This document shows, one piece after another, positions 1 to 64,000 of a stretch of 64,000 bases of DNA. The stretch is from an uncultured Gemmatimonadales bacterium. GTDB taxonomy: Bacteria > Gemmatimonadota > Gemmatimonadetes > Gemmatimonadales > GWC2-71-9. Every line of letters starts with the position of its first letter. Within the stretch, counting starts at the first letter, position 1. A program made the position numbers and the translations under genes. The stretch is taken from assembly GCA_963771275.1 (NCBI GenBank), contig CAVYSW010000009.1:128001-192000 (forward strand), in the 5' to 3' direction. The notes beneath the pieces are model-generated. The model was not told the origin of the DNA. It saw nothing but the letters and a program-made list of their open reading frames with translations, and ran no database searches.

Positions 1-1295
1 TCCCGGGGGTCGGTGGCCTGCCCCGCGACGTAGGTGAAGCTCCGGATCCAGCCCGTGCAGTAGTCCGAGTAGAGGTAACGGCCACGCAGCACGGGCAGCG
101 CCTGGCCGCGGTAGACGTACCCGCCCGTGATCGAGCAGGCGTTGTCCGTGTGGGGATAGTCGATGACGGGGCGAGTGAGGCCCGCCTGCGCGCAGCTCGC
201 CGCGCCGTAGCACGCGGTGCCCTCCATGATGTTCCAGCCGTAGTTGGCTCCACCCGCGCTGCCGGCCGGTTGGACGTCCACTTCCTCGCGCGCCGACTGG
301 CCCACGTCGGCGATGTAGAGGTCGCCCGTCGCCGCGTCGAAGGAGAAGCGCCACGGATTCCGCAGCCCCCACGCCCAGATCTCGCCCCGCACGCCGGTGA
401 CCCCCACGAACGGGTTGTCGGCGGGAATCGCGTACGGGCTGCCGCCGTCCACGTCGATCCGCAGGAGCTTGCCGAGCAGGGTGCCCCGGTTCTGTCCGTT
501 GCCCTGGGGATCGCCGCCCGATCCCCCGTCCCCGAAGCCGATGTAGAGCATACCGTCGGGCCCGAAGGCGACGAGCCCGCCGTTGTGGTTCGCGTAGGGC
601 TGGCCCAGGAAGAGGACCTCGGCAGCCGAGGCCGGATCGGCGACCTCGGGATTGGCGCTCGTGCGGTACCGCACGACGCGCGAGTCGCCATTCGTATCGG
701 TATACGAGACGTAGCAATACCGGTTGGTCTGGTAGTCCGGGTGGAACGCCATGCTGAGCAGGCCCCGCTCGCCGCCCGCGCTCACGAGGCCGGAGACGTC
801 GAGAAAGGGCGTGGCCAGCAGCGTGTCGTTCCGGATCACGCGGATCAGCCCCCCCTGCTCCACCACGAACAGCCTGGTGAGGTCGCCGGGCGGGGTCGTG
901 AGAAACAGCGGCGCGGCAAGCCGGTCGGTGACGAGCGCGAGCCCGGGCACCGCCACGGGCCCCGCGCTCACCGTCACGGCCGCCGAATCCTGCAGCGTGT
1001 CGACGGCGGCCACGACCTGCGTCAGCCCGGCGGCGACACCGCGCACGAGCCCATCCGCCGAGACCGCCGCCACGTCCGTGTCCCGGCTCGTCCACGCCGC
1101 AGCCTGGGCGACCGTATCGCCGGCGCCGGTGGCGAGCAGGGCGGCGAGCCGGGCCGTGTCGCCCACCGCGATCAGCAGGGTGGCGGGGGAAACGACGAGA
1201 GCGGTGTCGACCGACCCGGGCGGGCCCTCCCCATCACCGCAGGCGTGGAGGCCGGCGGCGGCGAGACAGCTCCAGCAGGCGAAGGTTCTCAGCAT
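1..1295 (-). CDS. PQQ-dependent sugar dehydrogenase (glucose/sorbosone dehydrogenase family) lipoprotein, 3' end beyond window edge
   Basis: Manual translation from ATG 1295: MLRTFACWSCLAAAGLHAC (lipobox-like), short Ig-like segment, then GSDH motifs GERGLLSMAFHPDY, QPYANHNGGLVAFGPDGMLYIGFGDGGSGGDP, EIWAWGLRNPWRFSFD. Not in the ORF track because it is truncated. Confidence 0.85.
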   Translation of the reverse strand, partial: MLRTFACWSCLAAAGLHACGDGEGPPGSVDTALVVSPATLLIAVGDTARLAALLATGAGDTVAQAAAWTSRDTDVAAVSADGLVRGVAAGLTQVVAAVDTLQDSAAVTVSAGPVAVPGLALVTDRLAAPLFLTTPPGDLTRLFVVEQGGLIRVIRNDTLLATPFLDVSGLVSAGGERGLLSMAFHPDYQTNRYCYVSYTDTNGDSRVVRYRTSANPEVADPASAAEVLFLGQPYANHNGGLVAFGPDGMLYIGFGDGGSGGDPQGNGQNRGTLLGKLLRIDVDGGSPYAIPADNPFVGVTGVRGEIWAWGLRNPWRFSFDAATGDLYIADVGQSAREEVDVQPAGSAGGANYGWNIMEGTACYGAASCAQAGLTRPVIDYPHTDNACSITGGYVYRGQALPVLRGRYLYSDYCTGWIRSFTYVAGQATDPR

Positions 1296-1339
1296 CAGCG
1301 CAAGATAGCCCGGACCGGTCCATGGCGCCCCGGTCTCGC

Positions 1340-1348
1340 TGCTATAAT
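1340..1348 (+). promoter_or_regulatory. Extended -10 promoter (TGcTATAAT), probably leaderless
   Basis: TG-c-TATAAT lies 5 nt before the GTG start at 1354; no SD sequence. Confidence 0.5.
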
Positions 1349-1353
1349 CCGGC

Positions 1354-2595
1354 GTGCGCAAGTCGCTCCTCGCCCTGCTGGTGCCCGAAGGGCTGATCGT
1401 GCTGGCGGCCGCGGCGCTGCTCCGCTGGGACGCGACGCTCGCCCCGATCGCTCCGTTTCTCCCCGCCTACCCGTGGGTCGCCCTCGCCGCCGCGGCCCTC
1501 CTGGCCGTGCGGTTCGGCCGGAGCGGCGTGGTGTTCGGTCTGGCCGCCCTGGCGCTCGCCGAGCGCGCCGTGGCGTTGAGCGGCGCCGCGCCGGCGGTGC
1601 TGCGCGCCACGGGCCTGCTGCTCCCGCTCAACCTCGCCGCGTTCGGGGCGCTGCCCCAGCGCGGGCTGCTGAGCGCCTCCGGGGCGCGCCGCGCCCTCGC
1701 GCTGCTCAGCCAGGTGGCCCTCGTGCTGGTCCTGGCCCGCCCGGACCAGCGTGACGCGGCGGCTCTGCTGGACGCGCGGTTGCTGCCCGGCTGGCTCGGC
1801 GGGGGAGCGCCGGTGGGCGATCTCGCGCTCGTGGCATTCGCCGCCGCGGCGATCCTGTTCGTCGTGCTGATCGTGCGCCATCCCGGCCCGCAGCCCCGCG
1901 GGTTCCTCTGGGCGCTCGTGGCGGGCGTGCTGGCGCTTTCCGCCGGATCCGGCGCCGTCGTGGCCGGCCTGACGGCGGCGACCTTCCTGTTCGGCACCGC
2001 CGCGCTGGTACTGCTCGTGGCCGTGGTCGAGGGATCGCACGCGCTCGCCTTTCGCGACGCGCTGACCGGCCTGCCCAGTCGCCGCGCGTTCGACGACGCC
2101 CTGCGGCGGCTCGCTGGACCCTGCGCGATCGCCATGGTGGACGTGGACCACTTCAAGGCGGTCAACGACCGGCACGGGCACGACGTCGGCGATCAGGTGC
2201 TGCGCATGGTGGCGCGCGTGCTGGAGGACGTGGGACACGGCGGCCGCGCGTTCCGCTACGGCGGTGAGGAATTCGCGCTGGTATTCCCGGCCGCGAACGC
2301 CGCGGATTATACCAGGGCGCTCGAGGAGCGGCGCGCCGCCGTGGAGGCGTCGGCATTCACGCTGCGCTCGCCGGATCGCCCGCGGAGGAAGCCGAAGCGG
2401 CCGGCGCGACGCGCGGCGCAGAGCCGGCTGGGTGTGACGATCAGCATCGGCGTGGCCGAGCGCGCCGGGGCCGACGTCCCGCCAGACGCCGTGGTGCTGG
2501 CCGCGGATGAAGCGCTGTATCGCGCCAAGGACGCCGGCCGCAACCGGGTGATCGTGGCGGGCGGCCGTGGCGGACGGCCCGCGCGCGCGCCCTGA
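1354..2595 (+). CDS. Membrane-anchored diguanylate cyclase (GGDEF)
   Basis: Multiple hydrophobic helices, then DALTGLPSRR, DVDHFKAVNDRHGHDVGDQVL, RYGGEEF, ADEALYRAKDAGRNR. Confidence 0.92.
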   Translation: MRKSLLALLVPEGLIVLAAAALLRWDATLAPIAPFLPAYPWVALAAAALLAVRFGRSGVVFGLAALALAERAVALSGAAPAVLRATGLLLPLNLAAFGALPQRGLLSASGARRALALLSQVALVLVLARPDQRDAAALLDARLLPGWLGGGAPVGDLALVAFAAAAILFVVLIVRHPGPQPRGFLWALVAGVLALSAGSGAVVAGLTAATFLFGTAALVLLVAVVEGSHALAFRDALTGLPSRRAFDDALRRLAGPCAIAMVDVDHFKAVNDRHGHDVGDQVLRMVARVLEDVGHGGRAFRYGGEEFALVFPAANAADYTRALEERRAAVEASAFTLRSPDRPRRKPKRPARRAAQSRLGVTISIGVAERAGADVPPDAVVLAADEALYRAKDAGRNRVIVAGGRGGRPARAP

Positions 2596-2685
2596 GCGTG
2601 ACCCGGCGCCTGGCCTACCAGGGCGCTGGTTTCGTTCCCCATCCCGTGTTAGCCTTAGGCCTGCTCATCACCCAGAGGACATGCC

Positions 2686-2931
2686 ATGACGCCGGTCTCG
2701 GTCGCGCGGTTCGCGCAGGAGCTCGAGCACCTCAAGAAGCAGATGGACGTGGGCGCCCTGAAGCACGGCGAGTATGACCAGCGCCTGGCCCGCATGATCG
2801 GCGAGCTGCGCGAGCGCAAGGTCGAGGGCGGGCGGGACGACCTGACCAGGACGCTCGACGATCTGCTGAAGCGCGGCGTCATCACCCCCTCGGTACAGAG
2901 CCACATCACCAAGCGGCTCGGCCTGGAGTGA
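2686..2931 (+). CDS. Hypothetical small helical protein
   Basis: 81 aa with GC3-rich codon usage and an upstream GAGGA SD. Confidence 0.7.
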   Translation: MTPVSVARFAQELEHLKKQMDVGALKHGEYDQRLARMIGELRERKVEGGRDDLTRTLDDLLKRGVITPSVQSHITKRLGLE

Positions 2932-2940
2932 CGCATGGAC

Positions 2941-3059
2941 GTCTAGCGTGTAGCGTCTAGCGTATAGCGTATCCCTCTCACGCTGCCCGCTGCACGCGAG
3001 ACGCTACACGCTACACGCTGCACGCTGCACGCTGCCCGCTGCACGCCGCACCCTGCACG
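2941..3059. repeat. Heptamer tandem repeats TAGCGTN followed by inverted ACGCTRC units
   Basis: Seen directly between convergent genes; the arms are mutually complementary. Confidence 0.8.
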
Positions 3060-3060
3060 A

Positions 3061-4581
3061 CTACGTCCGCTTCAGCTCCACGCCCTCCCATTCCAGTCCT
3101 TCCACCGTTCCATCCGCGGCGAGCCGGAACGTCACCAGCGTCCGGCCGAGCCACGCGTTGCGCCAGCTGAGGGCGAACGTGTCGAAATGCCAGTGCGCGA
3201 GGTCCGCCGTGAGAAACGGCGAGCGGGCGAACACGAGGTGGTCGCCGGCCAGCGTGATCGTGACGGTGCCGCGCGTGCTGTCGGCGTACGTGCCCGCGTA
3301 GCGCTCCAGGGCGAGGGACGGATGCGTACCGGGCACGCGCCCGGCCTCGAGCGCCGCGCGGCGCGCCAGCGCCTGCGCGTCCAGGCTGTCGTACATCGCC
3401 TTGAGCTCCGCACTCCAGTCGCGCCGCGGCCCGCCCAGGTAGAGATCGAACACCCGGAGCATGAGCGCGTGCCGCAGCTCCGCGTGCTCGCGGTTGGCGA
3501 ACACCACGACACCGAGCGTGCGCTCGGGCAGCAATCCCACGATGGCCACGGTCCCGTCGATGCTCCCGGTGTGGAACGCCACGAATTCCCCGCGATAGTC
3601 CTGCAGGAACCACCCCATGCCGTAGGCGGTGAAGTGCGGCAGAGTGCGCCGCGCCGTCGGGTAGAACGAGGCCGTCGGGATGATCGTCTGCGGCCGGAAC
3701 AGCTCGGCGAGCGTCTCCCGCTTCACGAGGGCGCTGTCGCCCACCCGCCCGTCGTTCAGCAGGAACCGGATCCACCGCGCCATGTCGAGCACGCTCGAGT
3801 ACATCGCGCCGGCCGGCGCGATCGGGTCCACCAGCCGGCCGACGTCGGGGATCGCGCGCAGCGTGTCGTGCACCAGATCGTGCGGGCTCGCGACATCGGC
3901 GCCGGCGCCCAGGTCGTGGCCTTCGGTCACCGTCTCGCGCATGCCGAGGGGCTCGAGGATCCGCTCGCGGACCAGCGCGTCCCAGCCGCGCCCGTACGCC
4001 GTGCCGGCGATCACGCCGGCCGTGGCATACGTCACGTTGTTGTAGGCGTAGCGCGAGCGGAAGCTCGACTCGGGATCCACGAACCGCAGCCGGTGCAGGA
4101 TCGTCGCGTAGTCGTCATCCACGCCGTACCACAGGTAGTCGGGATCGCCGAACCCGACCTTGTGGCTCAGCAGGTCCCGCAGCGTGATCTCGCGGGTGAC
4201 GAACGGATCGCGCAGGGTGAACGCCGGCAGATGCCGCGTCACGGGGTCGTCCCACGCGAGCTTCCCCGCGTCCACCATCAGCGCCACGCCGACGGCCGTG
4301 AACGCCTTGGTCGTCGAGGCGTTGGCGAACAGCGTGTGGGCCGTGACCGAGTCCGTCGTGCCGAGGGTGCGCACCCCATAGCCGCGGGCGAAGACGACCG
4401 AGTCGCCGTGCACCACCGCGATCGCGAGCCCGGGCACCTGCCAGTCGCGCACGGCGCGCGCGACGTAGCTGTCGAGCGCCCGCAGGTCGGAGGCGCGGGG
4501 CGCCTGGGCGGCGAGCGGCGTGGCGCCGGCGGTGCCGGCGGCCGCGCTCGCGGTGAGCAGGACGATCGGATACAGCCGCAT
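3061..4581 (-). CDS. Serine hydrolase, beta-lactamase/PBP family with C-terminal DUF3471-like domain
   Basis: Signal peptide (MRLYPIVLL...), SxxK (ASTTK), YNN and HTG motifs. Confidence 0.9.
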   Translation of the reverse strand: MRLYPIVLLTASAAAGTAGATPLAAQAPRASDLRALDSYVARAVRDWQVPGLAIAVVHGDSVVFARGYGVRTLGTTDSVTAHTLFANASTTKAFTAVGVALMVDAGKLAWDDPVTRHLPAFTLRDPFVTREITLRDLLSHKVGFGDPDYLWYGVDDDYATILHRLRFVDPESSFRSRYAYNNVTYATAGVIAGTAYGRGWDALVRERILEPLGMRETVTEGHDLGAGADVASPHDLVHDTLRAIPDVGRLVDPIAPAGAMYSSVLDMARWIRFLLNDGRVGDSALVKRETLAELFRPQTIIPTASFYPTARRTLPHFTAYGMGWFLQDYRGEFVAFHTGSIDGTVAIVGLLPERTLGVVVFANREHAELRHALMLRVFDLYLGGPRRDWSAELKAMYDSLDAQALARRAALEAGRVPGTHPSLALERYAGTYADSTRGTVTITLAGDHLVFARSPFLTADLAHWHFDTFALSWRNAWLGRTLVTFRLAADGTVEGLEWEGVELKRT

Positions 4582-4647
4582 GCGCGAGAGCTCCGGTGAG
4601 GGCGCGCCGGAACATCCGGGCCGCGCCATGCCCCGTCAAGCCGGTGA

Positions 4648-7899
<3,252 letters not shown>

Positions 7900-7901
7900 G
7901 C

Positions 7902-9149
7902 ATGCCGAGCCCCACGTCTCCGCCCGACGCGACCGATCTCGATCGGCTGCGCGCGGCATTCCGCACGCATTTCGGCGCCCCGGACGCGACCGCGCTGGTA
8001 CGCGCGCCCGGCCGCGTCAACCTGATCGGCGAGCACATCGACTACACCGGTCTCTCGGTGCTGCCGATGGCGCTGCAACGGCATGTCGCGCTGCTGCTCC
8101 GCCCGCGCGCCGACGCGACCGTGCGGATCGTGAGTCTCGAGTCCTCGTTCGAGCCACGCGAGTTCGCGATCGCGCACACGATCCCGCACTACCCGCTTGG
8201 CGACTGGGGCAACTATGTGAAGGCGCCTGCCCAGGCGCTGGCGCAGGAGTACGGCGCCCTCGTCGGGTTCGACGCGGTGCTCGGCTCCTCGGTGCCGGTG
8301 GCGGGCGGGCTCAGCTCGTCGTCGGCGCTGGTGATCGCGGTGGCCCTGGCGCTGCTCCGGGCGAACGACCTGTCGGAACCGCCGATCCCGCTCGCCGAGC
8401 GCATGGCGATCGCGGAGCGCTACGTCGGGCTCCAGGGCGGCGGGATGGATCAGGCCATCTGTCTGGGCGCCGAAGCGGGCACGGCGAGCCGCGTGGACTT
8501 CCACCCGCTCCGCATCACGCCCCGTCCCGTGCCGCCCGACTGGCGCATCATCGTCGCCTCGTCACTCACGCGCGCCGAGAAGTCGAGCGGCGCCAAGGAG
8601 CGCTACAACCGGCGCACCCAGGAGTGCCGCGCGGCGCTGGAGCGCGTGCGCGCCCACCTCGGCTACGAGGCGGAGGGGCCGGCCGCACCGGGCTATCGCG
8701 AGCTGCTGGCGGCGCATCAACCGGCGGAGCTCATCGAGGCGGGGACGGCCGTGCTGACGGATCCCGTCATGCAGCGCTACCGCCACGTCGTGACCGAGGC
8801 GGACCGCGTGGCGCGGTGCGAGGCGGCGCTCCTGGCCGGGGATCTCACCACGTTCGGGCGGCTGCTCACGGCCGGCCACGCGAGCCTGCGCGACGACTAT
8901 GAGGTCAGCTCAAAGGAACTCGATCAGCTCACGCGGATTGCCGAGGCGGCCGGCGCCGCGGGCGCGCGGCTCACGGGCGCCGGGATGGGGGGCTGCATTC
9001 TCGCGGCCGCCGACGAGGACTCGGTGACGGAGGTGCTGGCGGCGCTGACGCACGAATTCTACGACGGCCGGACGTACGCGGGGCCACTGGACCAGCACCT
9101 GTTCGTGGCCGAGCCGGCGGGAGGGGCGGGCGTGGAGGATCTGCGGTAG
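7902..9149 (+). CDS. galK: Galactokinase
   Basis: APGRVNLIGEHIDY, GGLSSSSA, GGMDQ, GARLTGAGMGG (GHMP kinase motifs); directly follows the GH2 gene. Confidence 0.9.
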   Translation: MPSPTSPPDATDLDRLRAAFRTHFGAPDATALVRAPGRVNLIGEHIDYTGLSVLPMALQRHVALLLRPRADATVRIVSLESSFEPREFAIAHTIPHYPLGDWGNYVKAPAQALAQEYGALVGFDAVLGSSVPVAGGLSSSSALVIAVALALLRANDLSEPPIPLAERMAIAERYVGLQGGGMDQAICLGAEAGTASRVDFHPLRITPRPVPPDWRIIVASSLTRAEKSSGAKERYNRRTQECRAALERVRAHLGYEAEGPAAPGYRELLAAHQPAELIEAGTAVLTDPVMQRYRHVVTEADRVARCEAALLAGDLTTFGRLLTAGHASLRDDYEVSSKELDQLTRIAEAAGAAGARLTGAGMGGCILAAADEDSVTEVLAALTHEFYDGRTYAGPLDQHLFVAEPAGGAGVEDLR

Positions 9150-9233
9150 GGGTAGCGGACCGGCTCGCGCGTGGAGGACCGCCCTGGAGAGGCAGATGAC
9201 GGGTCACCTTTTCCTTGTTCACGCTTCACCGTT

Positions 9234-10127
9234 TCACTCGAGCCTGCCCACCAATCGACCGACGTTCGCGGTCGCGACCTTCTCCCGAGTACTGTCTGAC
9301 AGCTGGCTCAGGAAAAGCCGGATGCGATCGATCTTCCGCCGCTCGTTTTCCATGGAGCGGTAGCTGGCATCGGTTCCAACGATGAAGCGTGTCGCATGGC
9401 TTTCAATCAGCGCAAGCCATTCGGGCCAGACCAGCGAGTCGTTGCGAAAGATCGTGTAGTCGGGTGACCGCGGGTGGCGACTCCAGGTGCGCGCACTCAG
9501 GTCGTAGACGAGGTTGGGATGAGCGTCCAGCATCCGTGACGCCAGCACCAGCTGCGTGTAGCCGCCGTGGGCCCACATCACCGGCACGCGCGGGAACGAA
9601 TCGAGCAGCGCCGAGAATTCCCGGAGGCGCGTCACTTCGCAATGAACGAGGACCGGCACCTGGCGGCGGTCCGCCACCCGCATGATGCCGCGCATGATCG
9701 GCCCGGTGGGATCGAAATCCGACTCCGGGAACTCGTCACCGCCAAAATGCACGACACTGATTTCGCCGACGCCACGAAACTGGCCCGCCTCGAGCATCCG
9801 ATCCAACTCGGTGACCAGCGTCGTATCCTGGCTGATCCACCGCTGGCGATACTCCCGCCGCTCGGGGGATACGGACGCGAATGGGATGAGACGGCCGCCG
9901 GACCGGCGGGCCGCCTGCAGGATGCCGTCATTCGTCCCGCGGGCGCCGATGAAGGCGATGGCACTGACGATGCCCGCTCGCTTCATTAGCGCCAGCGCGC
10001 TGTCGGGTTCATTCAAGTGAACGTGGGCGTCGACGAACGGAATGCGTGGCTCTTGTGGTGACGGGCCGCTCGAGCCCATCGCGCCAGCCATCAGGACCGT
10101 GCAACCGAGAGCAAGGAGGACGCGCAT
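9234..10127 (-). CDS. Amidohydrolase family (TIM-barrel metallohydrolase), exported
   Basis: DAHVH, GEI, VHCE, AHGG, GTD motifs; signal-like N-terminus. Confidence 0.8.
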   Translation of the reverse strand: MRVLLALGCTVLMAGAMGSSGPSPQEPRIPFVDAHVHLNEPDSALALMKRAGIVSAIAFIGARGTNDGILQAARRSGGRLIPFASVSPERREYRQRWISQDTTLVTELDRMLEAGQFRGVGEISVVHFGGDEFPESDFDPTGPIMRGIMRVADRRQVPVLVHCEVTRLREFSALLDSFPRVPVMWAHGGYTQLVLASRMLDAHPNLVYDLSARTWSRHPRSPDYTIFRNDSLVWPEWLALIESHATRFIVGTDASYRSMENERRKIDRIRLFLSQLSDSTREKVATANVGRLVGRLE

Positions 10128-10235
10128 GGTGCCTGGTTGGTTGTTGGTTGGCAGTTCCCCGTTCGACACCGTAACCACGGGCATAGCGGGCCGGACAGCC
10201 TCGAGCGCCGGTGAGGCGGCTCGCGCGGCTCGGCG

Positions 10236-10685
10236 CTACTGGGATCGAACCCGATCCAGAACGAATCGGATTACGGCGATCACCAACTGCGGCTCGTCAC
10301 TCTGAATATCGTGACCGCTGCGCGCCGAATCGATGTGAATGCCGTTGCTCGAGCGCCGAAACCACTCATCGTGCAACGCCCGCCAGACGTCGTGGCCACG
10401 GATCGTCGCATTGACGTACGGCGACGCCGAGTCTGCCTTCCTGCTCGTCAGCACGGCGATCGGGAGGTCGGGCAGCGGGGCCATGCCCTCCACGGCTCGA
10501 GCTGAATGGTCCGACGAGCCCGGATCGGATCGACCCAAGCCGGCGCGCGAGTACGCGATCGCCGTGGTGTATTCGCCGATGGCAGGCACGAGCGGAGCCC
10601 TCGTATCCAGCGAATCCGCCAGACCGGTTTCAAAGATGACGGCTGGGCTTCCCCTCCCGACACGAACTACATCAAGGAACGCGTG
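10236..10685 (-). pseudogene. Alpha/beta hydrolase remnant with internal deletion
   Basis: N-part (GSPAVIFETGLAD...AYSRAGLGRSD) joins directly to C-part (PDLPIAVLTS...SGHDIQSDEP); no GxSxG region and no start codon. Confidence 0.65.
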
Positions 10686-11271
10686 TCAATGAACGTACCA
10701 GGGAATTCACCACGCGGTCAAAGAGCCCTTCCTCCGCGAACGTACCGGGTCCGACAGCTTGAGCGCCGGTTGTTTCGCGGCCTGCGTCAAGCCGTGCCTG
10801 ATCGACGACCTCCAAGTCCCGCTCCCACCGCCACACGGGTCCATCGACAGGGTCGACGACCGTGCCGGCGTGGTGGAACCCGCACTTGAGCAGGACACGC
10901 GTCGAGGGGTTCGTGGTGGGCAACGTGTGGGCGCGCACCAGCCGGACCTGGCCGCTCCTGACCGCGAACTGGACGAGGGCCGCTGCGGCCTCAGTGGCAT
11001 AGCCATGACCCTCGAAGCTCGGCACGATGCCGTAGGCGATCTCGACGGTGCCGGTGGAGTCGGGCGGGCCAGTGAATCCGGCACTGCCAATGACCACCCC
11101 GCGTTCACGGTAGAGCACGAAGAAGCCGTGGCGCCAGGGATCTGGGCCCACGGAGGTGCGAAGCGTGGCGAGCCACGTGGGGGAGACCTGATCTGACACG
11201 AAGAACGCTCGGAGGCCGTCGGCGGGGCGGAGGCCAGCCACCTGCTCAAAGCGCAGCGGATCGTCGATCAA
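10672..11271 (-). CDS. GNAT acetyltransferase, RimJ/RimL-like (start uncertain)
   Basis: IGSAGFTGPPD, VEIAYGIVPSFEGHGYATEA, NPSTRVLLKCGF; homology appears to extend upstream to about 11340 without a clear start. Confidence 0.75.
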   Translation of the reverse strand: MIDDPLRFEQVAGLRPADGLRAFFVSDQVSPTWLATLRTSVGPDPWRHGFFVLYRERGVVIGSAGFTGPPDSTGTVEIAYGIVPSFEGHGYATEAAAALVQFAVRSGQVRLVRAHTLPTTNPSTRVLLKCGFHHAGTVVDPVDGPVWRWERDLEVVDQARLDAGRETTGAQAVGPGTFAEEGLFDRVVNSLVRSLTRVP

Positions 11272-11368
11272 CGCGACGACGTGCTCGGGTGAGCACGGAA
11301 CGAGGGTGAGGCGGAGGGTAGTGATTGCGACGATACGCGGACGATCGTTTTGGCAGGTGCACGTCCGG

Positions 11369-11710
11369 TCAGTCGACCGTTATTACGACTTTTCCTCGAG
11401 CATGCCCTGCTTCCAGGTACCGGATCGCCGCCTGAACCTCGCTCAACCGGTAACGCCGGTCAATGACCGGTGTCAGCGTTCCGGCCTGCATGAGATCGAC
11501 GCTCCGTTAATCAAGACCTTCTGCCCCGCCGCGATCTTCCCCTGGTCACGAAGACCCTGTAATGCCGTGATGGCCGCCACGGGTACGGCGGCGGCCTGCT
11601 CGAACGTCACGTTACCGGGTTTCAGCACCACCGATCGATCCTCGCGAACCGACACATATTCCGCCAGCGCGCCGGTTCTCCCGCCGAACACCTCGTCGCC
11701 CGGCCAGAAC
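11369..11710 (-). pseudogene. Zn-type NAD(P)-dependent alcohol dehydrogenase/quinone reductase remnant
   Basis: PGDEVFG...ALAEYV...FEQAAAVPVAAITALQGL...KVLINGAS fused out of frame to the C-terminus DLMQAGTLTPVIDRRYRLSEVQAAIRYLEAGHARGKVVITVD*. Confidence 0.8.
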
Positions 11711-11841
11711 CAGGGAAATCGCGCCCGCACTCCACTTCGCCGCCCACGCAAACGTCTGGGCTTTCGCACCCCGGAGGAATGCTAGGTCCCCTAACCCTCA
11801 CTGTTGCACTTCGAAGTTGACTCTGAGCCTCTTGCGTGAGG

Positions 11842-12183
11842 CTAGAGATCGAGCACAAGCCGGAGGCCGGTGTCCACCCGCCGCAGGGTGGCCGCATCCA
11901 ACCTCCCCGACAATTCCTGAAGGGCGCTGCGATCGAGCGTGATCACCTGCGAGACGTTGGCGACCGAGTCGCGCGGCAGGCCGGAGACCTGTGCGGGCAC
12001 CAGGACGTTTCCTGGAGCATCCAACAACCGGACATTGGAGGTCAGGACAACGGCGATGACGGTCTGGATGCGACTGCGGTTAAACGCATCTGCCTGCACA
12101 ATGAGAACAGGACGGCGAAAGCCGGGCTCCGATCCACTGGGCTCGCCGAGGCCGGCCCACCAAATCGTGCCCCGCGCGATCAC
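11842..12183 (-). CDS. mazF: Type II TA toxin, PemK/MazF family endoribonuclease
   Basis: RGTIWWAGLGEPSGSEPGFRRPVLIVQADAFN...DSVANVSQVITLDR. Confidence 0.92.
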   Translation of the reverse strand: MIARGTIWWAGLGEPSGSEPGFRRPVLIVQADAFNRSRIQTVIAVVLTSNVRLLDAPGNVLVPAQVSGLPRDSVANVSQVITLDRSALQELSGRLDAATLRRVDTGLRLVLDL

Positions 12184-12416
12184 CAGGCATCCGTGGCGAG
12201 CGCCCGAACCTGGGCGTGGCGCACGGCGGGGTCGAGGGCGCTGGACTCGGCCGAATAGACGGCATCCAGCCGCGCCGTGACCTTGCGGCCTTGGTGCTTG
12301 GCCAGAAACTCGGCGAGGGCGGTCGCGAACAAATGACTGCGGGAAACCCCAAGGCGCTCCGCAAGGGCTTCGGCGGACGCGAAGAGGTCATCGGGAAGGG
12401 AGATGGCGGTTTTCAT
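12180..12416 (-). CDS. Type II TA antitoxin, ribbon-helix-helix (ChpI/CopG-like)
   Basis: MKTAISLPDDLF...GVSRSHLF; 4-nt overlap with the toxin. Confidence 0.88.
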   Translation of the reverse strand: MKTAISLPDDLFASAEALAERLGVSRSHLFATALAEFLAKHQGRKVTARLDAVYSAESSALDPAVRHAQVRALATDAW

Positions 12417-12421
12417 ACTCT

Positions 12422-12450
12422 AGTATAACACAGGTATAACAATAACGCAA
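12422..12450 (-). promoter_or_regulatory. Sigma70 promoter with operator repeats for the mazEF-like pair
   Basis: TTGCGT-N17-TATACT, 5 nt before ATG; direct repeat GTATAACA at 12423-12430 and 12434-12441. Confidence 0.75.
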
Positions 12451-12478
12451 GAGGCCTTAGGCGGCTCCTCTCCTGAAG

Positions 12479-13066
12479 TCATTTCAGGCTCTGGCAGACG
12501 GAGGTGCGATACAGCGCTCGGAGACTGCGGCGCGCTCCATCATCAAGCTGTCGTACCCGATCGTCGACCACGATGGCGATCCGTCGCGCCTGAACTGTGC
12601 GCAAGAAGTCACCGTGTGCAAGATGGATGGAGAGCGGCAACACGACATGATCGCGGGGCCCTACGTAGCTGCCGATCGTGACAGGATAGGGACCGAGGGT
12701 GATGGAGTCGTCGAGGCGCACGTGCGCGGGTGAGGCGCGAGCCCCGTCAAGATAGGGGAACGCCTCGGGCGCGCGCAGGAAGATCGTAACCGTGGGATCC
12801 GGTGAGGGGTACGGACCGCGGCCAAAGAATGTGACGTCAGCTTGAAGGCCGCTTCTGGACAGGGGACTAAAGGGACCGCCGGCGACGAGCCTACCGACAT
12901 CTTCGGTCTCGCTGTAGAACCCACGGAGGTCACCGCGCCCGTCACCTCCCTTGGGACCGAGCAGACTGTCCGCCAGGGGGCACGACGGAATCCGCACCGG
13001 CCGGTAAGGGCTCTGAGCGCAAACAGCGCCGGGGAACATGAAGGCCGTGGTCCAAAGCGCGAGCAA
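12479..13066 (-). CDS. Hypothetical exported protein
   Basis: Signal-like N-terminus ending AVCAQ; no recognised motif; start uncertain. Confidence 0.5.
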   Translation of the reverse strand: MLALWTTAFMFPGAVCAQSPYRPVRIPSCPLADSLLGPKGGDGRGDLRGFYSETEDVGRLVAGGPFSPLSRSGLQADVTFFGRGPYPSPDPTVTIFLRAPEAFPYLDGARASPAHVRLDDSITLGPYPVTIGSYVGPRDHVVLPLSIHLAHGDFLRTVQARRIAIVVDDRVRQLDDGARRSLRALYRTSVCQSLK

Positions 13067-13199
13067 TCCGTCGCACCAGGATTCGGCGGACCACGCCGCT
13101 TCTTGCCTCGGGCTCCAAACTGCCCGCGCTCACCTCAGCCGCGCGCTCCTGCTGCTCACGCACGCGCTCACTCGTCGCACCCTGCAGTTTCGATCGCTA

Positions 13200-13270
13200 T
13201 CCCCGTTTCCCATTTCCCTTTTCACTTTTCACTTTCGCTTTTCGCTTTTCGCTTTTCGCTCTCCACTGTT
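13200..13270. repeat. Pyrimidine-rich heptamer tandem repeat (TTTTCGC-like)
   Basis: ttttcac/ttttcgc units seen directly. Confidence 0.75.
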
Positions 13271-15033
13271 CACTCGAACCTCACCCGCGGCAGCATCCTG
13301 AACAGTCCCACCCCACCCAACACCGCCCCCCCCGCGCAGAGCACGCCGAGTGCCGTCCGGCCGTAGAGCAGAAACCCGGTCCCGAACAACACGCCGTACA
13401 CCGTGACACAGCCGAGGAACCAGCACGCGAACGCGGCGGCGAGGCTGTCCTGCTCCACGGCCGCGGTGCGCACGACCTTGCGCCACCCGTGGCCGAACGG
13501 CCGGATCCGGTCGTAGAATGTCTGCAGCGTCGCGGTGTCGGCCGGTGCCGTGAGCAGCGTCACGGTGACCCACCCCACGGTGGTGATCGCCACGCCGATC
13601 AACAGCGTCGCCCACGCGTCGAGCGGCGCGAATCCCAGCGCGGTGTGGATGAACTGGAAGTAGATCGCCACGAGGAACGAGATGATCATTCCGGAGATCT
13701 CGCTCCACGCATTGATCCGCCACCAGAACCAGCGCAGCAGGAAGATCAGCCCCGTGCCGGCGCCGATCTGCAGCAGGATCTTGAACGTCTCCAGCGCGCT
13801 CTCGAGCCACAGGGAGAGGGCCGCCGACAGGATCACCAGGACGACGGTCGCCAGCCGTCCGACCGTGACGTAGTGCCGGTCCGAGCGACCGGGCTTGAGG
13901 AATCGCCGGTAGAAATCGTCCACGATGTATGACGATCCCCAGTTGAGGTGGGTCGCGATCGTGGACATGTACGCCGCCGCGAGCGACGCCACCATGAGCC
14001 CGAGCATGCCGTGCGGCAGGAACACCAGCATCGCCGGGTAGCCGAGGTCGTTCCGGATGATCTTGGGATCGAGATGCGGGAACGCCCGCGCGATGCTCGC
14101 AAGATCCGGGTAGACGACGATCGAGGCCAGCGCCACGATCACCCACGGCCACGGCCGGAGCGCGTAGTGGGCGATGTTGAACCACAGGGTCGCCTTCATC
14201 GCGTGCCGCTCGTCCTTGGCCGCGAGCATGCGCTGCGCGATGTAGCCGCCGCCCCCCGGCTCCGCTCCGGGGTACCACGTGCTCCACCACTGCACGGCGA
14301 TCGGGATGACGAACACCGCCAGCGCGGTGTGCCAGTCGCCGAAGTCCGGCAGGAACCCCAGCTTGGGGTGCACCGCCGGGTTGGCCAGCAGGCCCTGGAG
14401 GCCCCCCACGGCGGGATGGTGCAGCGCGTAGAACGCCGCCGCGAACGCCCCGATCATCGCGATCCCGAACTGCAGGAAGTCGGTGACGACGACGCCCCAC
14501 AGGCCGGACGACGCCGCGTAGACCATGGTGCTGCCCGCGGCCACGAGCACGGTCGTGTACTTGTCGAGCCCGAGCAGCACGCCCGCGATCTTGATGGCCG
14601 CGAGCGTGACGCTCGCCATGATCACGACGTTGAAGAACACGCCCAGGTAGAGCGCGCGGAACCCGCGGAGAAACGCGGCCGGCCGCCCGGAGTAGCGCAG
14701 CTCGTAGAAGCCCATGTCCGTGAGCACGCGCGACCGGCGCCACAGCTTGGCGTAGAAGAACACGGTGCACATGCCGGTGAGCAGAAACGCCCACCACAGC
14801 CAGTTCTGGCGCACGCCCCCCGTGCGGACCATGTCGGTCACGAGGTTCGGCGTGTCGGTCGAGAAGGTCGTCGCGACCATGGACGTGCCGAGCAGCCACC
14901 AGGGCAACGACCGGCCGGAGAGGAAGAACTCCTGCATGCCGCTCCCCGCGCGGCGCGTGTACGCGAGCCCGACGGCGATGGAGATCACGCCGTACACGAT
15001 GATCACCATCCAGTCCACCGTCACGAGCTGCAT
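13270..15033 (-). CDS. Sodium:solute symporter (SSS family)
   Basis: EFFLSGRSLPWWLLGTSMVATTFSTDTP, GGGYIAQRMLAAKDE, AAYMST; many TM helices. Confidence 0.92.
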   Translation of the reverse strand: MQLVTVDWMVIIVYGVISIAVGLAYTRRAGSGMQEFFLSGRSLPWWLLGTSMVATTFSTDTPNLVTDMVRTGGVRQNWLWWAFLLTGMCTVFFYAKLWRRSRVLTDMGFYELRYSGRPAAFLRGFRALYLGVFFNVVIMASVTLAAIKIAGVLLGLDKYTTVLVAAGSTMVYAASSGLWGVVVTDFLQFGIAMIGAFAAAFYALHHPAVGGLQGLLANPAVHPKLGFLPDFGDWHTALAVFVIPIAVQWWSTWYPGAEPGGGGYIAQRMLAAKDERHAMKATLWFNIAHYALRPWPWVIVALASIVVYPDLASIARAFPHLDPKIIRNDLGYPAMLVFLPHGMLGLMVASLAAAYMSTIATHLNWGSSYIVDDFYRRFLKPGRSDRHYVTVGRLATVVLVILSAALSLWLESALETFKILLQIGAGTGLIFLLRWFWWRINAWSEISGMIISFLVAIYFQFIHTALGFAPLDAWATLLIGVAITTVGWVTVTLLTAPADTATLQTFYDRIRPFGHGWRKVVRTAAVEQDSLAAAFACWFLGCVTVYGVLFGTGFLLYGRTALGVLCAGGAVLGGVGLFRMLPRVRFE

Positions 15034-15035
15034 GA

Positions 15036-15956
15036 TCAGGCACGCTCCTGGACCGCGCGCACCGGCGCGGCAAGCGGTTCGGGATAGCGGCCGGCCCGCG
15101 TCAGCGCGCCGATGCGCGCGACCACGGCAGCCCGGTCGTCCGGGTAGGTGACGCCCATCCACGCCTCGGCCGTCGGCAGCACGCGCAGCACGATGCGCCC
15201 GGCCGCCACGAGGTCGTTCACGGCGGTGCTGATCAGAAACTCGGCCTTGGCGTCACCGCCCTGGGCGCCGAGAAACGCCGCGAACCCCTCCCGCAGCAGC
15301 GGGAAGATCGCGGGCGTGAAGCCCCAGAGGTTCATCGAGACCACGGCGTCCGGCGCCAGCGTCATTGCGGCGCCCGCCCCGTCGCGCCCCGTGAGCACCC
15401 CGCCCTGCTCGCGCGCCTCGAGCACCTCGGTGACCCGCGTCAGGCACCCGGCGGCATCGGTCTCGCACACCCCGCGCGACACGCCGCCGAACGCGGAGAG
15501 CGTCCCGCGGAGCGCGTACCCGATCAGGGCCTGCTCGCCAGCCGCTTCCGCCCGGCCCAGGTGGCGCGCCAGCGCCGCGTACGCGTCCGCGCCGTAGAAA
15601 TCGTCCGCGTTGCACACCGCGAACGGCCCGCCGACGAGTGCCTCGGCGGCGAGCACGGCGTGCGCCGTGCCCCACGGCTTGACGCGCGCGGGCGCGGCCT
15701 GGGGGACCAGGAACGTCAGCTCCTGATAGGCGTACCGCAGGTCCGTGCCGCGCCAGCGCGGCTCCAGATGGGCCCGGAACTGCGCCTCGAGCTCGCGCCG
15801 GATCACCAGCACCACCCGCCCAAAGCCCGCCCGCAGCGCGTCATGCACGGCGTACTCGAGCAGCGACTCGCCCGCCGGCCCGAGCGGCTCGAGCTGCTTG
15901 AGCCGGCCGTATCGGGTGGATATCCCCGCGGCGAGAATGACGAGCGAAAAGCTCAC
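15036..15956 (-). CDS. Sugar nucleotidyltransferase (NTP_transferase family)
   Basis: GTG start at 15956; LVILAAGISTRYGRLKQ, KPWGTAHAV, NADDFYG, SMNLWGF, WMGVTY. Confidence 0.88.
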   Translation of the reverse strand: MSFSLVILAAGISTRYGRLKQLEPLGPAGESLLEYAVHDALRAGFGRVVLVIRRELEAQFRAHLEPRWRGTDLRYAYQELTFLVPQAAPARVKPWGTAHAVLAAEALVGGPFAVCNADDFYGADAYAALARHLGRAEAAGEQALIGYALRGTLSAFGGVSRGVCETDAAGCLTRVTEVLEAREQGGVLTGRDGAGAAMTLAPDAVVSMNLWGFTPAIFPLLREGFAAFLGAQGGDAKAEFLISTAVNDLVAAGRIVLRVLPTAEAWMGVTYPDDRAAVVARIGALTRAGRYPEPLAAPVRAVQERA

Positions 15957-15967
15957 CGGTAGCCAAG

Positions 15968-16050
15968 AGAACCGGGAACCGGGAACCGGGAACCGCGACA
16001 CCGATCGCGACCCGATTCCACGTTTCCCGTTTCCCCTTTCCCGTTCCCCA
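15968..16050. repeat. Heptamer repeats GGGAACC with inverted TTTCCCG units
   Basis: Seen directly in the intergenic gap. Confidence 0.75.
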
Positions 16051-16051
16051 T

Positions 16052-17581
16052 CTAGTTCGTGGCGGGCGGTTTCGGCTTCCGCGGCACCATCTCGTCGCGA
16101 TTCGCCAGCGCCCACGCCGTCGCCGCGACGACCACGGCGGCCTGCTCGAGGTCGTCGAGCTGCAGGTGGTCGTACACGTCGAGGAACGTGTGATGCGTCT
16201 GGGCGCTGTAGGCGATCGGATCCTGGATGAAGTTGAAGCCGGGGATCCCCGCGGCATCGAACGCCAGGTGGTCGGTCCCGCCGGTGTTGCCGTGCTTCAC
16301 GGCGACCACGCCGAGGTCGCGGAACGGCCAGAGGATCTGCTCGAAGATCGGGATCGCGGCCTCGTTGGACTGATCCCAGATGCCGCGGATCTTGCCCGTA
16401 CCGTTGTCCACGTTGAGGTAGGCGGAGATCTTTGCGTGCATCTCGGGGTGCTTCGCCACCCAGCCGCGCGAGCCCAGCAGGCCCTGCTCCTCCGCGCTCC
16501 ACAGCCCGATCCGGATCGTGCGGCGCGGCTGGAGGCCGAGCGTCTTGAGGATCCGCATCGCCTCCATCATGACCACGACGCCGGCGGCGTCGTCCGCCGC
16601 GCCCGTGCCGAAATGCCACGAATCGAGGTGCCCACCCAGCATGACGTACTCGTCGGCCTTGGCGCCGCCGGGGAGGTCGGCGAGCGTATTGTACGCCTGG
16701 AGATCGCCGGGGAAGAACCGATTCCTCACGTTGAGCTCCAGGCTCACCGGCACGCCGCGCTCGACGTTGCGATACACCTGCGCATACTGCTCCTGCGAGA
16801 CGATCAGCTCGGGCAGCGGCTCGGGGTTCCCGGGATCCCGGCCCGCGGTGTTGCCGCCGCCGGCGAGGATGCCGTACGCCCGCGACGACGGCACGAGCAC
16901 GGCGAGCACGCCTTCGGCGCGGAACAGCCTGTCGGCCGAATCCCGCACCGCCCGCATCTGGCGGAACCGCCCCATCTGTCGCTCACGGTCCGCCGGGTTG
17001 CGAGCCAGCGTCGGCTCGGGTGGCGGGCCGAGCAGATCGTCCAGCGAGGTGCGCGACGCCGGCGCCTCCCACGCCTCGCGGATCGCGGGCCGGGGTTGGA
17101 GCAGGACCACGGTGCCCTTGAGCTTGCCCCGGTACTGCGCCAGGTCCGCGACGCTGTCCACCTTCACCACGACGGCCGTGCCCGTGACCGTCCCCTTGGT
17201 GCTGCCGGTCCAGCCCGTGGGGATCGCCTGGAGTCCCTGCACGTAGGGGGTGAGCATCCGGCCGCTGTAGGCGACGCGCTCCCACCCCTGCCCGAACTCG
17301 CCCCACGGCTCGACCATCACGTTCACGAAGCCCCAGCCGCGCAGCTTGTCGGCCGTCCAGTCGAGCGCGGTCCGCATGGCCGGCGACCCGGTGAGCCGCG
17401 GCCCGATCACGTCGGTGAGGTAGCCGGCGAGGTCGGGGACCTGCGACCGCTGGAGTCCCTCCTCACGGATCTTCTGGACGACGGCCAGATCGACCCGTTC
17501 CTGGGCCACCTGGGCGCGGGCGGACGGCGCGGCGAAACCGACCGCGCCGCACAGCACGATCGCACGAACGTACCGGTGCAT
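16052..17581 (-). CDS. M28 family metallopeptidase (carboxypeptidase Q-like)
   Basis: Signal peptide; IGPRLTGSP, GGHLDSW, GAADDAAG, AEEQGLLGS, GGTDH. Confidence 0.9.
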   Translation of the reverse strand: MHRYVRAIVLCGAVGFAAPSARAQVAQERVDLAVVQKIREEGLQRSQVPDLAGYLTDVIGPRLTGSPAMRTALDWTADKLRGWGFVNVMVEPWGEFGQGWERVAYSGRMLTPYVQGLQAIPTGWTGSTKGTVTGTAVVVKVDSVADLAQYRGKLKGTVVLLQPRPAIREAWEAPASRTSLDDLLGPPPEPTLARNPADRERQMGRFRQMRAVRDSADRLFRAEGVLAVLVPSSRAYGILAGGGNTAGRDPGNPEPLPELIVSQEQYAQVYRNVERGVPVSLELNVRNRFFPGDLQAYNTLADLPGGAKADEYVMLGGHLDSWHFGTGAADDAAGVVVMMEAMRILKTLGLQPRRTIRIGLWSAEEQGLLGSRGWVAKHPEMHAKISAYLNVDNGTGKIRGIWDQSNEAAIPIFEQILWPFRDLGVVAVKHGNTGGTDHLAFDAAGIPGFNFIQDPIAYSAQTHHTFLDVYDHLQLDDLEQAAVVVAATAWALANRDEMVPRKPKPPATN

Positions 17582-17763
17582 GGTGGGTCCTTTCCCGTAT
17601 CCTGCGGAGCGCTGCGGCGGCGGGCCGGACCGCGGGTCCGGCCGATGACCGCGCGAAACATGTCCTGCCGAGGCACGCGCGGCAACCGCGGGCGGAACGC
17701 ACGCGGGGGCCGGATCGCTCCGGCCCCCGAGCCGCGCCCACCAGCCGCGCGGTGCCTTGCGGT

Positions 17764-19869
17764 TCAGCGCCCGCCGAGCAGCTCGTCGGCGAGCGGGCCC
17801 GCGTTGTACACCTTGCGCAGGCCTTCGATGATGCCGCGCACGTCCACCCACACCGAGCGGCTCACCGCCTCGGTGAAGAGGAAGCGGTTCGGCAGCATCT
17901 CGATGTTCCCGTCGAAAATCAGGCCGACGATCTCGCCGTCACGGTTGACCACGGGACTGCCCGAGTTGCCGCCAATGATGTCGTTCGTGGAGACCGCATC
18001 GAGCGGCGTGGCCAGGTTGAGCTTCTCCCGCGCGTCGATCCAGCGGGACGTGAGGTTCCAGGGTTCCTGGCCCGCGAACCCGGCCCAGCGGTCGAACAGG
18101 CCATAGAACGTCGTGTACGGCGCGGCGTCGGTCCCGTTGTACGGGTAGCGCTTGATCTCGCCGTCCGAGATGCGGAGGCTGAACGTCGCGTCCGGCGCGA
18201 CCGAATTGCCGAACACGGCGAGCAGCGCGCGCGCGACGCGGGTGTCCTGCTGCGCCTCGCGATCCTGCAGGTCCGTCACCTTGGCGCTCATCTCGCGCTC
18301 CAGCGGCTCGATCACGCGGGCCAGCGCGATGAATGGGTCCGTCGAGGCGGCGATCGCCGCGGCGCCGCCGTTCACCAGCCGCCCGGCCTCACCCGCCTGT
18401 GTGAGCGACGTGCCCGCCACCATGGCCTGGGCCGCCGCCTCGGGCGTCCGGTTCCCCAGCACGGCGCGCCGGACGGGATCCGTCGCGGGAAGCCCGGCGG
18501 CCATTTGAGCGAAGTACGCGGCGAGCATCCGCTGCTCGAGCTCCTTGTCCACCGCCTCGAGCCCCCCGAGCGTCCGGTCGAGCATGCGCCGGCTGGCATC
18601 CCGGTAGATGCGCGCCCGCTCGCCGTCGGGCTTCGCCATCTCGATCGGGTAGCGCACGATGACGCCCGCCGCCGCCATCAGGCTGGAGCCGAAGGCGTTG
18701 AAGCCGTAGAACCGCCGCTTCACGTCCAGGGCGGCGAGATCACGGCGCATCTGCGCGATCAGGTCCCACGCGGAGCCATACTCCCCCTTGAGCTTGGGAT
18801 CCGCGTCCACCCTGGCGCGGAAGCTCTTCTCCCAGGCCTGCTTCTGCGCCATGAGCTTGGGGTCCAGCAGACCGGACTGGTAGCCCTTGGTGGCCTTCTG
18901 GCTGTTCTCCAGGCCGAACACCGTGTTGCGGAACGCCTTGGCGCGCTCGGGATCGGCGTTGCCGAGCTCGTGCAGCACCGCGATCTGCCGCGCGTACCCG
19001 TCGAGGGTCGCCGGGTACTGCACGTCGCGCAGGTACTCGAGCTGCGCCATCGTGTTCAGCCGTCCGGTCGACCCGGGGTTCCCGACCACGAAGACGAGGT
19101 CGTTCTCCTTCGAGCCGTTCGCGCTCCACCGGAAGTAGTCGGTGTGCACCGGCTGGCCGTTGTCGTAGGCGCGGTAGATGCTCAGGTCCAGGTCGTGGCG
19201 GGGGTACGTGAAGTTGTCCGGGTCGCCGCCGAAAAAGGCCGCCTGGCCCTCGGGCGCGAACACCAGCCGGACGTCGGTATAGCGCCGGAACGTGTAGAGC
19301 TTGAACTGCCCGCCGCGGTACATCGAGACGACCTGACAGTAGAGCCCCAGGCCGGTCGCGGCGCAGCGGTCCTGGATCGCGGTGATCGCCGTGGCGCGCA
19401 GATCGGCCGCCCGCGTGGGCGCGGCGGTCGCGGGCACCGCGGCGTTCACGCTGTCGGTGACGTCCCGGATCGACAACAGCTGGTCGAGCGTGAACCCCTG
19501 ACACGGCCGTTCCTCGTCGCGCGTCCGCGCGTAGAAGCCGTCCGACAGCAGGTCCTCGCCCTCGCGCGTCACGCCCTCGATGCAGCGCCGCGCGCAGTGG
19601 TGATTGGTCAGCACCAGTCCGTCCGCCGACACGAACGAGGCCGTGCAGCCGGGCTGGCGCAAGGCCGACATCCGGACGTGATCGAGCCACTGCGCCGACG
19701 GGCGGAAGTCGTAGCGCTTGGCCCAGTAGTCGAGCGGCGGCACGTCGAACGTCCACATCTTGCCGGTTTCAAGACCTGGATACTCGGTGCGCTGCTGCTG
19801 CGCCGCCACCGGGCGCGCCAGGACGAGCAGGAGCAGGACGCCGAAGAGCCGGGTTGGGAGACGCTTCAT
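17764..19869 (-). CDS. S46 family dipeptidyl-peptidase
   Basis: GKMWTF, GCTASFVSADGLVLTNHHC, FGGDPDNF, PDATFSLR, DIIGGNSGSP. Confidence 0.92.
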   Translation of the reverse strand: MKRLPTRLFGVLLLLVLARPVAAQQQRTEYPGLETGKMWTFDVPPLDYWAKRYDFRPSAQWLDHVRMSALRQPGCTASFVSADGLVLTNHHCARRCIEGVTREGEDLLSDGFYARTRDEERPCQGFTLDQLLSIRDVTDSVNAAVPATAAPTRAADLRATAITAIQDRCAATGLGLYCQVVSMYRGGQFKLYTFRRYTDVRLVFAPEGQAAFFGGDPDNFTYPRHDLDLSIYRAYDNGQPVHTDYFRWSANGSKENDLVFVVGNPGSTGRLNTMAQLEYLRDVQYPATLDGYARQIAVLHELGNADPERAKAFRNTVFGLENSQKATKGYQSGLLDPKLMAQKQAWEKSFRARVDADPKLKGEYGSAWDLIAQMRRDLAALDVKRRFYGFNAFGSSLMAAAGVIVRYPIEMAKPDGERARIYRDASRRMLDRTLGGLEAVDKELEQRMLAAYFAQMAAGLPATDPVRRAVLGNRTPEAAAQAMVAGTSLTQAGEAGRLVNGGAAAIAASTDPFIALARVIEPLEREMSAKVTDLQDREAQQDTRVARALLAVFGNSVAPDATFSLRISDGEIKRYPYNGTDAAPYTTFYGLFDRWAGFAGQEPWNLTSRWIDAREKLNLATPLDAVSTNDIIGGNSGSPVVNRDGEIVGLIFDGNIEMLPNRFLFTEAVSRSVWVDVRGIIEGLRKVYNAGPLADELLGGR

Positions 19870-19999
19870 GGGACTCTTCTCCGTCAGGAAGGGAAAGCGT
19901 AGGTTTTCACGTCAGGCCACTGAGGATCATGGCCCCAGCATATCAAGAGAATCGGTGGGACCGGCAAATACCAGGGGGTGGGAGCACGGGCGCGGCTGA

Positions 20000-20045
20000 C
20001 GGGGAACCGGGAACCGGGAAGCGGGAACCGGGGGCCGGGACCCGG
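20000..20045. repeat. Heptamer repeat GGGAACC
   Basis: Seen directly. Confidence 0.7.
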
Positions 20046-20049
20046 CTGC

Positions 20050-20680
20050 TGTGCGACGTCCACGGGCGGATCACACACGTCTGTCTCGCGCTGCCGACAT
20101 ACCAGTCCGAGACCGTGCCCCGCCTGCTCGTGGACGAGCGCCACGTGGTGCTGGGCCGCTCGGTCGGCACGGGACCGCCGGCGCGTACCGCGGCCCGGAC
20201 CCTGCGGCGCCTGTTCGCGCCCCCCGGTGGCCGGGCAGCGCCCGCACTGTTGCGCGTGCCGGCCCGCTCGCGCCAGCCCAGCTCCCACCAGGACCTCTAC
20301 CTCACGCTCGCGGCACAGCCCGGGGGCCGCCAGTCGCGGCCTCGAGCGCGTGGCCCGGACGATGGCGGCCGCGGGCTACGAGGTCGTGCGCCTGCCCTAC
20401 GCCACGACGCGGCTGCCAGAGGCGCGCAGGGACAGCGTGATCACGTACAACAACGCAATGGTCGAGGTGCGGCCGGGGGCGGGCGGGCGGACCGCGCGGC
20501 GCGTGATTCTCGCGCGGTGCGGTACGGACGGCGGGGCGGACATGGCGGCGTTGGACGACGCCGCCGGTGCGGTGTGGCGCAGCTGGGGTTCGACGTGTGC
20601 TTCGCGGAAGGACCGTTCACCTGGCTCGGCATCTTCGAGGGCAGCGTCCACTGCCTCACCAAGGTGCTCACGCGGGCCGA
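20050..20680 (+). pseudogene. Frameshifted pentein-fold (agmatine/peptidyl-arginine deiminase-like) remnant
   Basis: Motifs across two frames: SHQDLYL (20283), GYEVVRLP...ITYNNAMVE (20440), FEGSVHCLTKVL (catalytic HC at 20649); no start codon found. Confidence 0.55.
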
Positions 20681-20685
20681 ACCCG

Positions 20686-22743
20686 CTACAGCAGCACGTC
20701 GTTCCGGAGCAGCTTCCGGACCCCCCACCACACGGCACCCAGCAGATTCGAGCGGCGGACGGTGATGCGCGCCGGTCCGACGCCCCCGGGGCGGATCCCG
20801 GCCGCCCCGGCGGGGACCCGCACCCGCACCTCGAGGCCCGAGTCCGCCGCGCTTGCCGCCGCGACGGCCGTCACCGGCGCGTCGAGCCAGCGCCGCTCCC
20901 CCACCTCGGACAGGATCGCCGCACGCTGCCCAGCGCGCACCAGGGTGGCGCCCGCCCGCTCGAGCTGGATGCGGAGCTCCAGCGAATCGAGCGCCATCAG
21001 CCGCACCACGGGCTCGCCGGCGTCGTACCGGCGCCCGATCTGCTCCTCGATGCGCGGGCTCACCACGGTCGCGGCCGTGACCGCCCGCAAGGTGAGCGCC
21101 GCGATGCGGTCGGCCAGCACGTCCCGCCGTGCCGTGGCCTCGCCGAGCGCGCGGGCCGTCTGCTCCGCCTGATCGTACCGCCCCCGCGCCTGCGCCACCC
21201 GTACCTCCGCGGCAAGCGAGTCGGCCTGGCGGGCCGCCACGACGGACTCCCCCTCGAGCGCGAAGCTCCGCAGCCGGGCGACCGCCGCGCCGGCGGCCAC
21301 GCGCCCGCTCTCGCCCACGAATACCTGCTCGAGCACCGCGTCGTCGGGCGCGGCCAGGATCGTCTCGCGGGCCGGGCCGGCCGCGTAGCGCCCGGCGACG
21401 CGGATCGGCCAGGGCGTGAGGATCAGCGTCGCCAGGAGCGCCGCGGCGACCCCCGCGGTCCATCGCAGCCCGCGCCGCTCCCGCCACAGCGCGCGGTGCT
21501 CCCGCACCGTCATGACGAGGGCGCGGGCCCACTCGCGCACGCCGCTGCGGAGCAGCGCGCCGATCAGCAGCAGCGCGGCCAGTCCGCCGAGCGCGCCCAT
21601 CGTCCGATTGGCCCAGCCGAACACCGCGCCGGCGATGACGAACAGGATGGTCCCGATATACGCCAGGGACAGCGCGCCGTACACGAAGAACGCGCGCCGC
21701 TCGTAGGCGTCCGCCGGCGGCTCGGGCGTGTTGAGGCGCAGCACGTGCCGCTTGAGCGCCCAGGCGACGTGCCCCAGCGCCCGCTGTCGCAGGTTGGGGA
21801 TCTCGAGATAGTCGCTCAGCGCATAGTAGCCGTCGAGCGGGATCAGCGGGTTCGCGTTCATCAGCACCGTCGTGGCGCCGCCGATCAGCAGCGCCGCGAA
21901 CGCAATGCGCGACACGAGGCTCCCGGGATCCACCAGCACCCAGACGATGGCGGCGAGGCCGGCGATCACCAGCTGGATCCACGACCCCGCCGCCGTCACC
22001 CACAGCCGCTTGCGCAGCTCCGGAAAGGTCCAGGCATCATTCACGTTGCAGTAGAAGGCGGGCTCGAAGTAGATCAGCATCGCGCCCATCTCGTAGACCT
22101 GGCCGCCGAAGTACTTGCAGGTGAAGCCGTGGCCCAGCTCGTGGATCGCGATCACCACCATCCCGGTGCCCCAGAACACGGCGATGTTGGCGGGCGTGAA
22201 GAACTCGAGCGAGTACATCGCGCGCATACCCGCGAAGACCTGGCTGGCGTGGCCGACGAAGATGAGCCCGTAGACCACGAACAGCACGACCGACAGCACG
22301 AGGAACGGCGTCGAGAAGAACCACCGGAGGCGCGGCAGCCAGCGCGTGAAGAACCCGTCGGGGTCCCCCACGGAGAACCGCATGCGCAGCAGGCTGCCCT
22401 GATAGTGCGTGTTGCGTGCCCGCCGTGTGCGCTCGGCGCGCAGCCGCTCGAGCTCGAGCACCGATTTCTCGGCGAGCGACCGCTCCAGCAGCCCGAGCTG
22501 CCGCAGCCGCCGCGCGAACCCCTCCACCGCCGGCTGGGCGATCGGCATGCCCTGCGCGCGCAGGGCCGCCGCGACGTCGCCGCAGGTCGCGTCGCCGGTG
22601 AACTGCTGCATCACCAGCACCTCGAGCGGCTTGAACCGGAAGTACTTCCGGCTCACCGGGTCCTTCACGATGTAGGTGATCGCGCCGCGGTAGCGCTGCT
22701 CGACCAGGGACAGGTCGGACCGAAAGGCCGGGCGGGGCGGCAC
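20686..22743 (-). CDS. PqqD/RRE-like domain + M50 site-2 metalloprotease + HlyD-type membrane-fusion domain
   Basis: N-terminal YIVKDPVSRKYFRF...MQQFTG (wHTH-like), HELGH, NANPLIPLDGYY, C-terminal lipoyl-hairpin/coiled-coil; GTG start adjacent to the upstream stop. Confidence 0.85.
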   Translation of the reverse strand: MPPRPAFRSDLSLVEQRYRGAITYIVKDPVSRKYFRFKPLEVLVMQQFTGDATCGDVAAALRAQGMPIAQPAVEGFARRLRQLGLLERSLAEKSVLELERLRAERTRRARNTHYQGSLLRMRFSVGDPDGFFTRWLPRLRWFFSTPFLVLSVVLFVVYGLIFVGHASQVFAGMRAMYSLEFFTPANIAVFWGTGMVVIAIHELGHGFTCKYFGGQVYEMGAMLIYFEPAFYCNVNDAWTFPELRKRLWVTAAGSWIQLVIAGLAAIVWVLVDPGSLVSRIAFAALLIGGATTVLMNANPLIPLDGYYALSDYLEIPNLRQRALGHVAWALKRHVLRLNTPEPPADAYERRAFFVYGALSLAYIGTILFVIAGAVFGWANRTMGALGGLAALLLIGALLRSGVREWARALVMTVREHRALWRERRGLRWTAGVAAALLATLILTPWPIRVAGRYAAGPARETILAAPDDAVLEQVFVGESGRVAAGAAVARLRSFALEGESVVAARQADSLAAEVRVAQARGRYDQAEQTARALGEATARRDVLADRIAALTLRAVTAATVVSPRIEEQIGRRYDAGEPVVRLMALDSLELRIQLERAGATLVRAGQRAAILSEVGERRWLDAPVTAVAAASAADSGLEVRVRVPAGAAGIRPGGVGPARITVRRSNLLGAVWWGVRKLLRNDVLL

Positions 22744-22744
22744 G

Positions 22745-23707
22745 TCAGGGTCGGACGACGCGCTCGCCGGGGGCGAGCCCCTGCACCACCTCCACCATCC
22801 CACCCGCCAGGGTCGCGCCGAGCGTGACGCGCCGCAGCACGGGCCGGCCGTCCTCCCACACGAGCACCCGGTCGCCGTCGCGCACCGCCGCCGCCGGCAC
22901 GGCGAGCACGCGCCCCGGCTGGGCGCCGAGTCGCACTTCCACGCCCGCGCCCGGCCGCAGACCGGCGCGCGCGTCGAGCTGCAGCACGATCTCCCGCGTG
23001 CCGCTCGCCGGGTCGATCGCGGGAGACGCCCGGATCACCCGCGCCGCCACCTTGCTGCCGTCGAGCGCACGCACCTCCGCCGCGGCCCCCGTCGTCATGC
23101 CCTGCGCCGCCTGCTCCGGCACCTGCACCGCCACGAGGAGCGGCCCCATGGCGCTCACGCGGAGCAGCGTGTCGCCTTCCTGCACGAGCCGGCCGGGCCG
23201 CACCTGGCGCTGCGTCACCATCCCGTCGAACGGCGCCAGGACGCGGGTGAATTCGAACGCCCGGCGGGCGCGGCGCTGCGCGACGTCCGCCAGCCGGTAC
23301 GCGAGCGCCGCGCGCTCGGAATCCGCCGGCGACACCAGGTGGCCGTCGGCCAGCGCCTCGAGCCGCTCGAGGGTCCGTCGGGCGTTGGCGACGTTGGCCT
23401 CGGCCTCATCGACCGCGATCACCTGATCGGTGCTCTCGAGCCGCACGAGCGTGTCACCCGCCCGCACGCGGCTCCCCACGTCCACGTAGACCGATTCCAC
23501 CGCGCCGGTGGCGCGCGCGTGCACGACCGCATCGTGCTCCACGTACAGTTGCCCGCGCAGCGTGACCGGCAGCGTCACGCTGATGCTGTCCACCGCGACC
23601 AGGTTCTCCGGCGAGCCCGTCGCCGCGGGGAGCACCGTTTGGGCCCGCTCGCCGCAGGCGAACGCCCCGAGCAGCAGTCCCGGCAGGGCTGCGCGACGTC
23701 CGATCAT
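22745..23707 (-). CDS. RND/HlyD-type periplasmic adaptor (membrane fusion) lipoprotein
   Basis: Lipobox AFAC; VDVGSRVRAGDTLVRL, VLAPFDGMV, PAIDPASGT, LRPG, EVVQGLAPGERVV. Confidence 0.88.
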   Translation of the reverse strand: MIGRRAALPGLLLGAFACGERAQTVLPAATGSPENLVAVDSISVTLPVTLRGQLYVEHDAVVHARATGAVESVYVDVGSRVRAGDTLVRLESTDQVIAVDEAEANVANARRTLERLEALADGHLVSPADSERAALAYRLADVAQRRARRAFEFTRVLAPFDGMVTQRQVRPGRLVQEGDTLLRVSAMGPLLVAVQVPEQAAQGMTTGAAAEVRALDGSKVAARVIRASPAIDPASGTREIVLQLDARAGLRPGAGVEVRLGAQPGRVLAVPAAAVRDGDRVLVWEDGRPVLRRVTLGATLAGGMVEVVQGLAPGERVVRP

Positions 23708-25644
23708 GGCCACATCCTCCACCACAGCAGGCGGAGCCAGCGCACCGGCCCGCGCAGCACCCGCCCGAGCGTCGAGGCGGGCGCGGTGAGCACGCGCGCG
23801 TGGGCGACCATGCCCGGTCGCAGCGCGCCCTCCGGGTTGGGGACGACCGCCCGCACCGCGAACGCGACGTCGGGGGTCGCGTCGAGCGGCAGCGCCCCGA
23901 GGAACGTCACCCGGCCGTAGAACGTGCGTTGCGGCAGCGCGTCCACGCGCAGCCGGACCTCCTGCCCCAGGGCGACCCGCTCGACGTCGCGCTGGCTCAC
24001 CCCGAGATCGAGCTCGAGCGAATCGGTGCGCCCGATCACGAGCAACGAGTCGCCGGCCTCGGGCCGTCGCCCGATCAGCTCCTGCGGGCGCGCCGTCAGC
24101 ACCACGCCGGGCACCAGGCTCCGCACCGTCGCCGCGGCCACCTGCTCGTCGAGCAGGGCGCGCTCACGCCGCAGCGACGCGGCCCGGCCGCGCTGCAGCC
24201 GCTCGGTGGCGGCGTCGCCATGCGCCGCGGCCGCGGCGGCGAGCCGGTCGGCCACGTCCGCTTCCGCCCCCGTCGCTTCCGCAGCCCCGCGCAGCTCGAC
24301 GGTGCGCAGCTGCACGACGGGGTCGCCGCGCCGCACCATCTGCCCCTCGGCCACCAGCACCCGCTCCACCGAGCCGTCCACCAGGGGACGCACCACCACC
24401 CGATCCAGCGCGCGGAACGTCGGCGCGACCCCGACGACCCGGAGCGGCCAGCGAATCAGCGTGAGCGCGGCGAGCGCGAGGGCGGTCGCGGCCACGTACA
24501 CCTGGAGCCGGCGCCGCGGCAGGGCGAACACCGCGCGCTTGGCGCGGGCCACCTTGCCAAGGACGTCCACCAGCGGCACCTGCGCATACAGCTCGGCGTT
24601 GCGGGCGGCCACGGTCGTCTGGTTGGCCAGCACGCCGGCCAGCTCCCGCTGCGTCGCGCTCAGGAAGTCCGGCCGCTCGGCCTCGAAGATCAGCACCCCC
24701 AGCGTCCCCTGCTCGTCCCTGAGCGGCAGGTACAGCCCGCTCCGCGCGGCGTCCGCCGTGAGCCCGTCGCCGAACGCGCTCACGAACGCCCGGGCGTCGT
24801 CGGCCGTGGGGGCCCCGCCATCGGTGAGGTAGAACGGCTCGCCGCGCTCCACCGCCCACGTGCCCCGGCGTGCCAGCCGGCGCACCGCGTCGTCCTTGGG
24901 GTCCACCGCTTCCTGCCCCGCGATCGCCCGGATGTCGAGCCGGCCGTCGTGGTACAGACCGACCGCGCCGCGGTCGAACGGCAGGGCCTGCGTCGCCAGG
25001 TTCACCACCGAGCCCAGCACGCGGTCGAGGTCGAGCGTGGCGGTGATCTCCCGCGAGATCTCGAGCAACAGCGCCAGGTTGCGCGCGCGCTTCTCCGCCT
25101 GGTGCAACTGCGCGTTGCGCAGCGCCACGGCCGCGCTCTCGGCGAGCCCCTCCAGCAGCAGGCGGTCGTTCTCGTCGAAGATGCGCACGCCGCGCACCTT
25201 GTTGTTGACCTGGATCGAGCCGACGGTCTCCCCCTTGGCGACCATCGGCGCGGCCATCACCGTCGTCGTGATCATCGTGCTCGAGCGATCGAGCCGTGCC
25301 TGGAACCGCTCGTCCCGCATGGCGTCGGCCACGATCGTGCTGCGCTGCTTCCGCGCGACGTCGCCGACGAACCCGGTGCCGATCGGCGTCTCGCTGCCCA
25401 CGAGCTTGGCGCTCCCGGGCCCGAGCGCCAGCCGGCACGTGAGCACGTCGCCCTCGGCGATCCAGATGGATCCGCCCTGGGCGCCCAGGGCGTCGAGCAC
25501 GGTGTTGAACACCCGGGGCAACAGCTCGTCGAAGTCCAGCGAGCTGTTGAATTCCTGGCCGATGGCGCGCAGCAGGCGAAGTCGCTCGATTTCAGCGGTC
25601 AGATCGCCCAGGGCGTCCGTCGGGGGGAGGGGAGCCTCGTCCAT
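23704..25644 (-). CDS. Tandem GAF-GAF + TM + HlyD-type membrane-fusion protein
   Basis: Two GAF repeats (FNSSLDFDELL...VALRNAQLH; ITATLDLDRVL...VAARNAELY), TM helix, then VAEGQMVRRGDPV, LRPGMVAHARV. Confidence 0.88.
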   Translation of the reverse strand: MDEAPLPPTDALGDLTAEIERLRLLRAIGQEFNSSLDFDELLPRVFNTVLDALGAQGGSIWIAEGDVLTCRLALGPGSAKLVGSETPIGTGFVGDVARKQRSTIVADAMRDERFQARLDRSSTMITTTVMAAPMVAKGETVGSIQVNNKVRGVRIFDENDRLLLEGLAESAAVALRNAQLHQAEKRARNLALLLEISREITATLDLDRVLGSVVNLATQALPFDRGAVGLYHDGRLDIRAIAGQEAVDPKDDAVRRLARRGTWAVERGEPFYLTDGGAPTADDARAFVSAFGDGLTADAARSGLYLPLRDEQGTLGVLIFEAERPDFLSATQRELAGVLANQTTVAARNAELYAQVPLVDVLGKVARAKRAVFALPRRRLQVYVAATALALAALTLIRWPLRVVGVAPTFRALDRVVVRPLVDGSVERVLVAEGQMVRRGDPVVQLRTVELRGAAEATGAEADVADRLAAAAAAHGDAATERLQRGRAASLRRERALLDEQVAAATVRSLVPGVVLTARPQELIGRRPEAGDSLLVIGRTDSLELDLGVSQRDVERVALGQEVRLRVDALPQRTFYGRVTFLGALPLDATPDVAFAVRAVVPNPEGALRPGMVAHARVLTAPASTLGRVLRGPVRWLRLLWWRMWP

Positions 25645-25733
25645 CGCCGTTCAAGTGGTCGCCGGGTGGGGGCGGTGTCAAGCACCGCAGGTGACAGCCC
25701 GACGCCTCGCCCGTCCGCAGGCCCCCCAATAGA

Positions 25734-25766
25734 CGAATCCCCGCGGCGTGCGGCCGCGGGGATTCG
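25734..25766 (-). terminator. 14-bp GC stem-loop downstream of precursor A3 (attenuator or mRNA stabiliser)
   Basis: CGAATCCCCGCGGC-gtgcg-GCCGCGGGGATTCG perfect inverted repeat; no clear U-tract. Confidence 0.55.
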
Positions 25767-25789
25767 GATCCGGAGAGCGGGAGAGCCGC

Positions 25790-25945
25790 CTACTCCTGGA
25801 GGCGGATCAGCTTGCTCGGCGCGATGCGCTCTTCGAGCTCCTCCACCGACAGCTCCAGCACCTCGGCCTGCTTCCCCGTCGCCTGCTTGATCGCCTTCTT
25901 CTGATCCGCCGTCAGCGCCAGGCGGAACGTCCCCTTCTTCTCCAT
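25790..25945 (-). CDS. Putative precursor peptide A3 (51 aa, core SKLIRLQE)
   Basis: MEKKGTFRLALTADQKKAIKQATGKQAEVLELSVEELEERIAPSKLIRLQE; SD GAGGAGG. Confidence 0.88.
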   Translation of the reverse strand: MEKKGTFRLALTADQKKAIKQATGKQAEVLELSVEELEERIAPSKLIRLQE

Positions 25946-25985
25946 GACCCCTCCTCGGCAAGTGGCTCCACCACGGTGACCGTCC

Positions 25986-26040
25986 ACAATATCGGGAGCC
26001 GCCGTGAACGGGCCGTGAAACGACCTCGCCGGACCGTGAA
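25986..26040 (-). promoter_or_regulatory. Phased TTCACG direct repeats plus -10-like TATTGT
   Basis: CGTGAA on + at 26003, 26014, 26035 (periods 11 and 21); -10-like hexamer 11 nt beyond the proximal box. Confidence 0.65.
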
Positions 26041-26053
26041 ACACCGCCCCACG

Positions 26054-26800
26054 TCACCCCTCGGCGTCCAGGAAGTGCTCGAGGCCCAGCTCGGCAAGCA
26101 GCTGCGGGGCCTCGGTGACCACATGCCAGGTGCGCTCCTGCTCGTTGGCCGCCTCGACGCAGGCATCGAGGTGGCCCCGCTCGTAGGGCGGGAAGTCGCC
26201 GGCCCGCTCCTCCGGCTCCGCCGAGCGCACGGTCAGGGCCCGGGTGGGCCGCGCCGGATCCGCCCACAGCGCGGCACGCCCGCCCGGCGTGATCGAGCAG
26301 CCCGCGGCGTACCCGAACTCGATGCGACCGGTTCCCACCGTGTACGCGATGCCGAATGGGAAGGTGCGGCAGATCGTCGGCCGATGCTCCCAGATGGTGC
26401 AGCGGCGCTCCGCCGGATCGTAGTGCAGACAATGCCCATCCACCGAGCGCATCCGCGGCTGATCGCGCGACGACACCCGGAACGCCCCGCGGACGCTCGC
26501 CAGCAGGCCCGCCGCCCGCAGCCGCACCAGATCCAGGAGGTTGAGGCGGATGCCGGCGTCCGCCGCCCAGCCGGTGCAGCACACCTTGGCGCAGCGGTGC
26601 GGCTGGCAGCGAAACACCCCGTCCCGCCAGGCGCGCGTCACGGTGCGCTCGTCGTCCACCGGCGCCAGCGCCGGATGGGGCGGGACTCCGGCGCGGGACT
26701 CTACCCACCGGATGTACTCGTCGGGAGTGGTCGGGTCGGTCACTTGACGCCTTCCGGGGATGGCCGGCCGGAGCCGCGGGTCGATTGGTGAGCCGCTCAT
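26054..26800 (-). CDS. YkgJ/CxxCxxCC family cysteine-cluster (putative Fe-S) protein
   Basis: FRCQPHRCAKVCC...HCLHYDPAERRCTIWEHRPTICRTFPF. Confidence 0.85.
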   Translation of the reverse strand: MSGSPIDPRLRPAIPGRRQVTDPTTPDEYIRWVESRAGVPPHPALAPVDDERTVTRAWRDGVFRCQPHRCAKVCCTGWAADAGIRLNLLDLVRLRAAGLLASVRGAFRVSSRDQPRMRSVDGHCLHYDPAERRCTIWEHRPTICRTFPFGIAYTVGTGRIEFGYAAGCSITPGGRAALWADPARPTRALTVRSAEPEERAGDFPPYERGHLDACVEAANEQERTWHVVTEAPQLLAELGLEHFLDAEG

Positions 26801-26881
26801 GAACGCCTGAACAACACACCGGACGGTGCCGCCGCACAGCCTGCCCGCTGCGGCACCGTCCGGACGCGGCGGTGGCTGCGA

Positions 26882-27037
26882 CTACTTCAGGAACATCCTC
26901 GCGGGCGCGATCCGCTCTTCGAGCTCCTCGATCTTCAGCTCGAGCGCCTCGGCGTCCCTCCCGGTCGCGGTGCGGATCGCCTTCTTCTGCTCTTCCGTCA
27001 ACGTCAGGCGGAAGGTCCCTCCCTTTTTCGCCGGCAT
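26882..27037 (-). CDS. Putative precursor peptide A2 (51 aa, core ARMFLK); missing from the ORF track
   Basis: Manual translation MPAKKGGTFRLTLTEEQKKAIRTATGRDAEALELKIEELEERIAPARMFLK*; SD GGAGG. Confidence 0.88.
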   Translation of the reverse strand: MPAKKGGTFRLTLTEEQKKAIRTATGRDAEALELKIEELEERIAPARMFLK

Positions 27038-27070
27038 GGTGCTTCCTCCATGTGCTGGGGGTACGTGGGC

Positions 27071-27229
27071 TTAGAACTTGTCGAACAGCTTCGCGGGCGC
27101 GATCCGATCTTCCAGTTCCTCGATCTTCAGCTCGAGCGCCTCGGCGTCCTTCCCGGTCGCGCTGCGGATCGCCTTCTTCTGCTCTTCCGTCAGCGCCAGG
27201 CGGAAGGTGCCTCCCTTCTTCTGCGCCAT
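27071..27229 (-). CDS. Putative precursor peptide A1 (52 aa, core AKLFDKF)
   Basis: MAQKKGGTFRLALTEEQKKAIRSATGKDAEALELKIEELEDRIAPAKLFDKF; SD GAGGAGG. Confidence 0.88.
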   Translation of the reverse strand: MAQKKGGTFRLALTEEQKKAIRSATGKDAEALELKIEELEDRIAPAKLFDKF

Positions 27230-27267
27230 CCATCCTCCTCGTGGACATGGGCCCCTCGGGAACGGTC

Positions 27268-27323
27268 GCAATGTGTTCCGCAAGCGTGAAACCGGCGTGA
27301 ACGACTGCGCCGCGGCGCGTGAA
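27268..27323 (-). promoter_or_regulatory. Phased TTCACG direct repeats plus -10-like CATTGC
   Basis: CGTGAA on + at 27285, 27296, 27318 (periods 11 and 22); same geometry as 25986-26040. Confidence 0.65.
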
Positions 27324-27415
27324 ATACGCCAGGCGGATCGACCGGCCGGGCGACACTTGCCGGGCGGCCGGGCCGGGGTAGGTTAGACGGTGACCCACCC
27401 TGCGGGGCAACGCTG

Positions 27416-29650
27416 GTGCGCCTCACCCTGTTCGGGACCCTTCGGCTGGCGGAGCCTGGTGGCGCCGACCAGGAGCCCCGCCTGGGATCTAAGCCCATGG
27501 CGCTGCTGGCGTTCCTCGCCCTGGAGCCGGGGCTTCACCCGCGCGACGAGCTGGCGACCCTGTTCTGGTCCGACGCCCCCACGTCATCGGCGCGGGCGTC
27601 GTTGCGCCAGGCGCTGCGCGCGGTGCGATCCGCCGTCGGCGACCGGCTCGAGACGGACAATCGGTCCGTCCGCCTGCTCCCCGGACTCACCTGCGATGTC
27701 GCGGAGTTCCGCCGGTCGGTGGAGGAGAACCCGTCCGCCGCCCTGGAGTACGACGTCCCCCGGTTCCTCGCCGGCGTCTCCGTGCGGGGCGCGCCGGCCT
27801 TCGAGGAGTGGGCGGACACCACCAGAGCCGCCCTGCTCCGGCAGTACGCCAAGGCGCTGCGCAAGGCCGGCCGCCAGGCGTTGCGGCTTTCGCGATGGGC
27901 TGAAGGCGCTGCACTGGGCAGGCGATGGCTGAGCATCGAGCCGCTCTCCGCCGAGGCGGCGATCCTCACGGCGGAAGCGCATTTCATGGCGGGAGAGAAC
28001 GGGACCGCGCTGGCGGAGCTCACCGAGCACATGCGCCGGGTGCGCGTGGAGACGGGCGCGGAGCCGGACGGCTCGCTGCGCGCCTTGGCTGAGCGAATCG
28101 CAAAGGCCGGGCGCCACACCGGACGCCGTTCTTCCGAGACGGGGCTGGAACCCGCTTTCGAGACCTCCCTGGTCGGCCGGGAGACCGAGTGGCGCGCGGT
28201 GATGGACGCCTGGTCCGCCGTGACGCGCGGGGAAACGCGTGTCGTGCTGTTCGAGGGGGATCTCGGCATGGGCAAGACACGCCTGGCGGAGGAAGCGCTC
28301 CGCTGGGTCCGCGCGGCCGGCGCCACCGTACTTGATGGCCGGGGATACGATGCCGCCGCCGGGATCGCCTACGCGCCGATCGCCGACGCGCTGAATGACG
28401 CGCTCGACGCCCCGGGCCTGCCGGCGGTGTCCCCCGAATGGCTGGCCGAGGTGGCCCGGTTGCACCCCGGGATTCGCGACCGGTTTCCCGGCCTGCCCGC
28501 CCTGGCCGAGCCGGTCGAAACCGACCGCCGCTGGCGGTTGTTCGAAGCGGTGGCCCAGGTCATTCTCGGATTGGCCGCGGAGCGCCCCACGGCGGTCGCG
28601 ATCGATGATCTGGAGCTGTGCGACGCCGATTCGTGCGCCCTGCTGCAGTTCCTCGCGCAACGGGTCGACGCCGCCCCCGTGCTCTTCCTGTTCACCTCCA
28701 GTCCGGGCGAGGTGGAGCGCACGGCACCGACCGGCCGGCTGTGCCGCACGTTGCGCACCGCGGAGCGGGCGACCGTCGTGTCGCTCGGCGCGCTCGACGC
28801 CGGCGCCGTGTGGCGGCTGGTGCGCCAACTGGCCCGGATTACCGAGCCGGAGGGCGGCCGCCGGCTGGCGGAGCGGCTCCATGCCCTCACGGAGGGCAAC
28901 CCGTTCCACGTCGTCGAGCTGCTGAAGAGCCTGTTCGGGCAGGGGCTGCTGACCGTGGACGCCACCACCGGAGCGTGGCGCGTCGCGCCCGGCGCGACGG
29001 ACGACCTGGGCGGGGCCATCCCCCTGCCGCGGTCGGTTCAGGAAGCCGTGCAGGCCCGCTGCGCGGGGCTTCCCTACGAGCTGCGCGACCTGCTGGCGGT
29101 GGTCGCGGTGGCGGGCCGCCGCGCCTCCACCCATCTGATCTCCCACGTCCTCGGCATGTCACGCCTGCGGGCGGCGGCGCTGGCTGATTCGCTGGTGGAC
29201 CGCAGGCTGCTGGCGCAGGAAGGCGGCGGCTACCGCTGCGCGCACCCCGTGATTCAGGACGTGGTGCGCGCCGGCCTCACCCCCGCCCGCAGCCGGGAGA
29301 TGCACCGCGCGATCGCCTACGCCCTCGAGGAGCTGGCCGACCCGGCGGACGCGGGCGATGTCGCGCGCCACGCGGAGCAGGGCGGCGAGCGCGGGCTCGC
29401 CTACCAGGCCGCGCTGCGTACGGGGGCGGCCGCCGCGGCGCAGCTCGTTCCCGACGACGCCCTGGCCTGGTTCGAGTTCGCCGCCCGCGTCGCCCCGACG
29501 GCGGCAGAGGCCGAGGAGGCAAACCGCCGCGCCGCCGCAGTGGCGGGCGCGGACGCCGCCAAGCCGGCGCGGGCGCGGCGCAGGACGGGCACGCCGGCGC
29601 ACGGCCTGACGCGCCGCGACCTGGACCTCGGAGTCGGCCGGCGGGACTGA
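27416..29650 (+). CDS. SARP-like transcriptional regulator: wHTH + BTAD + AAA/STAND ATPase
   Basis: RLTLFG...ALLAFLAL...RDELATLFW...ARASLRQAL, AFEEW, LVGRETE, Walker A GDLGMGKT, Walker B VAIDD, TEGNPF. Confidence 0.9.
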   Translation: MRLTLFGTLRLAEPGGADQEPRLGSKPMALLAFLALEPGLHPRDELATLFWSDAPTSSARASLRQALRAVRSAVGDRLETDNRSVRLLPGLTCDVAEFRRSVEENPSAALEYDVPRFLAGVSVRGAPAFEEWADTTRAALLRQYAKALRKAGRQALRLSRWAEGAALGRRWLSIEPLSAEAAILTAEAHFMAGENGTALAELTEHMRRVRVETGAEPDGSLRALAERIAKAGRHTGRRSSETGLEPAFETSLVGRETEWRAVMDAWSAVTRGETRVVLFEGDLGMGKTRLAEEALRWVRAAGATVLDGRGYDAAAGIAYAPIADALNDALDAPGLPAVSPEWLAEVARLHPGIRDRFPGLPALAEPVETDRRWRLFEAVAQVILGLAAERPTAVAIDDLELCDADSCALLQFLAQRVDAAPVLFLFTSSPGEVERTAPTGRLCRTLRTAERATVVSLGALDAGAVWRLVRQLARITEPEGGRRLAERLHALTEGNPFHVVELLKSLFGQGLLTVDATTGAWRVAPGATDDLGGAIPLPRSVQEAVQARCAGLPYELRDLLAVVAVAGRRASTHLISHVLGMSRLRAAALADSLVDRRLLAQEGGGYRCAHPVIQDVVRAGLTPARSREMHRAIAYALEELADPADAGDVARHAEQGGERGLAYQAALRTGAAAAAQLVPDDALAWFEFAARVAPTAAEAEEANRRAAAVAGADAAKPARARRRTGTPAHGLTRRDLDLGVGRRD

Positions 29651-29688
29651 GCCCGGCGCGCGCCGCCCGACCCGGCCGGGACCTGCGG

Positions 29689-30123
29689 CTACTGCTTCGT
29701 GGCGGTGATGCTCAGCGTGGCGGCCTCGTCACCCGTGCCGAAGTCGAACTCGACATCCCCGCCCGTCAGCGTGACCGTATTGCCCGACAGGACGAACTGG
29801 AACTCAACGCTGAACGCCTGTCCCGTCTCTTGGAGCGTGAGCAAGTCCAGGCTCGCCGTCCAGGTGCCGGTCGTCGTATCCGGCGCGATCAGGGGCGCGG
29901 TCTGGATCGCCCTCCACGTGCTGTCGGCGGCGAACGTGATGCGGAAGGTGACCCCGAGCGTGATGGCGTCCACCTTCTCCGTCGTGTCGGCCACGCGCGT
30001 GAACTCCATCTTGGTGGCGTTCCACGTGCCGACGAATTCGTCCGTCGGGGGCGCTCCGCTGTCGCTGCACGCTGCCGCCGCAAGCACGAGTCCCGCGATC
30101 ACCATTCCCGCCGCGTTCCGCAT
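29689..30123 (-). CDS. Lipocalin-like beta-barrel lipoprotein
   Basis: Lipobox AAAC; FVGTWNAT motif; paralogue at 44698-45135. Confidence 0.75.
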   Translation of the reverse strand: MRNAAGMVIAGLVLAAAACSDSGAPPTDEFVGTWNATKMEFTRVADTTEKVDAITLGVTFRITFAADSTWRAIQTAPLIAPDTTTGTWTASLDLLTLQETGQAFSVEFQFVLSGNTVTLTGGDVEFDFGTGDEAATLSITATKQ

Positions 30124-30345
30124 GTCGTCTCCCGGTGTATCGACCGCGGTAAGATCGCCCGCGTGCGCTCAAGCAGCGGTGAATTGGACGTGAAGCGCGG
30201 CGTGAAGACCACCAGTGGGCCATAAGGGGAGGACCGGATCAGTGATTCGCCGGGGAGCGTGAAGAGCGCTTCAGGCCCCGTTCACGTCCCTGCCACCAGG
30301 CGCACCGTACCGTTCCCGTTCAGGGACGCTCTCGGACGGGGATCG

Positions 30346-30618
30346 ATGATCACAACCAGCATCACGGTCGAAGACGCCCGCTGGATCGGCGAGGAGCTGG
30401 GCGTCGACTGGGCGGTGGTGGGCGTCGACGAGTTTCGCCACGGCATGGAAGTGGAGCTGGAGCACGGACGGCGTCATCCTCTCACCAACGTCACCAACGA
30501 CGATCTGCTCATGACGGGGAAGATCGCGCTGGCGCACATCGTGGAGTTTCCGGACTACTACCAGCGCCTGGCCAAGATGGAGGCCGAGGCACAGGTGTAC
30601 TGGGCCCGCCGGAAGTAG
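30346..30618 (+). CDS. DUF5661-like small protein
   Basis: EFRHGMEVELEHG...TNVTNDD...TGKIALAH..EFPDYYQRL. Confidence 0.75.
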   Translation: MITTSITVEDARWIGEELGVDWAVVGVDEFRHGMEVELEHGRRHPLTNVTNDDLLMTGKIALAHIVEFPDYYQRLAKMEAEAQVYWARRK

Positions 30619-30631
30619 CGCGCGGCGCACC

Positions 30632-31312
30632 ATGGCGAAGCAGTACGTGTCCAATGCGGACGTCTCGGTGCGGATCTTCCAGAGCGACGTCCTGGAGTGG
30701 TTCAGCCATGTGCACCCCGCCGTGCCCCACGTCCTCTACTGGCCGGTCGTCGCGGTGATGCTGTGGCTCGGCGCGGCCCGCGGTGCGGCGCCGGGCCGCG
30801 TCGCGCTGCTGTTCGCCGCGGGTGCGCTGCTGTGGACCATCGCCGAGTATCTCGTCCATCGCTTCACGTTCCACGCCGGTCCGACGATCGAGGGCGACGT
30901 CCGCCAGATCGTCGCGGGACTCGCGCCCGGCGAGCCCGCGCTGCGGGCCATGCGCACGTTGCGGCAGAAGCAGTATTTCCTGGCGCACGGTGTGCACCAC
31001 GACTTCCCGAACGACACGGGGCGGCTCGTCATGCCACCGTCGGTGAGCATCCCGCTCGCCGTCGGGTTCTTTGCGCTGTTTCGCTGGGCGTTCGGCGCGG
31101 CCGACGGACCGGCCCTGTTCGCGGGCCTGGTGGCCGGGTATATCGCGTATGACACGATCCACTACGCGGTGCACCACTTCTCGCTGCGCGGCCCGATCCT
31201 GCTGTTCCTCAAGAAGCACCACTTTCGCCACCACTATCAGGATGCGACGAAGAACTTCGGCGTGAGCAGCCCCCTGTGGGATTTCGTCGCCGGCACGTTC
31301 AGTCGCGGATAG
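30632..31312 (+). CDS. Fatty acid hydroxylase/sterol desaturase family
   Basis: EYLVHRFTFH, HGVHHDFP, RLVMPP, YDTIHYAVHH, HHFRHHY, NFGVSSPLWD. Confidence 0.9.
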   Translation: MAKQYVSNADVSVRIFQSDVLEWFSHVHPAVPHVLYWPVVAVMLWLGAARGAAPGRVALLFAAGALLWTIAEYLVHRFTFHAGPTIEGDVRQIVAGLAPGEPALRAMRTLRQKQYFLAHGVHHDFPNDTGRLVMPPSVSIPLAVGFFALFRWAFGAADGPALFAGLVAGYIAYDTIHYAVHHFSLRGPILLFLKKHHFRHHYQDATKNFGVSSPLWDFVAGTFSRG

Positions 31313-31396
31313 CTCACCGGGGGAGTGCGGCGGCCCGACGTCGCCGGCGGCGCCCCCGCGTCATACCTTAGGACCTCCGGCCGAACGGAGCCACGG

Positions 31397-32950
31397 GTGC
31401 CGAACGCGTCGGATCGCCTCACGAGCGCGCTGGCCGACCGCTATACGATCGAGCGGGCGATCGGCCGGGGCGGGATGGCCACGGTGTATCTCGCCGAGGA
31501 CCGGCGGTATGGCCGCCAGGTCGCGGTGAAGGTCCTGAAGCCGGACCTGGCCGCCGCGGTCGGCCCCGAGCGGTTTCTTCGCGAGATCCGCATCACGGCG
31601 CAGCTCAACCACCCGCACATTCTGCCGCTGCTGGATTCGGGGGAGGCGGACGGATTCCTCTACTACGTGATGCCGTACGCGACCGGGGGCTCGCTGCGGG
31701 GGCTCCTGGGGCGGGACACGCCCGTCGAGCACCAGGTCATCCTCCAGGTCACCGCGCAGGTCGCCGCGGCGCTCGACCACGCGCACCGCCACGGCATCGT
31801 GCACCGCGACATCAAGCCAGAGAACATCCTGTTCTCCGAGGGGCTTGCCGTCGTCGCGGATTTCGGCATCGCCAAGGCCGTGGCCAGCGTGAGCGACGGC
31901 GGCCTCACCCGGAGCGGCTTCCCGCTCGGGACGCCCGGCTACATGAGTCCGGAGCAAGCCGCCGGGCTCACGTCGCTCGACCCGCGCACCGACGTGTTCG
32001 GCCTGGCGTGCGTCGTCTACGAGATGCTGGTCGGCGAGACGCCCGGCATGTGGCCGAGTGACGAGGCCCTCCGGGTGGGACGGTTCCTCGACGCGTCTCC
32101 CGCGCACCGCGAGCGGCTGGACGCCCTGCCAGGCCGCGTCGAGCAGACGCTGGTCCGCGCCCTGGCCATCCGGCCGGCCGATCGCTTCGCGACCCCCACG
32201 GCGTTCGCCGAGGCGCTGACCGCCGCGTTCGCCCGGGGTCCCGCGCTCCCCGATGCGGAGGTGAGCCGGTTGCTGCGGCGGGCCGCGGAGCTCGAAGTGG
32301 AGCATCCCACCAGAGAGGGCGCGCTGTCGATCGGCGGCGTCGAGCAGGTGGCGGCCGAGGTGGGCATCCCGCCGCTGCTGGTGCGCCAGGCCGCGCGGGA
32401 GCTGGTGCGACCGACCGCCCACGTCCCGGCGGAGCCGGCCACGCGTCGCCGCGGGTTCTTTCCGAGCAGGCTGGTCATCGAGCACATGGTCGCGGGGCGG
32501 ATCCCGGAGTCCGCGTACGAGAGCGTCGTGGAGGAGATCCAGCGCACGTTCGGGGTCGTGGGGATGGGGTCCACGCTCGGCCGCTCGCTCACCTGGACGG
32601 GCATGCCCGGGGGTGGCTCGGGCCGCGACGTGCGCATCGCCATCACGCCCGAGGGCGATGGGACGCGGATCCACATCGAGGAGCATCTCGAGCTGCGCGG
32701 CATCACCAAGGCGGCGCCCGGGCTTGGGGCGGCACTGGCCGGCGCGCTGGGCGCCGTGATCGCCGGTCTCCTGGGCGGGGGCGACGCTGCGGGGATCGGC
32801 ATGCTCGTCGGCATGGCGCTCGGCATTCCCGGAGCGATCCGGTTCATCCTGGTGACGCAGGAGATGCAGCGCCAACCGCAGCTCGAGGAGCTGGCCGAGC
32901 GGCTGGCGGCGCGGGCGGAGCGGGCGTTGCCGCCGGGGCGACAGGAGTAA
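31397..32950 (+). CDS. Ser/Thr protein kinase with C-terminal membrane-associated domain
   Basis: GRGGMATVYLA, VAVKVL, HRDIKPEN, DFG, GTPGYMSPEQ; two C-terminal TM helices. Confidence 0.92.
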   Translation: MPNASDRLTSALADRYTIERAIGRGGMATVYLAEDRRYGRQVAVKVLKPDLAAAVGPERFLREIRITAQLNHPHILPLLDSGEADGFLYYVMPYATGGSLRGLLGRDTPVEHQVILQVTAQVAAALDHAHRHGIVHRDIKPENILFSEGLAVVADFGIAKAVASVSDGGLTRSGFPLGTPGYMSPEQAAGLTSLDPRTDVFGLACVVYEMLVGETPGMWPSDEALRVGRFLDASPAHRERLDALPGRVEQTLVRALAIRPADRFATPTAFAEALTAAFARGPALPDAEVSRLLRRAAELEVEHPTREGALSIGGVEQVAAEVGIPPLLVRQAARELVRPTAHVPAEPATRRRGFFPSRLVIEHMVAGRIPESAYESVVEEIQRTFGVVGMGSTLGRSLTWTGMPGGGSGRDVRIAITPEGDGTRIHIEEHLELRGITKAAPGLGAALAGALGAVIAGLLGGGDAAGIGMLVGMALGIPGAIRFILVTQEMQRQPQLEELAERLAARAERALPPGRQE

Positions 32951-32979
32951 CCGGTCGACCGCGCTGGGGGGTCGTCCAC

Positions 32980-33135
32980 GTGGCTGACGTCCCGGAGCGC
33001 CTGAGCGGAACCCTCGCTGGCCGCCACACGATCGAGCGCGAGCTCGGCCAAGGCGGGATGGCGACGGTCTAGCTCGCCCAGGACGCGAAGCACCACCGCC
33101 AGGTGGCGCTCAAGGTGAGGCGGCCTGGGCTTGCC
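32980..33135 (+). pseudogene. 5' fragment of a Ser/Thr kinase with an internal TAG
   Basis: VADVPERLSGTLAGRHTIERELGQGGMATV*LAQDAKHHRQVALKV; TAG at 33070; homology ends at about 33135. Confidence 0.8.
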
Positions 33136-33153
33136 CCCGTAGGAAGCAGGAGA

Positions 33154-33189
33154 CAGAAAGGCCGGGCGACGACATGTCACCCGGCTTTC
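33154..33189 (-). terminator. Hairpin closing the tRNA-like transcript
   Basis: Minus strand AGAAAG-CCGGGTGAC-atgtc-GTCGCCCGG-c-CTTTCT. Confidence 0.55.
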
Positions 33190-33275
33190 TCTCAGCGTAG
33201 CGAAGCTGGCTACGCAGCGGCACTCCGTGGTGTCAACGTACGCTGTGCCTTCGACACCGTCAACGACGCGGCGGG

Positions 33276-33359
33276 TGCTGGCGGTGGGATTCGAACCCAC
33301 ACGGGCTCGCGCCCGACGGAGTGCCGCTCCGCTGCGTCTGCCAGTTGCGCCACGCCAGC
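33276..33359 (-). tRNA. tRNA-Leu-like RNA with aberrant anticodon loop (GCGGCAC; nominal anticodon GGC)
   Basis: GCTGGCG acceptor stem, D-arm GCGCAACTGGCAGACGC, long variable arm CGGGCGCGAGCCCG, GTGGGTTCGAATCCCAC T-arm, A73; loop lacks U33. Confidence 0.75.
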
Positions 33360-33593
33360 ACCCATACGACAGCGCACCATGGCAACCCGAGGGCAGAAGA
33401 CGTGGGAGATTGGACCCGTTGCCGACCGCACGGACACGGTAGCACGTGCGGTCTGGGGCGCCGGCACCGTTTCCTCGCCCGTGGGATCAGAAGGCCGCGG
33501 GAGGATCGTCAATGCCGCGCGGGCGCGGGAGCAGGAACGGGCGTGCGACGAGTAACCCCGTCCGGCTGTACCGGACTCACAAGGAGGTTCAGC

Positions 33594-33785
33594 ATGTCTG
33601 CGTTTCGCGCTGGCGTGCGCTCGGTCGTCCTCGCGACGATCGTCCCTGCGGCCTGCAGGCCGCAGGGGCCGGCGCCGCTGTCCGAGGCCGACAAGGCGGC
33701 ATGCAGCAGGTGGCCGATCAGGCCGTGGCGACGATGAAATCCCCCGCGCCGGATTGGCCGGCATTCGCGGCGGCTACGGCCGAGG
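33594..33785 (+). pseudogene. Truncated, frameshifted lipoprotein fragment
   Basis: AAGGAGG SD, MSAFRAG...PAAC lipobox, PLSEADKAA then frameshift and truncation at the TA promoter. Confidence 0.4.
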
Positions 33786-33801
33786 GCCAGCGGCATCCGT
33801 G

Positions 33802-33830
33802 TTGACTAGTCTGACTAGATCACCTATCAT
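33802..33830 (+). promoter_or_regulatory. Sigma70 promoter with palindromic operator for the Phd-PIN pair
   Basis: TTGACT-N17-TATCAT, 6 nt before ATG 33837; palindrome CTAGTC-T-GACTAG at 33806-33818. Confidence 0.8.
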
Positions 33831-33836
33831 GGCCGC

Positions 33837-34121
33837 ATGCGTGAGACCCGGGACACCTACTCGCTGTACGAGGCCAAGGCCAAGCTCTCGGCCATCATTC
33901 GCCGCGTCCGGGAGGGGCGACGGGTCCTCGTGACCGTCCACGGCGAGCCGGTCGCCGAGATCCGGCCGGTCGAGCAGCACGCGGGCGACCTCACGGCCCG
34001 GCTGGAACGGCTCCTCGAGAGCCGCATCGTCATCCCCGCCGAGCGCGGGGCCGCGGCGCTCCGGCCGGTGGCGCGGAAGCCCGGTGCGCTCGCGCGGTTC
34101 CTCGCCGACCGCGACGCGTGA
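33837..34121 (+). CDS. Type II TA antitoxin, Phd/YefM family
   Basis: YSLYEAKAKLSAIIRRVREG...VTVHGEPVAEIRP. Confidence 0.9.
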   Translation: MRETRDTYSLYEAKAKLSAIIRRVREGRRVLVTVHGEPVAEIRPVEQHAGDLTARLERLLESRIVIPAERGAAALRPVARKPGALARFLADRDA

Positions 34122-34498
34122 ACATCGCCTACGTGGATACGTCGTGTCTCGTCGCCGTCGCGTTCGGCGAGCGGGGCGCCACGGCCATGGCCCGCCGGCT
34201 CGAGAGGTTCGACGTGCTGGTGGCGTCCGACCTGCTCGAGGCCGAGCTGCGGGGCGCGTTCCTGCGGGAGGGGGTGGAGCAGGAACCCGAGATGCTGGGC
34301 GCGATCTCCTGGATCGTGCCCGACCGGCCGCTGCACGCGGAGATCACGCGGGTGCTGGACACCGGATACATGCGGGGCGCCGACTGCTGGCACCTGGCCG
34401 CCGCGCTGTACCTCGCGGAAGACCCCGCGGCGATCAGTTTCCTGACACTCGACGAGCGTCAGGCTGCCGTGGCGAAGACCCTCGGCTTCCACCCATAG
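34118..34498 (+). CDS. vapC: Type II TA toxin, PIN domain (VapC-like)
   Basis: AYVDTSCLV, EAEL, RGADCWHLAAA, FLTLDERQ; GTGA overlap with the antitoxin. Confidence 0.88.
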   Translation: MNIAYVDTSCLVAVAFGERGATAMARRLERFDVLVASDLLEAELRGAFLREGVEQEPEMLGAISWIVPDRPLHAEITRVLDTGYMRGADCWHLAAALYLAEDPAAISFLTLDERQAAVAKTLGFHP

Positions 34499-34537
34499 GC
34501 GGGAACCGGGCCGGCATCACCTCAGTCCCTTCCCTTC

Positions 34538-35704
34538 TCACTTTTCACGTCTGCTCCACGCCTCCAGCATCTCCCGCTCCTGCGCCGCCGTCAACACGTA
34601 GCGCGGTTGATCCCGCAGCGCCTGCGGCACGGCGTCCGACCCCCGCCAGGCGAGCGTGTCCGCCGCCGTGGCGGCGAGCGGCCGGAACGTGAGCCCCGCG
34701 GCGATCGCGCGCCGGCCGTCGATCTGCATGTGGCCGAGCTCGGTCCCCTCCGCCATGATCCACGGCACCGCGTAGCTGAGGCCGCGCGGCGTGCCGTCGC
34801 TGCCGCGCCGCAGTGGATACGCCCTGAGCCAGGCGTAGTCCTCGATCCACGTCCAGGACAGGGGGACCGGCGTGATCGCCGCGACGCCGTAGACGAACTG
34901 CTCCATCGTCTGCCGCCGTGCGGGGCCCACGGCGTTGAACGTCCCGCCGACGCCGCCCTCGAGCAATCGGATCATCCACTCGGTGAGGTCGCGCACGTCC
35001 ACCTGTTGCGTGGGATCGGTCTTCCGGCCGGGGACCAGGATCTCGCCCCCGCGGGCGATCCGCACCGGCCAGTAGGTCCACCGGTCGCTCGTGTCGCCGG
35101 GACCGACGATGTAGCCGGGCCGCACGATCAGCGCCCCGTCGCCGAACGCGCTGCGCACCTCATTCTCGCTCAGCCCCTTCATGACGCCGTAGCTCGGCGG
35201 GTCCTGCGGCGGCTCGTCCACGAGGCGCACGCGACCGTCCTCGGCGATGTCGGTCGTGTGATACGGCCAGTACACGCCGGTCGAGGACACGTACAGGTAC
35301 CGGCCGACCGACCCCTTGAGCATTCGCGCCGATTCCCGGGTCCACGGGTGCTGGTAGCCCGAGGTCTCGATCACGGCGTCCCAGGTGCGGCCTCGCAGGG
35401 CGGCGAGCCCGTCGGGCGCCGCGCGGTCGCCGATCAGGTGCTCGACGCCGGCGAAGTCCTCCTCGTACAGCGACGGCTCGCGCCGTCCGCGCGTGAAGAT
35501 CGCAAGACGATGCCCCCGCTGCACGGCGGCGTGCACGAGATGCGGCCCGAGGAACCCGGTCCCGCCGAGGATCAGGATGCGGAGCGGCGCTCCGGGCCGA
35601 GACGGCGGCCCGGCTGCGGCGCGGTCCGTGAGCAGCAGGCTGCCGAGCACCGCGCCGGCTCCCGCGCCGGCCAGGTCCTGGACGAAACGACGACGGCTGG
35701 GCAT
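34538..35704 (-). CDS. Tat-exported NAD-dependent epimerase/dehydratase family protein
   Basis: SRRRFV Tat motif; ILILGGTGFLG; YGVMK; RPGYIVGP. Confidence 0.88.
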   Translation of the reverse strand: MPSRRRFVQDLAGAGAGAVLGSLLLTDRAAAGPPSRPGAPLRILILGGTGFLGPHLVHAAVQRGHRLAIFTRGRREPSLYEEDFAGVEHLIGDRAAPDGLAALRGRTWDAVIETSGYQHPWTRESARMLKGSVGRYLYVSSTGVYWPYHTTDIAEDGRVRLVDEPPQDPPSYGVMKGLSENEVRSAFGDGALIVRPGYIVGPGDTSDRWTYWPVRIARGGEILVPGRKTDPTQQVDVRDLTEWMIRLLEGGVGGTFNAVGPARRQTMEQFVYGVAAITPVPLSWTWIEDYAWLRAYPLRRGSDGTPRGLSYAVPWIMAEGTELGHMQIDGRRAIAAGLTFRPLAATAADTLAWRGSDAVPQALRDQPRYVLTAAQEREMLEAWSRREK

Positions 35705-35882
35705 GTGATCTCCTCGTGATGGACAACCGCACGCGGGCCGGCGGTACCAGGCACCGCGCGCCGGATTCTGAGCGTTTCACGCTCGATCGGCAAGTCGGCG
35801 AGCCCGCTCTTGTCCCCGCGTGCACCGCGCCGTATTGATCCCCGACGCCGTGGCCCTGACCTCGCGACCGGAGACCGGCTCG

Positions 35883-37391
35883 ATGGCAAAGGTGGACATC
35901 TTCCGCGACTACTCCCCCACGTTCTGGACCGCCAACGGCATGGAGCTGTTCGAGCGGGCCGCCTACTACGGCATGAACTCGATCCTGGCGGGCTACCTCA
36001 CCCTCGCCGTGGCGGAGGGCGGGCTGGGATTCAGCACGCAGGCCGTGGGTTTCCTGCAGGGCATCGTCTACGCGTTCACCTACATCTTCCCGATCCTCGG
36101 CGGCGCCCTGGCGGACCGCTACGGCTACCGGCGGATGCTGCTGGTCGCCTTCAGCCTGCTCGCGACGGGCTACTTCGCGGCGGGCCACGCGTCCGTCTAT
36201 GCGCTCGTGTTCCTGGCCCTGCTGGTCATGGCGACCGGCTCCGGCCTGTTCAAGCCGATCATCACCGGTACGATCGCCCGCACCACCGACGAGCGCACCT
36301 CCGCGTTCGGCTTCGGCATCTACTACTGGATGATCAACCTCGGCGCCTTCTTGGCCCCGCTCATCGTGAGCGTGCTCAAGGGATTCGACTGGAAGTACGT
36401 GTTCATGGCGTCGTCGGCCTACTGCGCCGCCATGCTGCTCCCCGCGACCTTCGTGTTCCGCGAGCCCGCCCGCCCCCAGAGCACCAAGCAGCTGCGCGAG
36501 GTGCTGGCGGGCGCGGCGGAAGTGCTGGGCGACGCCCGGTTCATGCTGATGGTCGTGGTCTACTCGGTGTTCTGGATCCTCTATTTCCAGACGTTCGGCT
36601 CGGTCCTGTGGTACCTGCGGGACGTGATCGACAAGGAGCCGGTGAGCGCCGCGCTGACGTCGCTGCTCCACGGCATCGGCCTCCCCGTCACGTTCCGCTT
36701 CGACATCGAGCACGTGACGGTGATCAACGCGGGCACGATCGTGCTGCTGCAGGTCATCGTGAGCCGGCTGGTGGCCACCCGGCCGGCGCTGCCCACCATG
36801 GTCACCGGCATGCTGATCGGGGCCGGCGGGTTCGTGCTGCTCGCGCTGTCGCACAACCCGTGGGTGTTCGTGGCGGGCATTGCGGTCTTCTCGATCGGCG
36901 AGATGACGGCGCAACCCAAGTACTACAGCTTCATCGGCCTCGTGGCCCCGCAGGACCGCAAGGCCGTCTACATGGGCTACGCCTTCCTCTACGGCGTGTT
37001 CGGCTCCCTGCTCGGCTCCAACCTCGGTGCGTTCATGTACGCCCGGATGATCGAACCGGTGCTCGGCACCGCCGCCGTGGGTGGCCGGACGACGATCTTC
37101 TGGCTGATCTTCACCGCGCTCGACATCTGTGCGGCCGGTGGGCTCATCGTGTTTTCCCACAGGTTCGGCACGGACACGCCGGCCACCCGCCTGCGCGCGG
37201 CCCACACCATGCGTGTAGTCTACGCGCTCATCACGCTGCTGGGCGCCGGGTTCCTGGTGGTCGGCCTGAGCGACAGCCCGGTGCAGGTCCGGACGGTCGT
37301 GCAGTCGCTGATCTTCATCGCGCTCGGCCTGGGGGGGATCGTCATCAACCAGCGGGCGCTGGGGGCGGCGCGCGGCGCCACGATCGGCTGA
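35883..37391 (+). CDS. MFS transporter, POT/peptide-transporter-like
   Basis: ELFERAAYYG, GGALADRYG, GSGLFKP, YYWMINLGAF, FSIGEM. Confidence 0.88.
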   Translation: MAKVDIFRDYSPTFWTANGMELFERAAYYGMNSILAGYLTLAVAEGGLGFSTQAVGFLQGIVYAFTYIFPILGGALADRYGYRRMLLVAFSLLATGYFAAGHASVYALVFLALLVMATGSGLFKPIITGTIARTTDERTSAFGFGIYYWMINLGAFLAPLIVSVLKGFDWKYVFMASSAYCAAMLLPATFVFREPARPQSTKQLREVLAGAAEVLGDARFMLMVVVYSVFWILYFQTFGSVLWYLRDVIDKEPVSAALTSLLHGIGLPVTFRFDIEHVTVINAGTIVLLQVIVSRLVATRPALPTMVTGMLIGAGGFVLLALSHNPWVFVAGIAVFSIGEMTAQPKYYSFIGLVAPQDRKAVYMGYAFLYGVFGSLLGSNLGAFMYARMIEPVLGTAAVGGRTTIFWLIFTALDICAAGGLIVFSHRFGTDTPATRLRAAHTMRVVYALITLLGAGFLVVGLSDSPVQVRTVVQSLIFIALGLGGIVINQRALGAARGATIG

Positions 37392-37410
37392 TCCCCCGGC
37401 CGCTTTGCCG

Positions 37411-37965
37411 TTATTCCCACGACACCCGATAGCGACAGACCGTGCCGCCCGCCGCCCGGCACTCTTCCTCGATCACCTTGACCCCGCTACAACCGGTCAG
37501 CTCGAGCGCCTTGCGATACCAGCCGATCACGGTGAGGCAATCGGGCTTGCTGAAGGTCTCGGCATCGTGCGTGGTGAGCACGCCTTCCTTGTCGCCGATC
37601 CGCTGGTACTCACGCCGGCCCGTCCGGTAATACGTGGCGTAGATCGCCGGGGCCATGCTCAGAAAGCGCTGCGGGTCTCCCGGCACGAGGAAGCTCTTGT
37701 GCGGCCCGGTGAGGTTCTTCACCGCCGACGCCGCGCCCAGCTGCTCGAAGAAGTCCGGCCGGCCGGCGCCCAGGATCTTGACGATCGCTTCGTCGAGGTG
37801 CTTCCCCACCTCGAATGGGTACCAGCCGACGGGCGTCAACGCCTTGAGCGTCGATTGATCCTCGGGCGGCAGGGTGCCCAGGACCCGCGCCACCACCTCG
37901 GCACCGCCGTGATCCTCGACGAACGCGAGCCGCGCCTTGAGCACCCCACCTTTCACCTCTTGCAT
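37411..37965 (-). CDS. Conserved protein, TIGR02265/HNOB-V4R-like ligand-binding fold
   Basis: EVKGGVL...GWYP...C-terminal EEECRAAGGTVCRYRVSW. Confidence 0.65.
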   Translation of the reverse strand: MQEVKGGVLKARLAFVEDHGGAEVVARVLGTLPPEDQSTLKALTPVGWYPFEVGKHLDEAIVKILGAGRPDFFEQLGAASAVKNLTGPHKSFLVPGDPQRFLSMAPAIYATYYRTGRREYQRIGDKEGVLTTHDAETFSKPDCLTVIGWYRKALELTGCSGVKVIEEECRAAGGTVCRYRVSWE

Positions 37966-37969
37966 CGCC

Positions 37970-38040
37970 CCTCCTCTGCCGCCTCTGCCGCTCCCGCCGC
38001 TCTGCACGCTGCACGCTGCACGCTACACGCTGCACGCTAC
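37970..38040. repeat. CCTCTGCCG-like 9-mers followed by CACGCTG/CACGCTA heptamers
   Basis: Seen directly; same heptamer family as 2941-3059. Confidence 0.75.
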
Positions 38041-39215
38041 TCCCCCGCCCCGGCCGCCTCCCTGAGCAGCGCCCGCGCGATCACGAGCCGCTGGATCTGG
38101 TTCGTCCCCTCGTAGATCTGCGTGATCTTGGCATCGCGCATGTACTTCTCGATCGGGAAGTCCTTGCAGTAGCCGTAGCCGCCGAACAGCTGCACGGCGT
38201 CGGTCGTCACCTTCATCGCCACGTCGGTGGCCATCAGCTTACACATGGCGGAGACCTTGGTGATGTTCTTGGCACCCGAGTCGATCACGCGCGCGGCGTG
38301 ATGCACCAGGGCCCGGGCCGCCTCGATCTGGGTCGCCATGTCGGACAGCATCCACTGGATCCCCTGGAACGAGCTCACCGACTGGCCGAACTGCTTGCGC
38401 TGGTGGGTGTACTGGATCGCCAGGTCGAGGGCGCCCTGCGCGAGCCCGACCGCCTGCGACGCGACCCCCGGGCGGGCCCGGTCGAGCGTCACCATCGCGT
38501 GCTTGAAGCCGTGGCCCTCGTCGCCGCCAAGCAGGTTCGCCTTGGGAACGCGGCAGTTCTCCAGGTGGATCTCGACCACCGGGACGCAGCGGATCCCCAT
38601 CTTGTCCTCGTGCTTGCCCACGCGGTAGCCCGGCGTGCCCGCTTCGACCACGAACGCCGAGATACCGCGGGCGCCCCGGCCCGGCTCCGTCACCGCGAAG
38701 ATCGTGTTGTATGACGCGACCGCGCCGCCCGTGTTCCACTTCTTCTCGCCGTTCAGCACGTACGCGTCGCCGTCCCGCTCGCCGCGCGTGGTCATGGAGC
38801 CGGCATCGGAGCCCGAGTCCTTCTCCGACAGCCCGAACGCGATGAGCTTCTCGCCGGCCGCGATCCCCGGCAGCCAGCGCCGCTTCTGCTCGTCGGTGCC
38901 GCCCACGATGATCGGAAACGAGCCGAGCGCGTTCACGGCGTAGCCCACGCCCATCCCGCCGCAGGCGCGGGAGAACTCCTCGACCACGATGCACAGGTCG
39001 AGCACGCCGCCACCCATGCCGCCGTACTCTCGCGGGACCCAGACGCCGGAGAGGCCGGCGTCCTTGATCGCCTGCTGGACTTCCCACGGATAGGTCTGCT
39101 CGACGTCGTATTTCGCCGCGACCGGCCGCATGACCGTGTCGGCCAGCTCGCGGGCGCGCTGTCGCAGTTCCATCTGCTGGGGCGTGTAGAGCTCTTTGAT
39201 CATCGTTCCGCTCAC
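38037..39215 (-). CDS. Acyl-CoA dehydrogenase
   Basis: AFGLSEKDSGSDAG, LNGEKKW, DKMGIR, RKQFG, QLFGGYGY, RDAKITQIYEGTNQIQR. Confidence 0.95.
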   Translation of the reverse strand: MSGTMIKELYTPQQMELRQRARELADTVMRPVAAKYDVEQTYPWEVQQAIKDAGLSGVWVPREYGGMGGGVLDLCIVVEEFSRACGGMGVGYAVNALGSFPIIVGGTDEQKRRWLPGIAAGEKLIAFGLSEKDSGSDAGSMTTRGERDGDAYVLNGEKKWNTGGAVASYNTIFAVTEPGRGARGISAFVVEAGTPGYRVGKHEDKMGIRCVPVVEIHLENCRVPKANLLGGDEGHGFKHAMVTLDRARPGVASQAVGLAQGALDLAIQYTHQRKQFGQSVSSFQGIQWMLSDMATQIEAARALVHHAARVIDSGAKNITKVSAMCKLMATDVAMKVTTDAVQLFGGYGYCKDFPIEKYMRDAKITQIYEGTNQIQRLVIARALLREAAGAGE

Positions 39216-39305
39216 CTGTTCAGTTGTGCCGGGTCTGGGCGGCTGGCGATCCGCCGGGCAGAAAGGTATGCGGTCCCACCGCTCCGCGCGCCCTCCGCAG
39301 CCGCG

Positions 39306-41657
39306 TCAGGAACCCCACTTTTCGAGCTGCACTTCGCACAGCACCCCGTCAAGCTCGTTGAACCGTACGTCCTTCGGCTCAAACGGCATCAGCGGGAGGT
39401 CGATCTCGGAGACCGGTCCGCGCACGGTGACCCGCAGCCGGGCGAATCGGTTGTTCCCGAGATCCACGGAGACGGGCACCGGCATGGTGAAATCGTCCGG
39501 GACACCGGATTGACGAACCCGCAGCCGCACCCGCCACTTGCCGCCTTCGGCCGGCTGGCTGCGCCAGGCGACCGTGTACGTCGGGATCGCGGTGCCATCC
39601 ACCCACTCGTTGAAGAACCACTCCATCGGCTGGCCCATATGCTGCTCGACGACCCGCCGGAGATCCGTCGTCGAGGCGCGGCCGCCGGCGTGCGCCTGAT
39701 AGAAATCCCGCAGCACCCCCGAGAATTCGTCCTCGCTGACGGTCTGCAGATCGAGCAGGAGAATGCGCAGCATGTGCAGCACCCACGCGCCCTTGCGGTA
39801 CACCATCAGGTCGTAGCCGCCCGGGGAGCTGCTCGAGGCGGTCCGGTAGCCCAGCGAGATCGGGCCGACCTCCGCCTCCTCCCCACTCACCCCCCGCTTC
39901 GCCAGCAGCTCATCGCGCCAGCGCCGCAGCATCCCGAAGTAGAGCTCGTTGTCCCGTCGCGCAGTCTGGAGATACCACAACCCGGAGAACTCCGCGAACC
40001 CCTCGCTGAGCCACTGGTCGTGATACGTGGCGAAGTCCACGCCGATGCCCCACCACTGATGCGCGACTTCATGGGCGCGGAACTGCGCCTCGTACCCCTT
40101 CCTGTCGGGAACCGGCTCGAAGGTGGCCCACGAGAGATGCAGCAGGCCCGGGAACGCCTCGCCGTGGCCGTACGGGATCTCGGTCGCGTAGAACCGCCGC
40201 TCCGGCAGCGCGCCGAACACACGGCTGAAGAACTGGAGGCTCAAGCCAAGGTCCTGAGCGACGCCGCGCATGTTCACTTTGCTGGCGCCGAGCCGCCCCA
40301 GCAGTCGGCCGATCGCGCGGTGGCCCTCCTCCGACGCCAGCAGGGTCACCGGCGGCCCACTATCCGCGCCCGCCTCGAGGGCCTGGAACTGGCCGATGTT
40401 GAACGAGGCGTTGCGCATCGGGGTGCGGACGACCCAATGGCTGGTGACGACGTTCCCCTCGGTGTGCTCCTCGATCCGCTCACCGACGCTGGCCAGGCCG
40501 TAGCTCTGCGGGCTGTGGTACGTAAGGTCGAAGGTCGCGAGGCTGCGGCCCTCGAAGGAGCGCGGGTACCAGAAGGCCGACGACTTGATGAAAAAGAAGG
40601 ACGCGAGGCGATCGATGAGATCGCCGTGGTAGAAGACCTCGAGGCTGAGCGAGTCCCCGGCCTGGAGGGGCGCCGGAAGCCGGATCCACATGACCGGGTC
40701 TTTCTTGGGCTTGGCGACGATCGCCGGCTGATCGCCCTCCCATCGCGCCGAGTCCACGGTGAGCTCGGGATAGAGCATCAGCGGTACCCACGGGCCCACG
40801 GTCCGATCGGGGGTCAGCTCGAGCCGGGCTCGGGCCGCGAAGCCGAGGCTCCCAATGGTGCTCCGCGACAGCCAGGTCTCGATTGCGTAGTGCCGGACCA
40901 GCGCCTCCGCCGTGCGCTCCCGCGCGGGCAAAGGGTTGTCGCGATCGGCGGCCGGGGGGAACTGGGCAATCACTTCGGACACCCGCTGGCCCCGCACCTT
41001 GGCCCGTCGCAGCAAGCTCACGCCCTCGACCGCGTAGGGATTGACCGTGAACATCAGCGGCTCGCCGCGTCGCGCGATGTGCGCGTAGAAGAACGCGTTG
41101 ACCTCCCCGTTGAGGAGGGGGCGGAGCAGATCCGGATCGATGGCCTTCGACTCCTCGTCGGTCAGGTAGGCAAACGCATCCCGGACGGCGGACCCGGCCT
41201 CCGCGTGTTGCGCCTGCGGGCCGAACGTGAGCCGCGACTCGAGCTCGCGCAGGGTGGTGTCCGCGAACAGCAGCACGAGGGCCGTGAACGGCTCGGCGAC
41301 CTCGCGGTGCTTGAGGAACCGCTCGATCTGGTCCTGCTCCGCCCGCGACGGGGCGCTGAACGCGAACGTCCCGCGGCCGACGAACACGGCGCCCACCGTG
41401 CGACCACCCACCGGAGACAGGAGGTAGAGCGTGCCGGCTTCGAGCGTGAACCGGCCCGCTTCCCGCTCGATCACCAACTGCGCGACGTCGGCCACCCGAC
41501 CCGGTGCCGGGCGCAGATCGCGCAGGGCCGCGACGATCTCGTCAGTGCTCCCGGCCGGCTGGAGCGCCGGCGTCGCCTGGCCCGTTGCTGGGGATGTGAG
41601 GCCTACCGGAAGCGCCACAAGGGACAGGACTCGGCAGAGGAAGGCACGGCGGCGCAC
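39306..41657 (-). CDS. M1 family aminopeptidase, exported
   Basis: AHEVAHQWWG...WLSEGFAE, YRKGAWVLHMLR. Confidence 0.9.
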   Translation of the reverse strand: MRRRAFLCRVLSLVALPVGLTSPATGQATPALQPAGSTDEIVAALRDLRPAPGRVADVAQLVIEREAGRFTLEAGTLYLLSPVGGRTVGAVFVGRGTFAFSAPSRAEQDQIERFLKHREVAEPFTALVLLFADTTLRELESRLTFGPQAQHAEAGSAVRDAFAYLTDEESKAIDPDLLRPLLNGEVNAFFYAHIARRGEPLMFTVNPYAVEGVSLLRRAKVRGQRVSEVIAQFPPAADRDNPLPARERTAEALVRHYAIETWLSRSTIGSLGFAARARLELTPDRTVGPWVPLMLYPELTVDSARWEGDQPAIVAKPKKDPVMWIRLPAPLQAGDSLSLEVFYHGDLIDRLASFFFIKSSAFWYPRSFEGRSLATFDLTYHSPQSYGLASVGERIEEHTEGNVVTSHWVVRTPMRNASFNIGQFQALEAGADSGPPVTLLASEEGHRAIGRLLGRLGASKVNMRGVAQDLGLSLQFFSRVFGALPERRFYATEIPYGHGEAFPGLLHLSWATFEPVPDRKGYEAQFRAHEVAHQWWGIGVDFATYHDQWLSEGFAEFSGLWYLQTARRDNELYFGMLRRWRDELLAKRGVSGEEAEVGPISLGYRTASSSSPGGYDLMVYRKGAWVLHMLRILLLDLQTVSEDEFSGVLRDFYQAHAGGRASTTDLRRVVEQHMGQPMEWFFNEWVDGTAIPTYTVAWRSQPAEGGKWRVRLRVRQSGVPDDFTMPVPVSVDLGNNRFARLRVTVRGPVSEIDLPLMPFEPKDVRFNELDGVLCEVQLEKWGS

Positions 41658-41767
41658 AGGAACCTCCCGGGACGTGGGAAGAGCGGCACCAGTGGGGTCT
41701 TCGAGTATGGCACCGGTTCCGTGCGCCGTCCATGGGCAGATGCGCGACGATGGGCCGCCCGCCCGCG

Positions 41768-42202
41768 CTACGAGGGTGGTGGCTCCCCGATGGTCACCGT
41801 GTCGGGCCCGGCGATCCGCACGACGTGACAGCGGCAGGGCTCAGGGGTCGCAAACACGAAATCGGCCGTGAACGACGCGCCACCCACCGTGCCGGTGACC
41901 CGGACGACGTCGCCGCCGCTCGAGAGCTCGTCGCGCAGGCCGTCGTCCGCCACGTCGTACACGCCCGGCGCCAGCAATCCCAGCCACCCGGGCTCGAGCA
42001 CGCGGCCGGTCCGGAGATTGGTGCGCGTGAGCGCCACGCCGTTCTGGGGCTGCGAGGCGTCGTCGAGCACGGTCACCGTGTACACGCGAAACTCCTCGGT
42101 GCAGGCGCAGGCGCGCAGCGGATCGTCGCAGCCCGGGCTGGGCGCGACGGCCACGGCGAGGGCAAGGAGCGGGACCAACCGAGCGAGCGTCATGCGGGCC
42201 AT
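41768..42202 (-). CDS. Hypothetical lipoprotein
   Basis: Signal peptide then GCDD; CACTEEF and CRCH cysteine pairs. Confidence 0.65.
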   Translation of the reverse strand: MARMTLARLVPLLALAVAVAPSPGCDDPLRACACTEEFRVYTVTVLDDASQPQNGVALTRTNLRTGRVLEPGWLGLLAPGVYDVADDGLRDELSSGGDVVRVTGTVGGASFTADFVFATPEPCRCHVVRIAGPDTVTIGEPPPS

Positions 42203-42351
42203 TCGTGCCTCCCTGCCGAGGTTACCCGGCTCGCGGTCGCGAGGTCACACCCGACCGCCCGGGTCCGCGCCCAGCCGGGCGACCGCGAGCATCCTCCCGT
42301 GACCCAACGCCGGTCTGTACCTTTCGCGGTCCCCCGGAGTGAAAGGCCCCG

Positions 42352-44097
42352 ATGCGACGCCACCTCTCCCCAGCCTTGAGCGTCCTGCTCACTATACTCG
42401 CCACTCTCACGGTGCCGGCCGGTTCCTTGGCCGCGCAGCGTCCCGACTCGGCACGCGCCGACACGACTCCGTCCCGGCCGGTCATCACGAAGGCGACGCT
42501 CCAAGCGGCCCTGGACCTCATCGGTCTCACCTACTCGGATTCCGAGCTCGCGCTGCTGCTCCAGTCGCGCGGCCAGTTCGGCAACGACTTCACGGGCCGC
42601 GGCGACCGCCGCAACGCGTGGGACGCCCTCCGGGCGGTCCCGCTGCCCAACGCCGTGCCGCCGGCGCTGTTCTTCCAGCCGCTCCCGCCGGCTGTTCCGA
42701 TCGCGAACCGGGCGCCGCGTTTCGCGTCGGCCGCCAAGGGCCTCAAGCGACCCGAGCACCTGGAGGACGTGGCGTTCTGGTCGATCACGGACCTCGCGGC
42801 ACTGCTCAAGAGCCGGCAGGTGACGTCGGTCGAGCTCACCACGATGTACCTCGACCGGCTCAAGCGCTACGACTCGGTGCTGCACGCCGTCGTGACGCTC
42901 ACCGACAGCCTTGCGCTCGCGCAGGCGCGCCGCGCCGACCAGGAGATCGCGGCCGGGCACTACCGCGGGCCGCTGCACGGCATCCCGTACGGGGTGAAAG
43001 ACCTCTACGCCGTGCCCGGCTATCCCACCACCTGGGGTGCGGAGCCGTACCTGGACCAGGTGCTGGACGAAACGGCGACCCCGGTGCGGAAGCTCGAGGA
43101 AGCTGGCGCGGTGTTGCTGGCCAAGCTCAGCACCGGGGCGCTGGCGATGGGCGACGTATGGTTTCGCGACACGACCCGCAACCCGTGGAATCCCGCGCAG
43201 GGATCGAGCGGCTCGTCGGCCGGGCCGGCCGCGGCCGTCTCGGCGGGACTCGTGCCGTTCGCGCTCGGCACCGAGACGCTGGGCTCGATCGTCTCGCCGG
43301 CCACGCGTACCGGCGTCACGGGCCTCCGCCCCAGCTTCGGGCGGGTGAGCCGGGCGGGCGTGATGGCATTGTCCTGGTCGATGGACAAGGCGGGCCCGCT
43401 GTGCCGCAGCGCAGAGGACTGCGCGCTCGTGCTCGACGCAGTCCGGGGCAGCGATCCCGGTGATCCGTCCGCGGTGGACGTGCCGTTCCCGTACGACGCG
43501 GGGGCCAGGCTCTCGGGGCTCAAGATCGGCTATCTCAAGTCCGCGTTCGACGGCGAACGCCGCGGCGCCGATCTCGATCGGCAGGTGCTCGAGGTGCTCC
43601 GCGGGCTCGGCGTCGAGCTGATCCCGCTCGAGCTGCCGGACCGGCCGGCGCAGGCGGTGCGGATCGTGCTGAGCGCCGAGGCGGCGGCCGCGTTCGACGA
43701 GCTCACCCGCTCGGGCCGCGACAGCCTGATGGTCCGGCAGGACGCGGGCGCCTGGCCCAACTCGTTCCGCTCGGCCCGCTTCATTCCGGCGGTCGAGTAC
43801 ATCCAGGCGAATCGCGTGCGGCGGCTGCTGCAGGAGGACATGCGGGCGCTGCTCAAGGGCATCGACGTGTACGTGTCGCCCGCGACCGCCGGCGCCAACC
43901 TGCTCGTCACGAATCTCACGGGCCACCCGTGCGTCGCCGTGCCGGACGGCTTCCTCGACGAGAAGTCGCCGGCGAGCATCACGTTCTGCGGCCGGATGTA
44001 CGGGGAGGCCGAGATGCTCGAGGTGGCGCGCGCGTATCAGGCGGCGACGCCGTGGGACGAGCGGCACCCCGCGGCGTTCGGCGGACGCTCCCCGTAA
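42352..44097 (+). CDS. Amidase signature family enzyme, exported
   Basis: GPLHGIPYGVKD, GSSGSSAG, GTETLGSIVSP, GLRPSFGRVS. Confidence 0.92.
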   Translation: MRRHLSPALSVLLTILATLTVPAGSLAAQRPDSARADTTPSRPVITKATLQAALDLIGLTYSDSELALLLQSRGQFGNDFTGRGDRRNAWDALRAVPLPNAVPPALFFQPLPPAVPIANRAPRFASAAKGLKRPEHLEDVAFWSITDLAALLKSRQVTSVELTTMYLDRLKRYDSVLHAVVTLTDSLALAQARRADQEIAAGHYRGPLHGIPYGVKDLYAVPGYPTTWGAEPYLDQVLDETATPVRKLEEAGAVLLAKLSTGALAMGDVWFRDTTRNPWNPAQGSSGSSAGPAAAVSAGLVPFALGTETLGSIVSPATRTGVTGLRPSFGRVSRAGVMALSWSMDKAGPLCRSAEDCALVLDAVRGSDPGDPSAVDVPFPYDAGARLSGLKIGYLKSAFDGERRGADLDRQVLEVLRGLGVELIPLELPDRPAQAVRIVLSAEAAAAFDELTRSGRDSLMVRQDAGAWPNSFRSARFIPAVEYIQANRVRRLLQEDMRALLKGIDVYVSPATAGANLLVTNLTGHPCVAVPDGFLDEKSPASITFCGRMYGEAEMLEVARAYQAATPWDERHPAAFGGRSP

Positions 44098-44183
44098 CTC
44101 ACCGGTCCGAGGAACGGCGGAGGGGGTGCGCTGCTGGCCGGCGTCCGGTGGAGCTCTTAGCTTAGGGCGGAAGGCGGTCCGAC

Positions 44184-44654
44184 ATGGGCACGGCCCCACC
44201 GGGGAAGCAGGAGGCGGGCATCATCGGGCGGACCTTGCGCCTGATGCTCGCTCTGCTGCTGGGCTTCATGACCTACACGGTCACGCGCACCGAAGACAAG
44301 AGCTTTAGCCTTCGGCTGCTGACGGCGTTCGGATGCGTGACCGTGTTCTACGCGGTCGTGCATCTCGTGCTCCGCCGGTACGGCACCGGCCTCCACCGCT
44401 GGTACGGTGCCCTTGGGGCGCTGGCCCCCCTCGTCCTGGCATTCGCGCTCGGTGGGCTGCTCGGCCGGTCGGTGGCGTCCGCCTATCTCGGCCTCTCGCT
44501 CCTGCTGCAGACGTTCCGCGGCGACGGCGGCTCGGAGGTCCTGGCAATCCCCGCAGCCCTGTTCCACCGGCCCACCCATCTCGCGGGCATTCTGTTCGCG
44601 CCCATCGATCTGGTGGAGAAGCACCTCACCGGCCCCGGTGGGCTGCCGGGGTAG
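44184..44654 (+). CDS. Hypothetical membrane protein
   Basis: Four hydrophobic segments; GDGGSEVLAIP motif. Confidence 0.7.
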   Translation: MGTAPPGKQEAGIIGRTLRLMLALLLGFMTYTVTRTEDKSFSLRLLTAFGCVTVFYAVVHLVLRRYGTGLHRWYGALGALAPLVLAFALGGLLGRSVASAYLGLSLLLQTFRGDGGSEVLAIPAALFHRPTHLAGILFAPIDLVEKHLTGPGGLPG

Positions 44655-44697
44655 GCAGTCCCGCTCGTGCGAGCGGGACTGACCCGGAGGTCTCGCT

Positions 44698-45135
44698 TCA
44701 GCCCTTCACGAAGGTCGCGTGGAGCTGCGCGGGGATCTCTCCGTTTCCGAAGTCGAACATCAGGTCGGTACTGTGGACGGTGAGCGTCGTCCCCGACAGA
44801 CCCACGGTCATCTCCGTCCCGTCCGTCTCCCCGGTGCCCGTGAGGATCAAGAGGTCGCCCCCCTGCAACACCCACGTCCCGGTGGCCACGTCGGGCCCGA
44901 CCCCGGGGATCGTGGTCGTGACCGTATAGTCCCCGTTGGCGGCGATCACGATCTGGACCGAGCCACCCATCCCGATCACGTCGAAATCCATGACGGGATC
45001 GCCGAAGTCGGAGAACTTGAAGGCCGTGGCGTTCCACGTGCCGACCAGATCGGCCTCGGTCACGCCGGTGCTGTCCCCGCATCCCCAGGCGAGACCCGCC
45101 AGAAGCGGAATCGCCAACCACGATAGACGTCGCAC
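44698..45135 (-). CDS. Lipocalin-like lipoprotein (paralogue of 29689-30123)
   Basis: GTG start with GGAGG SD; lipobox AWGC; LVGTWNAT; C-terminal FDFGNG resembles FDFGTG of the paralogue. Confidence 0.75.
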   Translation of the reverse strand: MRRLSWLAIPLLAGLAWGCGDSTGVTEADLVGTWNATAFKFSDFGDPVMDFDVIGMGGSVQIVIAANGDYTVTTTIPGVGPDVATGTWVLQGGDLLILTGTGETDGTEMTVGLSGTTLTVHSTDLMFDFGNGEIPAQLHATFVKG

Positions 45136-45915
45136 GCAATCCTCCCAGGTAAGGGAAATCGACCACGCCAACTTGCGATGGGTCCAGATCAAGGAATGCT
45201 GAAAGGGCGCTGAATGCTGTGTGAAGGACGCTGGGTGGATCATGAAGCGGGTCCTGATCCGTCCCTGACTCGCTTGCTGTCCGCATGATGTCGGACTCGC
45301 GTCGGGATCACGAGCAGCGCCGCGCCGAGGAGCAGCGCGGCCCGCTGGTGGTCGCCTTCGTCCTCTGCTTACTTCACTACGAGTATCGTCACGATCACGG
45401 CTATCAGCACCAGCGCCAGCGTCGAAATCACGATGGTGTTGGGGGGCGGAGGCGCCGGCGACGCTGCGGCACTGCCATCGAGGATGCTTGGCACCTCAGG
45501 GACGAGGCGCGGTCCGGCCAGCGGTGCGCTCGGGGAGCCGGCTTGCGCCGCGCTCGACTCCGGCCGCGGTGGGCGTCGCAGCCGCGGCGCTCAGCCCGGC
45601 GACCAGGATGAGGGCAGCGCGATCCGCAGGGCTCGACCACTGGATCAGTCGGAGTCCCAAAGGAACACTGGGTGTGGGCGCGAGTGCCCTGCTCACCGGC
45701 GCGCTGCCACGGGGGTGGCGGCCTGCTGGGCCGCGGTTGGTGTGGCTGCGGCGATCAGGAGCGCAGCGACCGACGCGACGACGGCAAGTCGTGCCAGTCG
45801 GTGCTTCATTGCAGGTTTCATCGGACTCTCCTAACGGGGTTCCATGTGAGAGACGACATACAGCTCCTGACGTACGGCTTCGTTGCTCGAGGACTTCGGG
45901 GTCGAGGACTCCGGT

Positions 45916-46254
45916 TCAAGATGGCTGCTCCGCCTCCGGCGACGGCGCCTCGTCGTCGGCGAGCACCATCGGCGCGGTAACCGAGAAACCCGCCCTCAAC
46001 TGCGTTAGCCGGCCCTCGAGTCGGCGGTTGACCTCACGACTCTGGTCGGCGCTGTCGCTCACGACCAGGAGGTGCGTGACCCGCTGCTCAGAAACCAGCT
46101 TGCCAGTCCACGTGCGCGCCGCCCGCCGTGCGTCCGAGTGCTCCGTCTCGAGAAGAACTCGGATCGCGTTCAGCTGGTCCTCCGCTTGTGGTGGCACGAT
46201 CTCATAGGCGTACGCCCACAGGGTCTTTGCGGCGCTTCTTCGCGCTTTCGCCAT
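45916..46254 (-). CDS. Hypothetical protein
   Basis: GAGGAG SD; 112 aa, normal composition. Confidence 0.55.
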   Translation of the reverse strand: MAKARRSAAKTLWAYAYEIVPPQAEDQLNAIRVLLETEHSDARRAARTWTGKLVSEQRVTHLLVVSDSADQSREVNRRLEGRLTQLRAGFSVTAPMVLADDEAPSPEAEQPS

Positions 46255-46275
46255 CGTACGCTCCTCACGTGTCCA

Positions 46276-46359
46276 TCATGCATTGCTCTTCTTGCGAGCA
46301 AGCAGCAGGGCGGTACCGGCCACGATCAGCAGGATCGCTCCGATCTTGAGTCCGCTCAT
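46276..46359 (-). pseudogene. 27-aa hydrophobic mini-ORF, probably an internally deleted two-TM protein
   Basis: MSGLKIGAILLIVAGTALLLARKKSNA with GGAGG SD. Confidence 0.4.
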
Positions 46360-46419
46360 CTCGCTTCCTCCGGCAAGAACCCTGGCTGGGGATGGCCGGG
46401 CCGCCGTGTAGTGATCCTC

Positions 46420-47067
46420 TCACTTGGCCGCGACGGTCAACCGCTGCTTCAAGGTCAGGATCAGGTGCGTCCCCGCGGGCAGCACGATATCCACGTCCTT
46501 GATGGCCGCGGAGACGGCGACCCCGGCGGCGGCGCCGACCACGCCGCCGACAATTGTCCCCGTCGCGTTCCCGCCGATCACCCGGCCCAGGATCGCGCCG
46601 GCCGCTGCGCCCCCGGCTACCCGGGCGGCGTCCATGGTGCTGATCCCCTGTCCCTGTCTGGTCGTCGCGAGGGAGTCGATCGAAGCCTTGATGTCGTACG
46701 TCTTTCCGCGCACCGTCACGCTCGAGACGGCCAGCGTGAGCGTGCCCGTGGCGCCGGCGTTGGGAGCGGAGCTCACCTCTGTGATGGTCCCATGCACTGT
46801 CGAGCCGGCGGGGATCACCGCCAGGCCGTCGGCGTTCTTGACGTCCTCCACCACGCTCGCCGTGAACGCGTCGCCCGCCTTCGCCTGGCGCGAGCTGATT
46901 TCGTTGGTGATCGCCGCGTCAACCAGCGTGCCTGCGGCGAGGTTGTAGCTCGCCGACGCGGTGGACATCGAACCGCCAGAACGGTCGGTCGATTCGCCCT
47001 TGGCGCAGGCGGCAAGAAGAACCAGGGAAATGGCCAGAACCGGGCCGTACGGTGTCGTGGAAGTCAT
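46420..47067 (-). CDS. Glycine-zipper lipoprotein
   Basis: Lipobox LAAC; ISSRQAKAGDAF, IPAGSTVHG, GGAAAGAILGRVIGG. Confidence 0.8.
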   Translation of the reverse strand: MTSTTPYGPVLAISLVLLAACAKGESTDRSGGSMSTASASYNLAAGTLVDAAITNEISSRQAKAGDAFTASVVEDVKNADGLAVIPAGSTVHGTITEVSSAPNAGATGTLTLAVSSVTVRGKTYDIKASIDSLATTRQGQGISTMDAARVAGGAAAGAILGRVIGGNATGTIVGGVVGAAAGVAVSAAIKDVDIVLPAGTHLILTLKQRLTVAAK

Positions 47068-47136
47068 GGGTGCTGCCCTCCGTCTCGTGTAAAGGACGCA
47101 GTCGGGTTTCTGATGTCTGTGCACGCCCAAGTCGGT

Positions 47137-48591
47137 CTAGGGGAGCGGCTGTCCCACGACCCACTTGATGAGCCGGCCCGGTTCGAGTGGTGCCTGGGGC
47201 TCGACCTGGTTGATCAGCGCCAGCATCGCGGCGGAAGCCGGCGAGGGCCGCAGCCGCGCGAGCGCCTCGATCGTCGTGCGCCGGTCGAGCGTCACGATGT
47301 CCAGGCGCTGCGGCTGCACGTTCAGCGCCGCGGGATCGGTCAGGGGCTGGAAGCTCCGCAGCGCGCGCTCGGCAGTCGCCTGGTAGGTGGGCCAACTCGC
47401 CTCGGGCGCGTAGCCGATGAGCCCGAATACCACTCCGCGGTGCTCGACGAACAGCACCGTCCCCCTGAGGGTGCCGTCCGCGGTCGCCGCACTGAAGGGC
47501 GCGCTCACCGCCGGGAGCCCGCTCAGGCTCGCGCGGGACGGGGCGCCGCCCGTGATTCCCTGCTGCGCGAGGAACGCGCGGGACGCCGCATCGGCACTCG
47601 TCCCCAGCGCGAGCGATAGCTCGACCACCGCATCTTTCCCGGGGCTCACCGCGACGACTGCCTGCTTCCCGTTCTGGGTGGCCCACCCCACAGGGAGGGT
47701 GAGCTGAAACCGCATGTCGGGATGGAAGTACTGACTACCCTTGAAGTACCCCTCGCGCGGGTTGTTGCCGAACACCTGGCCGTCGAGCCGGCGCAGGTAC
47801 GAGTCGCGATTGACGACGGTGCCGGAGAAATTCTGCGGCAGCGCGGCGATCTGTCCGTTGATGGCGGCGAAACGGTTCGCTGGACTGGGGTGCGTCGCGA
47901 GCCACGTGGGGAGGCGGCTGCCGCCCTCCGCCGCGCTGAGCTGGTCGAGCATCTGGAACACCGCGGGCATCTGACGGGGATCGTAGTTGGCGCGGCGCAT
48001 GTAGCGCAGGCCGAGCTCGTCCGCCTGGCTCTCGTCGTCGCGGGAGAACTTGAGGTACAGGATCCCGAGCGCCTGATTCGCAACCCCCGCGTATTTCGCG
48101 ACCTGGGAGCTCGCCATGCTGCCGACTGCGAGACCCAGCCCCATGAGCTGCTGCTTGCTCATCTCGGCGGCCGTGTGCCGGGCCGTGACGTGGCCGATCT
48201 CGTGGCCCACGACGGAGGCCAGCTCCGCCTCGGAGGTGAGATGGGCGAGGAGTCCCCGCGTCACGTAGACAAAGCCGCCGGGGACGGCGAAGGCATTCAC
48301 CGCCGGGTCGTCCACCAGCCGGAACGTCCAGGGAAGATTGGGGCGCTCCGAGGTGGCGGCGAGCCGCGCGCCGAACTGTTGCAGGTAGCCTTGCCACGCG
48401 GCGTCCGGATAGAGCCCGATGGTCGCGATGACCGCCGTGTCCGCCTGCCGCCCCATCGCGATTTCCTGGGACTCGCTGACGAGCATGAGCTGATTCCGGC
48501 CCGTGGCCGGGTTCATGGCACAGCCGCTCGCGGCAAGGCCGGCGAGCAGCGCGAGCGCGCCGCGTGTCCGGACAGCTCTGATGAAGAACAT
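47137..48591 (-). CDS. M48 family metalloprotease lipoprotein
   Basis: GCAMNPATG, VNAFAVPGG, GHEIGHVTARH, FSRDDESQAD, THP. Confidence 0.92.
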   Translation of the reverse strand: MFFIRAVRTRGALALLAGLAASGCAMNPATGRNQLMLVSESQEIAMGRQADTAVIATIGLYPDAAWQGYLQQFGARLAATSERPNLPWTFRLVDDPAVNAFAVPGGFVYVTRGLLAHLTSEAELASVVGHEIGHVTARHTAAEMSKQQLMGLGLAVGSMASSQVAKYAGVANQALGILYLKFSRDDESQADELGLRYMRRANYDPRQMPAVFQMLDQLSAAEGGSRLPTWLATHPSPANRFAAINGQIAALPQNFSGTVVNRDSYLRRLDGQVFGNNPREGYFKGSQYFHPDMRFQLTLPVGWATQNGKQAVVAVSPGKDAVVELSLALGTSADAASRAFLAQQGITGGAPSRASLSGLPAVSAPFSAATADGTLRGTVLFVEHRGVVFGLIGYAPEASWPTYQATAERALRSFQPLTDPAALNVQPQRLDIVTLDRRTTIEALARLRPSPASAAMLALINQVEPQAPLEPGRLIKWVVGQPLP

Positions 48592-48599
48592 GTCGCGTC

Positions 48600-48758
48600 T
48601 CACCGCCTCGTGCGGCGCCACGGCAAGCGCGCGACGGAGAAAATCCCTGCCACGAGCAGGAGCGCGTACACGACACCGGTTCCGACGTGGAACACCCACC
48701 CGAGCAGCCATGCCGCCAAGAAGGCGCCTAATAGGACCAGCACGGTGGGTGTCTCCAT
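48600..48758 (-). CDS. Small two-TM membrane protein (lmo0937-like)
   Basis: Manual translation METPTVLVLLGAFLAAWLLGWVFHVGTGVVYALLLVAGIFSVARLPWRRTRR. Confidence 0.55.
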   Translation of the reverse strand: METPTVLVLLGAFLAAWLLGWVFHVGTGVVYALLLVAGIFSVARLPWRRTRR

Positions 48759-48997
48759 TCTGCGAACCTCTGGTGGTCACCCATGGATGGTCGCACCTTG
48801 TACTGCCGGAGAACATCGCTCGGCGGGATGAAAGACGACTTAGGCTCCGTGAACGAGCGCACGGATCCCCTGCCGTTCGAAAGAACTAGGCCGTTTGGCG
48901 GAGGGGCTCCCGACCAGCGGGAGGGGTTATGGAGGTGCTTCCATCGACCGAGCGGCCTTGGGCGCGTACGCGGCCAGCCGGCTCCTCCACCAACTCG

Positions 48998-49675
48998 CTA
49001 CGAGGCCTTCTCTCTGTGGGAATAGGCGGCGATCTGCAACCGCGTGTGCAGCGTCAACTTCTCCATGATGTTGCGGACGTGGCTCTTGACGGTATGGGTT
49101 GCGATGTGGAGCCGCGTGGCAATCTCCTTGTTGCTCAGCCCTTCCGCGATGAGGATGATCACTTCGCGTTCGCGCTGCGTCATGCGCACGGAATCGAGCA
49201 CTTCCGGCCGACCCTTGGCAACCGCGTCCCGCGCGATCTGGGAGAAGAGCGTTCCGGTCATCTGGGGCGGCAATACGTGCCCCCCATCCGCCACCGATCG
49301 GATGGCATGCACGAGATCTTCGAGGGTGGCATCCTTCATGATGAAGCCGGAAACGCCCGCGTGGACGAATTCCACGATGTCCTCGTGCACCGGGAGGAGA
49401 TCCATCACGATGACCTTGGCCTCCGGGAACTCTCTCTTGACCTTCTCCGCCACGCGCAGGCTGTCGCCGTTCCGCAGGCCGAGATCGAGGAGCACCACCT
49501 GAGGGTTCACGCGCTGCAGGAGCGACGTGTCGGCGCTGGACCCTCCGGCGACGACCCGGAAGTCTGGCAGTTGATTCAGTAGCGTGGCGATCCCCTCGCG
49601 CACCAGACGATTGTCTTCGATGAGCGCTACTGAAATCACGCCACGCGCTGGGGCAATCGGGGATGTCTCGCCCAT
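48998..49675 (-). CDS. NarL/LuxR family response regulator
   Basis: LIEDNRLVREG, VVLLDL, GFIMK, MTQREREV...GLSNKEIA...TVKSHVRNIMEKL. Confidence 0.93.
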   Translation of the reverse strand: MGETSPIAPARGVISVALIEDNRLVREGIATLLNQLPDFRVVAGGSSADTSLLQRVNPQVVLLDLGLRNGDSLRVAEKVKREFPEAKVIVMDLLPVHEDIVEFVHAGVSGFIMKDATLEDLVHAIRSVADGGHVLPPQMTGTLFSQIARDAVAKGRPEVLDSVRMTQREREVIILIAEGLSNKEIATRLHIATHTVKSHVRNIMEKLTLHTRLQIAAYSHREKAS

Positions 49676-49905
49676 GACCTTTACTCTCCCGGTCGCGATG
49701 CCACGAATATGGACGCCACCCGCCACTCGTCAACCCGGCAATGCCCGTCGAGCACTTGGGCTCGGGACGGACCAGGCGCCGAGAGGCGCTGCCACTCGCC
49801 AGCAGCCCCGCGAGCCTGGCGGCTCAGGTTCTACGACGTGAGAATCCGGCCAAGCACGGCGTGTGTCACGCTGATGTCCTGGCCCGGTAACGGGGATTCC
49901 GCCAG

Positions 49906-51295
49906 CTACGGGAGGGCGGAGCCCGAATAGAAGAGGTCGCACCGATCTGCTCTTCCCAGGTTCAATGCCCCCCCAATCGCCGATCCGATCGCTCCGAAGA
50001 TCGACTTGGATGCGAGCCCCGGGGCCTGCGGGTGGGCAAAGGAGCCGGTGATCTGCTGTTTCACCTGGGCGCATCCGTGTTGATCGACCGTCGCCACGAA
50101 GAAGTGCTCAAGGCTGTCGTTGACCAAGTTCACAGCGCCCCGAAACGCGACCGTGTTCTTCAGGGTGGAGAAGGCCACGTCTTTGGCCGTGGCGATGCCG
50201 TCCACGATTTCCCATTCGGAAACGAGCGTCCGGATTTCGCTCTCTCCCTGCCCCATTCCGCCGTACAGCCGGGCAAAGTCGGAACCCTTGGTCAGCAGCG
50301 GCCCGAAGGGGCCGGCCACCAGCACGGCGCCCAGGTCGATGAGATTGAACTTCTGGCTCCTGTTGTAGTCCTCGATGAGCTGATCGACGTCCCACCCATG
50401 GATGGATAGGTGCTCGCCCCGAATCGAGATCTGCCCCCGGGTGGTCTTCGTGATTGCGCTCAGATCCTCTCCCACTCCTTGGGCCTCGAGGGAGGCCTGC
50501 ACCGTTCCGGAGAAGTACTGCACCTCCCCGGGAAACACCTGACCGAGATCGATCTGCGGTGCCGCCTGCACGACTTGTATCCGTGGGGACGCTCCTCGCA
50601 TGTCGAGTATCAGGCTGACCGAGCGAACGCGCACCGAACAGCGTTACTGCGGTGGGATCAAGCTGCGCAGGCCGTCCTCGGCCTTGATTCCGCATCTGCA
50701 GATCGGACGCGCGCAGCGTTCCGACTTGCACGGTTGTCGCCTGCAGCGTTCCATGAAGGGAAAGAGACTTGAGCAGAGCTGGGAGCCGCGTTCCCTTACT
50801 CTCTCCCCAGGAGATACCGGACAGACTGATCGCCAGGCCCCCGACTTCGACACGCCTGCCCGAGATCTGATCCAGATAGCTGACTTCCCCGTCTTGAACG
50901 GAGATGGCGCCAATGGCCCGAGGCCGAGGGAGCGCGATGCGCCGCTCGATCCGGATCCGTGGCTTCTTGAGAGTGAGGCGGGCAATGGCAACTTGCCGGC
51001 GGAAGACGAGCGGGATCCATCGCGCTGAAACCTGCAGCTCCTCGGCTGAGAGGATCTCGCTCGTGTCTTTGGTCAGGTGGATGTCCGGCAACGTGAGTCG
51101 GGGGCGCGGAAAGAGCTGCAGAGCGGCCTTGCCCCGGATCTCGAACCTCATGGCCAGCGACTGGGACACCGCTCGTTCGATCGAGGGCTTGTAGCGATCG
51201 ACATCAAGAAACACCTGAACACATACAGCCACGACAAGGACTGCCGCCGCGAGAATCCCCGTTCCGATCAGTGTTCTGCGACCGAGCTTCGTCAT
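49906..51295 (-). pseudogene. AsmA family protein, frameshifted
   Basis: N-part (LDVDRYKPSIERAVS...LQLFPRP) and C-part (50634-49906) lie in different frames; shifts at about 50630-50700. Confidence 0.7.
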
Positions 51296-51380
51296 ATGCC
51301 CTACGGCCCGCGGCCCCCTCGCCCAGCACGGAACTTGGCGCCGATTCCGACACCATGCAACCTGGTGCCCGAGAACGACA

Positions 51381-51654
51381 GCCTCGTAGCGGCATGAGTC
51401 ACTACGTGGCTCAGCCTTACGAGAGCGAGCCCGCAGGACTTGATCCGACTGGTCCGAGCGCCAGCCGGACCGAGGAAACGGCCGCCTCGTAGCGGCATAA
51501 GTCACCCGAGGCTAGTGTTATGAGAGCAGGCCCGGCAGGACTTGACGAAGAGGCCCGAGCACCGCGAGGGCCGTCGCAAGTCTGCCGGGACGCTCAAGCA
51601 AAAGGCCGCGCGGTGCGCGGCCTTTTCTGCTTGAGCAGGCCCGGCAGGACTTGA
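51381..51654. repeat. Tandem ~103-109 bp repeats carrying the tRNA-Trp 3' end
   Basis: GAGCAGGCCCGGCAGGACTTGA at 51633-51654 and 51524-51545, degenerate at 51423-51443; GCCTCGTAGCGGCATRAGTCAC at 51381 and 51484. Confidence 0.8.
51592..51636 (-). terminator. Intrinsic terminator after tRNA-Trp
   Basis: GCTCAAGCA-AAAGGCCGCGC-ggt-GCGCGGCCTTTT-c-TGCTTGAGC inverted repeat. Confidence 0.75.
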
Positions 51655-51708
51655 ACCTGCAACCCCCGGTTTTGGAGACCGGTGCTCTACCAATTGAGCT
51701 ACGGACCT
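51636..51708 (-). tRNA. trnW: tRNA-Trp(CCA)
   Basis: AGGTCCGTAGCTCAATTGGTAGAGCACCGGTCTCCAAAACCGGGGGTTGCAGGTTCAAGTCCTGCCGGGCCTG cloverleaf. Confidence 0.96.
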
Positions 51709-51717
51709 ATAGAAGGC

Positions 51718-51812
51718 TCAACGTCCAATGTTCAATGATCAATGTTCAAGTGGGTTCGGCTTCGGGCCGCTACTTCGACATTGAACATCAGACACTGAAT
51801 ATTGGACATTCA
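51718..51812. repeat. Heptamer repeats CAATGTT with inverted AACATTG-like units in the tRNA spacer
   Basis: Seen directly; the arms are complementary. Confidence 0.7.
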
Positions 51813-51815
51813 CAG

Positions 51816-51890
51816 GGTGGCTGACGGGGATTGAACCCGCAACCTTCGGAGCCACAGTCCGACGCTCTAACCGATTGAGCTACAGCCACC
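51816..51890 (-). tRNA. trnH: tRNA-His(GTG)
   Basis: G-1 and C73 present; anticodon loop CTGTGGC; T-loop TTCAATC. Confidence 0.95.
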
Positions 51891-51927
51891 ATGAAGCACC
51901 GCAACCTAGACCCCCAGTTTGACAGGG

Positions 51928-52608
51928 TCAAGTCGCCGGCCAGAAATCCCGATCGAGGCGCGCAAGTGCTTCCGCATCAGGCACCTGCACCCCATCCAGC
52001 AGGGCGAGCGCCAGCGGGCCCCGCACGGCGTTGACGAGCACCACCGTCTTGCCGTCCAGGGCCGCGCGCGGACTCCGCACCGCCTGCACGGCGAGCCCCG
52101 CTCCCGCCGCCACCTCCGCCAGCCGTGCCCGCCCGACGCTCGGCAGGATCCCGAGCGCGAGGTCCGGCACCTGCAGTCGATCACCATCGAGCCAGGCAAC
52201 CGCGAACCGCGCGGTTTCGGCGACGCAGCCGTCCGCCGCGAGCAGCAGCGGCTCATCGGCCCCGGCCGCCTCGGCCTGAGCCAGCACCCGATCGAACACG
52301 TCCCGGCCGACGCTCTTCACCCGGTAGCCCGGATGGGGCTCGGCCACCGTCACGACCCGAACCGGGGCCGCTTCCGGCACGGGACGATCACTCCACGCCA
52401 CCTCCTGCCCATCCCACTCGAGACGCAGCACGTGATCGCCCGGGCGCTCACGCGCCCACGTCAGCACCACCATGCCGAGCGACTCGGGCGGCGGTGCCAG
52501 GCCGACGCTGCGCGACGCCTCATGCAGCCGCCGCATGTGCCCTGCCAGCAGCGGCACCGCTCCGTCCCGCACGCGCAGCGTCTCGAACAACGCGGGTGGC
52601 CTGGTCAC
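51928..52608 (-). CDS. pabC: Aminotransferase class IV (4-amino-4-deoxychorismate lyase-like)
   Basis: LFETLRV, HMRRL, YRVKS, VAETA, GILPSVGR, LVNAVRG; GTGA-coupled to the pabB-like gene. Confidence 0.75.
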   Translation of the reverse strand: MTRPPALFETLRVRDGAVPLLAGHMRRLHEASRSVGLAPPPESLGMVVLTWARERPGDHVLRLEWDGQEVAWSDRPVPEAAPVRVVTVAEPHPGYRVKSVGRDVFDRVLAQAEAAGADEPLLLAADGCVAETARFAVAWLDGDRLQVPDLALGILPSVGRARLAEVAAGAGLAVQAVRSPRAALDGKTVVLVNAVRGPLALALLDGVQVPDAEALARLDRDFWPAT

Positions 52609-53846
52609 CCGGGCACTCCCAGCGCCAGCCGCATCGCCGTCCCCTTTCGTAGACTCTCGCGCCATTCGCGTGCCGGGTCCGAGTCCCACACGATGCCCGC
52701 CCCTGCCTGCACACACGCGACGCCGTCGCTGAACAGCGCGGAGCGGATCAGGATGTTGAGTTGGCCCTCGCCATTCCCGAGCCAGCCCAGTCCGCCGGTG
52801 TAGGCGCCGCGTGCGACGGGCTCCAGGTCGGCGATGACCTCCATCGCCCGGATCTTCGGCGTCCCGGTGATGGTGCCACCGGGAAACAGCGCGGCGACCG
52901 CATGGCCGGGGGTGAGGTCCGGCCGGAGGCGGCCCACAACCTCACTCACCAGATGATACACGTGCGAATACTCCTCGATCACTTCCCGCTCCGCCACCCG
53001 CACGCTGCCGAACCGCGCCACGCGACCCACGTCGTTCCGCGCGAGGTCGACCAGCATCCGGTGCTCGGCCTGCTCCTTGGCGTCAAGCGCCAGCTCCGCA
53101 CGCATCGCGGCGTCGCGACCGGGCTCGCCGGTCTTCTTCCGGGTCCCCGCGATCGGCCGTGTCCGGATCGCGCCGTCGCGGCGGAGCTCGACGAGCAGCT
53201 CCGGCGAGCCGCTCACGATCTGCCAGTCGCCGAAGTCCGCGAACCCCATCCAGGGCGACGGGTTGATACGTCTCAGGCGACGATACACGGTCCACGCCGG
53301 CTCGACCGGCGCAAACCGCTCCGCCACCGTAAGGTTCACCTGATACACGTCGCCCGCCACGATATGGCGCTTGATGCGGGCCACGGCCCCCCCGAACTCG
53401 AGCTCGTCGAAGCTGCGGCCGACCAGCGGCGGAACGAGCGGCCCATCCCTCTCCTCCCCTGCCGCCTCTGCCGCCCCTGCCGCTCCTGCCGCTCCTGGCG
53501 CTCCTGCCGCCTCCAGGACCGCGAGGCTCCCCGACTCGACCGTTCCCGTTCCGAGATCAGCGATCAGCTCGTGTTCCGGCTCGAACAGATCGGCGAGCGG
53601 CTGGCGCAGTGCGGGATCGGCGCGGCGCGCGTGTGGCGGGAGGCCGAGGTCGTAGGCAATCACGCCGTACAGGCGCCGGTCCGACGGCAGGTCGGTGAGC
53701 CAGTCCAGGCGCCCAACGGCGCCGGCCGTCCATTCCAGGCGGTAGCGCCGGCGTGCGCCCCACGCGATCCGCGCCCGGCCGGCGCGCCCGAGACCGTCCT
53801 CGAGCAGCACCACCGGGCGCGGCAGCGCCGGCACGGCGGCCAGCAC
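52605..53846 (-). CDS. pabB: Chorismate-binding enzyme (aminodeoxychorismate synthase I / anthranilate synthase I family)
   Basis: GDVYQVNL, SGSPELL, TRPIAGTR, EHRMLVDLARNDVG, FPGGTITGTPK, AGAGIVWDS. Confidence 0.85.
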   Translation of the reverse strand: MLAAVPALPRPVVLLEDGLGRAGRARIAWGARRRYRLEWTAGAVGRLDWLTDLPSDRRLYGVIAYDLGLPPHARRADPALRQPLADLFEPEHELIADLGTGTVESGSLAVLEAAGAPGAAGAAGAAEAAGEERDGPLVPPLVGRSFDELEFGGAVARIKRHIVAGDVYQVNLTVAERFAPVEPAWTVYRRLRRINPSPWMGFADFGDWQIVSGSPELLVELRRDGAIRTRPIAGTRKKTGEPGRDAAMRAELALDAKEQAEHRMLVDLARNDVGRVARFGSVRVAEREVIEEYSHVYHLVSEVVGRLRPDLTPGHAVAALFPGGTITGTPKIRAMEVIADLEPVARGAYTGGLGWLGNGEGQLNILIRSALFSDGVACVQAGAGIVWDSDPAREWRESLRKGTAMRLALGVPG

Positions 53847-53869
53847 GAGGTTGAGCAGCGCGGTGCCGG

Positions 53870-54616
53870 TCAGCGCTGCGTCGCCTGCTCCGCCACCGCC
53901 TTCTGCGCGGCGGCCACGGCGGCGGGGTCACCGAGGTAGCAGTGCCGGATGGGGCGCAGGTCCCCGTTCAGCTCGTAGACGAGCGGGACACCCGTCGGAA
54001 TGTTGAGCCCGACGATCTCGTCTTCGGAGATGTCGTCGAGGTGTTTCACCAACGCGCGGAGGCTGTTGCCGTGCGCGGCGATCAGCACGCGCCTCCCTGC
54101 TTGCACCGCGGGCCCGATCGTCCCGTTCCAGTACGGCAGGAACCGCCCAACCGTGTCCTTCAGCGCTTCCGTGAGCGGGACCTCGGCTCGGGGCACGTCG
54201 CCGTATCGCGGATCCCGTCCGGGGTAGCGCTCGTCGTCCGGCGTCAGCGCCGGCGGCCGGATGGCGTAGCTCCGCCGCCAGAGCTTCACCTGCTGCTCGC
54301 CGTGCCGCTCGGCCATCTCCGCCTTGTTCAAGCCCTGCAGCGCTCCATAGTGGCGCTCGTTCAGCCGCCAGCTCCGGATCACGGGGATCCACATCAGGTC
54401 CATGTCGTCCAGCACGATCCACAGCGTCCGGATCGCCCGCTTGAGGACCGACGTGTACGCCAGGTCGAACGCGTAGCCCCCTTCCTTCAGGAGCCGCGCG
54501 GCTTCGTGGGCCTCCGCCACGCCTTTGTCGGACAGATCGACGTCGGTCCATCCCGTGAACCGGTTTTCCTTGTTCCAGGTGCTTTCGCCGTGACGCAGCA
54601 GCACGACCGTGTACAT
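53870..54616 (-). CDS. gpmA: 2,3-bisphosphoglycerate-dependent phosphoglycerate mutase
   Basis: [42 protein letters not shown]. Confidence 0.97.
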
Positions 54617-54831
54617 GAGGATTCCCGTCGTGTATTGGGGAGTCGTTCCTCAGGAACGTAGGGCTTCCAGCCGCGGGTGCAAGGCGGGACGTGTCGCCCC
54701 CCCATCCATCCCCCCCATCGCGCTTACAACCATTCGCCCGGTCATAGTGTCTACTCCTCCGAACCCCGACGCCGCCCGGCATCGTAGGATCACCAACGGC
54801 AGGCTGGGCACCGTATCTCAGGGGAGCCTCG

Positions 54832-57504
54832 ATGCACCGGTCCATTCCGATTCCCGCGCTCCTGGCCTCTGCCCTTGTGGCGGGTGCGGCCCCGCGCGGC
54901 ATCGCCCAGCAGCAACACAGCGCGACCGTTCACGCGGAGCCGCCCAAGCCCGCCGTCGCCTTCCGCATTCCGGCCGGCGGGATCGTGCTGGACGGCCGTT
55001 TGGACGAGCCGGCGTGGCTCACGGCGACGCCGATCACGGACTTCGTGCAGCACGATCCTCACGAGGGACAGCCGGTGACGGAACGCACCGAGGCCCGGGT
55101 GCTCTACACCGATGCCGCGATCTACGTCGGAGTCCGCGCGTTCGACTCGCACGCCGATGCGATCAGGGGTCAACTGACGCGGCGCGACGAGGACTCGCCC
55201 AGCGACTGGATCCTGGTCGCGATCGATTCCTACCACGATCGCCGGACCGCGTTCACCTTCTGGGTGAATCCGGCGGGCGTGAAGCGCGACGTCTACCTGT
55301 ATGACGACACGAACGAGGATGACTCGTGGAACGCGGTCTGGGACGCCGCGACGTCGCGCGACTCGCTCGGCTGGACCGCCGAGTTCGAAATTCCGCTGAG
55401 TCAGCTCCGATTCTCCAAAGGCGACGGGCACGCGTTCGGGTTCAATGTCGTGCGGACCATCAGCCGGCTCAACGAGGAGCAGCACTGGCGGCTCATCCCG
55501 AAGAACCAGTCAGGCGTCGTCTCGAAGTTCGGCGACCTCGTGGGAATCACCGGGATCCGGCCGCCCCGGCGGCTGGAGGTGCAGCCCTACGCCGTGGCGC
55601 AAGCCTCCCGCTTCCCCGCGGAGGCGGGCAACCCGTTCGCCACCGGCCGGGCCAGCACCGCCCGAGTCGGGGGCGATCTCCTGTACGGCCTCACGTCCAA
55701 CCTCACCCTGACCGCGACCATCAACCCGGACTTCGGCCAGGTCGAGGCCGATCCGGCGGTCGTGAACCTCTCCGCCTTCGAGACTTTCTACCAGGAGAAG
55801 CGGCCGTTCTTCACCGAGGGACTCGACGTGTTCCGCTTCAACATCGGGCTGGGCGACGGTGACGGCGGCCAGGAGGAGCTGTTCTACACCCGGCGCATCG
55901 GCCGGGCGCCGCAGGGCGAGGCGGACCCGCGCGGCGGCTACGCCGAAACCGTGGGCCAGACCACGATTCTGGGCGCGGGCAAGCTGTCGGGGAAGACGGC
56001 CGGTGGCTGGACCCTCGGCTTCCTCGGCGCGCTCACCGGCGCGCAGACGGCGCAGGCGGTGGATTCCGCCGGCGCGCGGCACGCCGATGTCATCGAGCCG
56101 AGCACGACGTACCTCGTGAGCCGGGTGGCCCGCGACTTCCGGAACGGCCAGACCGTGCTCGGCCTGTTCGGCACCGGCACGATCCGCAATCTGCCGGCCG
56201 ACGGCAGCCTCGCCTTTCTGCGCAGCAGCGCCTTCGCCCTCGGCACCAACTGGGAGCACCGCTTCCGCCACGACACCTACCGCTTCCGTGGCTGGGTCGC
56301 CGGGAGCAGCGTCTACGGCTCCGCGGGGGCCATCGACGAGACGCAGCGGTCGTCGGCGCGCTACTACCAGCGGCCGGACAACGACTACGTGACGTACGAC
56401 CCGACGCGCACGTCGCTCCAGGGGTTCGCCGGCCAGATCGAGTTCGGCAAGATCGGCGGCGGCAGCTACAGCTTCCTGGCGGCGCTCGACACCCGCTCCC
56501 CGGGATTCGAGGTGAACGACATCGGCTTCGAGCGCCAGGCGGACCGGACGGTTCAGGTGCTCTGGGGCCAGCGGCGCTGGACCACGCCCGGCACGGTGTT
56601 CCGGGATGTGCGCATCAACCTCAACCAGTGGGCCGGCTGGACCTACGGGTGGGACGACACCGGGGTGGGCGGCAACGTGAACGCCCACTTCACCTTCCTC
56701 AACTATTGGAGCACCGGCTTTGGCGTGAACCGCAACTTCGCCGGGCTTTCCACCGGCTCGCTGCGCGGCGGCCCGGCGATCATCGAGCCAAGCAACTGGA
56801 ACGGCTGGGGCTACCTCGAGACCGACTCGCGCAAGACGATCCGCCTCAGCATCAACGGATGGGGCTGGACGCAGCCGGCTTCCGGGAGCAGCTCGCTCGG
56901 CGCCTCCGTGAATCTCCGGTGGCGGCCGCTCACCAACCTCGACCTCACGGCTTCGCCGACCGTGGACAAGACGCATGACAACTGGCAGTACGTCGATGCC
57001 CCGAGCGCCCTGGGCACCACGCACTACGTGTTCGCCGACCTCCGCCAGACCACGGTGGGGATGCAGTTCCGCGGCAACCTGACGTTCCTGCCGACCCTCT
57101 CGCTCCAGCTCTACGTCGAGCCGTTCATCGCCACCGGGGGGTACGGCGGCTACAAGGAGGTCGCGCATCCGCGCGCCGCCGAGTACGCCGACCGGTTCGC
57201 GCTATACGCCGCCAATCAGCTCGGCACCGACGCCGACGGCAACGTGCTGGTGGACCTGAACCGCGACGGCGGCACGGACTTCGTCCTGGACAATCCGAAT
57301 TTCCGCTACCTGTCGCTCCGCGGGAACGCGGTGCTGCGCTGGGAGTACCGCCGCGGCTCGACGCTGTTCCTCGTCTGGCAGCACGGCCGGGAGGACTCCA
57401 ACCACCAGGGCACCTTCAGCCTGCGGCAGGGACTCGACCAGCTGTTCGCCGCCCCGGCCACGAACACGCTGCTCGTGAAGCTCAACTACTGGCTGAGTCT
57501 CTAG
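54832..57504 (+). CDS. CBM9-like + DUF5916 outer-membrane protein
   Basis: LDGRLDEPAW, GWTAEFEIP, TINPDFGQVEAD, EKRPFF, LFYTRRIG; C-terminal KLNYWLSL. Confidence 0.88.
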   Translation: MHRSIPIPALLASALVAGAAPRGIAQQQHSATVHAEPPKPAVAFRIPAGGIVLDGRLDEPAWLTATPITDFVQHDPHEGQPVTERTEARVLYTDAAIYVGVRAFDSHADAIRGQLTRRDEDSPSDWILVAIDSYHDRRTAFTFWVNPAGVKRDVYLYDDTNEDDSWNAVWDAATSRDSLGWTAEFEIPLSQLRFSKGDGHAFGFNVVRTISRLNEEQHWRLIPKNQSGVVSKFGDLVGITGIRPPRRLEVQPYAVAQASRFPAEAGNPFATGRASTARVGGDLLYGLTSNLTLTATINPDFGQVEADPAVVNLSAFETFYQEKRPFFTEGLDVFRFNIGLGDGDGGQEELFYTRRIGRAPQGEADPRGGYAETVGQTTILGAGKLSGKTAGGWTLGFLGALTGAQTAQAVDSAGARHADVIEPSTTYLVSRVARDFRNGQTVLGLFGTGTIRNLPADGSLAFLRSSAFALGTNWEHRFRHDTYRFRGWVAGSSVYGSAGAIDETQRSSARYYQRPDNDYVTYDPTRTSLQGFAGQIEFGKIGGGSYSFLAALDTRSPGFEVNDIGFERQADRTVQVLWGQRRWTTPGTVFRDVRINLNQWAGWTYGWDDTGVGGNVNAHFTFLNYWSTGFGVNRNFAGLSTGSLRGGPAIIEPSNWNGWGYLETDSRKTIRLSINGWGWTQPASGSSSLGASVNLRWRPLTNLDLTASPTVDKTHDNWQYVDAPSALGTTHYVFADLRQTTVGMQFRGNLTFLPTLSLQLYVEPFIATGGYGGYKEVAHPRAAEYADRFALYAANQLGTDADGNVLVDLNRDGGTDFVLDNPNFRYLSLRGNAVLRWEYRRGSTLFLVWQHGREDSNHQGTFSLRQGLDQLFAAPATNTLLVKLNYWLSL
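57189..57502 (+). repeat. 314-bp direct repeat, copy 1
   Basis: Identical by eye to 62485-62798. Confidence 0.9.
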
Positions 57505-57535
57505 CTCGCGTCTCGGGCCCTGGTTCCTCCTCGCG

Positions 57536-58290
57536 TCACGGGCGATAGAGCCATGCCGCTCCACTGACGTTCTCGCCGACACCGTAGCCGCCGGTGATCA
57601 GCACGCTCCCGTCCCACAGACGCGTCGCGGTCGCGAACAGCCGGGACAGCATCCCCGACCCGAGGTCACCCGGCACGGTGCTGAAGCGGCCGCGCCGCGG
57701 CCCGTACAGCACCGCGTTGCGCGCCCCGCCCGCGATCAGCACGCCGCCGTTCAGCAGGAGCACCGACGTGCCGACGTGCTTGTAGCGCACCGTCGGCATG
57801 TCGCCGGTGGCCGTGAAGGTCCCGGTCGACGGCTGGTAGATCTCCGCGCTGGCGTAGGCCGCGGCGTCATCGCGCTCGTCCGAGCCGCCGGTCACGAGCA
57901 CGCGCCCATCAGCCAGCAGCACGGCGTCATGCTTGTGGCGCCGCACGGTCATCGAGCCGGTGGCGGCGAACGTTCCGGTCCGGGGATTGTACAGCTCGGC
58001 GCTGGCGAGGAACGTCCAGCCGGTGCCGAGCCGCCCGCCAGCAGGACCCTTCCGTCGTCGAGCAGGACCGCGACGTGGTCCATGCGCGGCGTCGTGAGCG
58101 ACCCCGTGGGGGTGAACCTGCCCGTGGACGGGTCGTACAGCTCGGCCGTGGCGGTGTACGTGTTCTCTCCCCGCCCGAATCCCCCCACCACGAGCACGCG
58201 CCCCTCCGGCAACGCGGCGGCGGCATGCGCCGCACGCTCCGCGTGCTTGACGTGAACCGGGCGGATCGCGCCGACTCCGCCCGCGGCCGC
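57536..58290 (-). pseudogene. Kelch-repeat protein, frameshifted
   Basis: Repeats of R..H.A.LL.DGRVL..GG...AELYDP split across frames near 58030. Confidence 0.75.
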
Positions 58291-58508
58291 ACCGATCAGC
58301 GACTCACCGCAGACGATCACGCGAACACGCCCGTGCCACGTGCTCGCACAGGTTGCGCCTCTCACGGCACCGACCCGTGCCGTCGACGGCCGCTCGTCCA
58401 TGGCCCGCCCTCCGCATCGGTCTTCGCCATCCGTCGCTCATTAGTGACGAGCGAGCCGCGCGTTTCCTTCCCCAGGCCGGAGACCGCGCGCAGGTTGCCG
58501 CGGGCCGG

Positions 58509-59792
58509 CTACCGTCGGATCGTGGCGCCGGCGAGCTGGGCGACCGCCGCGAGCGTGGTCTGCGCCGCATTCAGCCCGAGCAGGAAGTCCTTGTCGGAGT
58601 ACGTGGCGTAGACGTCGGTCGGCTGATGCCACTGGGGATCCCAGCCCGTGCCGATCTGCGCCAGGCGCTCGTTCTCGCGGAGACTGATGGCCGGCACGAG
58701 GTCCTGGAACGGCTGCGAGTCGGTGTTGCTCATCCGGTTCCCCACGGCGGCGGGGTAGTCCGTGGCGTAACGGTCGTTGGCGGCGCGGAACAGCCAGGCC
58801 AGCCGCTCGGACTCGGCCGCGAGCGTGGAGCCGCCCGCGAATTCGACGTTGACGTCGGCCTCCCGCCGCTGCTCCGGGCTCACGACCCCGTCGGGGCCGG
58901 GCATCCCGTGATCGAACAGCATCATGTCGTGCTGGATCATGCCCAGCCACCTGGGCTCGGGATACCGCCCCGAGCCGGGAGGATCCTCCTTGCCCTGGAG
59001 GTCCTTGCGCTGCTCGACGTACGCCCGGCTGCCGTTGAGCCCGGTCTCCTCGTTGTTCCACAGGACGAACCGGATGGAGCGCTCGGTCTGCACGCCGGGC
59101 GCGCTGAGCACGCGGGCCAGCTCCATCACCAGCGCCGTGCCCGACCCATCGTCGTTGGCCGCCGCCCCGTAGCCGTGGCCGTCCATGTGGGCGCCGACGA
59201 TGTACATCTCGTCCGGGCGGGTCGCGCCGACCTTGGTGCAGTACACCTCTTCGCGGGCACCGGGCGTATCGGGCTGGGCGTCGATCTCCCGGAGCTGCGG
59301 GTCGGGCTGTCGCGTGGGATCCATGTTGACGCCCGTAGGGCCGCGGTTGCCCTTCGCGGGCCGGCGGGCCCGGCCTGCGGAGGCGGGGCGCGGGCGTGGA
59401 CCGGCCGCCGAATCGCCGCCCGCCCTCCACACCTGCCGCCCGGTGTACTCGTAGCGAATCCGCCCGGTCTCGGTACAGCCGTAGCCCCTCAGCTGCGCCT
59501 CGATCCAGTCGCTCGCCGCCCGGTTCCGGTCGGTCCCCTGGCGCCGGTCGCCGAACCGCGTCAGGCCCTCGATGGTGGTCTTGTACCGCTCGAGGTCGAG
59601 CCGGGCGACGAGCGCCTGCACGGGATCGTCGGCCTGGGTGGCGGACGAATCCCGGCCCGTCGCCCGAGGCGGAGACGCGCCGGCTGCCTGGCCGGGCAGC
59701 ATGGAGGGGAATCCGACCGCGACGGTGCAGGCCGCGGCGAAGAGCACCGGCGAGCGCACGTTGGTCCTCCGGATCGATGGGATGGCGCGCAT
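58509..59792 (-). CDS. M28 family peptidase
   Basis: VGAHMDG, AANDDGSG, NNEETGLNGS, QHDMM, NTDS, PQWH; start uncertain. Confidence 0.85.
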   Translation of the reverse strand: MRAIPSIRRTNVRSPVLFAAACTVAVGFPSMLPGQAAGASPPRATGRDSSATQADDPVQALVARLDLERYKTTIEGLTRFGDRRQGTDRNRAASDWIEAQLRGYGCTETGRIRYEYTGRQVWRAGGDSAAGPRPRPASAGRARRPAKGNRGPTGVNMDPTRQPDPQLREIDAQPDTPGAREEVYCTKVGATRPDEMYIVGAHMDGHGYGAAANDDGSGTALVMELARVLSAPGVQTERSIRFVLWNNEETGLNGSRAYVEQRKDLQGKEDPPGSGRYPEPRWLGMIQHDMMLFDHGMPGPDGVVSPEQRREADVNVEFAGGSTLAAESERLAWLFRAANDRYATDYPAAVGNRMSNTDSQPFQDLVPAISLRENERLAQIGTGWDPQWHQPTDVYATYSDKDFLLGLNAAQTTLAAVAQLAGATIRR

Positions 59793-59900
59793 GCTGGAGA
59801 GCGCCGCCCGTAAAGTGCATGCTGGCCGCGACCTGCGGTAGGTCTTAGGCCGCAGGAGGTAGTGAAGCGCGGTAGTCGGCTGGTCGACTCAACCCGCTCC

Positions 59901-61802
59901 CTACATCTCCACCTGCACGCCCACCTCGAACACCTGACCCGGCGGGATCTGGAAGAACGCCGTGGCCGAGAGGGCGTTGCGCGACAGGAGCGCGAACAGG
60001 CGCTCCCGCCAGCGGGCCATGGCGGGGCGCTTGGCCGCGACGAGCGTCTCGCGGCCGAGGAAGAAGGTGGTGGCCTCGAGCCGGACCTCGACCCCGTGAG
60101 GGCCAAGGCGGCTCAGGATGTCGGGCATGCTCGGCTCCTCCATGAACCCGTACCGCGCCGTGATCGAGTGGAAGCCGTTCCCCAGGAACCGCACCGCAAC
60201 CCGCTCGTTCGGCGGCACGCTGGGGACCTCCTCCGAGAGCACGGAGACGAACAGCACCTGTTGGTGCAGCACCTTGTTGTGCGCCAGGTTGTGCACCAGC
60301 GCCGCCGGCGTCTCGCCGACGTTGGGGGTCAGGAACACCGCGGTGCCGGGCACCCGCGTCGGCGGCTCGGCCGCGATATCGCCGAGGAGGATCTCGAGCG
60401 GGACGGCGCTCTCGCGGAGGCGCGAGCGGAGCAGCGCGCGCCCGCGCTGCCACGTCGTCAGGATGGTGTACACCACGGCGGCGACGACGAGCGGGAACCA
60501 GCCGCCGTGCTCGACCTTGATCACGTTCGCGGTGAAGAAGGCGAGGTCCACGAGCAGGAAGGTCGCGGTGACGGCCAGCGAGGCCGCCAGGGGCCACCCC
60601 CAGAGCTTGCGCGTGACCACGAACGCCAGGGCGGTGGTGACGATCATGGTGGTCGTCACCGCCACCCCGTAGGCGTGGGCGAGGCCGCTCGACGTGCGGA
60701 ACGCCAGCACGACCCCGATGGTCGCCACCGCCAGCGCCCAATTGACCCCCGGGACGTAGATCTGCCCGATCGTGCGTGCCGACGTGTGGACGATGCTCAT
60801 CCGCGGCAGGTAGCCGAGCTGCACGGCCTGACGGGTGAGCGAGAACGCCCCGGAGATGATCGCCTGCGACGCAATGATCGCCGCCATCGTGGCCAGCGCG
60901 ACGAGCGGGTAGAGCCCCCAGTCCGGTGCCAATTGGTAGAACGGGTTGCGCACCGTCCCCGGGGCCGCGAGCAGCAGGGCTCCCTGCCCGAAGTAGTTGA
61001 GCACCAGGGAGGGCCCCACCAGGGTGAACCAGTCGAGCTGGATCGGCCGCTCGCCGAAGTGGCCGAGGTCGGCATAGAGCGCCTCGCCGCCGGTCGCCAC
61101 CAGGAAGACGGCTCCGAGCACGACGAAGGCGGTGAATCGGTTGGCGGCGAAGAAGCGTACGGCGTGCACGGGGCTCACCGCTTCGAGCACGCCGGGCTCC
61201 ATCAGGATGCCCCGGACCCCGAGTGCCGCGATGGTGATGAACCACACGAGGAGCACCGGCCCGAACACGCTCCCTACCCCGGCCGTGCCGCGGCGCTGGA
61301 CCAGGAACAGCGCGGTGAGAATCGCGATCGAGATCGGGACGACGTAGGGACTCAGGACCGGGGTGGCCACCTCCAGCCCCTCGACGGCCCCGAGCACCGA
61401 GATCGCCGGGGTGATGACGCCGTCGCCATAGAGCAGCGCGCCGCCGAACAGCCCGAGGGCCACCACGACCCATTGTCGCCGTCGCCCCGTCACCGCGCCG
61501 CGCACCAGCGCCATGAGCGCGAGGATTCCCCCTTCGCCGCGGTTGTCGGCGCGGATCACGTACACGTGATACTTGGCGGTGACGACGATGATGAGGGACC
61601 AGAAGATCAGCGACAGGATGCCAAGGACGTTCTCCCGCGTCACCGGCACGGCGCGGAGCCCGAAGAAGCACTCGCGCACCGCGTACAGGGGACTCGTCCC
61701 GATGTCTCCGTAGACGACGCCGAGGGCGGTCAGCGAGAGCGCCAGCAGGTACCGCCCGTGCGGCCGCTCGTGCCCGCCGGACTGCGCCAGCGGTGCCGTC
61801 AT
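59901..61802 (-). CDS. kup: KUP/HAK/KT potassium transporter
   Basis: ALGVVYGDIGTSPLYA, ADNRGEGG, YGDGVITPAISV, TGGEALYADLGHF. Confidence 0.95.
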   Translation of the reverse strand: MTAPLAQSGGHERPHGRYLLALSLTALGVVYGDIGTSPLYAVRECFFGLRAVPVTRENVLGILSLIFWSLIIVVTAKYHVYVIRADNRGEGGILALMALVRGAVTGRRRQWVVVALGLFGGALLYGDGVITPAISVLGAVEGLEVATPVLSPYVVPISIAILTALFLVQRRGTAGVGSVFGPVLLVWFITIAALGVRGILMEPGVLEAVSPVHAVRFFAANRFTAFVVLGAVFLVATGGEALYADLGHFGERPIQLDWFTLVGPSLVLNYFGQGALLLAAPGTVRNPFYQLAPDWGLYPLVALATMAAIIASQAIISGAFSLTRQAVQLGYLPRMSIVHTSARTIGQIYVPGVNWALAVATIGVVLAFRTSSGLAHAYGVAVTTTMIVTTALAFVVTRKLWGWPLAASLAVTATFLLVDLAFFTANVIKVEHGGWFPLVVAAVVYTILTTWQRGRALLRSRLRESAVPLEILLGDIAAEPPTRVPGTAVFLTPNVGETPAALVHNLAHNKVLHQQVLFVSVLSEEVPSVPPNERVAVRFLGNGFHSITARYGFMEEPSMPDILSRLGPHGVEVRLEATTFFLGRETLVAAKRPAMARWRERLFALLSRNALSATAFFQIPPGQVFEVGVQVEM

Positions 61803-62224
61803 TCCGCGACGACCCGCACCGCCCCGATCTCGAGCAGCGCCTCCAGCATGTTCGCTGCGCCGCCGTGCTCGACGATGCGGCCCGCGACGACCCGATCGAC
61901 GTTGACGCCCGTGATCACGACGGGACGCCCGGTGGGCTTGATGCCGAGCCACGTGCCCCGGTGCGTGCCGCGCGCCGTCAGCTGCGTCACCACCCACTCG
62001 CCTTCGGCGATCTGGCGCTCGACGGTGAGGCACAAGTCCGCGTACACCTCACGCACCCCACGGACGTGCTGGGCCATGCCCTCGACCCCGCTGGTCACGC
62101 GGACCTTGCCGTCGGTCTCGACGCAATCCGTCGAGACGAAGTCAGCCAGGCCATCGACGTTGCCGGTGTTGACGACTTCCTCGATGAAGCGTCGCACGAG
62201 GCGCTTGTTCGCTTCCAGAGTCAT
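61799..62224 (-). CDS. Ester cyclase / SnoaL-like protein
   Basis: EANKRLVRRFIEEV, IAEGEWV, GTHRGTWLGIKPTG. Confidence 0.88.
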   Translation of the reverse strand: MTLEANKRLVRRFIEEVVNTGNVDGLADFVSTDCVETDGKVRVTSGVEGMAQHVRGVREVYADLCLTVERQIAEGEWVVTQLTARGTHRGTWLGIKPTGRPVVITGVNVDRVVAGRIVEHGGAANMLEALLEIGAVRVVAE

Positions 62225-62339
62225 CGGGCGACCTCGGTCCCGTCCCAGGGTGGCGATCAATGTAGACCGGCGGCGCGCGACGGGCGAGGGACCGGCGGAA
62301 AGCATCAGGGAACGGCGATGTCGCGAAACGCGCGCGGCG

Positions 62340-62475
62340 TGAGCCCGAGTACCTGGCCTCGGCGCTGCCGGGATCGGCGACACCCTGGAGCCGCGGCGCG
62401 GGCTCGGGATAGAAGGTCCAGCCCTCTGGGCAACGCTGGCCGGTTGCGGTGGACCCTTGAGCGGACCCTTGCACG
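62340..62475 (-). pseudogene. Short internal fragment of a larger secreted protein gene
   Basis: CKGPL(fs)...ATGQRCPEGWTFYPEPAPRLQGVADPGSAEARY; no start; abuts repeat copy 2. Confidence 0.45.
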
Positions 62476-62484
62476 TGCGCCGGT

Positions 62485-62798
62485 CGACCGGTTCGCGCTA
62501 TACGCCGCCAATCAGCTCGGCACCGACGCCGACGGCAACGTGCTGGTGGACCTGAACCGCGACGGCGGCACGGACTTCGTCCTGGACAATCCGAATTTCC
62601 GCTACCTGTCGCTCCGCGGGAACGCGGTGCTGCGCTGGGAGTACCGCCGCGGCTCGACGCTGTTCCTCGTCTGGCAGCACGGCCGGGAGGACTCCAACCA
62701 CCAGGGCACCTTCAGCCTGCGGCAGGGACTCGACCAGCTGTTCGCCGCCCCGGCCACGAACACGCTGCTCGTGAAGCTCAACTACTGGCTGAGTCTCT
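62485..62798 (+). repeat. 314-bp direct repeat, copy 2 (orphan 3' end of the DUF5916 gene)
   Basis: Identical to 57189-57502; diverges within the stop codon (TAG vs TGA). Confidence 0.9.
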
Positions 62799-62982
62799 GA
62801 CAGACATGAAAAGTGAGAAGTGAAAAGTCGGTCCCCGGCGCCGACTGGCGTTCACGCTTCCCTCTTCCCTTGGTCGACGGGCGGGCCGGGTTCAGGTAGC
62901 TACACCTGACCGTCACCTTTCTGTAATCCGGCCGTCCCGTCACCTACCGTTCCCATCTTGAGGTCAGTCGTCGGCAAGGAGT

Positions 62983-63471
62983 TCACCCGCCGGCCTTTCC
63001 GATGCGCACGCGCTTCAAGTGGCGGTACTCGCGCCAAATGAGCAGCAGCACGGCGAGATCGCCGGCCGTCAACAGCGCCAGGACGATGGAGTGTGCGAGG
63101 ATGCCGCGGTAGCTCTGGTAGAGCACGAACACCCCGAGGAAGCCGAGTGCCGCCGGAAAGACCCGGAGCCTCTCCCGCAGCAGGCCCACCATCAGCAGCA
63201 GCTTGATCAGGCCGTGCCCCAGCAGATATATCGCGGCGGCCAGCGTCGTGGTGGAAGAGATGTGGTTGACGACGTGGCGCAGCAGATTGGCGACCTCGTC
63301 GGCCGGGTCCTCGGACAGCTCGTGGGCCGTCAGGAACCGCACGATCGTGTTGAGCGTCCCGGGATCGACGACGAGAAACACGAGGCCGCCGATCACTTCC
63401 AGCGCGCCGTCGACACCCTTTACGATCACGCCCAGTCGAAACAGCCGGTGCGCCGTGCCACCCTGCTTCAT
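62983..63471 (-). CDS. DUF2127-like membrane protein
   Basis: KGVDGALEVIGG, HELSEDPAD, YLLGHGLIKL, WREY. Confidence 0.8.
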   Translation of the reverse strand: MKQGGTAHRLFRLGVIVKGVDGALEVIGGLVFLVVDPGTLNTIVRFLTAHELSEDPADEVANLLRHVVNHISSTTTLAAAIYLLGHGLIKLLLMVGLLRERLRVFPAALGFLGVFVLYQSYRGILAHSIVLALLTAGDLAVLLLIWREYRHLKRVRIGKAGG

Positions 63472-63615
63472 GCCGCACCTCGGCTCCCACAGGAGAATCG
63501 CATCCGGGTCAGGCGGGGCCGGTGAGCTTCTACCCCCCGTTGGGGTACCCTACACGGGGACAACACGGTTGTCCAACTCGATTCCTAGCATGAGACGCGC
63601 ATCCTGCCCGAGCAC

Positions 63616-64000
63616 GTGACGAACGGCGTGCACGCGCCGCGGCTCCTCGCCGAGACCTTCCGCGGCGACCTCCGCTACCTCATGGCGGGCCGCGCGCTAC
63701 GCAGCCTGACCCAGGGGTATCTCGCCGTCGTCGTCCCGCTGTTCCTGGTGGAGCTCGGCTACAACAGCATCCATGTGGGCGCTCTGCTCACGGCCGCGGC
63801 CGGAACCGGCGCCCTGCTCACGGGGCTCGTCGGCTTCGCCGGGGACCGCTACGGCCGCAAGCCGCTGCTGGTGTTGCTCGGGCTCTTCACGGCAGCCGGC
63901 GCGGTCGCCTTCGCCCTGTCGACCTGGTATCCGGTGCTGGTCGTCGCCGGCTCCCTCGGCACCATTGGCCGGGGCGGGGGCGCGGCCAGCGGCGGCGCGT
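63616..64000 (+). CDS. MFS transporter, runs off window
   Basis: Manual translation ...RALRSLTQGYLAVVVPLFLVELGY...GDRYGRKPLL (MFS motif A). Confidence 0.8.
   Translation, partial: MTNGVHAPRLLAETFRGDLRYLMAGRALRSLTQGYLAVVVPLFLVELGYNSIHVGALLTAAAGTGALLTGLVGFAGDRYGRKPLLVLLGLFTAAGAVAFALSTWYPVLVVAGSLGTIGRGGGAASGGA

Follow-up and report, generated by a model that had tools for sequence, protein, structure and literature searches.

In the peptidase-containing ABC transporters (PCATs), a conserved double-glycine leader steers the variable C-terminal peptide behind it into a coupled step of cleavage and export, and for the Gram-positive Eep pheromones it is an M50 protease that releases signals of 7-8 residues. 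The locus described here resembles these systems in a conserved leader that would direct cleavage coupled to export, but it differs in its recognition domain, in its envelope architecture and, from the PCATs, in its protease family, and the system has no ATPase.

In the daptides, an RRE-fused intramembrane site-2 protease (MpaP/DapP) removes the leader of MpaA/DapA (10.1101/2023.03.08.531785). The daptide clusters and our locus share an RRE fused N-terminally to an S2P/M50 protease, several precursors per cluster, and the register of the leader motif, with Glu at -8, Leu at -7 and Pro at -1. However, the protease here scores 190 bits against NF041824 (daptide peptidase), its best NCBIfam match, for which the cut-off is 300; it carries a C-terminal MFP domain and has two further MFP partners; and its host phylum is of the Gram-negative type rather than Actinomycetota or Bacillota. 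DapB (DUF-RRE), the oxidative decarboxylase, the alcohol dehydrogenase, the aminotransferase and the methyltransferase were all absent from the operon and its neighbours (17764-32950). Nor do the precursors end in Thr, the invariant C-terminal residue of daptide precursors: the 3 encoded here (A1, A2 and A3) end in F, K and E, and in the family at large K, R, L, A and P are commonest, with Thr outside the top ten. Since the daptide enzymes and the C-terminal Thr are absent, the claim of an earlier sequence-only reading that the cluster matches no RiPP class stands for the chemistry; it does not stand for the protease and the leader-motif register, which are daptide-like. By sequence the protease is daptide-peptidase-like yet falls below the NF041824 cut-off, although its architecture and modelled fold resemble those of the daptide enzyme. 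A second M50 protease, EpeP/YydH, is thought both to cleave and to export the epipeptide (review PMC10885120). EpeP is likewise a membrane M50 protease acting on a small peptide, and NF058609 (epipeptide protease EpeP/YydH) matches our protease weakly (39.7 bits versus a 225-bit cut-off); however, epipeptides need a radical-SAM epimerase, of which there is none here, and EpeP has no MFP fusion.

The secretion side of the locus has a precedent of its own. Kamneva, Poudel and Ward (2015; PMC4452313) described in silico a GAF/Peptidase_M50/HlyD module linked to secondary SecA_DEAD proteins, and suggested that the M50 protein serves as the membrane pore in a secretion machine resembling type I. 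The main text of that paper gives the module as GAF-HlyD, M50-HlyD, HlyD and sometimes an OEP gene, with no ABC transporter, as here. It differs in the SecA link, since the only SecA_DEAD match in our genome is the housekeeping protein, encoded by a frame of 1098 aa on a separate contig. None of the words “leader,” “cargo” and “secreted” appears in that main text, and thus the tag, the RRE domain and the small precursors are not described there. The suggestion that the system is undescribed must therefore be divided: the machine was described in silico in 2015, whereas our literature search returned no paper on the EELEERIAP/LE-x-RIAP tag or its cargo. A Chem Rev review of tripartite systems has no M50-linked adaptor in its first 300,000 characters. 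Tripartite efflux and type I secretion are recognised by an energised inner-membrane transporter (ABC, RND or MFS), and none was found among the operon genes.

An operon of precursors, adaptors and a fused protease

The locus belongs to a soil Gemmatimonadales bacterium and lies within a window of 64,000 nucleotides, the whole stretch of DNA analysed. All genes named by the sequence-only reading are present, on the minus strand except for the regulator (Table 1), and gene calls and domain matches agree on the co-oriented run A1-A2-ykgJ-A3-(GAF-GAF-MFP)-MFP-(RRE/M50/MFP). Translational coupling of the last 3 genes was likewise borne out: the ATG of the MFP gene (23707) overlaps the TGA of the GAF-GAF-MFP gene as ATGA, and the likeliest start of the M50-MFP gene is GTG 22743, one base past the MFP stop codon, because homologue alignments begin at residues 22-27. 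Similarly, homologues 229 aa long place the YkgJ start probably at GTG 26743. The left edge first proposed for the cluster, 20050, has no meaning as a boundary, since 19854-20765 (+) is the shortened, frame-shifted remnant of an unrelated gene. From near-identical strains, only short DNA contigs cover the region, one of which, 373 nt long, spans A2 to the YkgJ start.

Table 1. Features of the locus, in window positions
Feature	Position	Strand	Evidence
BTAD/SARP-type regulator with AAA_16 (STAND-like) ATPase	27416..29650	+	Pfam AAA_16 75.9 bits, BTAD 27.2 bits (cut-off 22.1)
TTCACG-N5-TTCACG direct repeat, 5′ of A1; putative regulator box	27285..27301	-	Exact match, intergenic alignment
Precursor A1, 52 aa, leader end EELEDRIAP, tail AKLFDKF	27071..27229	-	E 9e-34, family profile
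Precursor A2, 51 aa, tail ARMFLK	26882..27037	-	Family profile
GC-rich hairpin, 14 bp, 3′ of A2, then UGUGUUGUU	26819..26863	-	Folding
YkgJ-family Cys-cluster protein (PF03692), accessory	26054..26800	-	Pfam E 1.1e-9, 39.2 bits (cut-off 23)
Second TTCACG-N5-TTCACG box, 5′ of A3	26003..26019	-	Exact match
Precursor A3, 51 aa, tail SKLIRLQE	25790..25945	-	Family profile
14-bp hairpin, A3/machinery gap	25734..25766	-	Folding
Tandem-GAF cytoplasmic domain, one TM helix, periplasmic MFP/HlyD	23704..25644	-	Pfam, hydropathy
Stand-alone MFP/HlyD adaptor	22745..23707	-	RND_mfp 167 bits
RRE, site-2 protease (M50) and MFP fused in one protein	20686..22743	-	PF02163 28.3 bits (cut-off 27.2), NF041824 190 bits

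The explanation we prefer, with moderate confidence, is a self-contained, regulator-controlled operon whose short, linear, unmodified and cationic peptides are cut from a guiding leader and probably exported. The BTAD-AAA regulator would bind the TTCACG-N5-TTCACG boxes and drive the precursor genes and, by read-through of a hairpin, the 3 machinery genes as well. The leader would dock on the RRE domain that the M50 intramembrane metalloprotease exposes to the cytoplasm, and the enzyme would cut after the Pro and free an unmodified, mostly cationic tail of 6-8 residues. The MFP domain of the protease, the stand-alone MFP and the GAF-gated MFP would then form a periplasmic assembly, working with no ABC, RND or MFS pump, that hands the peptide on to a TolC-type channel whose gene lies elsewhere.

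In the protease, residues H202, E203, H206, N299, P300, D305 and G306 (the HExxH and NP...DG motifs) are invariant across 86 sequences. Its N-terminal domain was modelled at a pLDDT of 81, and together with the M50 domain at 92. By DSSP, the modelled domain has strands at 13-19, 22-29 and 34-38 and helices at 40-47, 55-64 and 71-84, with pLDDT >90 over residues 1-90; this is the three-stranded sheet plus three-helix winged-helix arrangement (beta3-alpha3) of an RRE. The best PDB matches were TbiB1, TfuB1, PqqD, TruD and PbtF (probability 1.00), with TM values of 0.60-0.75 against stand-alone RRE chains and E-values from 2.8e-3 upward; every Foldseek E-value for the N-domain and N-domain + M50 models was >1e-3. 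For the membrane domain, MjS2P and SpoIVFB came out on top, weakly (E 0.02-0.05). The N-terminal domain is thus predicted to fold as an RRE, in agreement with the RRE-like domain first suggested from the sequence, and the protease looks built to dock on the leader and cut it off. S2P enzymes usually cut membrane-embedded segments. The hydrophilic leader is unlike such substrates, which counts against the preferred explanation, as do the Foldseek E-values and the NF041824 score under the cut-off.

As for export, the operon contains 3 MFP domains, in the GAF-GAF-MFP protein, the stand-alone adaptor and the C-terminus of the protease; the stand-alone adaptor may carry a lipoprotein signal, judging by its ...LLLGAFAC. 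A domain search of the operon genes found no classical maturase, as had been claimed, and neither pump nor maturase was found among 76 flanking ORFs scanned at 9 distant loci. Genome-wide there are 24 OEP-domain matches in 12 open frames, none of them within the window, and at one distant locus an OEP gene adjoins the GAF-MFP gene. A pump-less route with no energy source, and with no outer-membrane factor in the window, speaks against the cleavage and export reading.

Conserved leaders, variable tails and a small regulon

The precursors A1, A2 and A3 each have GGAGG-like bases 4-8 nt 5′ of the ATG. Aligned, they show 29 invariant columns in a leader of ~45 residues ending in EELE[E/D]RIAP, followed by tails of 6-8 aa that are all different, which is the conserved leader and variable core described from the sequence. 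A profile search of the kind proposed at the same time revealed a large peptide family (2189 members at E<=0.01), and the co-occurrence of precursors with the machinery was upheld by a gene order that recurs in 80 related loci. For both reasons the precursor system is beyond chance; at the GC content of the locus, random stop codons are expected ~52 codons apart. Among 257 precursors there are 246 unique tails, with a median length of 8 aa and a mean charge of +2.2. Precursor pairs with identical leaders share just 27% identity in their tails. GC3 of the tails (0.86) agrees with that of the leader (0.84). Tail positions 1-5 are semi-conserved, which also speaks against the preferred explanation. 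The tails follow an x-K-L-F-P-K pattern, cationic with a hydrophobic centre; Cys is nearly absent, and no residue is invariant. A genome may encode up to five different peptides, and orphan precursor copies occur. No NCBIfam model matched the leaders at E<=10, and an “LEPR-XLL” N-terminal domain, considered as a candidate, found no match. In an Atlas search, the precursor led to unnamed clusters and YkgJ to PF03692 clusters only. For a 505-aa gene beside an orphan precursor pair, a suspected likeness to guanidino-modifying enzymes was dropped, as Pfam finds no family in it.

The 80 related loci hold 1-3 precursors each and retain the BTAD regulator in 73, the GAF protein in 74 and the M50 N-terminal region in 59; most of those missing a component end at a contig edge. 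The conserved unit is a regulator, 1-3 precursors and 3 adaptor proteins, with no maturase or pump. In metagenome loci the three-gene adaptor module is kept at ~27% identity.

The regulator is divergent from the precursors in 73 of the 80 loci. Its BTAD match is above the cut-off, with Trans_reg_C weak (18.1 bits, under its cut-off), and its last 315 aa gave no Pfam match at E<=0.01 and no sign of a TPR or other known peptide-binding domain. The TTCACG-N5-TTCACG repeat (11-nt period) is conserved in an alignment of 61 intergenic regions; exact copies number 5 in the 3.86-Mb genome (0 for the reversed control), of which 4 lie 45-70 nt upstream of precursor genes. A BTAD domain together with direct repeats at 11-nt spacing in the promoters is what characterises a SARP-type regulator, and binding to the boxes is accordingly predicted; the divergent SARP-type regulator of the earlier reading is thus confirmed as a BTAD-AAA16 protein (+) facing precursors whose promoters carry matching repeats. 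A simple consensus scan called no sigma-70 promoter or minus-strand terminator at the locus. The 2 hairpins are of different quality. For the one 3′ of A2 the stem is there, but the whole segment has a z of only -1.6 and was equalled by 14 of 200 shuffles; for the one before the machinery genes z is -4.0, and 0 of 200 shuffles equalled it. The position between A3 and the machinery is strongly structured in 53 of 63 related loci (z<-2, mononucleotide shuffles), and this second hairpin is likely an attenuator or terminator.

Further afield, the RRE-M50-MFP protease family comprises 2,666 clusters (50% identity) at E<=1e-30, whose annotation to date reads HlyD adaptor or “putative peptide zinc metalloprotease” and nothing more. 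The tag LE-x-R-[IV]-[AST]-P matched 39 times in 29 of 80 distant loci, against 1 match for the reversed motif, and the distant protease relatives have an LE-x-RIAP tag on cargo from 4 to ~1,400 residues. At these loci it precedes 3 proteins of 1,100-1,400 aa, which match no Pfam or NCBIfam family above the curated cut-off, and multi-copy repeat cores such as EETARANP-LALGA.

Possible roles of the peptides and of YkgJ

If cleavage and export are granted, we favour a signal over a weapon. The freed tails would be exported cell-cell signals, sensed directly or indirectly by the BTAD-STAND regulator and fed back onto the precursor promoters, in a diderm autoinduction loop like the RRNPP or SHP-Eep pheromone systems; we put this forward tentatively, as a form of the peptide signalling that the sequence-only reading had named as its alternative. 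It would accord with a regulator whose recognisable sites are almost all at precursor genes, with tails that in median length and strain-to-strain hypervariability resemble peptide pheromones, and with an operon that has no immunity gene. Sensory genes (sigma-54 response regulators, histidine kinases and Ser/Thr kinases) flank the distant relatives, and in 37 of 43 related loci the gene after the operon encodes a Ser/Thr kinase with PD40 repeats. However, a single regulator would have to serve up to five peptides per genome, its C-terminal region offers no recognisable peptide-binding domain such as the TPR domain of the cytoplasmic RRNPP receptors, which bind the mature peptide, no importer is linked, and SARP control of the own cluster is equally typical of antibiotic clusters. 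We know of no unmodified linear-peptide pheromone circuit described in an outer-membrane bacterium.

A broader proposal, more speculative still, is that the RRE-M50-MFP protease and its adaptors constitute an unrecognised, pump-less, tag-directed secretion route of many phyla, with LE-x-RIAP/KKLE...KP as a cleavable N-terminal export tag and cargo from 3-residue peptides to proteins of >1,300 residues, and that Gemmatimonadales have turned it, with a SARP-STAND activator in control, into a pheromone circuit of linear peptides. If so, an intramembrane protease would read the leader via its RRE and be wired directly to periplasmic adaptors rather than to a pump, RRE-based recognition would be in use outside post-translational modification chemistry, and for the 2,666-cluster family there would be a substrate signal together with a mechanism open to testing. 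The tag could then predict the cargo of RRE-M50-MFP machines in metagenomes, and the Gemmatimonadota, a barely studied soil phylum, would be credited with a family of >2,000 short, hypervariable peptides under a regulator of their own, as candidate signals or weapons.

The RiPP pathway of the sequence-only reading, in which the short cores would be modified by the Fe-S/Zn protein of the YkgJ family and then cleaved by M50 and exported, seems to us unlikely. The gene does lie between A2 and A3. In another genus (genome G433), a homologue of 48% identity immediately follows a precursor gene, and among 9 metagenomic homologues (66-85% identical) there are 5 whose longest contig is equally long as that of precursor clusters; each of the matched precursor clusters includes an A3-like peptide with TGKQAE.LELSVEELEERIAP. 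Against this, none of 80 related loci and none of 40 relatives (among them 6 genomes from its own genus) was found to have YkgJ, and of 400 further genomes in the family only 1 did, and therefore the system works without it. Moreover, a hairpin separates YkgJ from A1-A2, the nearly Cys-free tails offer no invariant residue to modify, and among the titles listed from the literature on YkgJ/PF03692/UPF0153 none deals with peptide modification. YkgJ is outside the conserved system and recurs beside precursors only in a small clade; it is a clade-specific add-on that may, in this one clade, act as a tailoring enzyme.

That the tails form an antimicrobial or antagonistic cocktail of short, cationic, bacteriocin-like products appears very unlikely. 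Their cationic character and hydrophobic centre, the several different peptides per locus with orphan copies besides, and the Cys-rich cores of 26-29 aa in some distant relatives (L149) are in its favour, but a tail of 3-8 unmodified residues is very small for a membrane-active peptide, and neither related nor distant loci have a conserved immunity gene. Since S2P enzymes are the classic enzymes of regulated proteolysis, the M50 protein might instead act on small cytoplasmic proteins with no export at all, the 45-residue leader being functional (as a partner of the regulator, for example) and the tail a removable cap; a leader far more conserved than the tail, and tails as short as 3-5 aa with first positions semi-conserved as P1′-P4′ residues would be, suit this idea, but it is very improbable, because 3 periplasmic adaptors, one of them fused to the protease, make little sense unless something is transported, and because the same tag ahead of large proteins and repeat cores in distant loci marks the tag as the disposable part. 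Tails of 3-5 residues, found in some members of the family, are also short for a bioactive product, which weighs against the preferred reading of cleavage and export; they fit the view that the start of the tail serves only to complete the site of cleavage.

Anatomy and distribution of the locus

The sequence-only reading had described a minus-strand run of genes with coupled machinery genes and a divergent regulator, and this anatomy proved correct, since the gene order, the ribosome-binding sites, the common leader and the start and stop junctions are all as found here. A GGAGG-type ribosome-binding site precedes each of the small precursor genes A1, A2 and A3, the stop of the GAF-MFP gene and the start of the MFP gene overlap as ATGA, and the protease gene most likely starts at GTG 22743, one base past the MFP stop. 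One stretch in the coordinate range of that reading, 19854-20765 (+), has to be left out of the system: it is a shortened, twice frame-shifted remnant of an unrelated 505-aa conserved hypothetical gene, intact in a same-genus genome (locus L095, 7326-8843, minus strand), and for neither copy does Pfam give a family. The 3′ end of the remnant overlaps the 3′ end of the M50-MFP gene.

Positions of the system's genes in the window, and of tagged or precursor-like genes in related loci (L-numbers)
Feature	Position	Strand
Precursor A1	27229-27071	minus
Precursor A2	27037-26882	minus
PF03692/YkgJ gene	26800-26054	minus
Precursor A3	25945-25790	minus
GAF-GAF-MFP gene	25644-23704	minus
MFP gene	23707-22745	minus
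Gene joining N-terminal domain, M50 protease and MFP domain	22743-20686	minus
BTAD-AAA_16 regulator	27416-29650	divergent to the minus-strand run
Second-type precursors (18 ORFs): L015; also L017, L018, L019, L022, L024-L026, L035, L039, L042, L051, L053, others	10158-10325 (L015)	
Tagged 1,100-1,400-aa protein, L098	10904-15115	
Tagged 1,100-1,400-aa protein, L099	5355-8705	
Tagged 1,100-1,400-aa protein, L100	1532-4831	
Multi-core-looking precursor, L101	10359-11179	minus
Multi-core-looking precursor, L104	10387-10902	minus
Multi-core-looking precursor, L159	10211-10459	minus
Multi-core-looking precursor, L110	6543-6773	minus

Taking a single genome for each species confirmed 102 relatives; 80 loci were retained, 78 from Gemmatimonad- records and 2 from MAGs labelled Bacillota and Actinomycetota. 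Across these loci the order is a regulator on the opposite strand (BTAD in 73), 1-3 precursors, GAF-MFP, MFP and M50-MFP, and most missing genes reflect contig ends, a few loci being orphan precursor copies. Of the neighbors proposed for the precursors, GAF was found in 74/80, MFP in 61/80 and the M50 N-region in 59/80, and PF03692/YkgJ in 0/80. Within the phylum the precursor family is patchy: 63 of the 401 genomes have it, and 24 of the 147 genera, a tally that takes in one genome (G084) flagged unpublished. At the window-syntenic site, beside an S46 peptidase gene, two same-genus genomes carry an orphan precursor pair only (G001, L095 6757-7306; G002, L094 about 9316-9833), with neither regulator, YkgJ nor machinery; the protease was found on other contigs in G002-G004. 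The orphan pair suggests that the module was gained or lost via recombination at the precursor genes. Downstream of M50-MFP, 37 of the 43 Gemmatimonadales loci with downstream flank have a co-oriented ORF of one BLAST cluster, and the single member scanned (L067, 4999-9852) encodes a Ser/Thr kinase that carries PD40 beta-propeller repeats; the window lacks a counterpart there but has kinases on the other side (31325-32950 and from 32980).

In an alignment of 61 regulator-precursor intergenic regions, the direct repeat TTCACG-N5-TTCACG is conserved, and in the window this box occurs exactly before A1 and before A3 (5 matches with one mismatch allowed, vs 0.16 expected by chance). The whole 3.86-Mb genome holds five exact boxes, the reversed control none, and four of the five lie 45-70 nt upstream of precursor genes, namely A1, A3 and both orphans. 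The fifth (contig C9, 95429-95445, outside the window; L185 430-446) comes directly behind an MgtE-like gene, far from any precursor, and could be either a chance match or a further regulator target. Downstream of A3 lies a 14-bp hairpin (z -4.0), and in 53 of 63 related loci the matching 110 nt show strong structure, although measured against mononucleotide shuffles; together these suggest attenuation between the precursors and the machinery genes.

YkgJ as an accessory

YkgJ had been put forward as the enzyme that modifies the peptides, a role that its distribution does not bear out for the system as a whole. Besides its absence from the 80 related loci, it turned up in none of 40 relatives, six of them same-genus genomes that are 71-89% complete, and 400 further family genomes yielded one homologue (G433, 48% identity), directly 3′ of a precursor gene. 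Nine metagenomic homologues are 66-85% identical; five of these match precursor clusters in longest-contig size (42952, 44716, 2595, 3809 and 1666 bases), with an A3-like peptide in every size-matched pair. YkgJ therefore recurs as an accessory within a small clade and is not a core enzyme; that it tailors the peptides, in this clade only, is doubtful. The sequence-only reading had seen no classical maturase, and around the precursors in the related loci no maturase of any kind is conserved.

Precursors, protease and the role of the peptides

The A1-A3 peptides share 29 invariant leader columns ending in EELE(E/D)RIAP, followed by the tails AKLFDKF, ARMFLK and SKLIRLQE. A profile built from the three matches 2189 proteins of 28-91 aa (E<=0.01), none with a curated family; the JGI label 'DUF1192' on many of them is due to a weak coiled-coil-like match. 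The genome of the window carries two more, orphan copies, on contigs C3 and C10. The leader motif is present in 257 of 259 precursors, and the 246 distinct tails have a median length of 8 aa (<=13 residues in 240), are rich in R, P, K, G, A and L, almost lack Cys and acidic residues, carry a mean net charge of +2.2 and follow a loose pattern, A/M/S, K/T/R, L/V, F/T/G, P. Third-position GC is alike in tails (0.86) and leaders (0.84), random stops would be spaced 52 codons apart on average at this DNA composition, and in 93 pairs with leaders identical over the last 40 residues the tails are only 27% identical. Hence the tails are coding sequence, held to a short length and diversified. Two family proteins (P0027 and P0119) repeat a segment of the leader, or show the E(D/E)RIAP motif twice, within one ORF and may be two-core precursors. 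Some Gemmatimonadales loci have a second precursor type with a K/P/Q-rich leader, MSKHDEQ...VEELEEKIAP, and tails of only 3-5 aa (MKQF, MKAF, MKI and so on); it sits between the usual precursor and the GAF-MFP gene.

The best NCBIfam match of the protease is the daptide intramembrane metalloprotease, at 190 bits vs a cut-off of 300, followed weakly by the YydH/LiaK epipeptide protease; HExxH and NP...DG are invariant across 86 aligned sequences. Its N-terminal 90 residues are predicted to fold as three strands and three helices (pLDDT >90), and Foldseek ranks leader-bound RRE domains highest (TbiB1, TfuB1, PqqD, TruD and PbtF), at probability 1.00 and target TM-scores reaching 0.75, but with every E-value >1e-3. 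A model of residues 20-450 (pLDDT 92) matches MjS2P, SpoIVFB and the same RRE domains, and by sequence profile alone the four best PDB hits are, weakly, MjS2P, TbiB1, PqqD and TfuB1. The daptide RRE-S2P enzyme removes a leader conserved at E(-8), L(-7), D(-6), P(-5), M(-4), E(-3) and P(-1) (bioRxiv 10.1101/2023.03.08.531785); since EELEERIAP shares this register, with E(-8), L(-7), E(-6) and P(-1), we place the putative cut after the leader Pro.

The best-supported mechanism, which we regard as reasonably probable on in-silico evidence, is leader-guided cleavage: the RRE-M50 protease would cut the precursor, three adaptors would probably pass the product to a TolC-type channel, and a SARP-type activator, with a regulon made up essentially of the precursor genes, would control the system. 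According to a review of RiPP proteases (PMC10885120), another M50 enzyme, EpeP, probably both cuts its peptide and exports it. The peptides may be signals, a tentative reading that we rank above antagonistic agents and above a cytoplasmic, non-export role, both of which we consider improbable; it draws on the regulon, on the length of the tails, on the sensory genes nearby and on there being no immunity gene.

The wider protease family and its cargo

Kamneva, Poudel and Ward (2015; PMC4452313) described a GAF/M50/HlyD module adjoining secondary SecA_DEAD proteins and put it forward as a type-I-like secretion machine whose pore would be the M50 protein; the words leader, cargo and secreted are absent from the main text of that paper. 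Unlike that module, the one here is in a genome with only housekeeping SecA; its OEP genes number about a dozen, none inside the window. Our literature search found nothing on the LE-x-RIAP-type tag that ends the leader or on these peptides.

At E<=1e-30, 2,666 cluster representatives match the fused protein, most of them 680-820 aa long and aligned from the N-domain through the MFP domain. Among the names given in the sources are 'putative peptide zinc metalloprotease protein' and 'HlyD family...', and among the organisms Blastocatellia and Candidatus Schekmanbacteria. In a distant set of 80 metagenome loci, many with proteases only about 27% identical to the query, the GAF-MFP/MFP/M50-MFP trio recurs (GAF in 26, many contigs being short). 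Among 76 ORFs scanned from nine long loci of this set there was no pump and no maturase, and in one of the nine an OEP gene adjoins the GAF-MFP gene. Matches to the motif LE-x-R-[IV]-[AST]-P number 39 and fall in 29 of the 80 loci, against a single match to the reversed motif, and the tagged cargo includes G/N/P-rich tails of 30-50 aa, His/Gly/Ser/Lys repeats, Cys-rich cores of 26-29 aa and multi-copy repeats such as EETARANP-LALGA. The multi-core-looking precursors adjoin distant M50-MFP genes, continue from the leader into 5-9 repeats (e.g., EETARANP-LALGA, APKALRAA or TRPGAL) and recall multi-copy RiPP or pheromone precursors. The three large tagged proteins start with a basic stretch and LE(E/Q)RIAP and adjoin adaptor/protease genes; they have no Sec-type signal and no Pfam or NCBIfam family above cut-off. 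In loci lacking the LE-x-R tag, small convergent genes lie immediately 3′ of the protease gene and encode basic leaders with KKLE...(K/A)P. In L120, L127, L132 and L134, which are flanked by sigma-54 response regulators, small opposite-strand genes just past M50-MFP encode a distinct, very basic leader (e.g., MAKKTLKKSKKLEATKP...) that may be a second flavor of the same tag.

Follow-up and report, generated by a model that had tools for sequence, protein, structure and literature searches.

The locus described here is, judged by its own sequence and those of its homologues, one copy of a repeated two-gene, RNA-only module of the Gemmatimonadales, in which a tRNA-Leu-like gene with a non-Leu anticodon is accompanied by a gene for a small antisense RNA (sRNA). 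The alignments leave us highly confident that tRNA and sRNA form a conserved, co-evolving module, and we give about even chances to the whole statement, which adds to this module a mechanism in which the sRNA unfolds the tRNA and a toxin/antidote purpose of the pair. The locus lies in a stretch of 64,000 nucleotides from an uncultured Gemmatimonadales bacterium that was analysed as a whole and is called the window here. Its features are collected in Table 1; it is the minus strand that carries every element of the module.

Table 1. Features of the tRNA/sRNA module in the window.
Feature	Position	Strand	Details
Class II, tRNA-Leu-like tRNA gene	33276..33359	minus	ARAGORN, Rfam; scores 101.2 bits with the family model R1
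tRNA anticodon arm	33332-33316	minus	stem GCGGA/UCCGU, loop GCGGCAC
tRNA anticodon GGC	33325-33323	minus	read from the sequence
5' leader GGGU	33360..33363	minus	pairs with A73-C74-C75-C76, lengthens the acceptor helix
Encoded C74 C75 C76 ('ACCC' with A73)	33273..33275	minus	CC encoded, A76 not
Upstream conserved block	33399..33423	minus	GGCAAC (33423-33418), 15 nt, CGTC (33402-33399)
Predicted antisense sRNA, ~79 nt	33151..33229	minus	predicted start ~33229/33228
Predicted sigma70-type promoter of the sRNA	33235..33263	minus	-35 TTGACG (33263-33258), 17-nt spacer, -10 TACGTT (33240-33235)
sRNA 5' seed ACGGAGUGCCGCU	33216-33228	minus	perfect complement of tRNA A31-U43
sRNA hairpin 2 (GCGUAGC-CAGCUUC-GCUACGC)	33195..33215	minus	relic of an antisense copy of the D arm of the tRNA
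Intrinsic terminator	33151..33185	minus	stem-loop 33185-33161, then CUUUCUGUCU

The tRNA-like gene is named tRNA-Ala(ggc) by ARAGORN (33273-33360) from its anticodon and scores 42.6 bits with the Rfam tRNA model (RF00005, gathering score 29) at 33359..33276. An earlier note, made from the bare sequence, had described a tRNA-Leu-like class II cloverleaf with a non-Leu anticodon, and the calls of both programs, A73 and the loop GCGGCAC bear this out. The acceptor stem has 7 bp (GCUGGCG/CGCCAGC) and the D stem 3 bp, the variable arm reads GGGC-GCGA-GCCC and the T arm GUGGG-UUCGAAU-CCCAC, with the discriminator A73 at 33276. The loop consists of G32, C33, the anticodon GGC in place of the NAG or YAA of a bacterial tRNA-Leu, A37 and C38; a G32:C38 pair could shrink it to 5 nt. 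The note had also rightly seen that the G3:U70 pair of tRNA-Ala is absent, the window having U3:A70. The D arm is near-identical to that of the tRNA-Leu(UAA) of the source genome.

Downstream of the tRNA, the 13-nt complement to its anticodon loop and stem that had been noticed before is exact (33216-33228 / 33316-33328) and reaches 16 nt at 94% (inverted repeat I5). A second match of 9 nt (I17, 33212-33220 / 33329-33337) reveals the downstream copy to be complementary to tRNA positions 22-43 except for 5 nt, which were lost between the direct repeats GCGGA/GCGGC; past the seed, the bases as far as 33212 pair with tRNA positions 22-30, leaving a 5-nt bulge. Both hairpins reported to follow the complement, GCGTAGC/GCTACGC and the terminator-like one (33185..33161, with a T-rich tail), are present and belong to the family of homologues: the former is paired in 75.7% of the cells of alignment A4 with compensatory changes at 5 of its 7 pairs, and a terminator follows the complement in 56 of 59 modules, with a helix that is paired in 94.2% of cells and in which 11 of 12 pairs show compensatory changes. 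A terminator scan of the window region returned this one site against 0.2 expected, and the downstream RNA of 80 nt folds with -42.5 kcal/mol (z = -5.0). Complementarity to the D arm, counted as a Watson-Crick run of at least 6, was found in 37 of 59 modules compared with 3 of 59 shuffles, the run in the window being 5. By its sequence the sRNA clearly derives from an inverted copy of the 5' half of the tRNA. Rfam gave the tRNA as sole match and nothing credible for the sRNA at E <= 10.

Ahead of the seed, 45 of 59 modules carry a predicted sigma70-like promoter that matches the TTGACA/TATAAT consensus at 8 or more of 12 positions with a spacer of 16–19 nt, as against 0 of 37 regions downstream of true tRNA-Leu genes and 2 of 59 shuffled sequences, and in all 45 the -10 element ends 4–7 nt before the complement. 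The promoter of the window copy scores 8/12, and a stricter scan (at least 9/12) of 32900-33700 gave no site. In the same stretch the earlier note had placed a first hairpin, GGTGTCGA/TTGACACC, which is present in the window copy and folds no better than shuffled sequences (z = +0.2). Across the family, the tRNA-to-complement stretch shows no excess folding (median z = -0.08, below -2 in 5 of 59), and we read it as the predicted promoter region and not as a conserved structure. Thus what had been taken for a trailer of the tRNA is most likely a separately transcribed antisense sRNA of ~78 nt (predicted length in the family 62–135 nt, median 78), since it has its own conserved predicted promoter and terminator and is found upstream of the tRNA in three modules. 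The window copy itself is slightly off-type, with G32 and C33, the 5-nt seed deletion and a weak -10 element, and may be attenuated.

To describe the family, we searched 151 genomes of the order Gemmatimonadales with the model R1 and sorted the extracted matches into 63 Leu-like tRNAs with non-Leu anticodons (63 of 63 by definition of the group), 37 true tRNA-Leu and one tRNA-Ser. The 63 modules come from 33 Gemmatimonadales genomes in three families; the spread is patchy, with at least 29 of the 151 genomes as carriers and one to seven copies per genome. Their anticodons are CGC, CAC, GGC, GGU, GAC, GUC, CUC and AGC. In 62 of the 63 modules there is a partner complementary to positions ~23-40 of its own tRNA, and in 59 of the 63 the longest complement (11–23 nt) lies at +39..+79 downstream. 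As a control, the same arm of the 37 genuine tRNA-Leu finds only scattered complements of 5–11 nt in the downstream 190 nt. The source genome has five modules with homologous flanks among the paralogues, and each of the five trailers complements its own anticodon arm. Three modules of the family are reversed, with the sRNA ~205 nt upstream of the tRNA, a terminator between the two and a complementarity of 14–19 nt, so that pairing there must work in trans. Among the matches listed from a pattern scan of viral contigs (at least 118 loci) we found no downstream complement (longest run 11) and nothing family-like, and among those listed from a scan of genome contigs across phyla (80 loci) a complement occurred only in MAGs labelled as Gemmatimonad and in L148, L155 and L181, which are labelled otherwise.

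The alignments of 59 modules show that both folds of the tRNA sequence are maintained. The cloverleaf is paired in 97.7% of cells and has compensatory changes at 19 of 27 pairs, among them all five pairs of the anticodon stem, while the variable stem is paired to 100%. The helix between tRNA (~23-40) and sRNA is paired in 94.8% of cells, and 15 of its 18 pairs show compensatory changes; none of 500 shuffles reached this degree of pairing, and slid controls gave 28–47%. As the family members are kin, the shuffle statistics overstate independence. Positions 28-40 are paired in 55–59 of the 59 modules with several pair types each, and 57 of the 59 arm sequences are distinct. The pairing of cognate arm and seed has a median score of 33, compared with 12–13 when partners are shuffled and 12 in the case of true tRNA-Leu. 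Cognate duplexes contain 39 G:U against 12 A:C pairs, the ratio being ~1:1 in non-cognate ones, which points to pairing at the RNA level with the tRNA-sense strand. In the anticodon arm the complement covers the 5' strand of the stem, the entire loop and 2 nt at the beginning of the 3' strand, and next to this arm it covers the 3' strand of the D stem; as predicted structures, cloverleaf and tRNA:sRNA duplex are mutually exclusive, each kept by compensatory change. A pseudoknot confined to the loop does not fit, as the pairing extends into the D and anticodon stems and excludes the cloverleaf. Within the loop, A37 is invariant and C36 near-invariant, which could reflect pairing or a constraint on the promoter-proximal 5' end of the sRNA and not codon reading.

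The note had named the loss of loop-trailer complementarity among homologues as one observation that would count against its reading; its retention in 62 of 63 modules shows that the locus is no product of random decay or of a one-off template switch. That the sRNA stems from the inverted 5' half of the tRNA, and the decay signs seen in the window copy and in another copy of the source genome (C3:143436), would agree with a decaying tRNA-Leu duplicate without function, next to an inverted partial duplication whose complementarity is preserved by quasi-palindrome correction (template switching) of the DNA. We nevertheless regard this as extremely improbable, as cognate pairing has been kept over 33 genomes and 57 distinct arms, all tRNA helices covary, G:U exceeds A:C, and promoter and terminator are conserved. 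The pairing even outlasts the swapped gene order with a spacing of ~200 nt, where a hairpin-templated correction is implausible.

Both ends of the tRNA-like gene are also unusual. The motif CGTC of the upstream block is found 31–46 nt 5' of the tRNA (25 nt in one module) in 50 of 59 modules compared with 4 of 37 true tRNA-Leu genes, and GGCAnC follows 14–17 nt further 5'. From its likeness to ECF-type (AAC/CGT) promoters, rather than to sigma70 promoters, we infer that the block is the promoter of the tRNA-like gene. A sigma54 reading of the upstream TTGCCA block was rejected, as the GG-to-GC spacing differs among the members. The extension of the acceptor stem by GGGT/ACCC, already described in the earlier note, belongs to a perfect inverted repeat of 11 nt (I6) and its pairing recurs across the family, -1:73 being U:A in 57 of 63 members, -2:74 G:C in 57 and -3:75 G:C in 51 and, as a compensatory change, C:G in 4; genuine tRNA-Leu genes lack this pattern. 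At position 76, 42 of the 63 members have C, 19 have G and 2 have A. In the housekeeping tRNA genes of the source genome CCA is not encoded, and the discriminator is mostly followed by U. An encoded ACC(C/G) that lacks A76, together with the leader paired to it, may block normal 3' and 5' processing, and a mature tRNA is perhaps never formed.

These ends also bear on a model in which one transcript of ~200 nt holds the tRNA domain and a 3' trailer that acts as a cis switch or self-masked precursor, e.g. by delaying maturation. In its favour, 3' processing may be impeded by the encoded CC, an RNase Z anti-determinant, and by the paired leader; read-through is likely with no terminator between tRNA and sRNA promoter; and in the minimum free energy folds of four of the five source-genome modules the D/anticodon region is paired with the trailer. 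The conserved predicted promoter, however, sets the start exactly at the seed, the spacer has no conserved structure, and the three modules with the sRNA ~205 nt upstream, where it has its own terminator, keep their complementarity. We therefore consider the cis model rather unlikely, and the single pseudoknotted RNA of ~200 nt suggested before is not required. In the 59 modules with the sRNA after the tRNA, cis and trans pairing may coexist.

The specificity of the pairing was analysed with RNAduplex for four sRNAs of the source genome. For all four the cognate tRNA-like RNA ranked first (-35.3 to -43.4 kcal/mol), followed by runners-up at -31.1 to -33.5 kcal/mol. According to these predictions each sRNA fits its own tRNA and neither the paralogues nor the real isoacceptors. 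A targeting of real isoacceptor tRNAs found no support, the real Ala and Thr isoacceptors lying outside the top 6. The same data speak to a reversal of roles, in which the sRNA would be the effector, acting for instance on mRNAs or by sequestering a real tRNA, and the tRNA-like RNA would serve as its dedicated sponge or decoy. Such a reversal would have a parallel in tRNA-sequestering RNA toxins as described for CreT in the part of PMC8501985 consulted, and the loops of the family resemble those of real Ala, Val, Thr, Asp and Glu tRNAs, some being identical to the Asp and Glu loops of the source genome. It is improbable all the same, as the cognate tRNA-like RNA wins by 4–13 kcal/mol with real isoacceptors outside the best 6 for 4 of 4 sRNAs, the differing seeds of the paralogues leave no common target, and a sponge needs no intact acceptor stem, T loop, D loop and A73, all of which are conserved or covary.

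Taking the antisense sRNA as a regulator of its own tRNA, one has to ask which amino acid this tRNA would carry. The module tRNAs share a tRNA-Leu body (D arm, long variable arm, T arm and A73), A73 is present in 63 of 63 members, and the genuine tRNA-Leu(UAA/CAA/CAG) are the next-best matches of R1 with 78–88 bits. A73 is the main determinant for LeuRS, and as bacterial LeuRS ignores the anticodon the free tRNA would carry Leu. The source genome has a single leuS; a dedicated LeuRS paralogue was thus ruled out there. The pair 3:70 is C:G in 21, G:C in 19, U:A in 17 and G:U in one of 59 modules, and because of G3:U70 in this one (L031) not every member need be Leu-specific. The family anticodons read codons ranked 1, 2, 5, 6, 7, 13, 18 and 40 in the source genome. 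C33, found in 18 of 63 members, and G32 of the window copy argue, as far as loop sequences can tell, against efficient decoding; natural mistranslating tRNAs often lack U33, which damps decoding, according to the sections of PMC11415595 on this point.

In the mechanism that we propose the sRNA would nucleate on the seven exposed loop bases and then invade the anticodon and D stems, leaving the tRNA unfolded or sequestered and thereby excluded from maturation, charging and decoding. As no RNase III domain (PF14622, PF00636) was detected in the source genome by a search whose controls were positive in only 8 of 14 reference genomes, cleavage of the duplex cannot be assumed. A free, Leu-charged tRNA would insert Leu at common Ala, Val, Thr, Asp or Glu codons, and the pair might then act like an RNA-RNA toxin/antitoxin or as a gate for conditional mistranslation, with a toxic missense tRNA and its cognate sRNA as antidote. 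That this is the purpose of the module seems to us possible, at somewhat less than even chances. Still more tentatively, we suggest a protein-free toxin-antitoxin system, possibly for abortive infection or addiction, with a stable Leu-charged tRNA as toxin, a short-lived sRNA as antidote and orthogonal pairs. In such a system Leu would be inserted at the commonest Ala, Val, Thr, Asp or Glu codons once sRNA synthesis stops, and paralogous pairs would stay orthogonal through the covarying anticodon arm and seed, forming a programmable RNA lock.

In search of a protein partner, we analysed 58 flanking ORFs of 33 module loci with Pfam (58 of 90 listed, overlapping or short ones being omitted) and found no conserved neighbour among them, nor a recurrent reverse transcriptase, transferase or nuclease; the alignments show no conserved ORF inside the module either. 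Recurrent near modules were Ser/Thr kinases (5 loci) and TPR proteins, both common in these genomes, and the neighbours are mostly housekeeping genes, not defence islands. The Phd/PIN pair that the earlier note had connected with the locus does lie ~0.5 kb away in the window, but a link to the module finds no support, PIN being present in 0 of the 58 ORFs. This pair, together with the C33 and G32 variants suggesting that decoding is not optimised, would speak for a non-translational use of a Leu-charged or tRNA-shaped RNA, e.g. as aminoacyl donor for a transferase, decoy for an anticodon nuclease (PIN/VapC) or primer, with the sRNA as regulator. We attach little probability to such a use: no neighbour is conserved, and a nuclease decoy would more likely imitate the bodies of the tRNAs under attack than that of tRNA-Leu.

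Whether or not the toxin reading is right, the covariation shows a conserved, previously undescribed tRNA:sRNA partnership. In the literature covered, which included few subscription journals, we found neither this family nor any tRNA gene paired with a cognate antisense sRNA described. If the mechanism is true, this would be the first mis-decoding tRNA deliberately kept under a dedicated, co-evolving antisense RNA, and a folded tRNA could be specifically unfolded by an sRNA nucleating on its anticodon loop. For annotation, the labels that ARAGORN assigns from the anticodon (tRNA-Ala, tRNA-Val, tRNA-Thr) inflate the apparent isoacceptor sets of Gemmatimonadota genomes. Orthogonal tRNA/anti-tRNA pairs could also become parts for switchable suppressor tRNAs.

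Several known systems come close to the module, among them the allo-tRNAs. They are tRNAs of bacterial soil lineages with a long variable arm and an anticodon that does not match the aminoacylation identity, and the sections consulted describe proposed ties to toxin-antitoxin systems or mobile elements and toxicity of some in E. coli (Mukai et al. 2017, PMC5389517; PMC7609411). The part of PMC5389517 consulted mentions no antisense RNA partner. The module tRNA shares the long variable arm and the anticodon at odds with identity, but allo-tRNAs, as far as these accounts go, have an 8/4 or 9/3 arrangement of acceptor and T stem and Ser or Ala identity, whereas the module tRNA is 7/5 with A73 and a tRNA-Leu body. 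Its acceptor branch is made up of a 7-bp acceptor and a 5-bp T stem and is thus not the 12-bp branch of allo-tRNAs; the 3–4 additional leader pairs use nucleotides outside the mature tRNA. The nev-tRNAs of nematodes are charged with Leu and have, to our knowledge, no antisense partner. They are class II tRNAs with anticodons for neither Leu nor Ser and, unlike the module, eukaryotic and nematode-specific as described in the portion of PMC3333845 used. The tRNA-ProX/ProRSx pairs of Streptomyces and Kitasatospora combine Pro identity with Ala, Asn or Thr anticodons, and unusual bases at position 33 are thought to damp their decoding (PMC11415595, in the sections covered). As far as described there, their body is that of a class I tRNA-Pro and they come with a synthetase paralogue of their own, whereas the module has a single LeuRS, no protein partner and control by RNA.

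An RNA reading a tRNA anticodon by pairing is also found in the T-box riboswitch, an mRNA leader that in addition reads the NCCA end, leaves the tRNA folded and controls a downstream gene. In the module, by contrast, 17–20 nt pair, the cloverleaf must open and there is no conserved downstream gene; no T-box match was obtained with Rfam at E <= 10 in 32800-33700, and the module ends in a terminator. With toxin-antitoxin systems of type I and VIII it shares a small, presumably labile antisense RNA that adjoins and matches its target, and many diverged, mutually orthogonal copies per genome. The adjacent pairing sRNA with its own promoter and terminator, characteristic of antisense-RNA toxin-antitoxin systems, is predicted here from sequence. 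In type I the target is the mRNA of a small, usually hydrophobic peptide and not, as here, a tRNA-shaped RNA. We know of no system whose toxin is a tRNA. Type VIII, of which SdsR/RyeA is an example, is made up of two RNAs, and CreT acts through tRNAs; it sequesters a tRNA, with an antitoxin that works via Cascade, in the account consulted (PMC8501985), whereas the putative toxin of the module is itself a tRNA. If true, the module would be a new kind of RNA-only genetic module that joins natural mistranslating tRNAs to the logic of toxin-antitoxin systems.

The window copy lies on the minus strand. ARAGORN calls the gene tRNA-Ala(ggc), the Rfam tRNA model matches it with 42.6 bits (gathering score 29), and direct reading of the sequence gives a class II cloverleaf that lacks G3:U70, since position 3:70 is U3:A70. 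The inverted repeat joining anticodon arm and trailer is exact over 13 nt (I5). A second match of 9 nt (I17) reveals the downstream copy as the complement of tRNA nucleotides 22–43 minus 5 nt, which were lost between the direct repeats GCGGA/GCGGC. From the complement through the terminator, 80 nt fold at z = −5.0. The overall observation of the earlier note was thus confirmed, as were the lengthening of the acceptor helix by GGGU/ACCC (inverted repeat I6), the hairpin GCGUAGC/GCUACGC and, by a terminator scan, the terminator-like hairpin with its T-rich tail.

Positions and elements of the window copy, its surroundings and further loci (G000, the genome of the window; Cn, contig)
Feature	Position	Strand	Remark
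tRNA-Ala(ggc), ARAGORN	window 33273-33360	-	
Rfam tRNA match	window 33359..33276	-	
13-nt inverted repeat	window 33216-33228 / 33316-33328		I5
Acceptor stem			GCUGGCG/CGCCAGC, U3:A70
D stem			3 bp
Anticodon stem			GCGGA/UCCGU
Anticodon loop			GCGGCAC (G32, C33, GGC, A37, C38)
Variable arm			4-bp stem + tetraloop
T arm			canonical; discriminator A73
Phd/YefM antitoxin + PIN toxin	window 33837-34498	+	Pfam; divergent from tRNA-like gene
Intact kinase gene	window 31325-32950		
Ser/Thr kinase remnant	window 32968-33112	+	in-frame TAG
Module L024	G000:C10:82433-82517		
Decayed paralogue L022	G000:C3:143436-143521		
False long "tRNAs" (examples)	G000 C1:6508, C3:818716, C8:5074, C10:157418		ARAGORN
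Leu-like tRNAs outside the family	genome contigs		L115, L118, L125, L134, L139, L141, L146, L151, L154, L156, L159, L160, L182, L183, L189, L191

ARAGORN found four further class II tRNAs in G000 that are Leu-like and bear a non-Leu anticodon, naming family members there Ala or Thr from the anticodon; it also reported about nine false long "tRNAs" within GC-rich coding sequence. A flank-inclusive alignment showed that the ~130-nt 3' flanks of the G000 copies are homologous and that each holds a stretch complementary to its own anticodon arm, and a BLAST search of 41 relatives gave more copies. A covariance model restricted to the tRNA part (R1; 14 training rows, one from the unpublished genome G020) was run against 151 genomes of the order, of which 55 matched at E <= 1e-12. 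Leaving out three hits, two of them in unpublished genomes (G096, G108) and the third a known true tRNA-Leu (L013), and adding four loci from the BLAST search, we obtained 101 matches: 63 Leu-like tRNAs with non-Leu anticodons (CGC 24, CAC 15, GGC 9, GGU 4, GAC 4, GUC 3, CUC 3, AGC 1), 37 genuine tRNA-Leu and one tRNA-Ser. As the flank was not used in the search, the genuine tRNA-Leu genes serve as a control free of bias.

Within the next 190 nt the longest complement to the D/anticodon region is 11–23 nt in 59 of the 63 family members, always at +39 to +79, and 5–11 nt at scattered positions in the 37 genuine tRNA-Leu. The median arm:seed pairing score is 33 for cognate partners versus 12–13 for shuffled partners and 12 for true tRNA-Leu, with 57 of 59 arm sequences being distinct. 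In a MAFFT alignment of the 59 whole modules the tRNA:partner helix (18 pairs, tRNA ~23–40) is 94.8% paired, with compensatory changes at 15 of 18 pairs, which 0 of 500 shuffles reach, and slid controls at 28–47%; these figures are somewhat flattered, the helix having been derived from the alignment used to score it. The cloverleaf is 97.7% paired, and 19 of its 27 pairs are compensatory, including all five of the anticodon stem. Since both covary, the same nucleotides of the tRNA are maintained in two pairings that exclude one another. Comparison of the sequences shows specific, co-evolving tRNA:sRNA pairs, whose duplex can form only when the anticodon and D stems open. Cognate duplexes hold 39 G:U pairs against 12 A:C mismatches, and in non-cognate ones the two are roughly balanced, which points to pairing of tRNA-sense RNA rather than a DNA palindrome. 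The module L024 and its counterpart L012 in G006 occupy one locus in two congeneric species, both with an amino-acid permease downstream. Their seeds are identical at 18 of 19 nt and their anticodons differ (GGU in one, GGC in the other), the change being absorbed by a G:U pair, so the anticodon can drift within the pairing tolerance.

The earlier note had proposed one structured ncRNA of ~200 nt built on a tRNA scaffold. A conserved, functional-looking feature built on a tRNA is indeed seen, but two genes describe it better than one folded RNA. What was taken for its first hairpin is a predicted promoter stretch, folding no better than shuffled sequence (z = +0.2 in the window, median z = −0.08 in the family). 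Between tRNA and complement, 45 of 59 modules carry a predicted sigma70-like promoter with at least 8 of 12 consensus matches, compared with 0/37 true tRNA-Leu flanks and 2/59 shuffles. At −35 the hexamer is most often TTGACT (24 of the 45), the spacer is mostly 17–18 nt, the −10 has the form nAnnnT, and from its end to the first complementary base there are 4–7 nt in 45/45. A terminator hairpin with T tail follows in 56/59 modules (helix 94% paired, 11/12 pairs compensatory), giving a predicted sRNA of median 78 nt. The middle hairpin (76% paired, 5/7 pairs compensatory) is an antisense relic of the tRNA D arm; therefore the sRNA derives from an inverted copy of the tRNA 5' half. In the window copy the predicted promoter (TTGACG, 17 nt, TACGTT) is weak and falls below the threshold of the tool's stricter scan. 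This copy, the only one with G32, is a somewhat off-type member.

Three apparent orphans (L035 and two tRNAs on G097:C89) have an sRNA gene of this kind ~205 nt upstream, comprising a promoter, a seed, a hairpin and a terminator with a T run, and sharing 14–19 nt of complementarity. Therefore a cognate partner, which could act in trans, accompanies 62 of the 63 tRNAs; the exception, G000 C3:143436, is visibly decayed. These three modules were decisive for reading the trailer as a probable gene of its own. They (L060 and L353 on C89, L035 on G097:C104) form tandem ~537-nt units. Behind each unit come one shared CGCCGCAACCTCAG… flank and the remnant of an aminotransferase-like C-terminus, and the modules appear to have been duplicated along with this gene fragment. 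This decayed paralogue, L022, shows 2 extra nt, an acceptor-stem mismatch and UUCGUGU as its T loop; promoter, hairpin and terminator of its sRNA persist, but with a seed match of only 7 nt. In many modules (e.g. L058, L026, L067) the predicted sRNA promoter is surrounded by the inverted repeat CTCGGC…GCCGAG (CTCGGC in 29/59, GCCGAG in 25/59, both in 15/59) with variable spacing, enclosing the −10 in some. The repeat might serve as an operator or as a hairpin for processing.

Regarding the tRNA part, A73 and A37 occur in 63/63 members, U33 in 45 and C33 in 18, and by R1 score the nearest relatives are genuine tRNA-Leu genes. The encoded 3' end is A73-C-C followed by C or G, and by A in only 2/63; ordinary tRNA genes of G000 mostly have U after the discriminator. 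The leader GGU pairs with ACC, the third pair showing four C:G compensations, and these unusual ends might prevent maturation. Upstream, the block GGCAnC, 14–17 nt, CGTC is found in 50/59 modules versus 4/37 true tRNA-Leu genes; it is not sigma70-like and, in our own reading, looks ECF-like. L031 (G062) combines G3:U70 with anticodon CGC and might be charged with alanine instead of leucine.

Bacterial LeuRS is blind to the anticodon, and G000 has one LeuRS gene. The codons matching the family's anticodons rank 1 (GCG), 2 (GCC), 5 (GUG), 6 (GAG), 7 (GAC), 13, 18 and 40 in G000. We propose that pairing of the sRNA would nucleate on the anticodon loop and then unfold or sequester the tRNA. Free tRNA would be charged with leucine and cause mistranslation at very common codons, and the module would therefore be a toxin/antitoxin-like pair made of RNA only, or else would gate conditional mistranslation. 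The C33/G32 variants, the unusual tRNA ends and the housekeeping neighbourhoods of the modules are weak points of this reading. Reversed roles, with the sRNA as effector and the tRNA-like RNA as its sponge, are argued against by the poor match of the four G000 sRNAs compared to real isoacceptor tRNAs. A search for RNase III domains (PF14622, PF00636) gave none in G000 (96.7% complete), the same searches matching only 8 of 14 control genomes.

No conserved protein neighbour was found among the flanking ORFs of the module loci (Pfam). The PIN toxin pair to which the earlier note drew attention is real but does not recur beside other modules. Directly after the intact kinase gene lies a remnant of another Ser/Thr kinase N-terminus (…TIERELGQGGMATV*LAQDAKHHRQVALKV), breaking off ~40 nt before the module terminator, which suggests a rearrangement or insertion at this point. 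Of the 151 genomes sampled, 29 or more (f1 14, f3 12, f2 3) are carriers, with 1–7 copies each, these counts being lower bounds because of the E-value cut-off. Among the matches listed, public-genome carriers are Gemmatimonadales/Gemmatimonadota MAGs and three MAGs labelled otherwise, and none of the viral loci listed belongs to the family. Also among the matches listed are 16 class II Leu-like tRNA loci of other lineages whose anticodons are not for Leu but of Ala, Glu, Asp, Gly and Ile types. They come from MAGs of Solirubrobacterales, Dehalococcoidia, Pseudomonadales and other proteobacteria, and from Azospirillum cavernae, where two UGC copies stand in tandem and encode CCA. None of the 16 has a complementary stretch within ~400 nt. 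The range of mis-identity Leu-type tRNAs may extend beyond that of the antisense RNA.

The literature searched, mostly outside subscription journals, held no description of a mis-identity tRNA paired with an antisense RNA of its own, and relative to that literature the module is new. Its nearest known counterparts are allo-tRNAs, nev-tRNAs, tRNA-ProX, and antisense-RNA and RNA–RNA toxin-antitoxin systems, none of which is known to combine the two elements.
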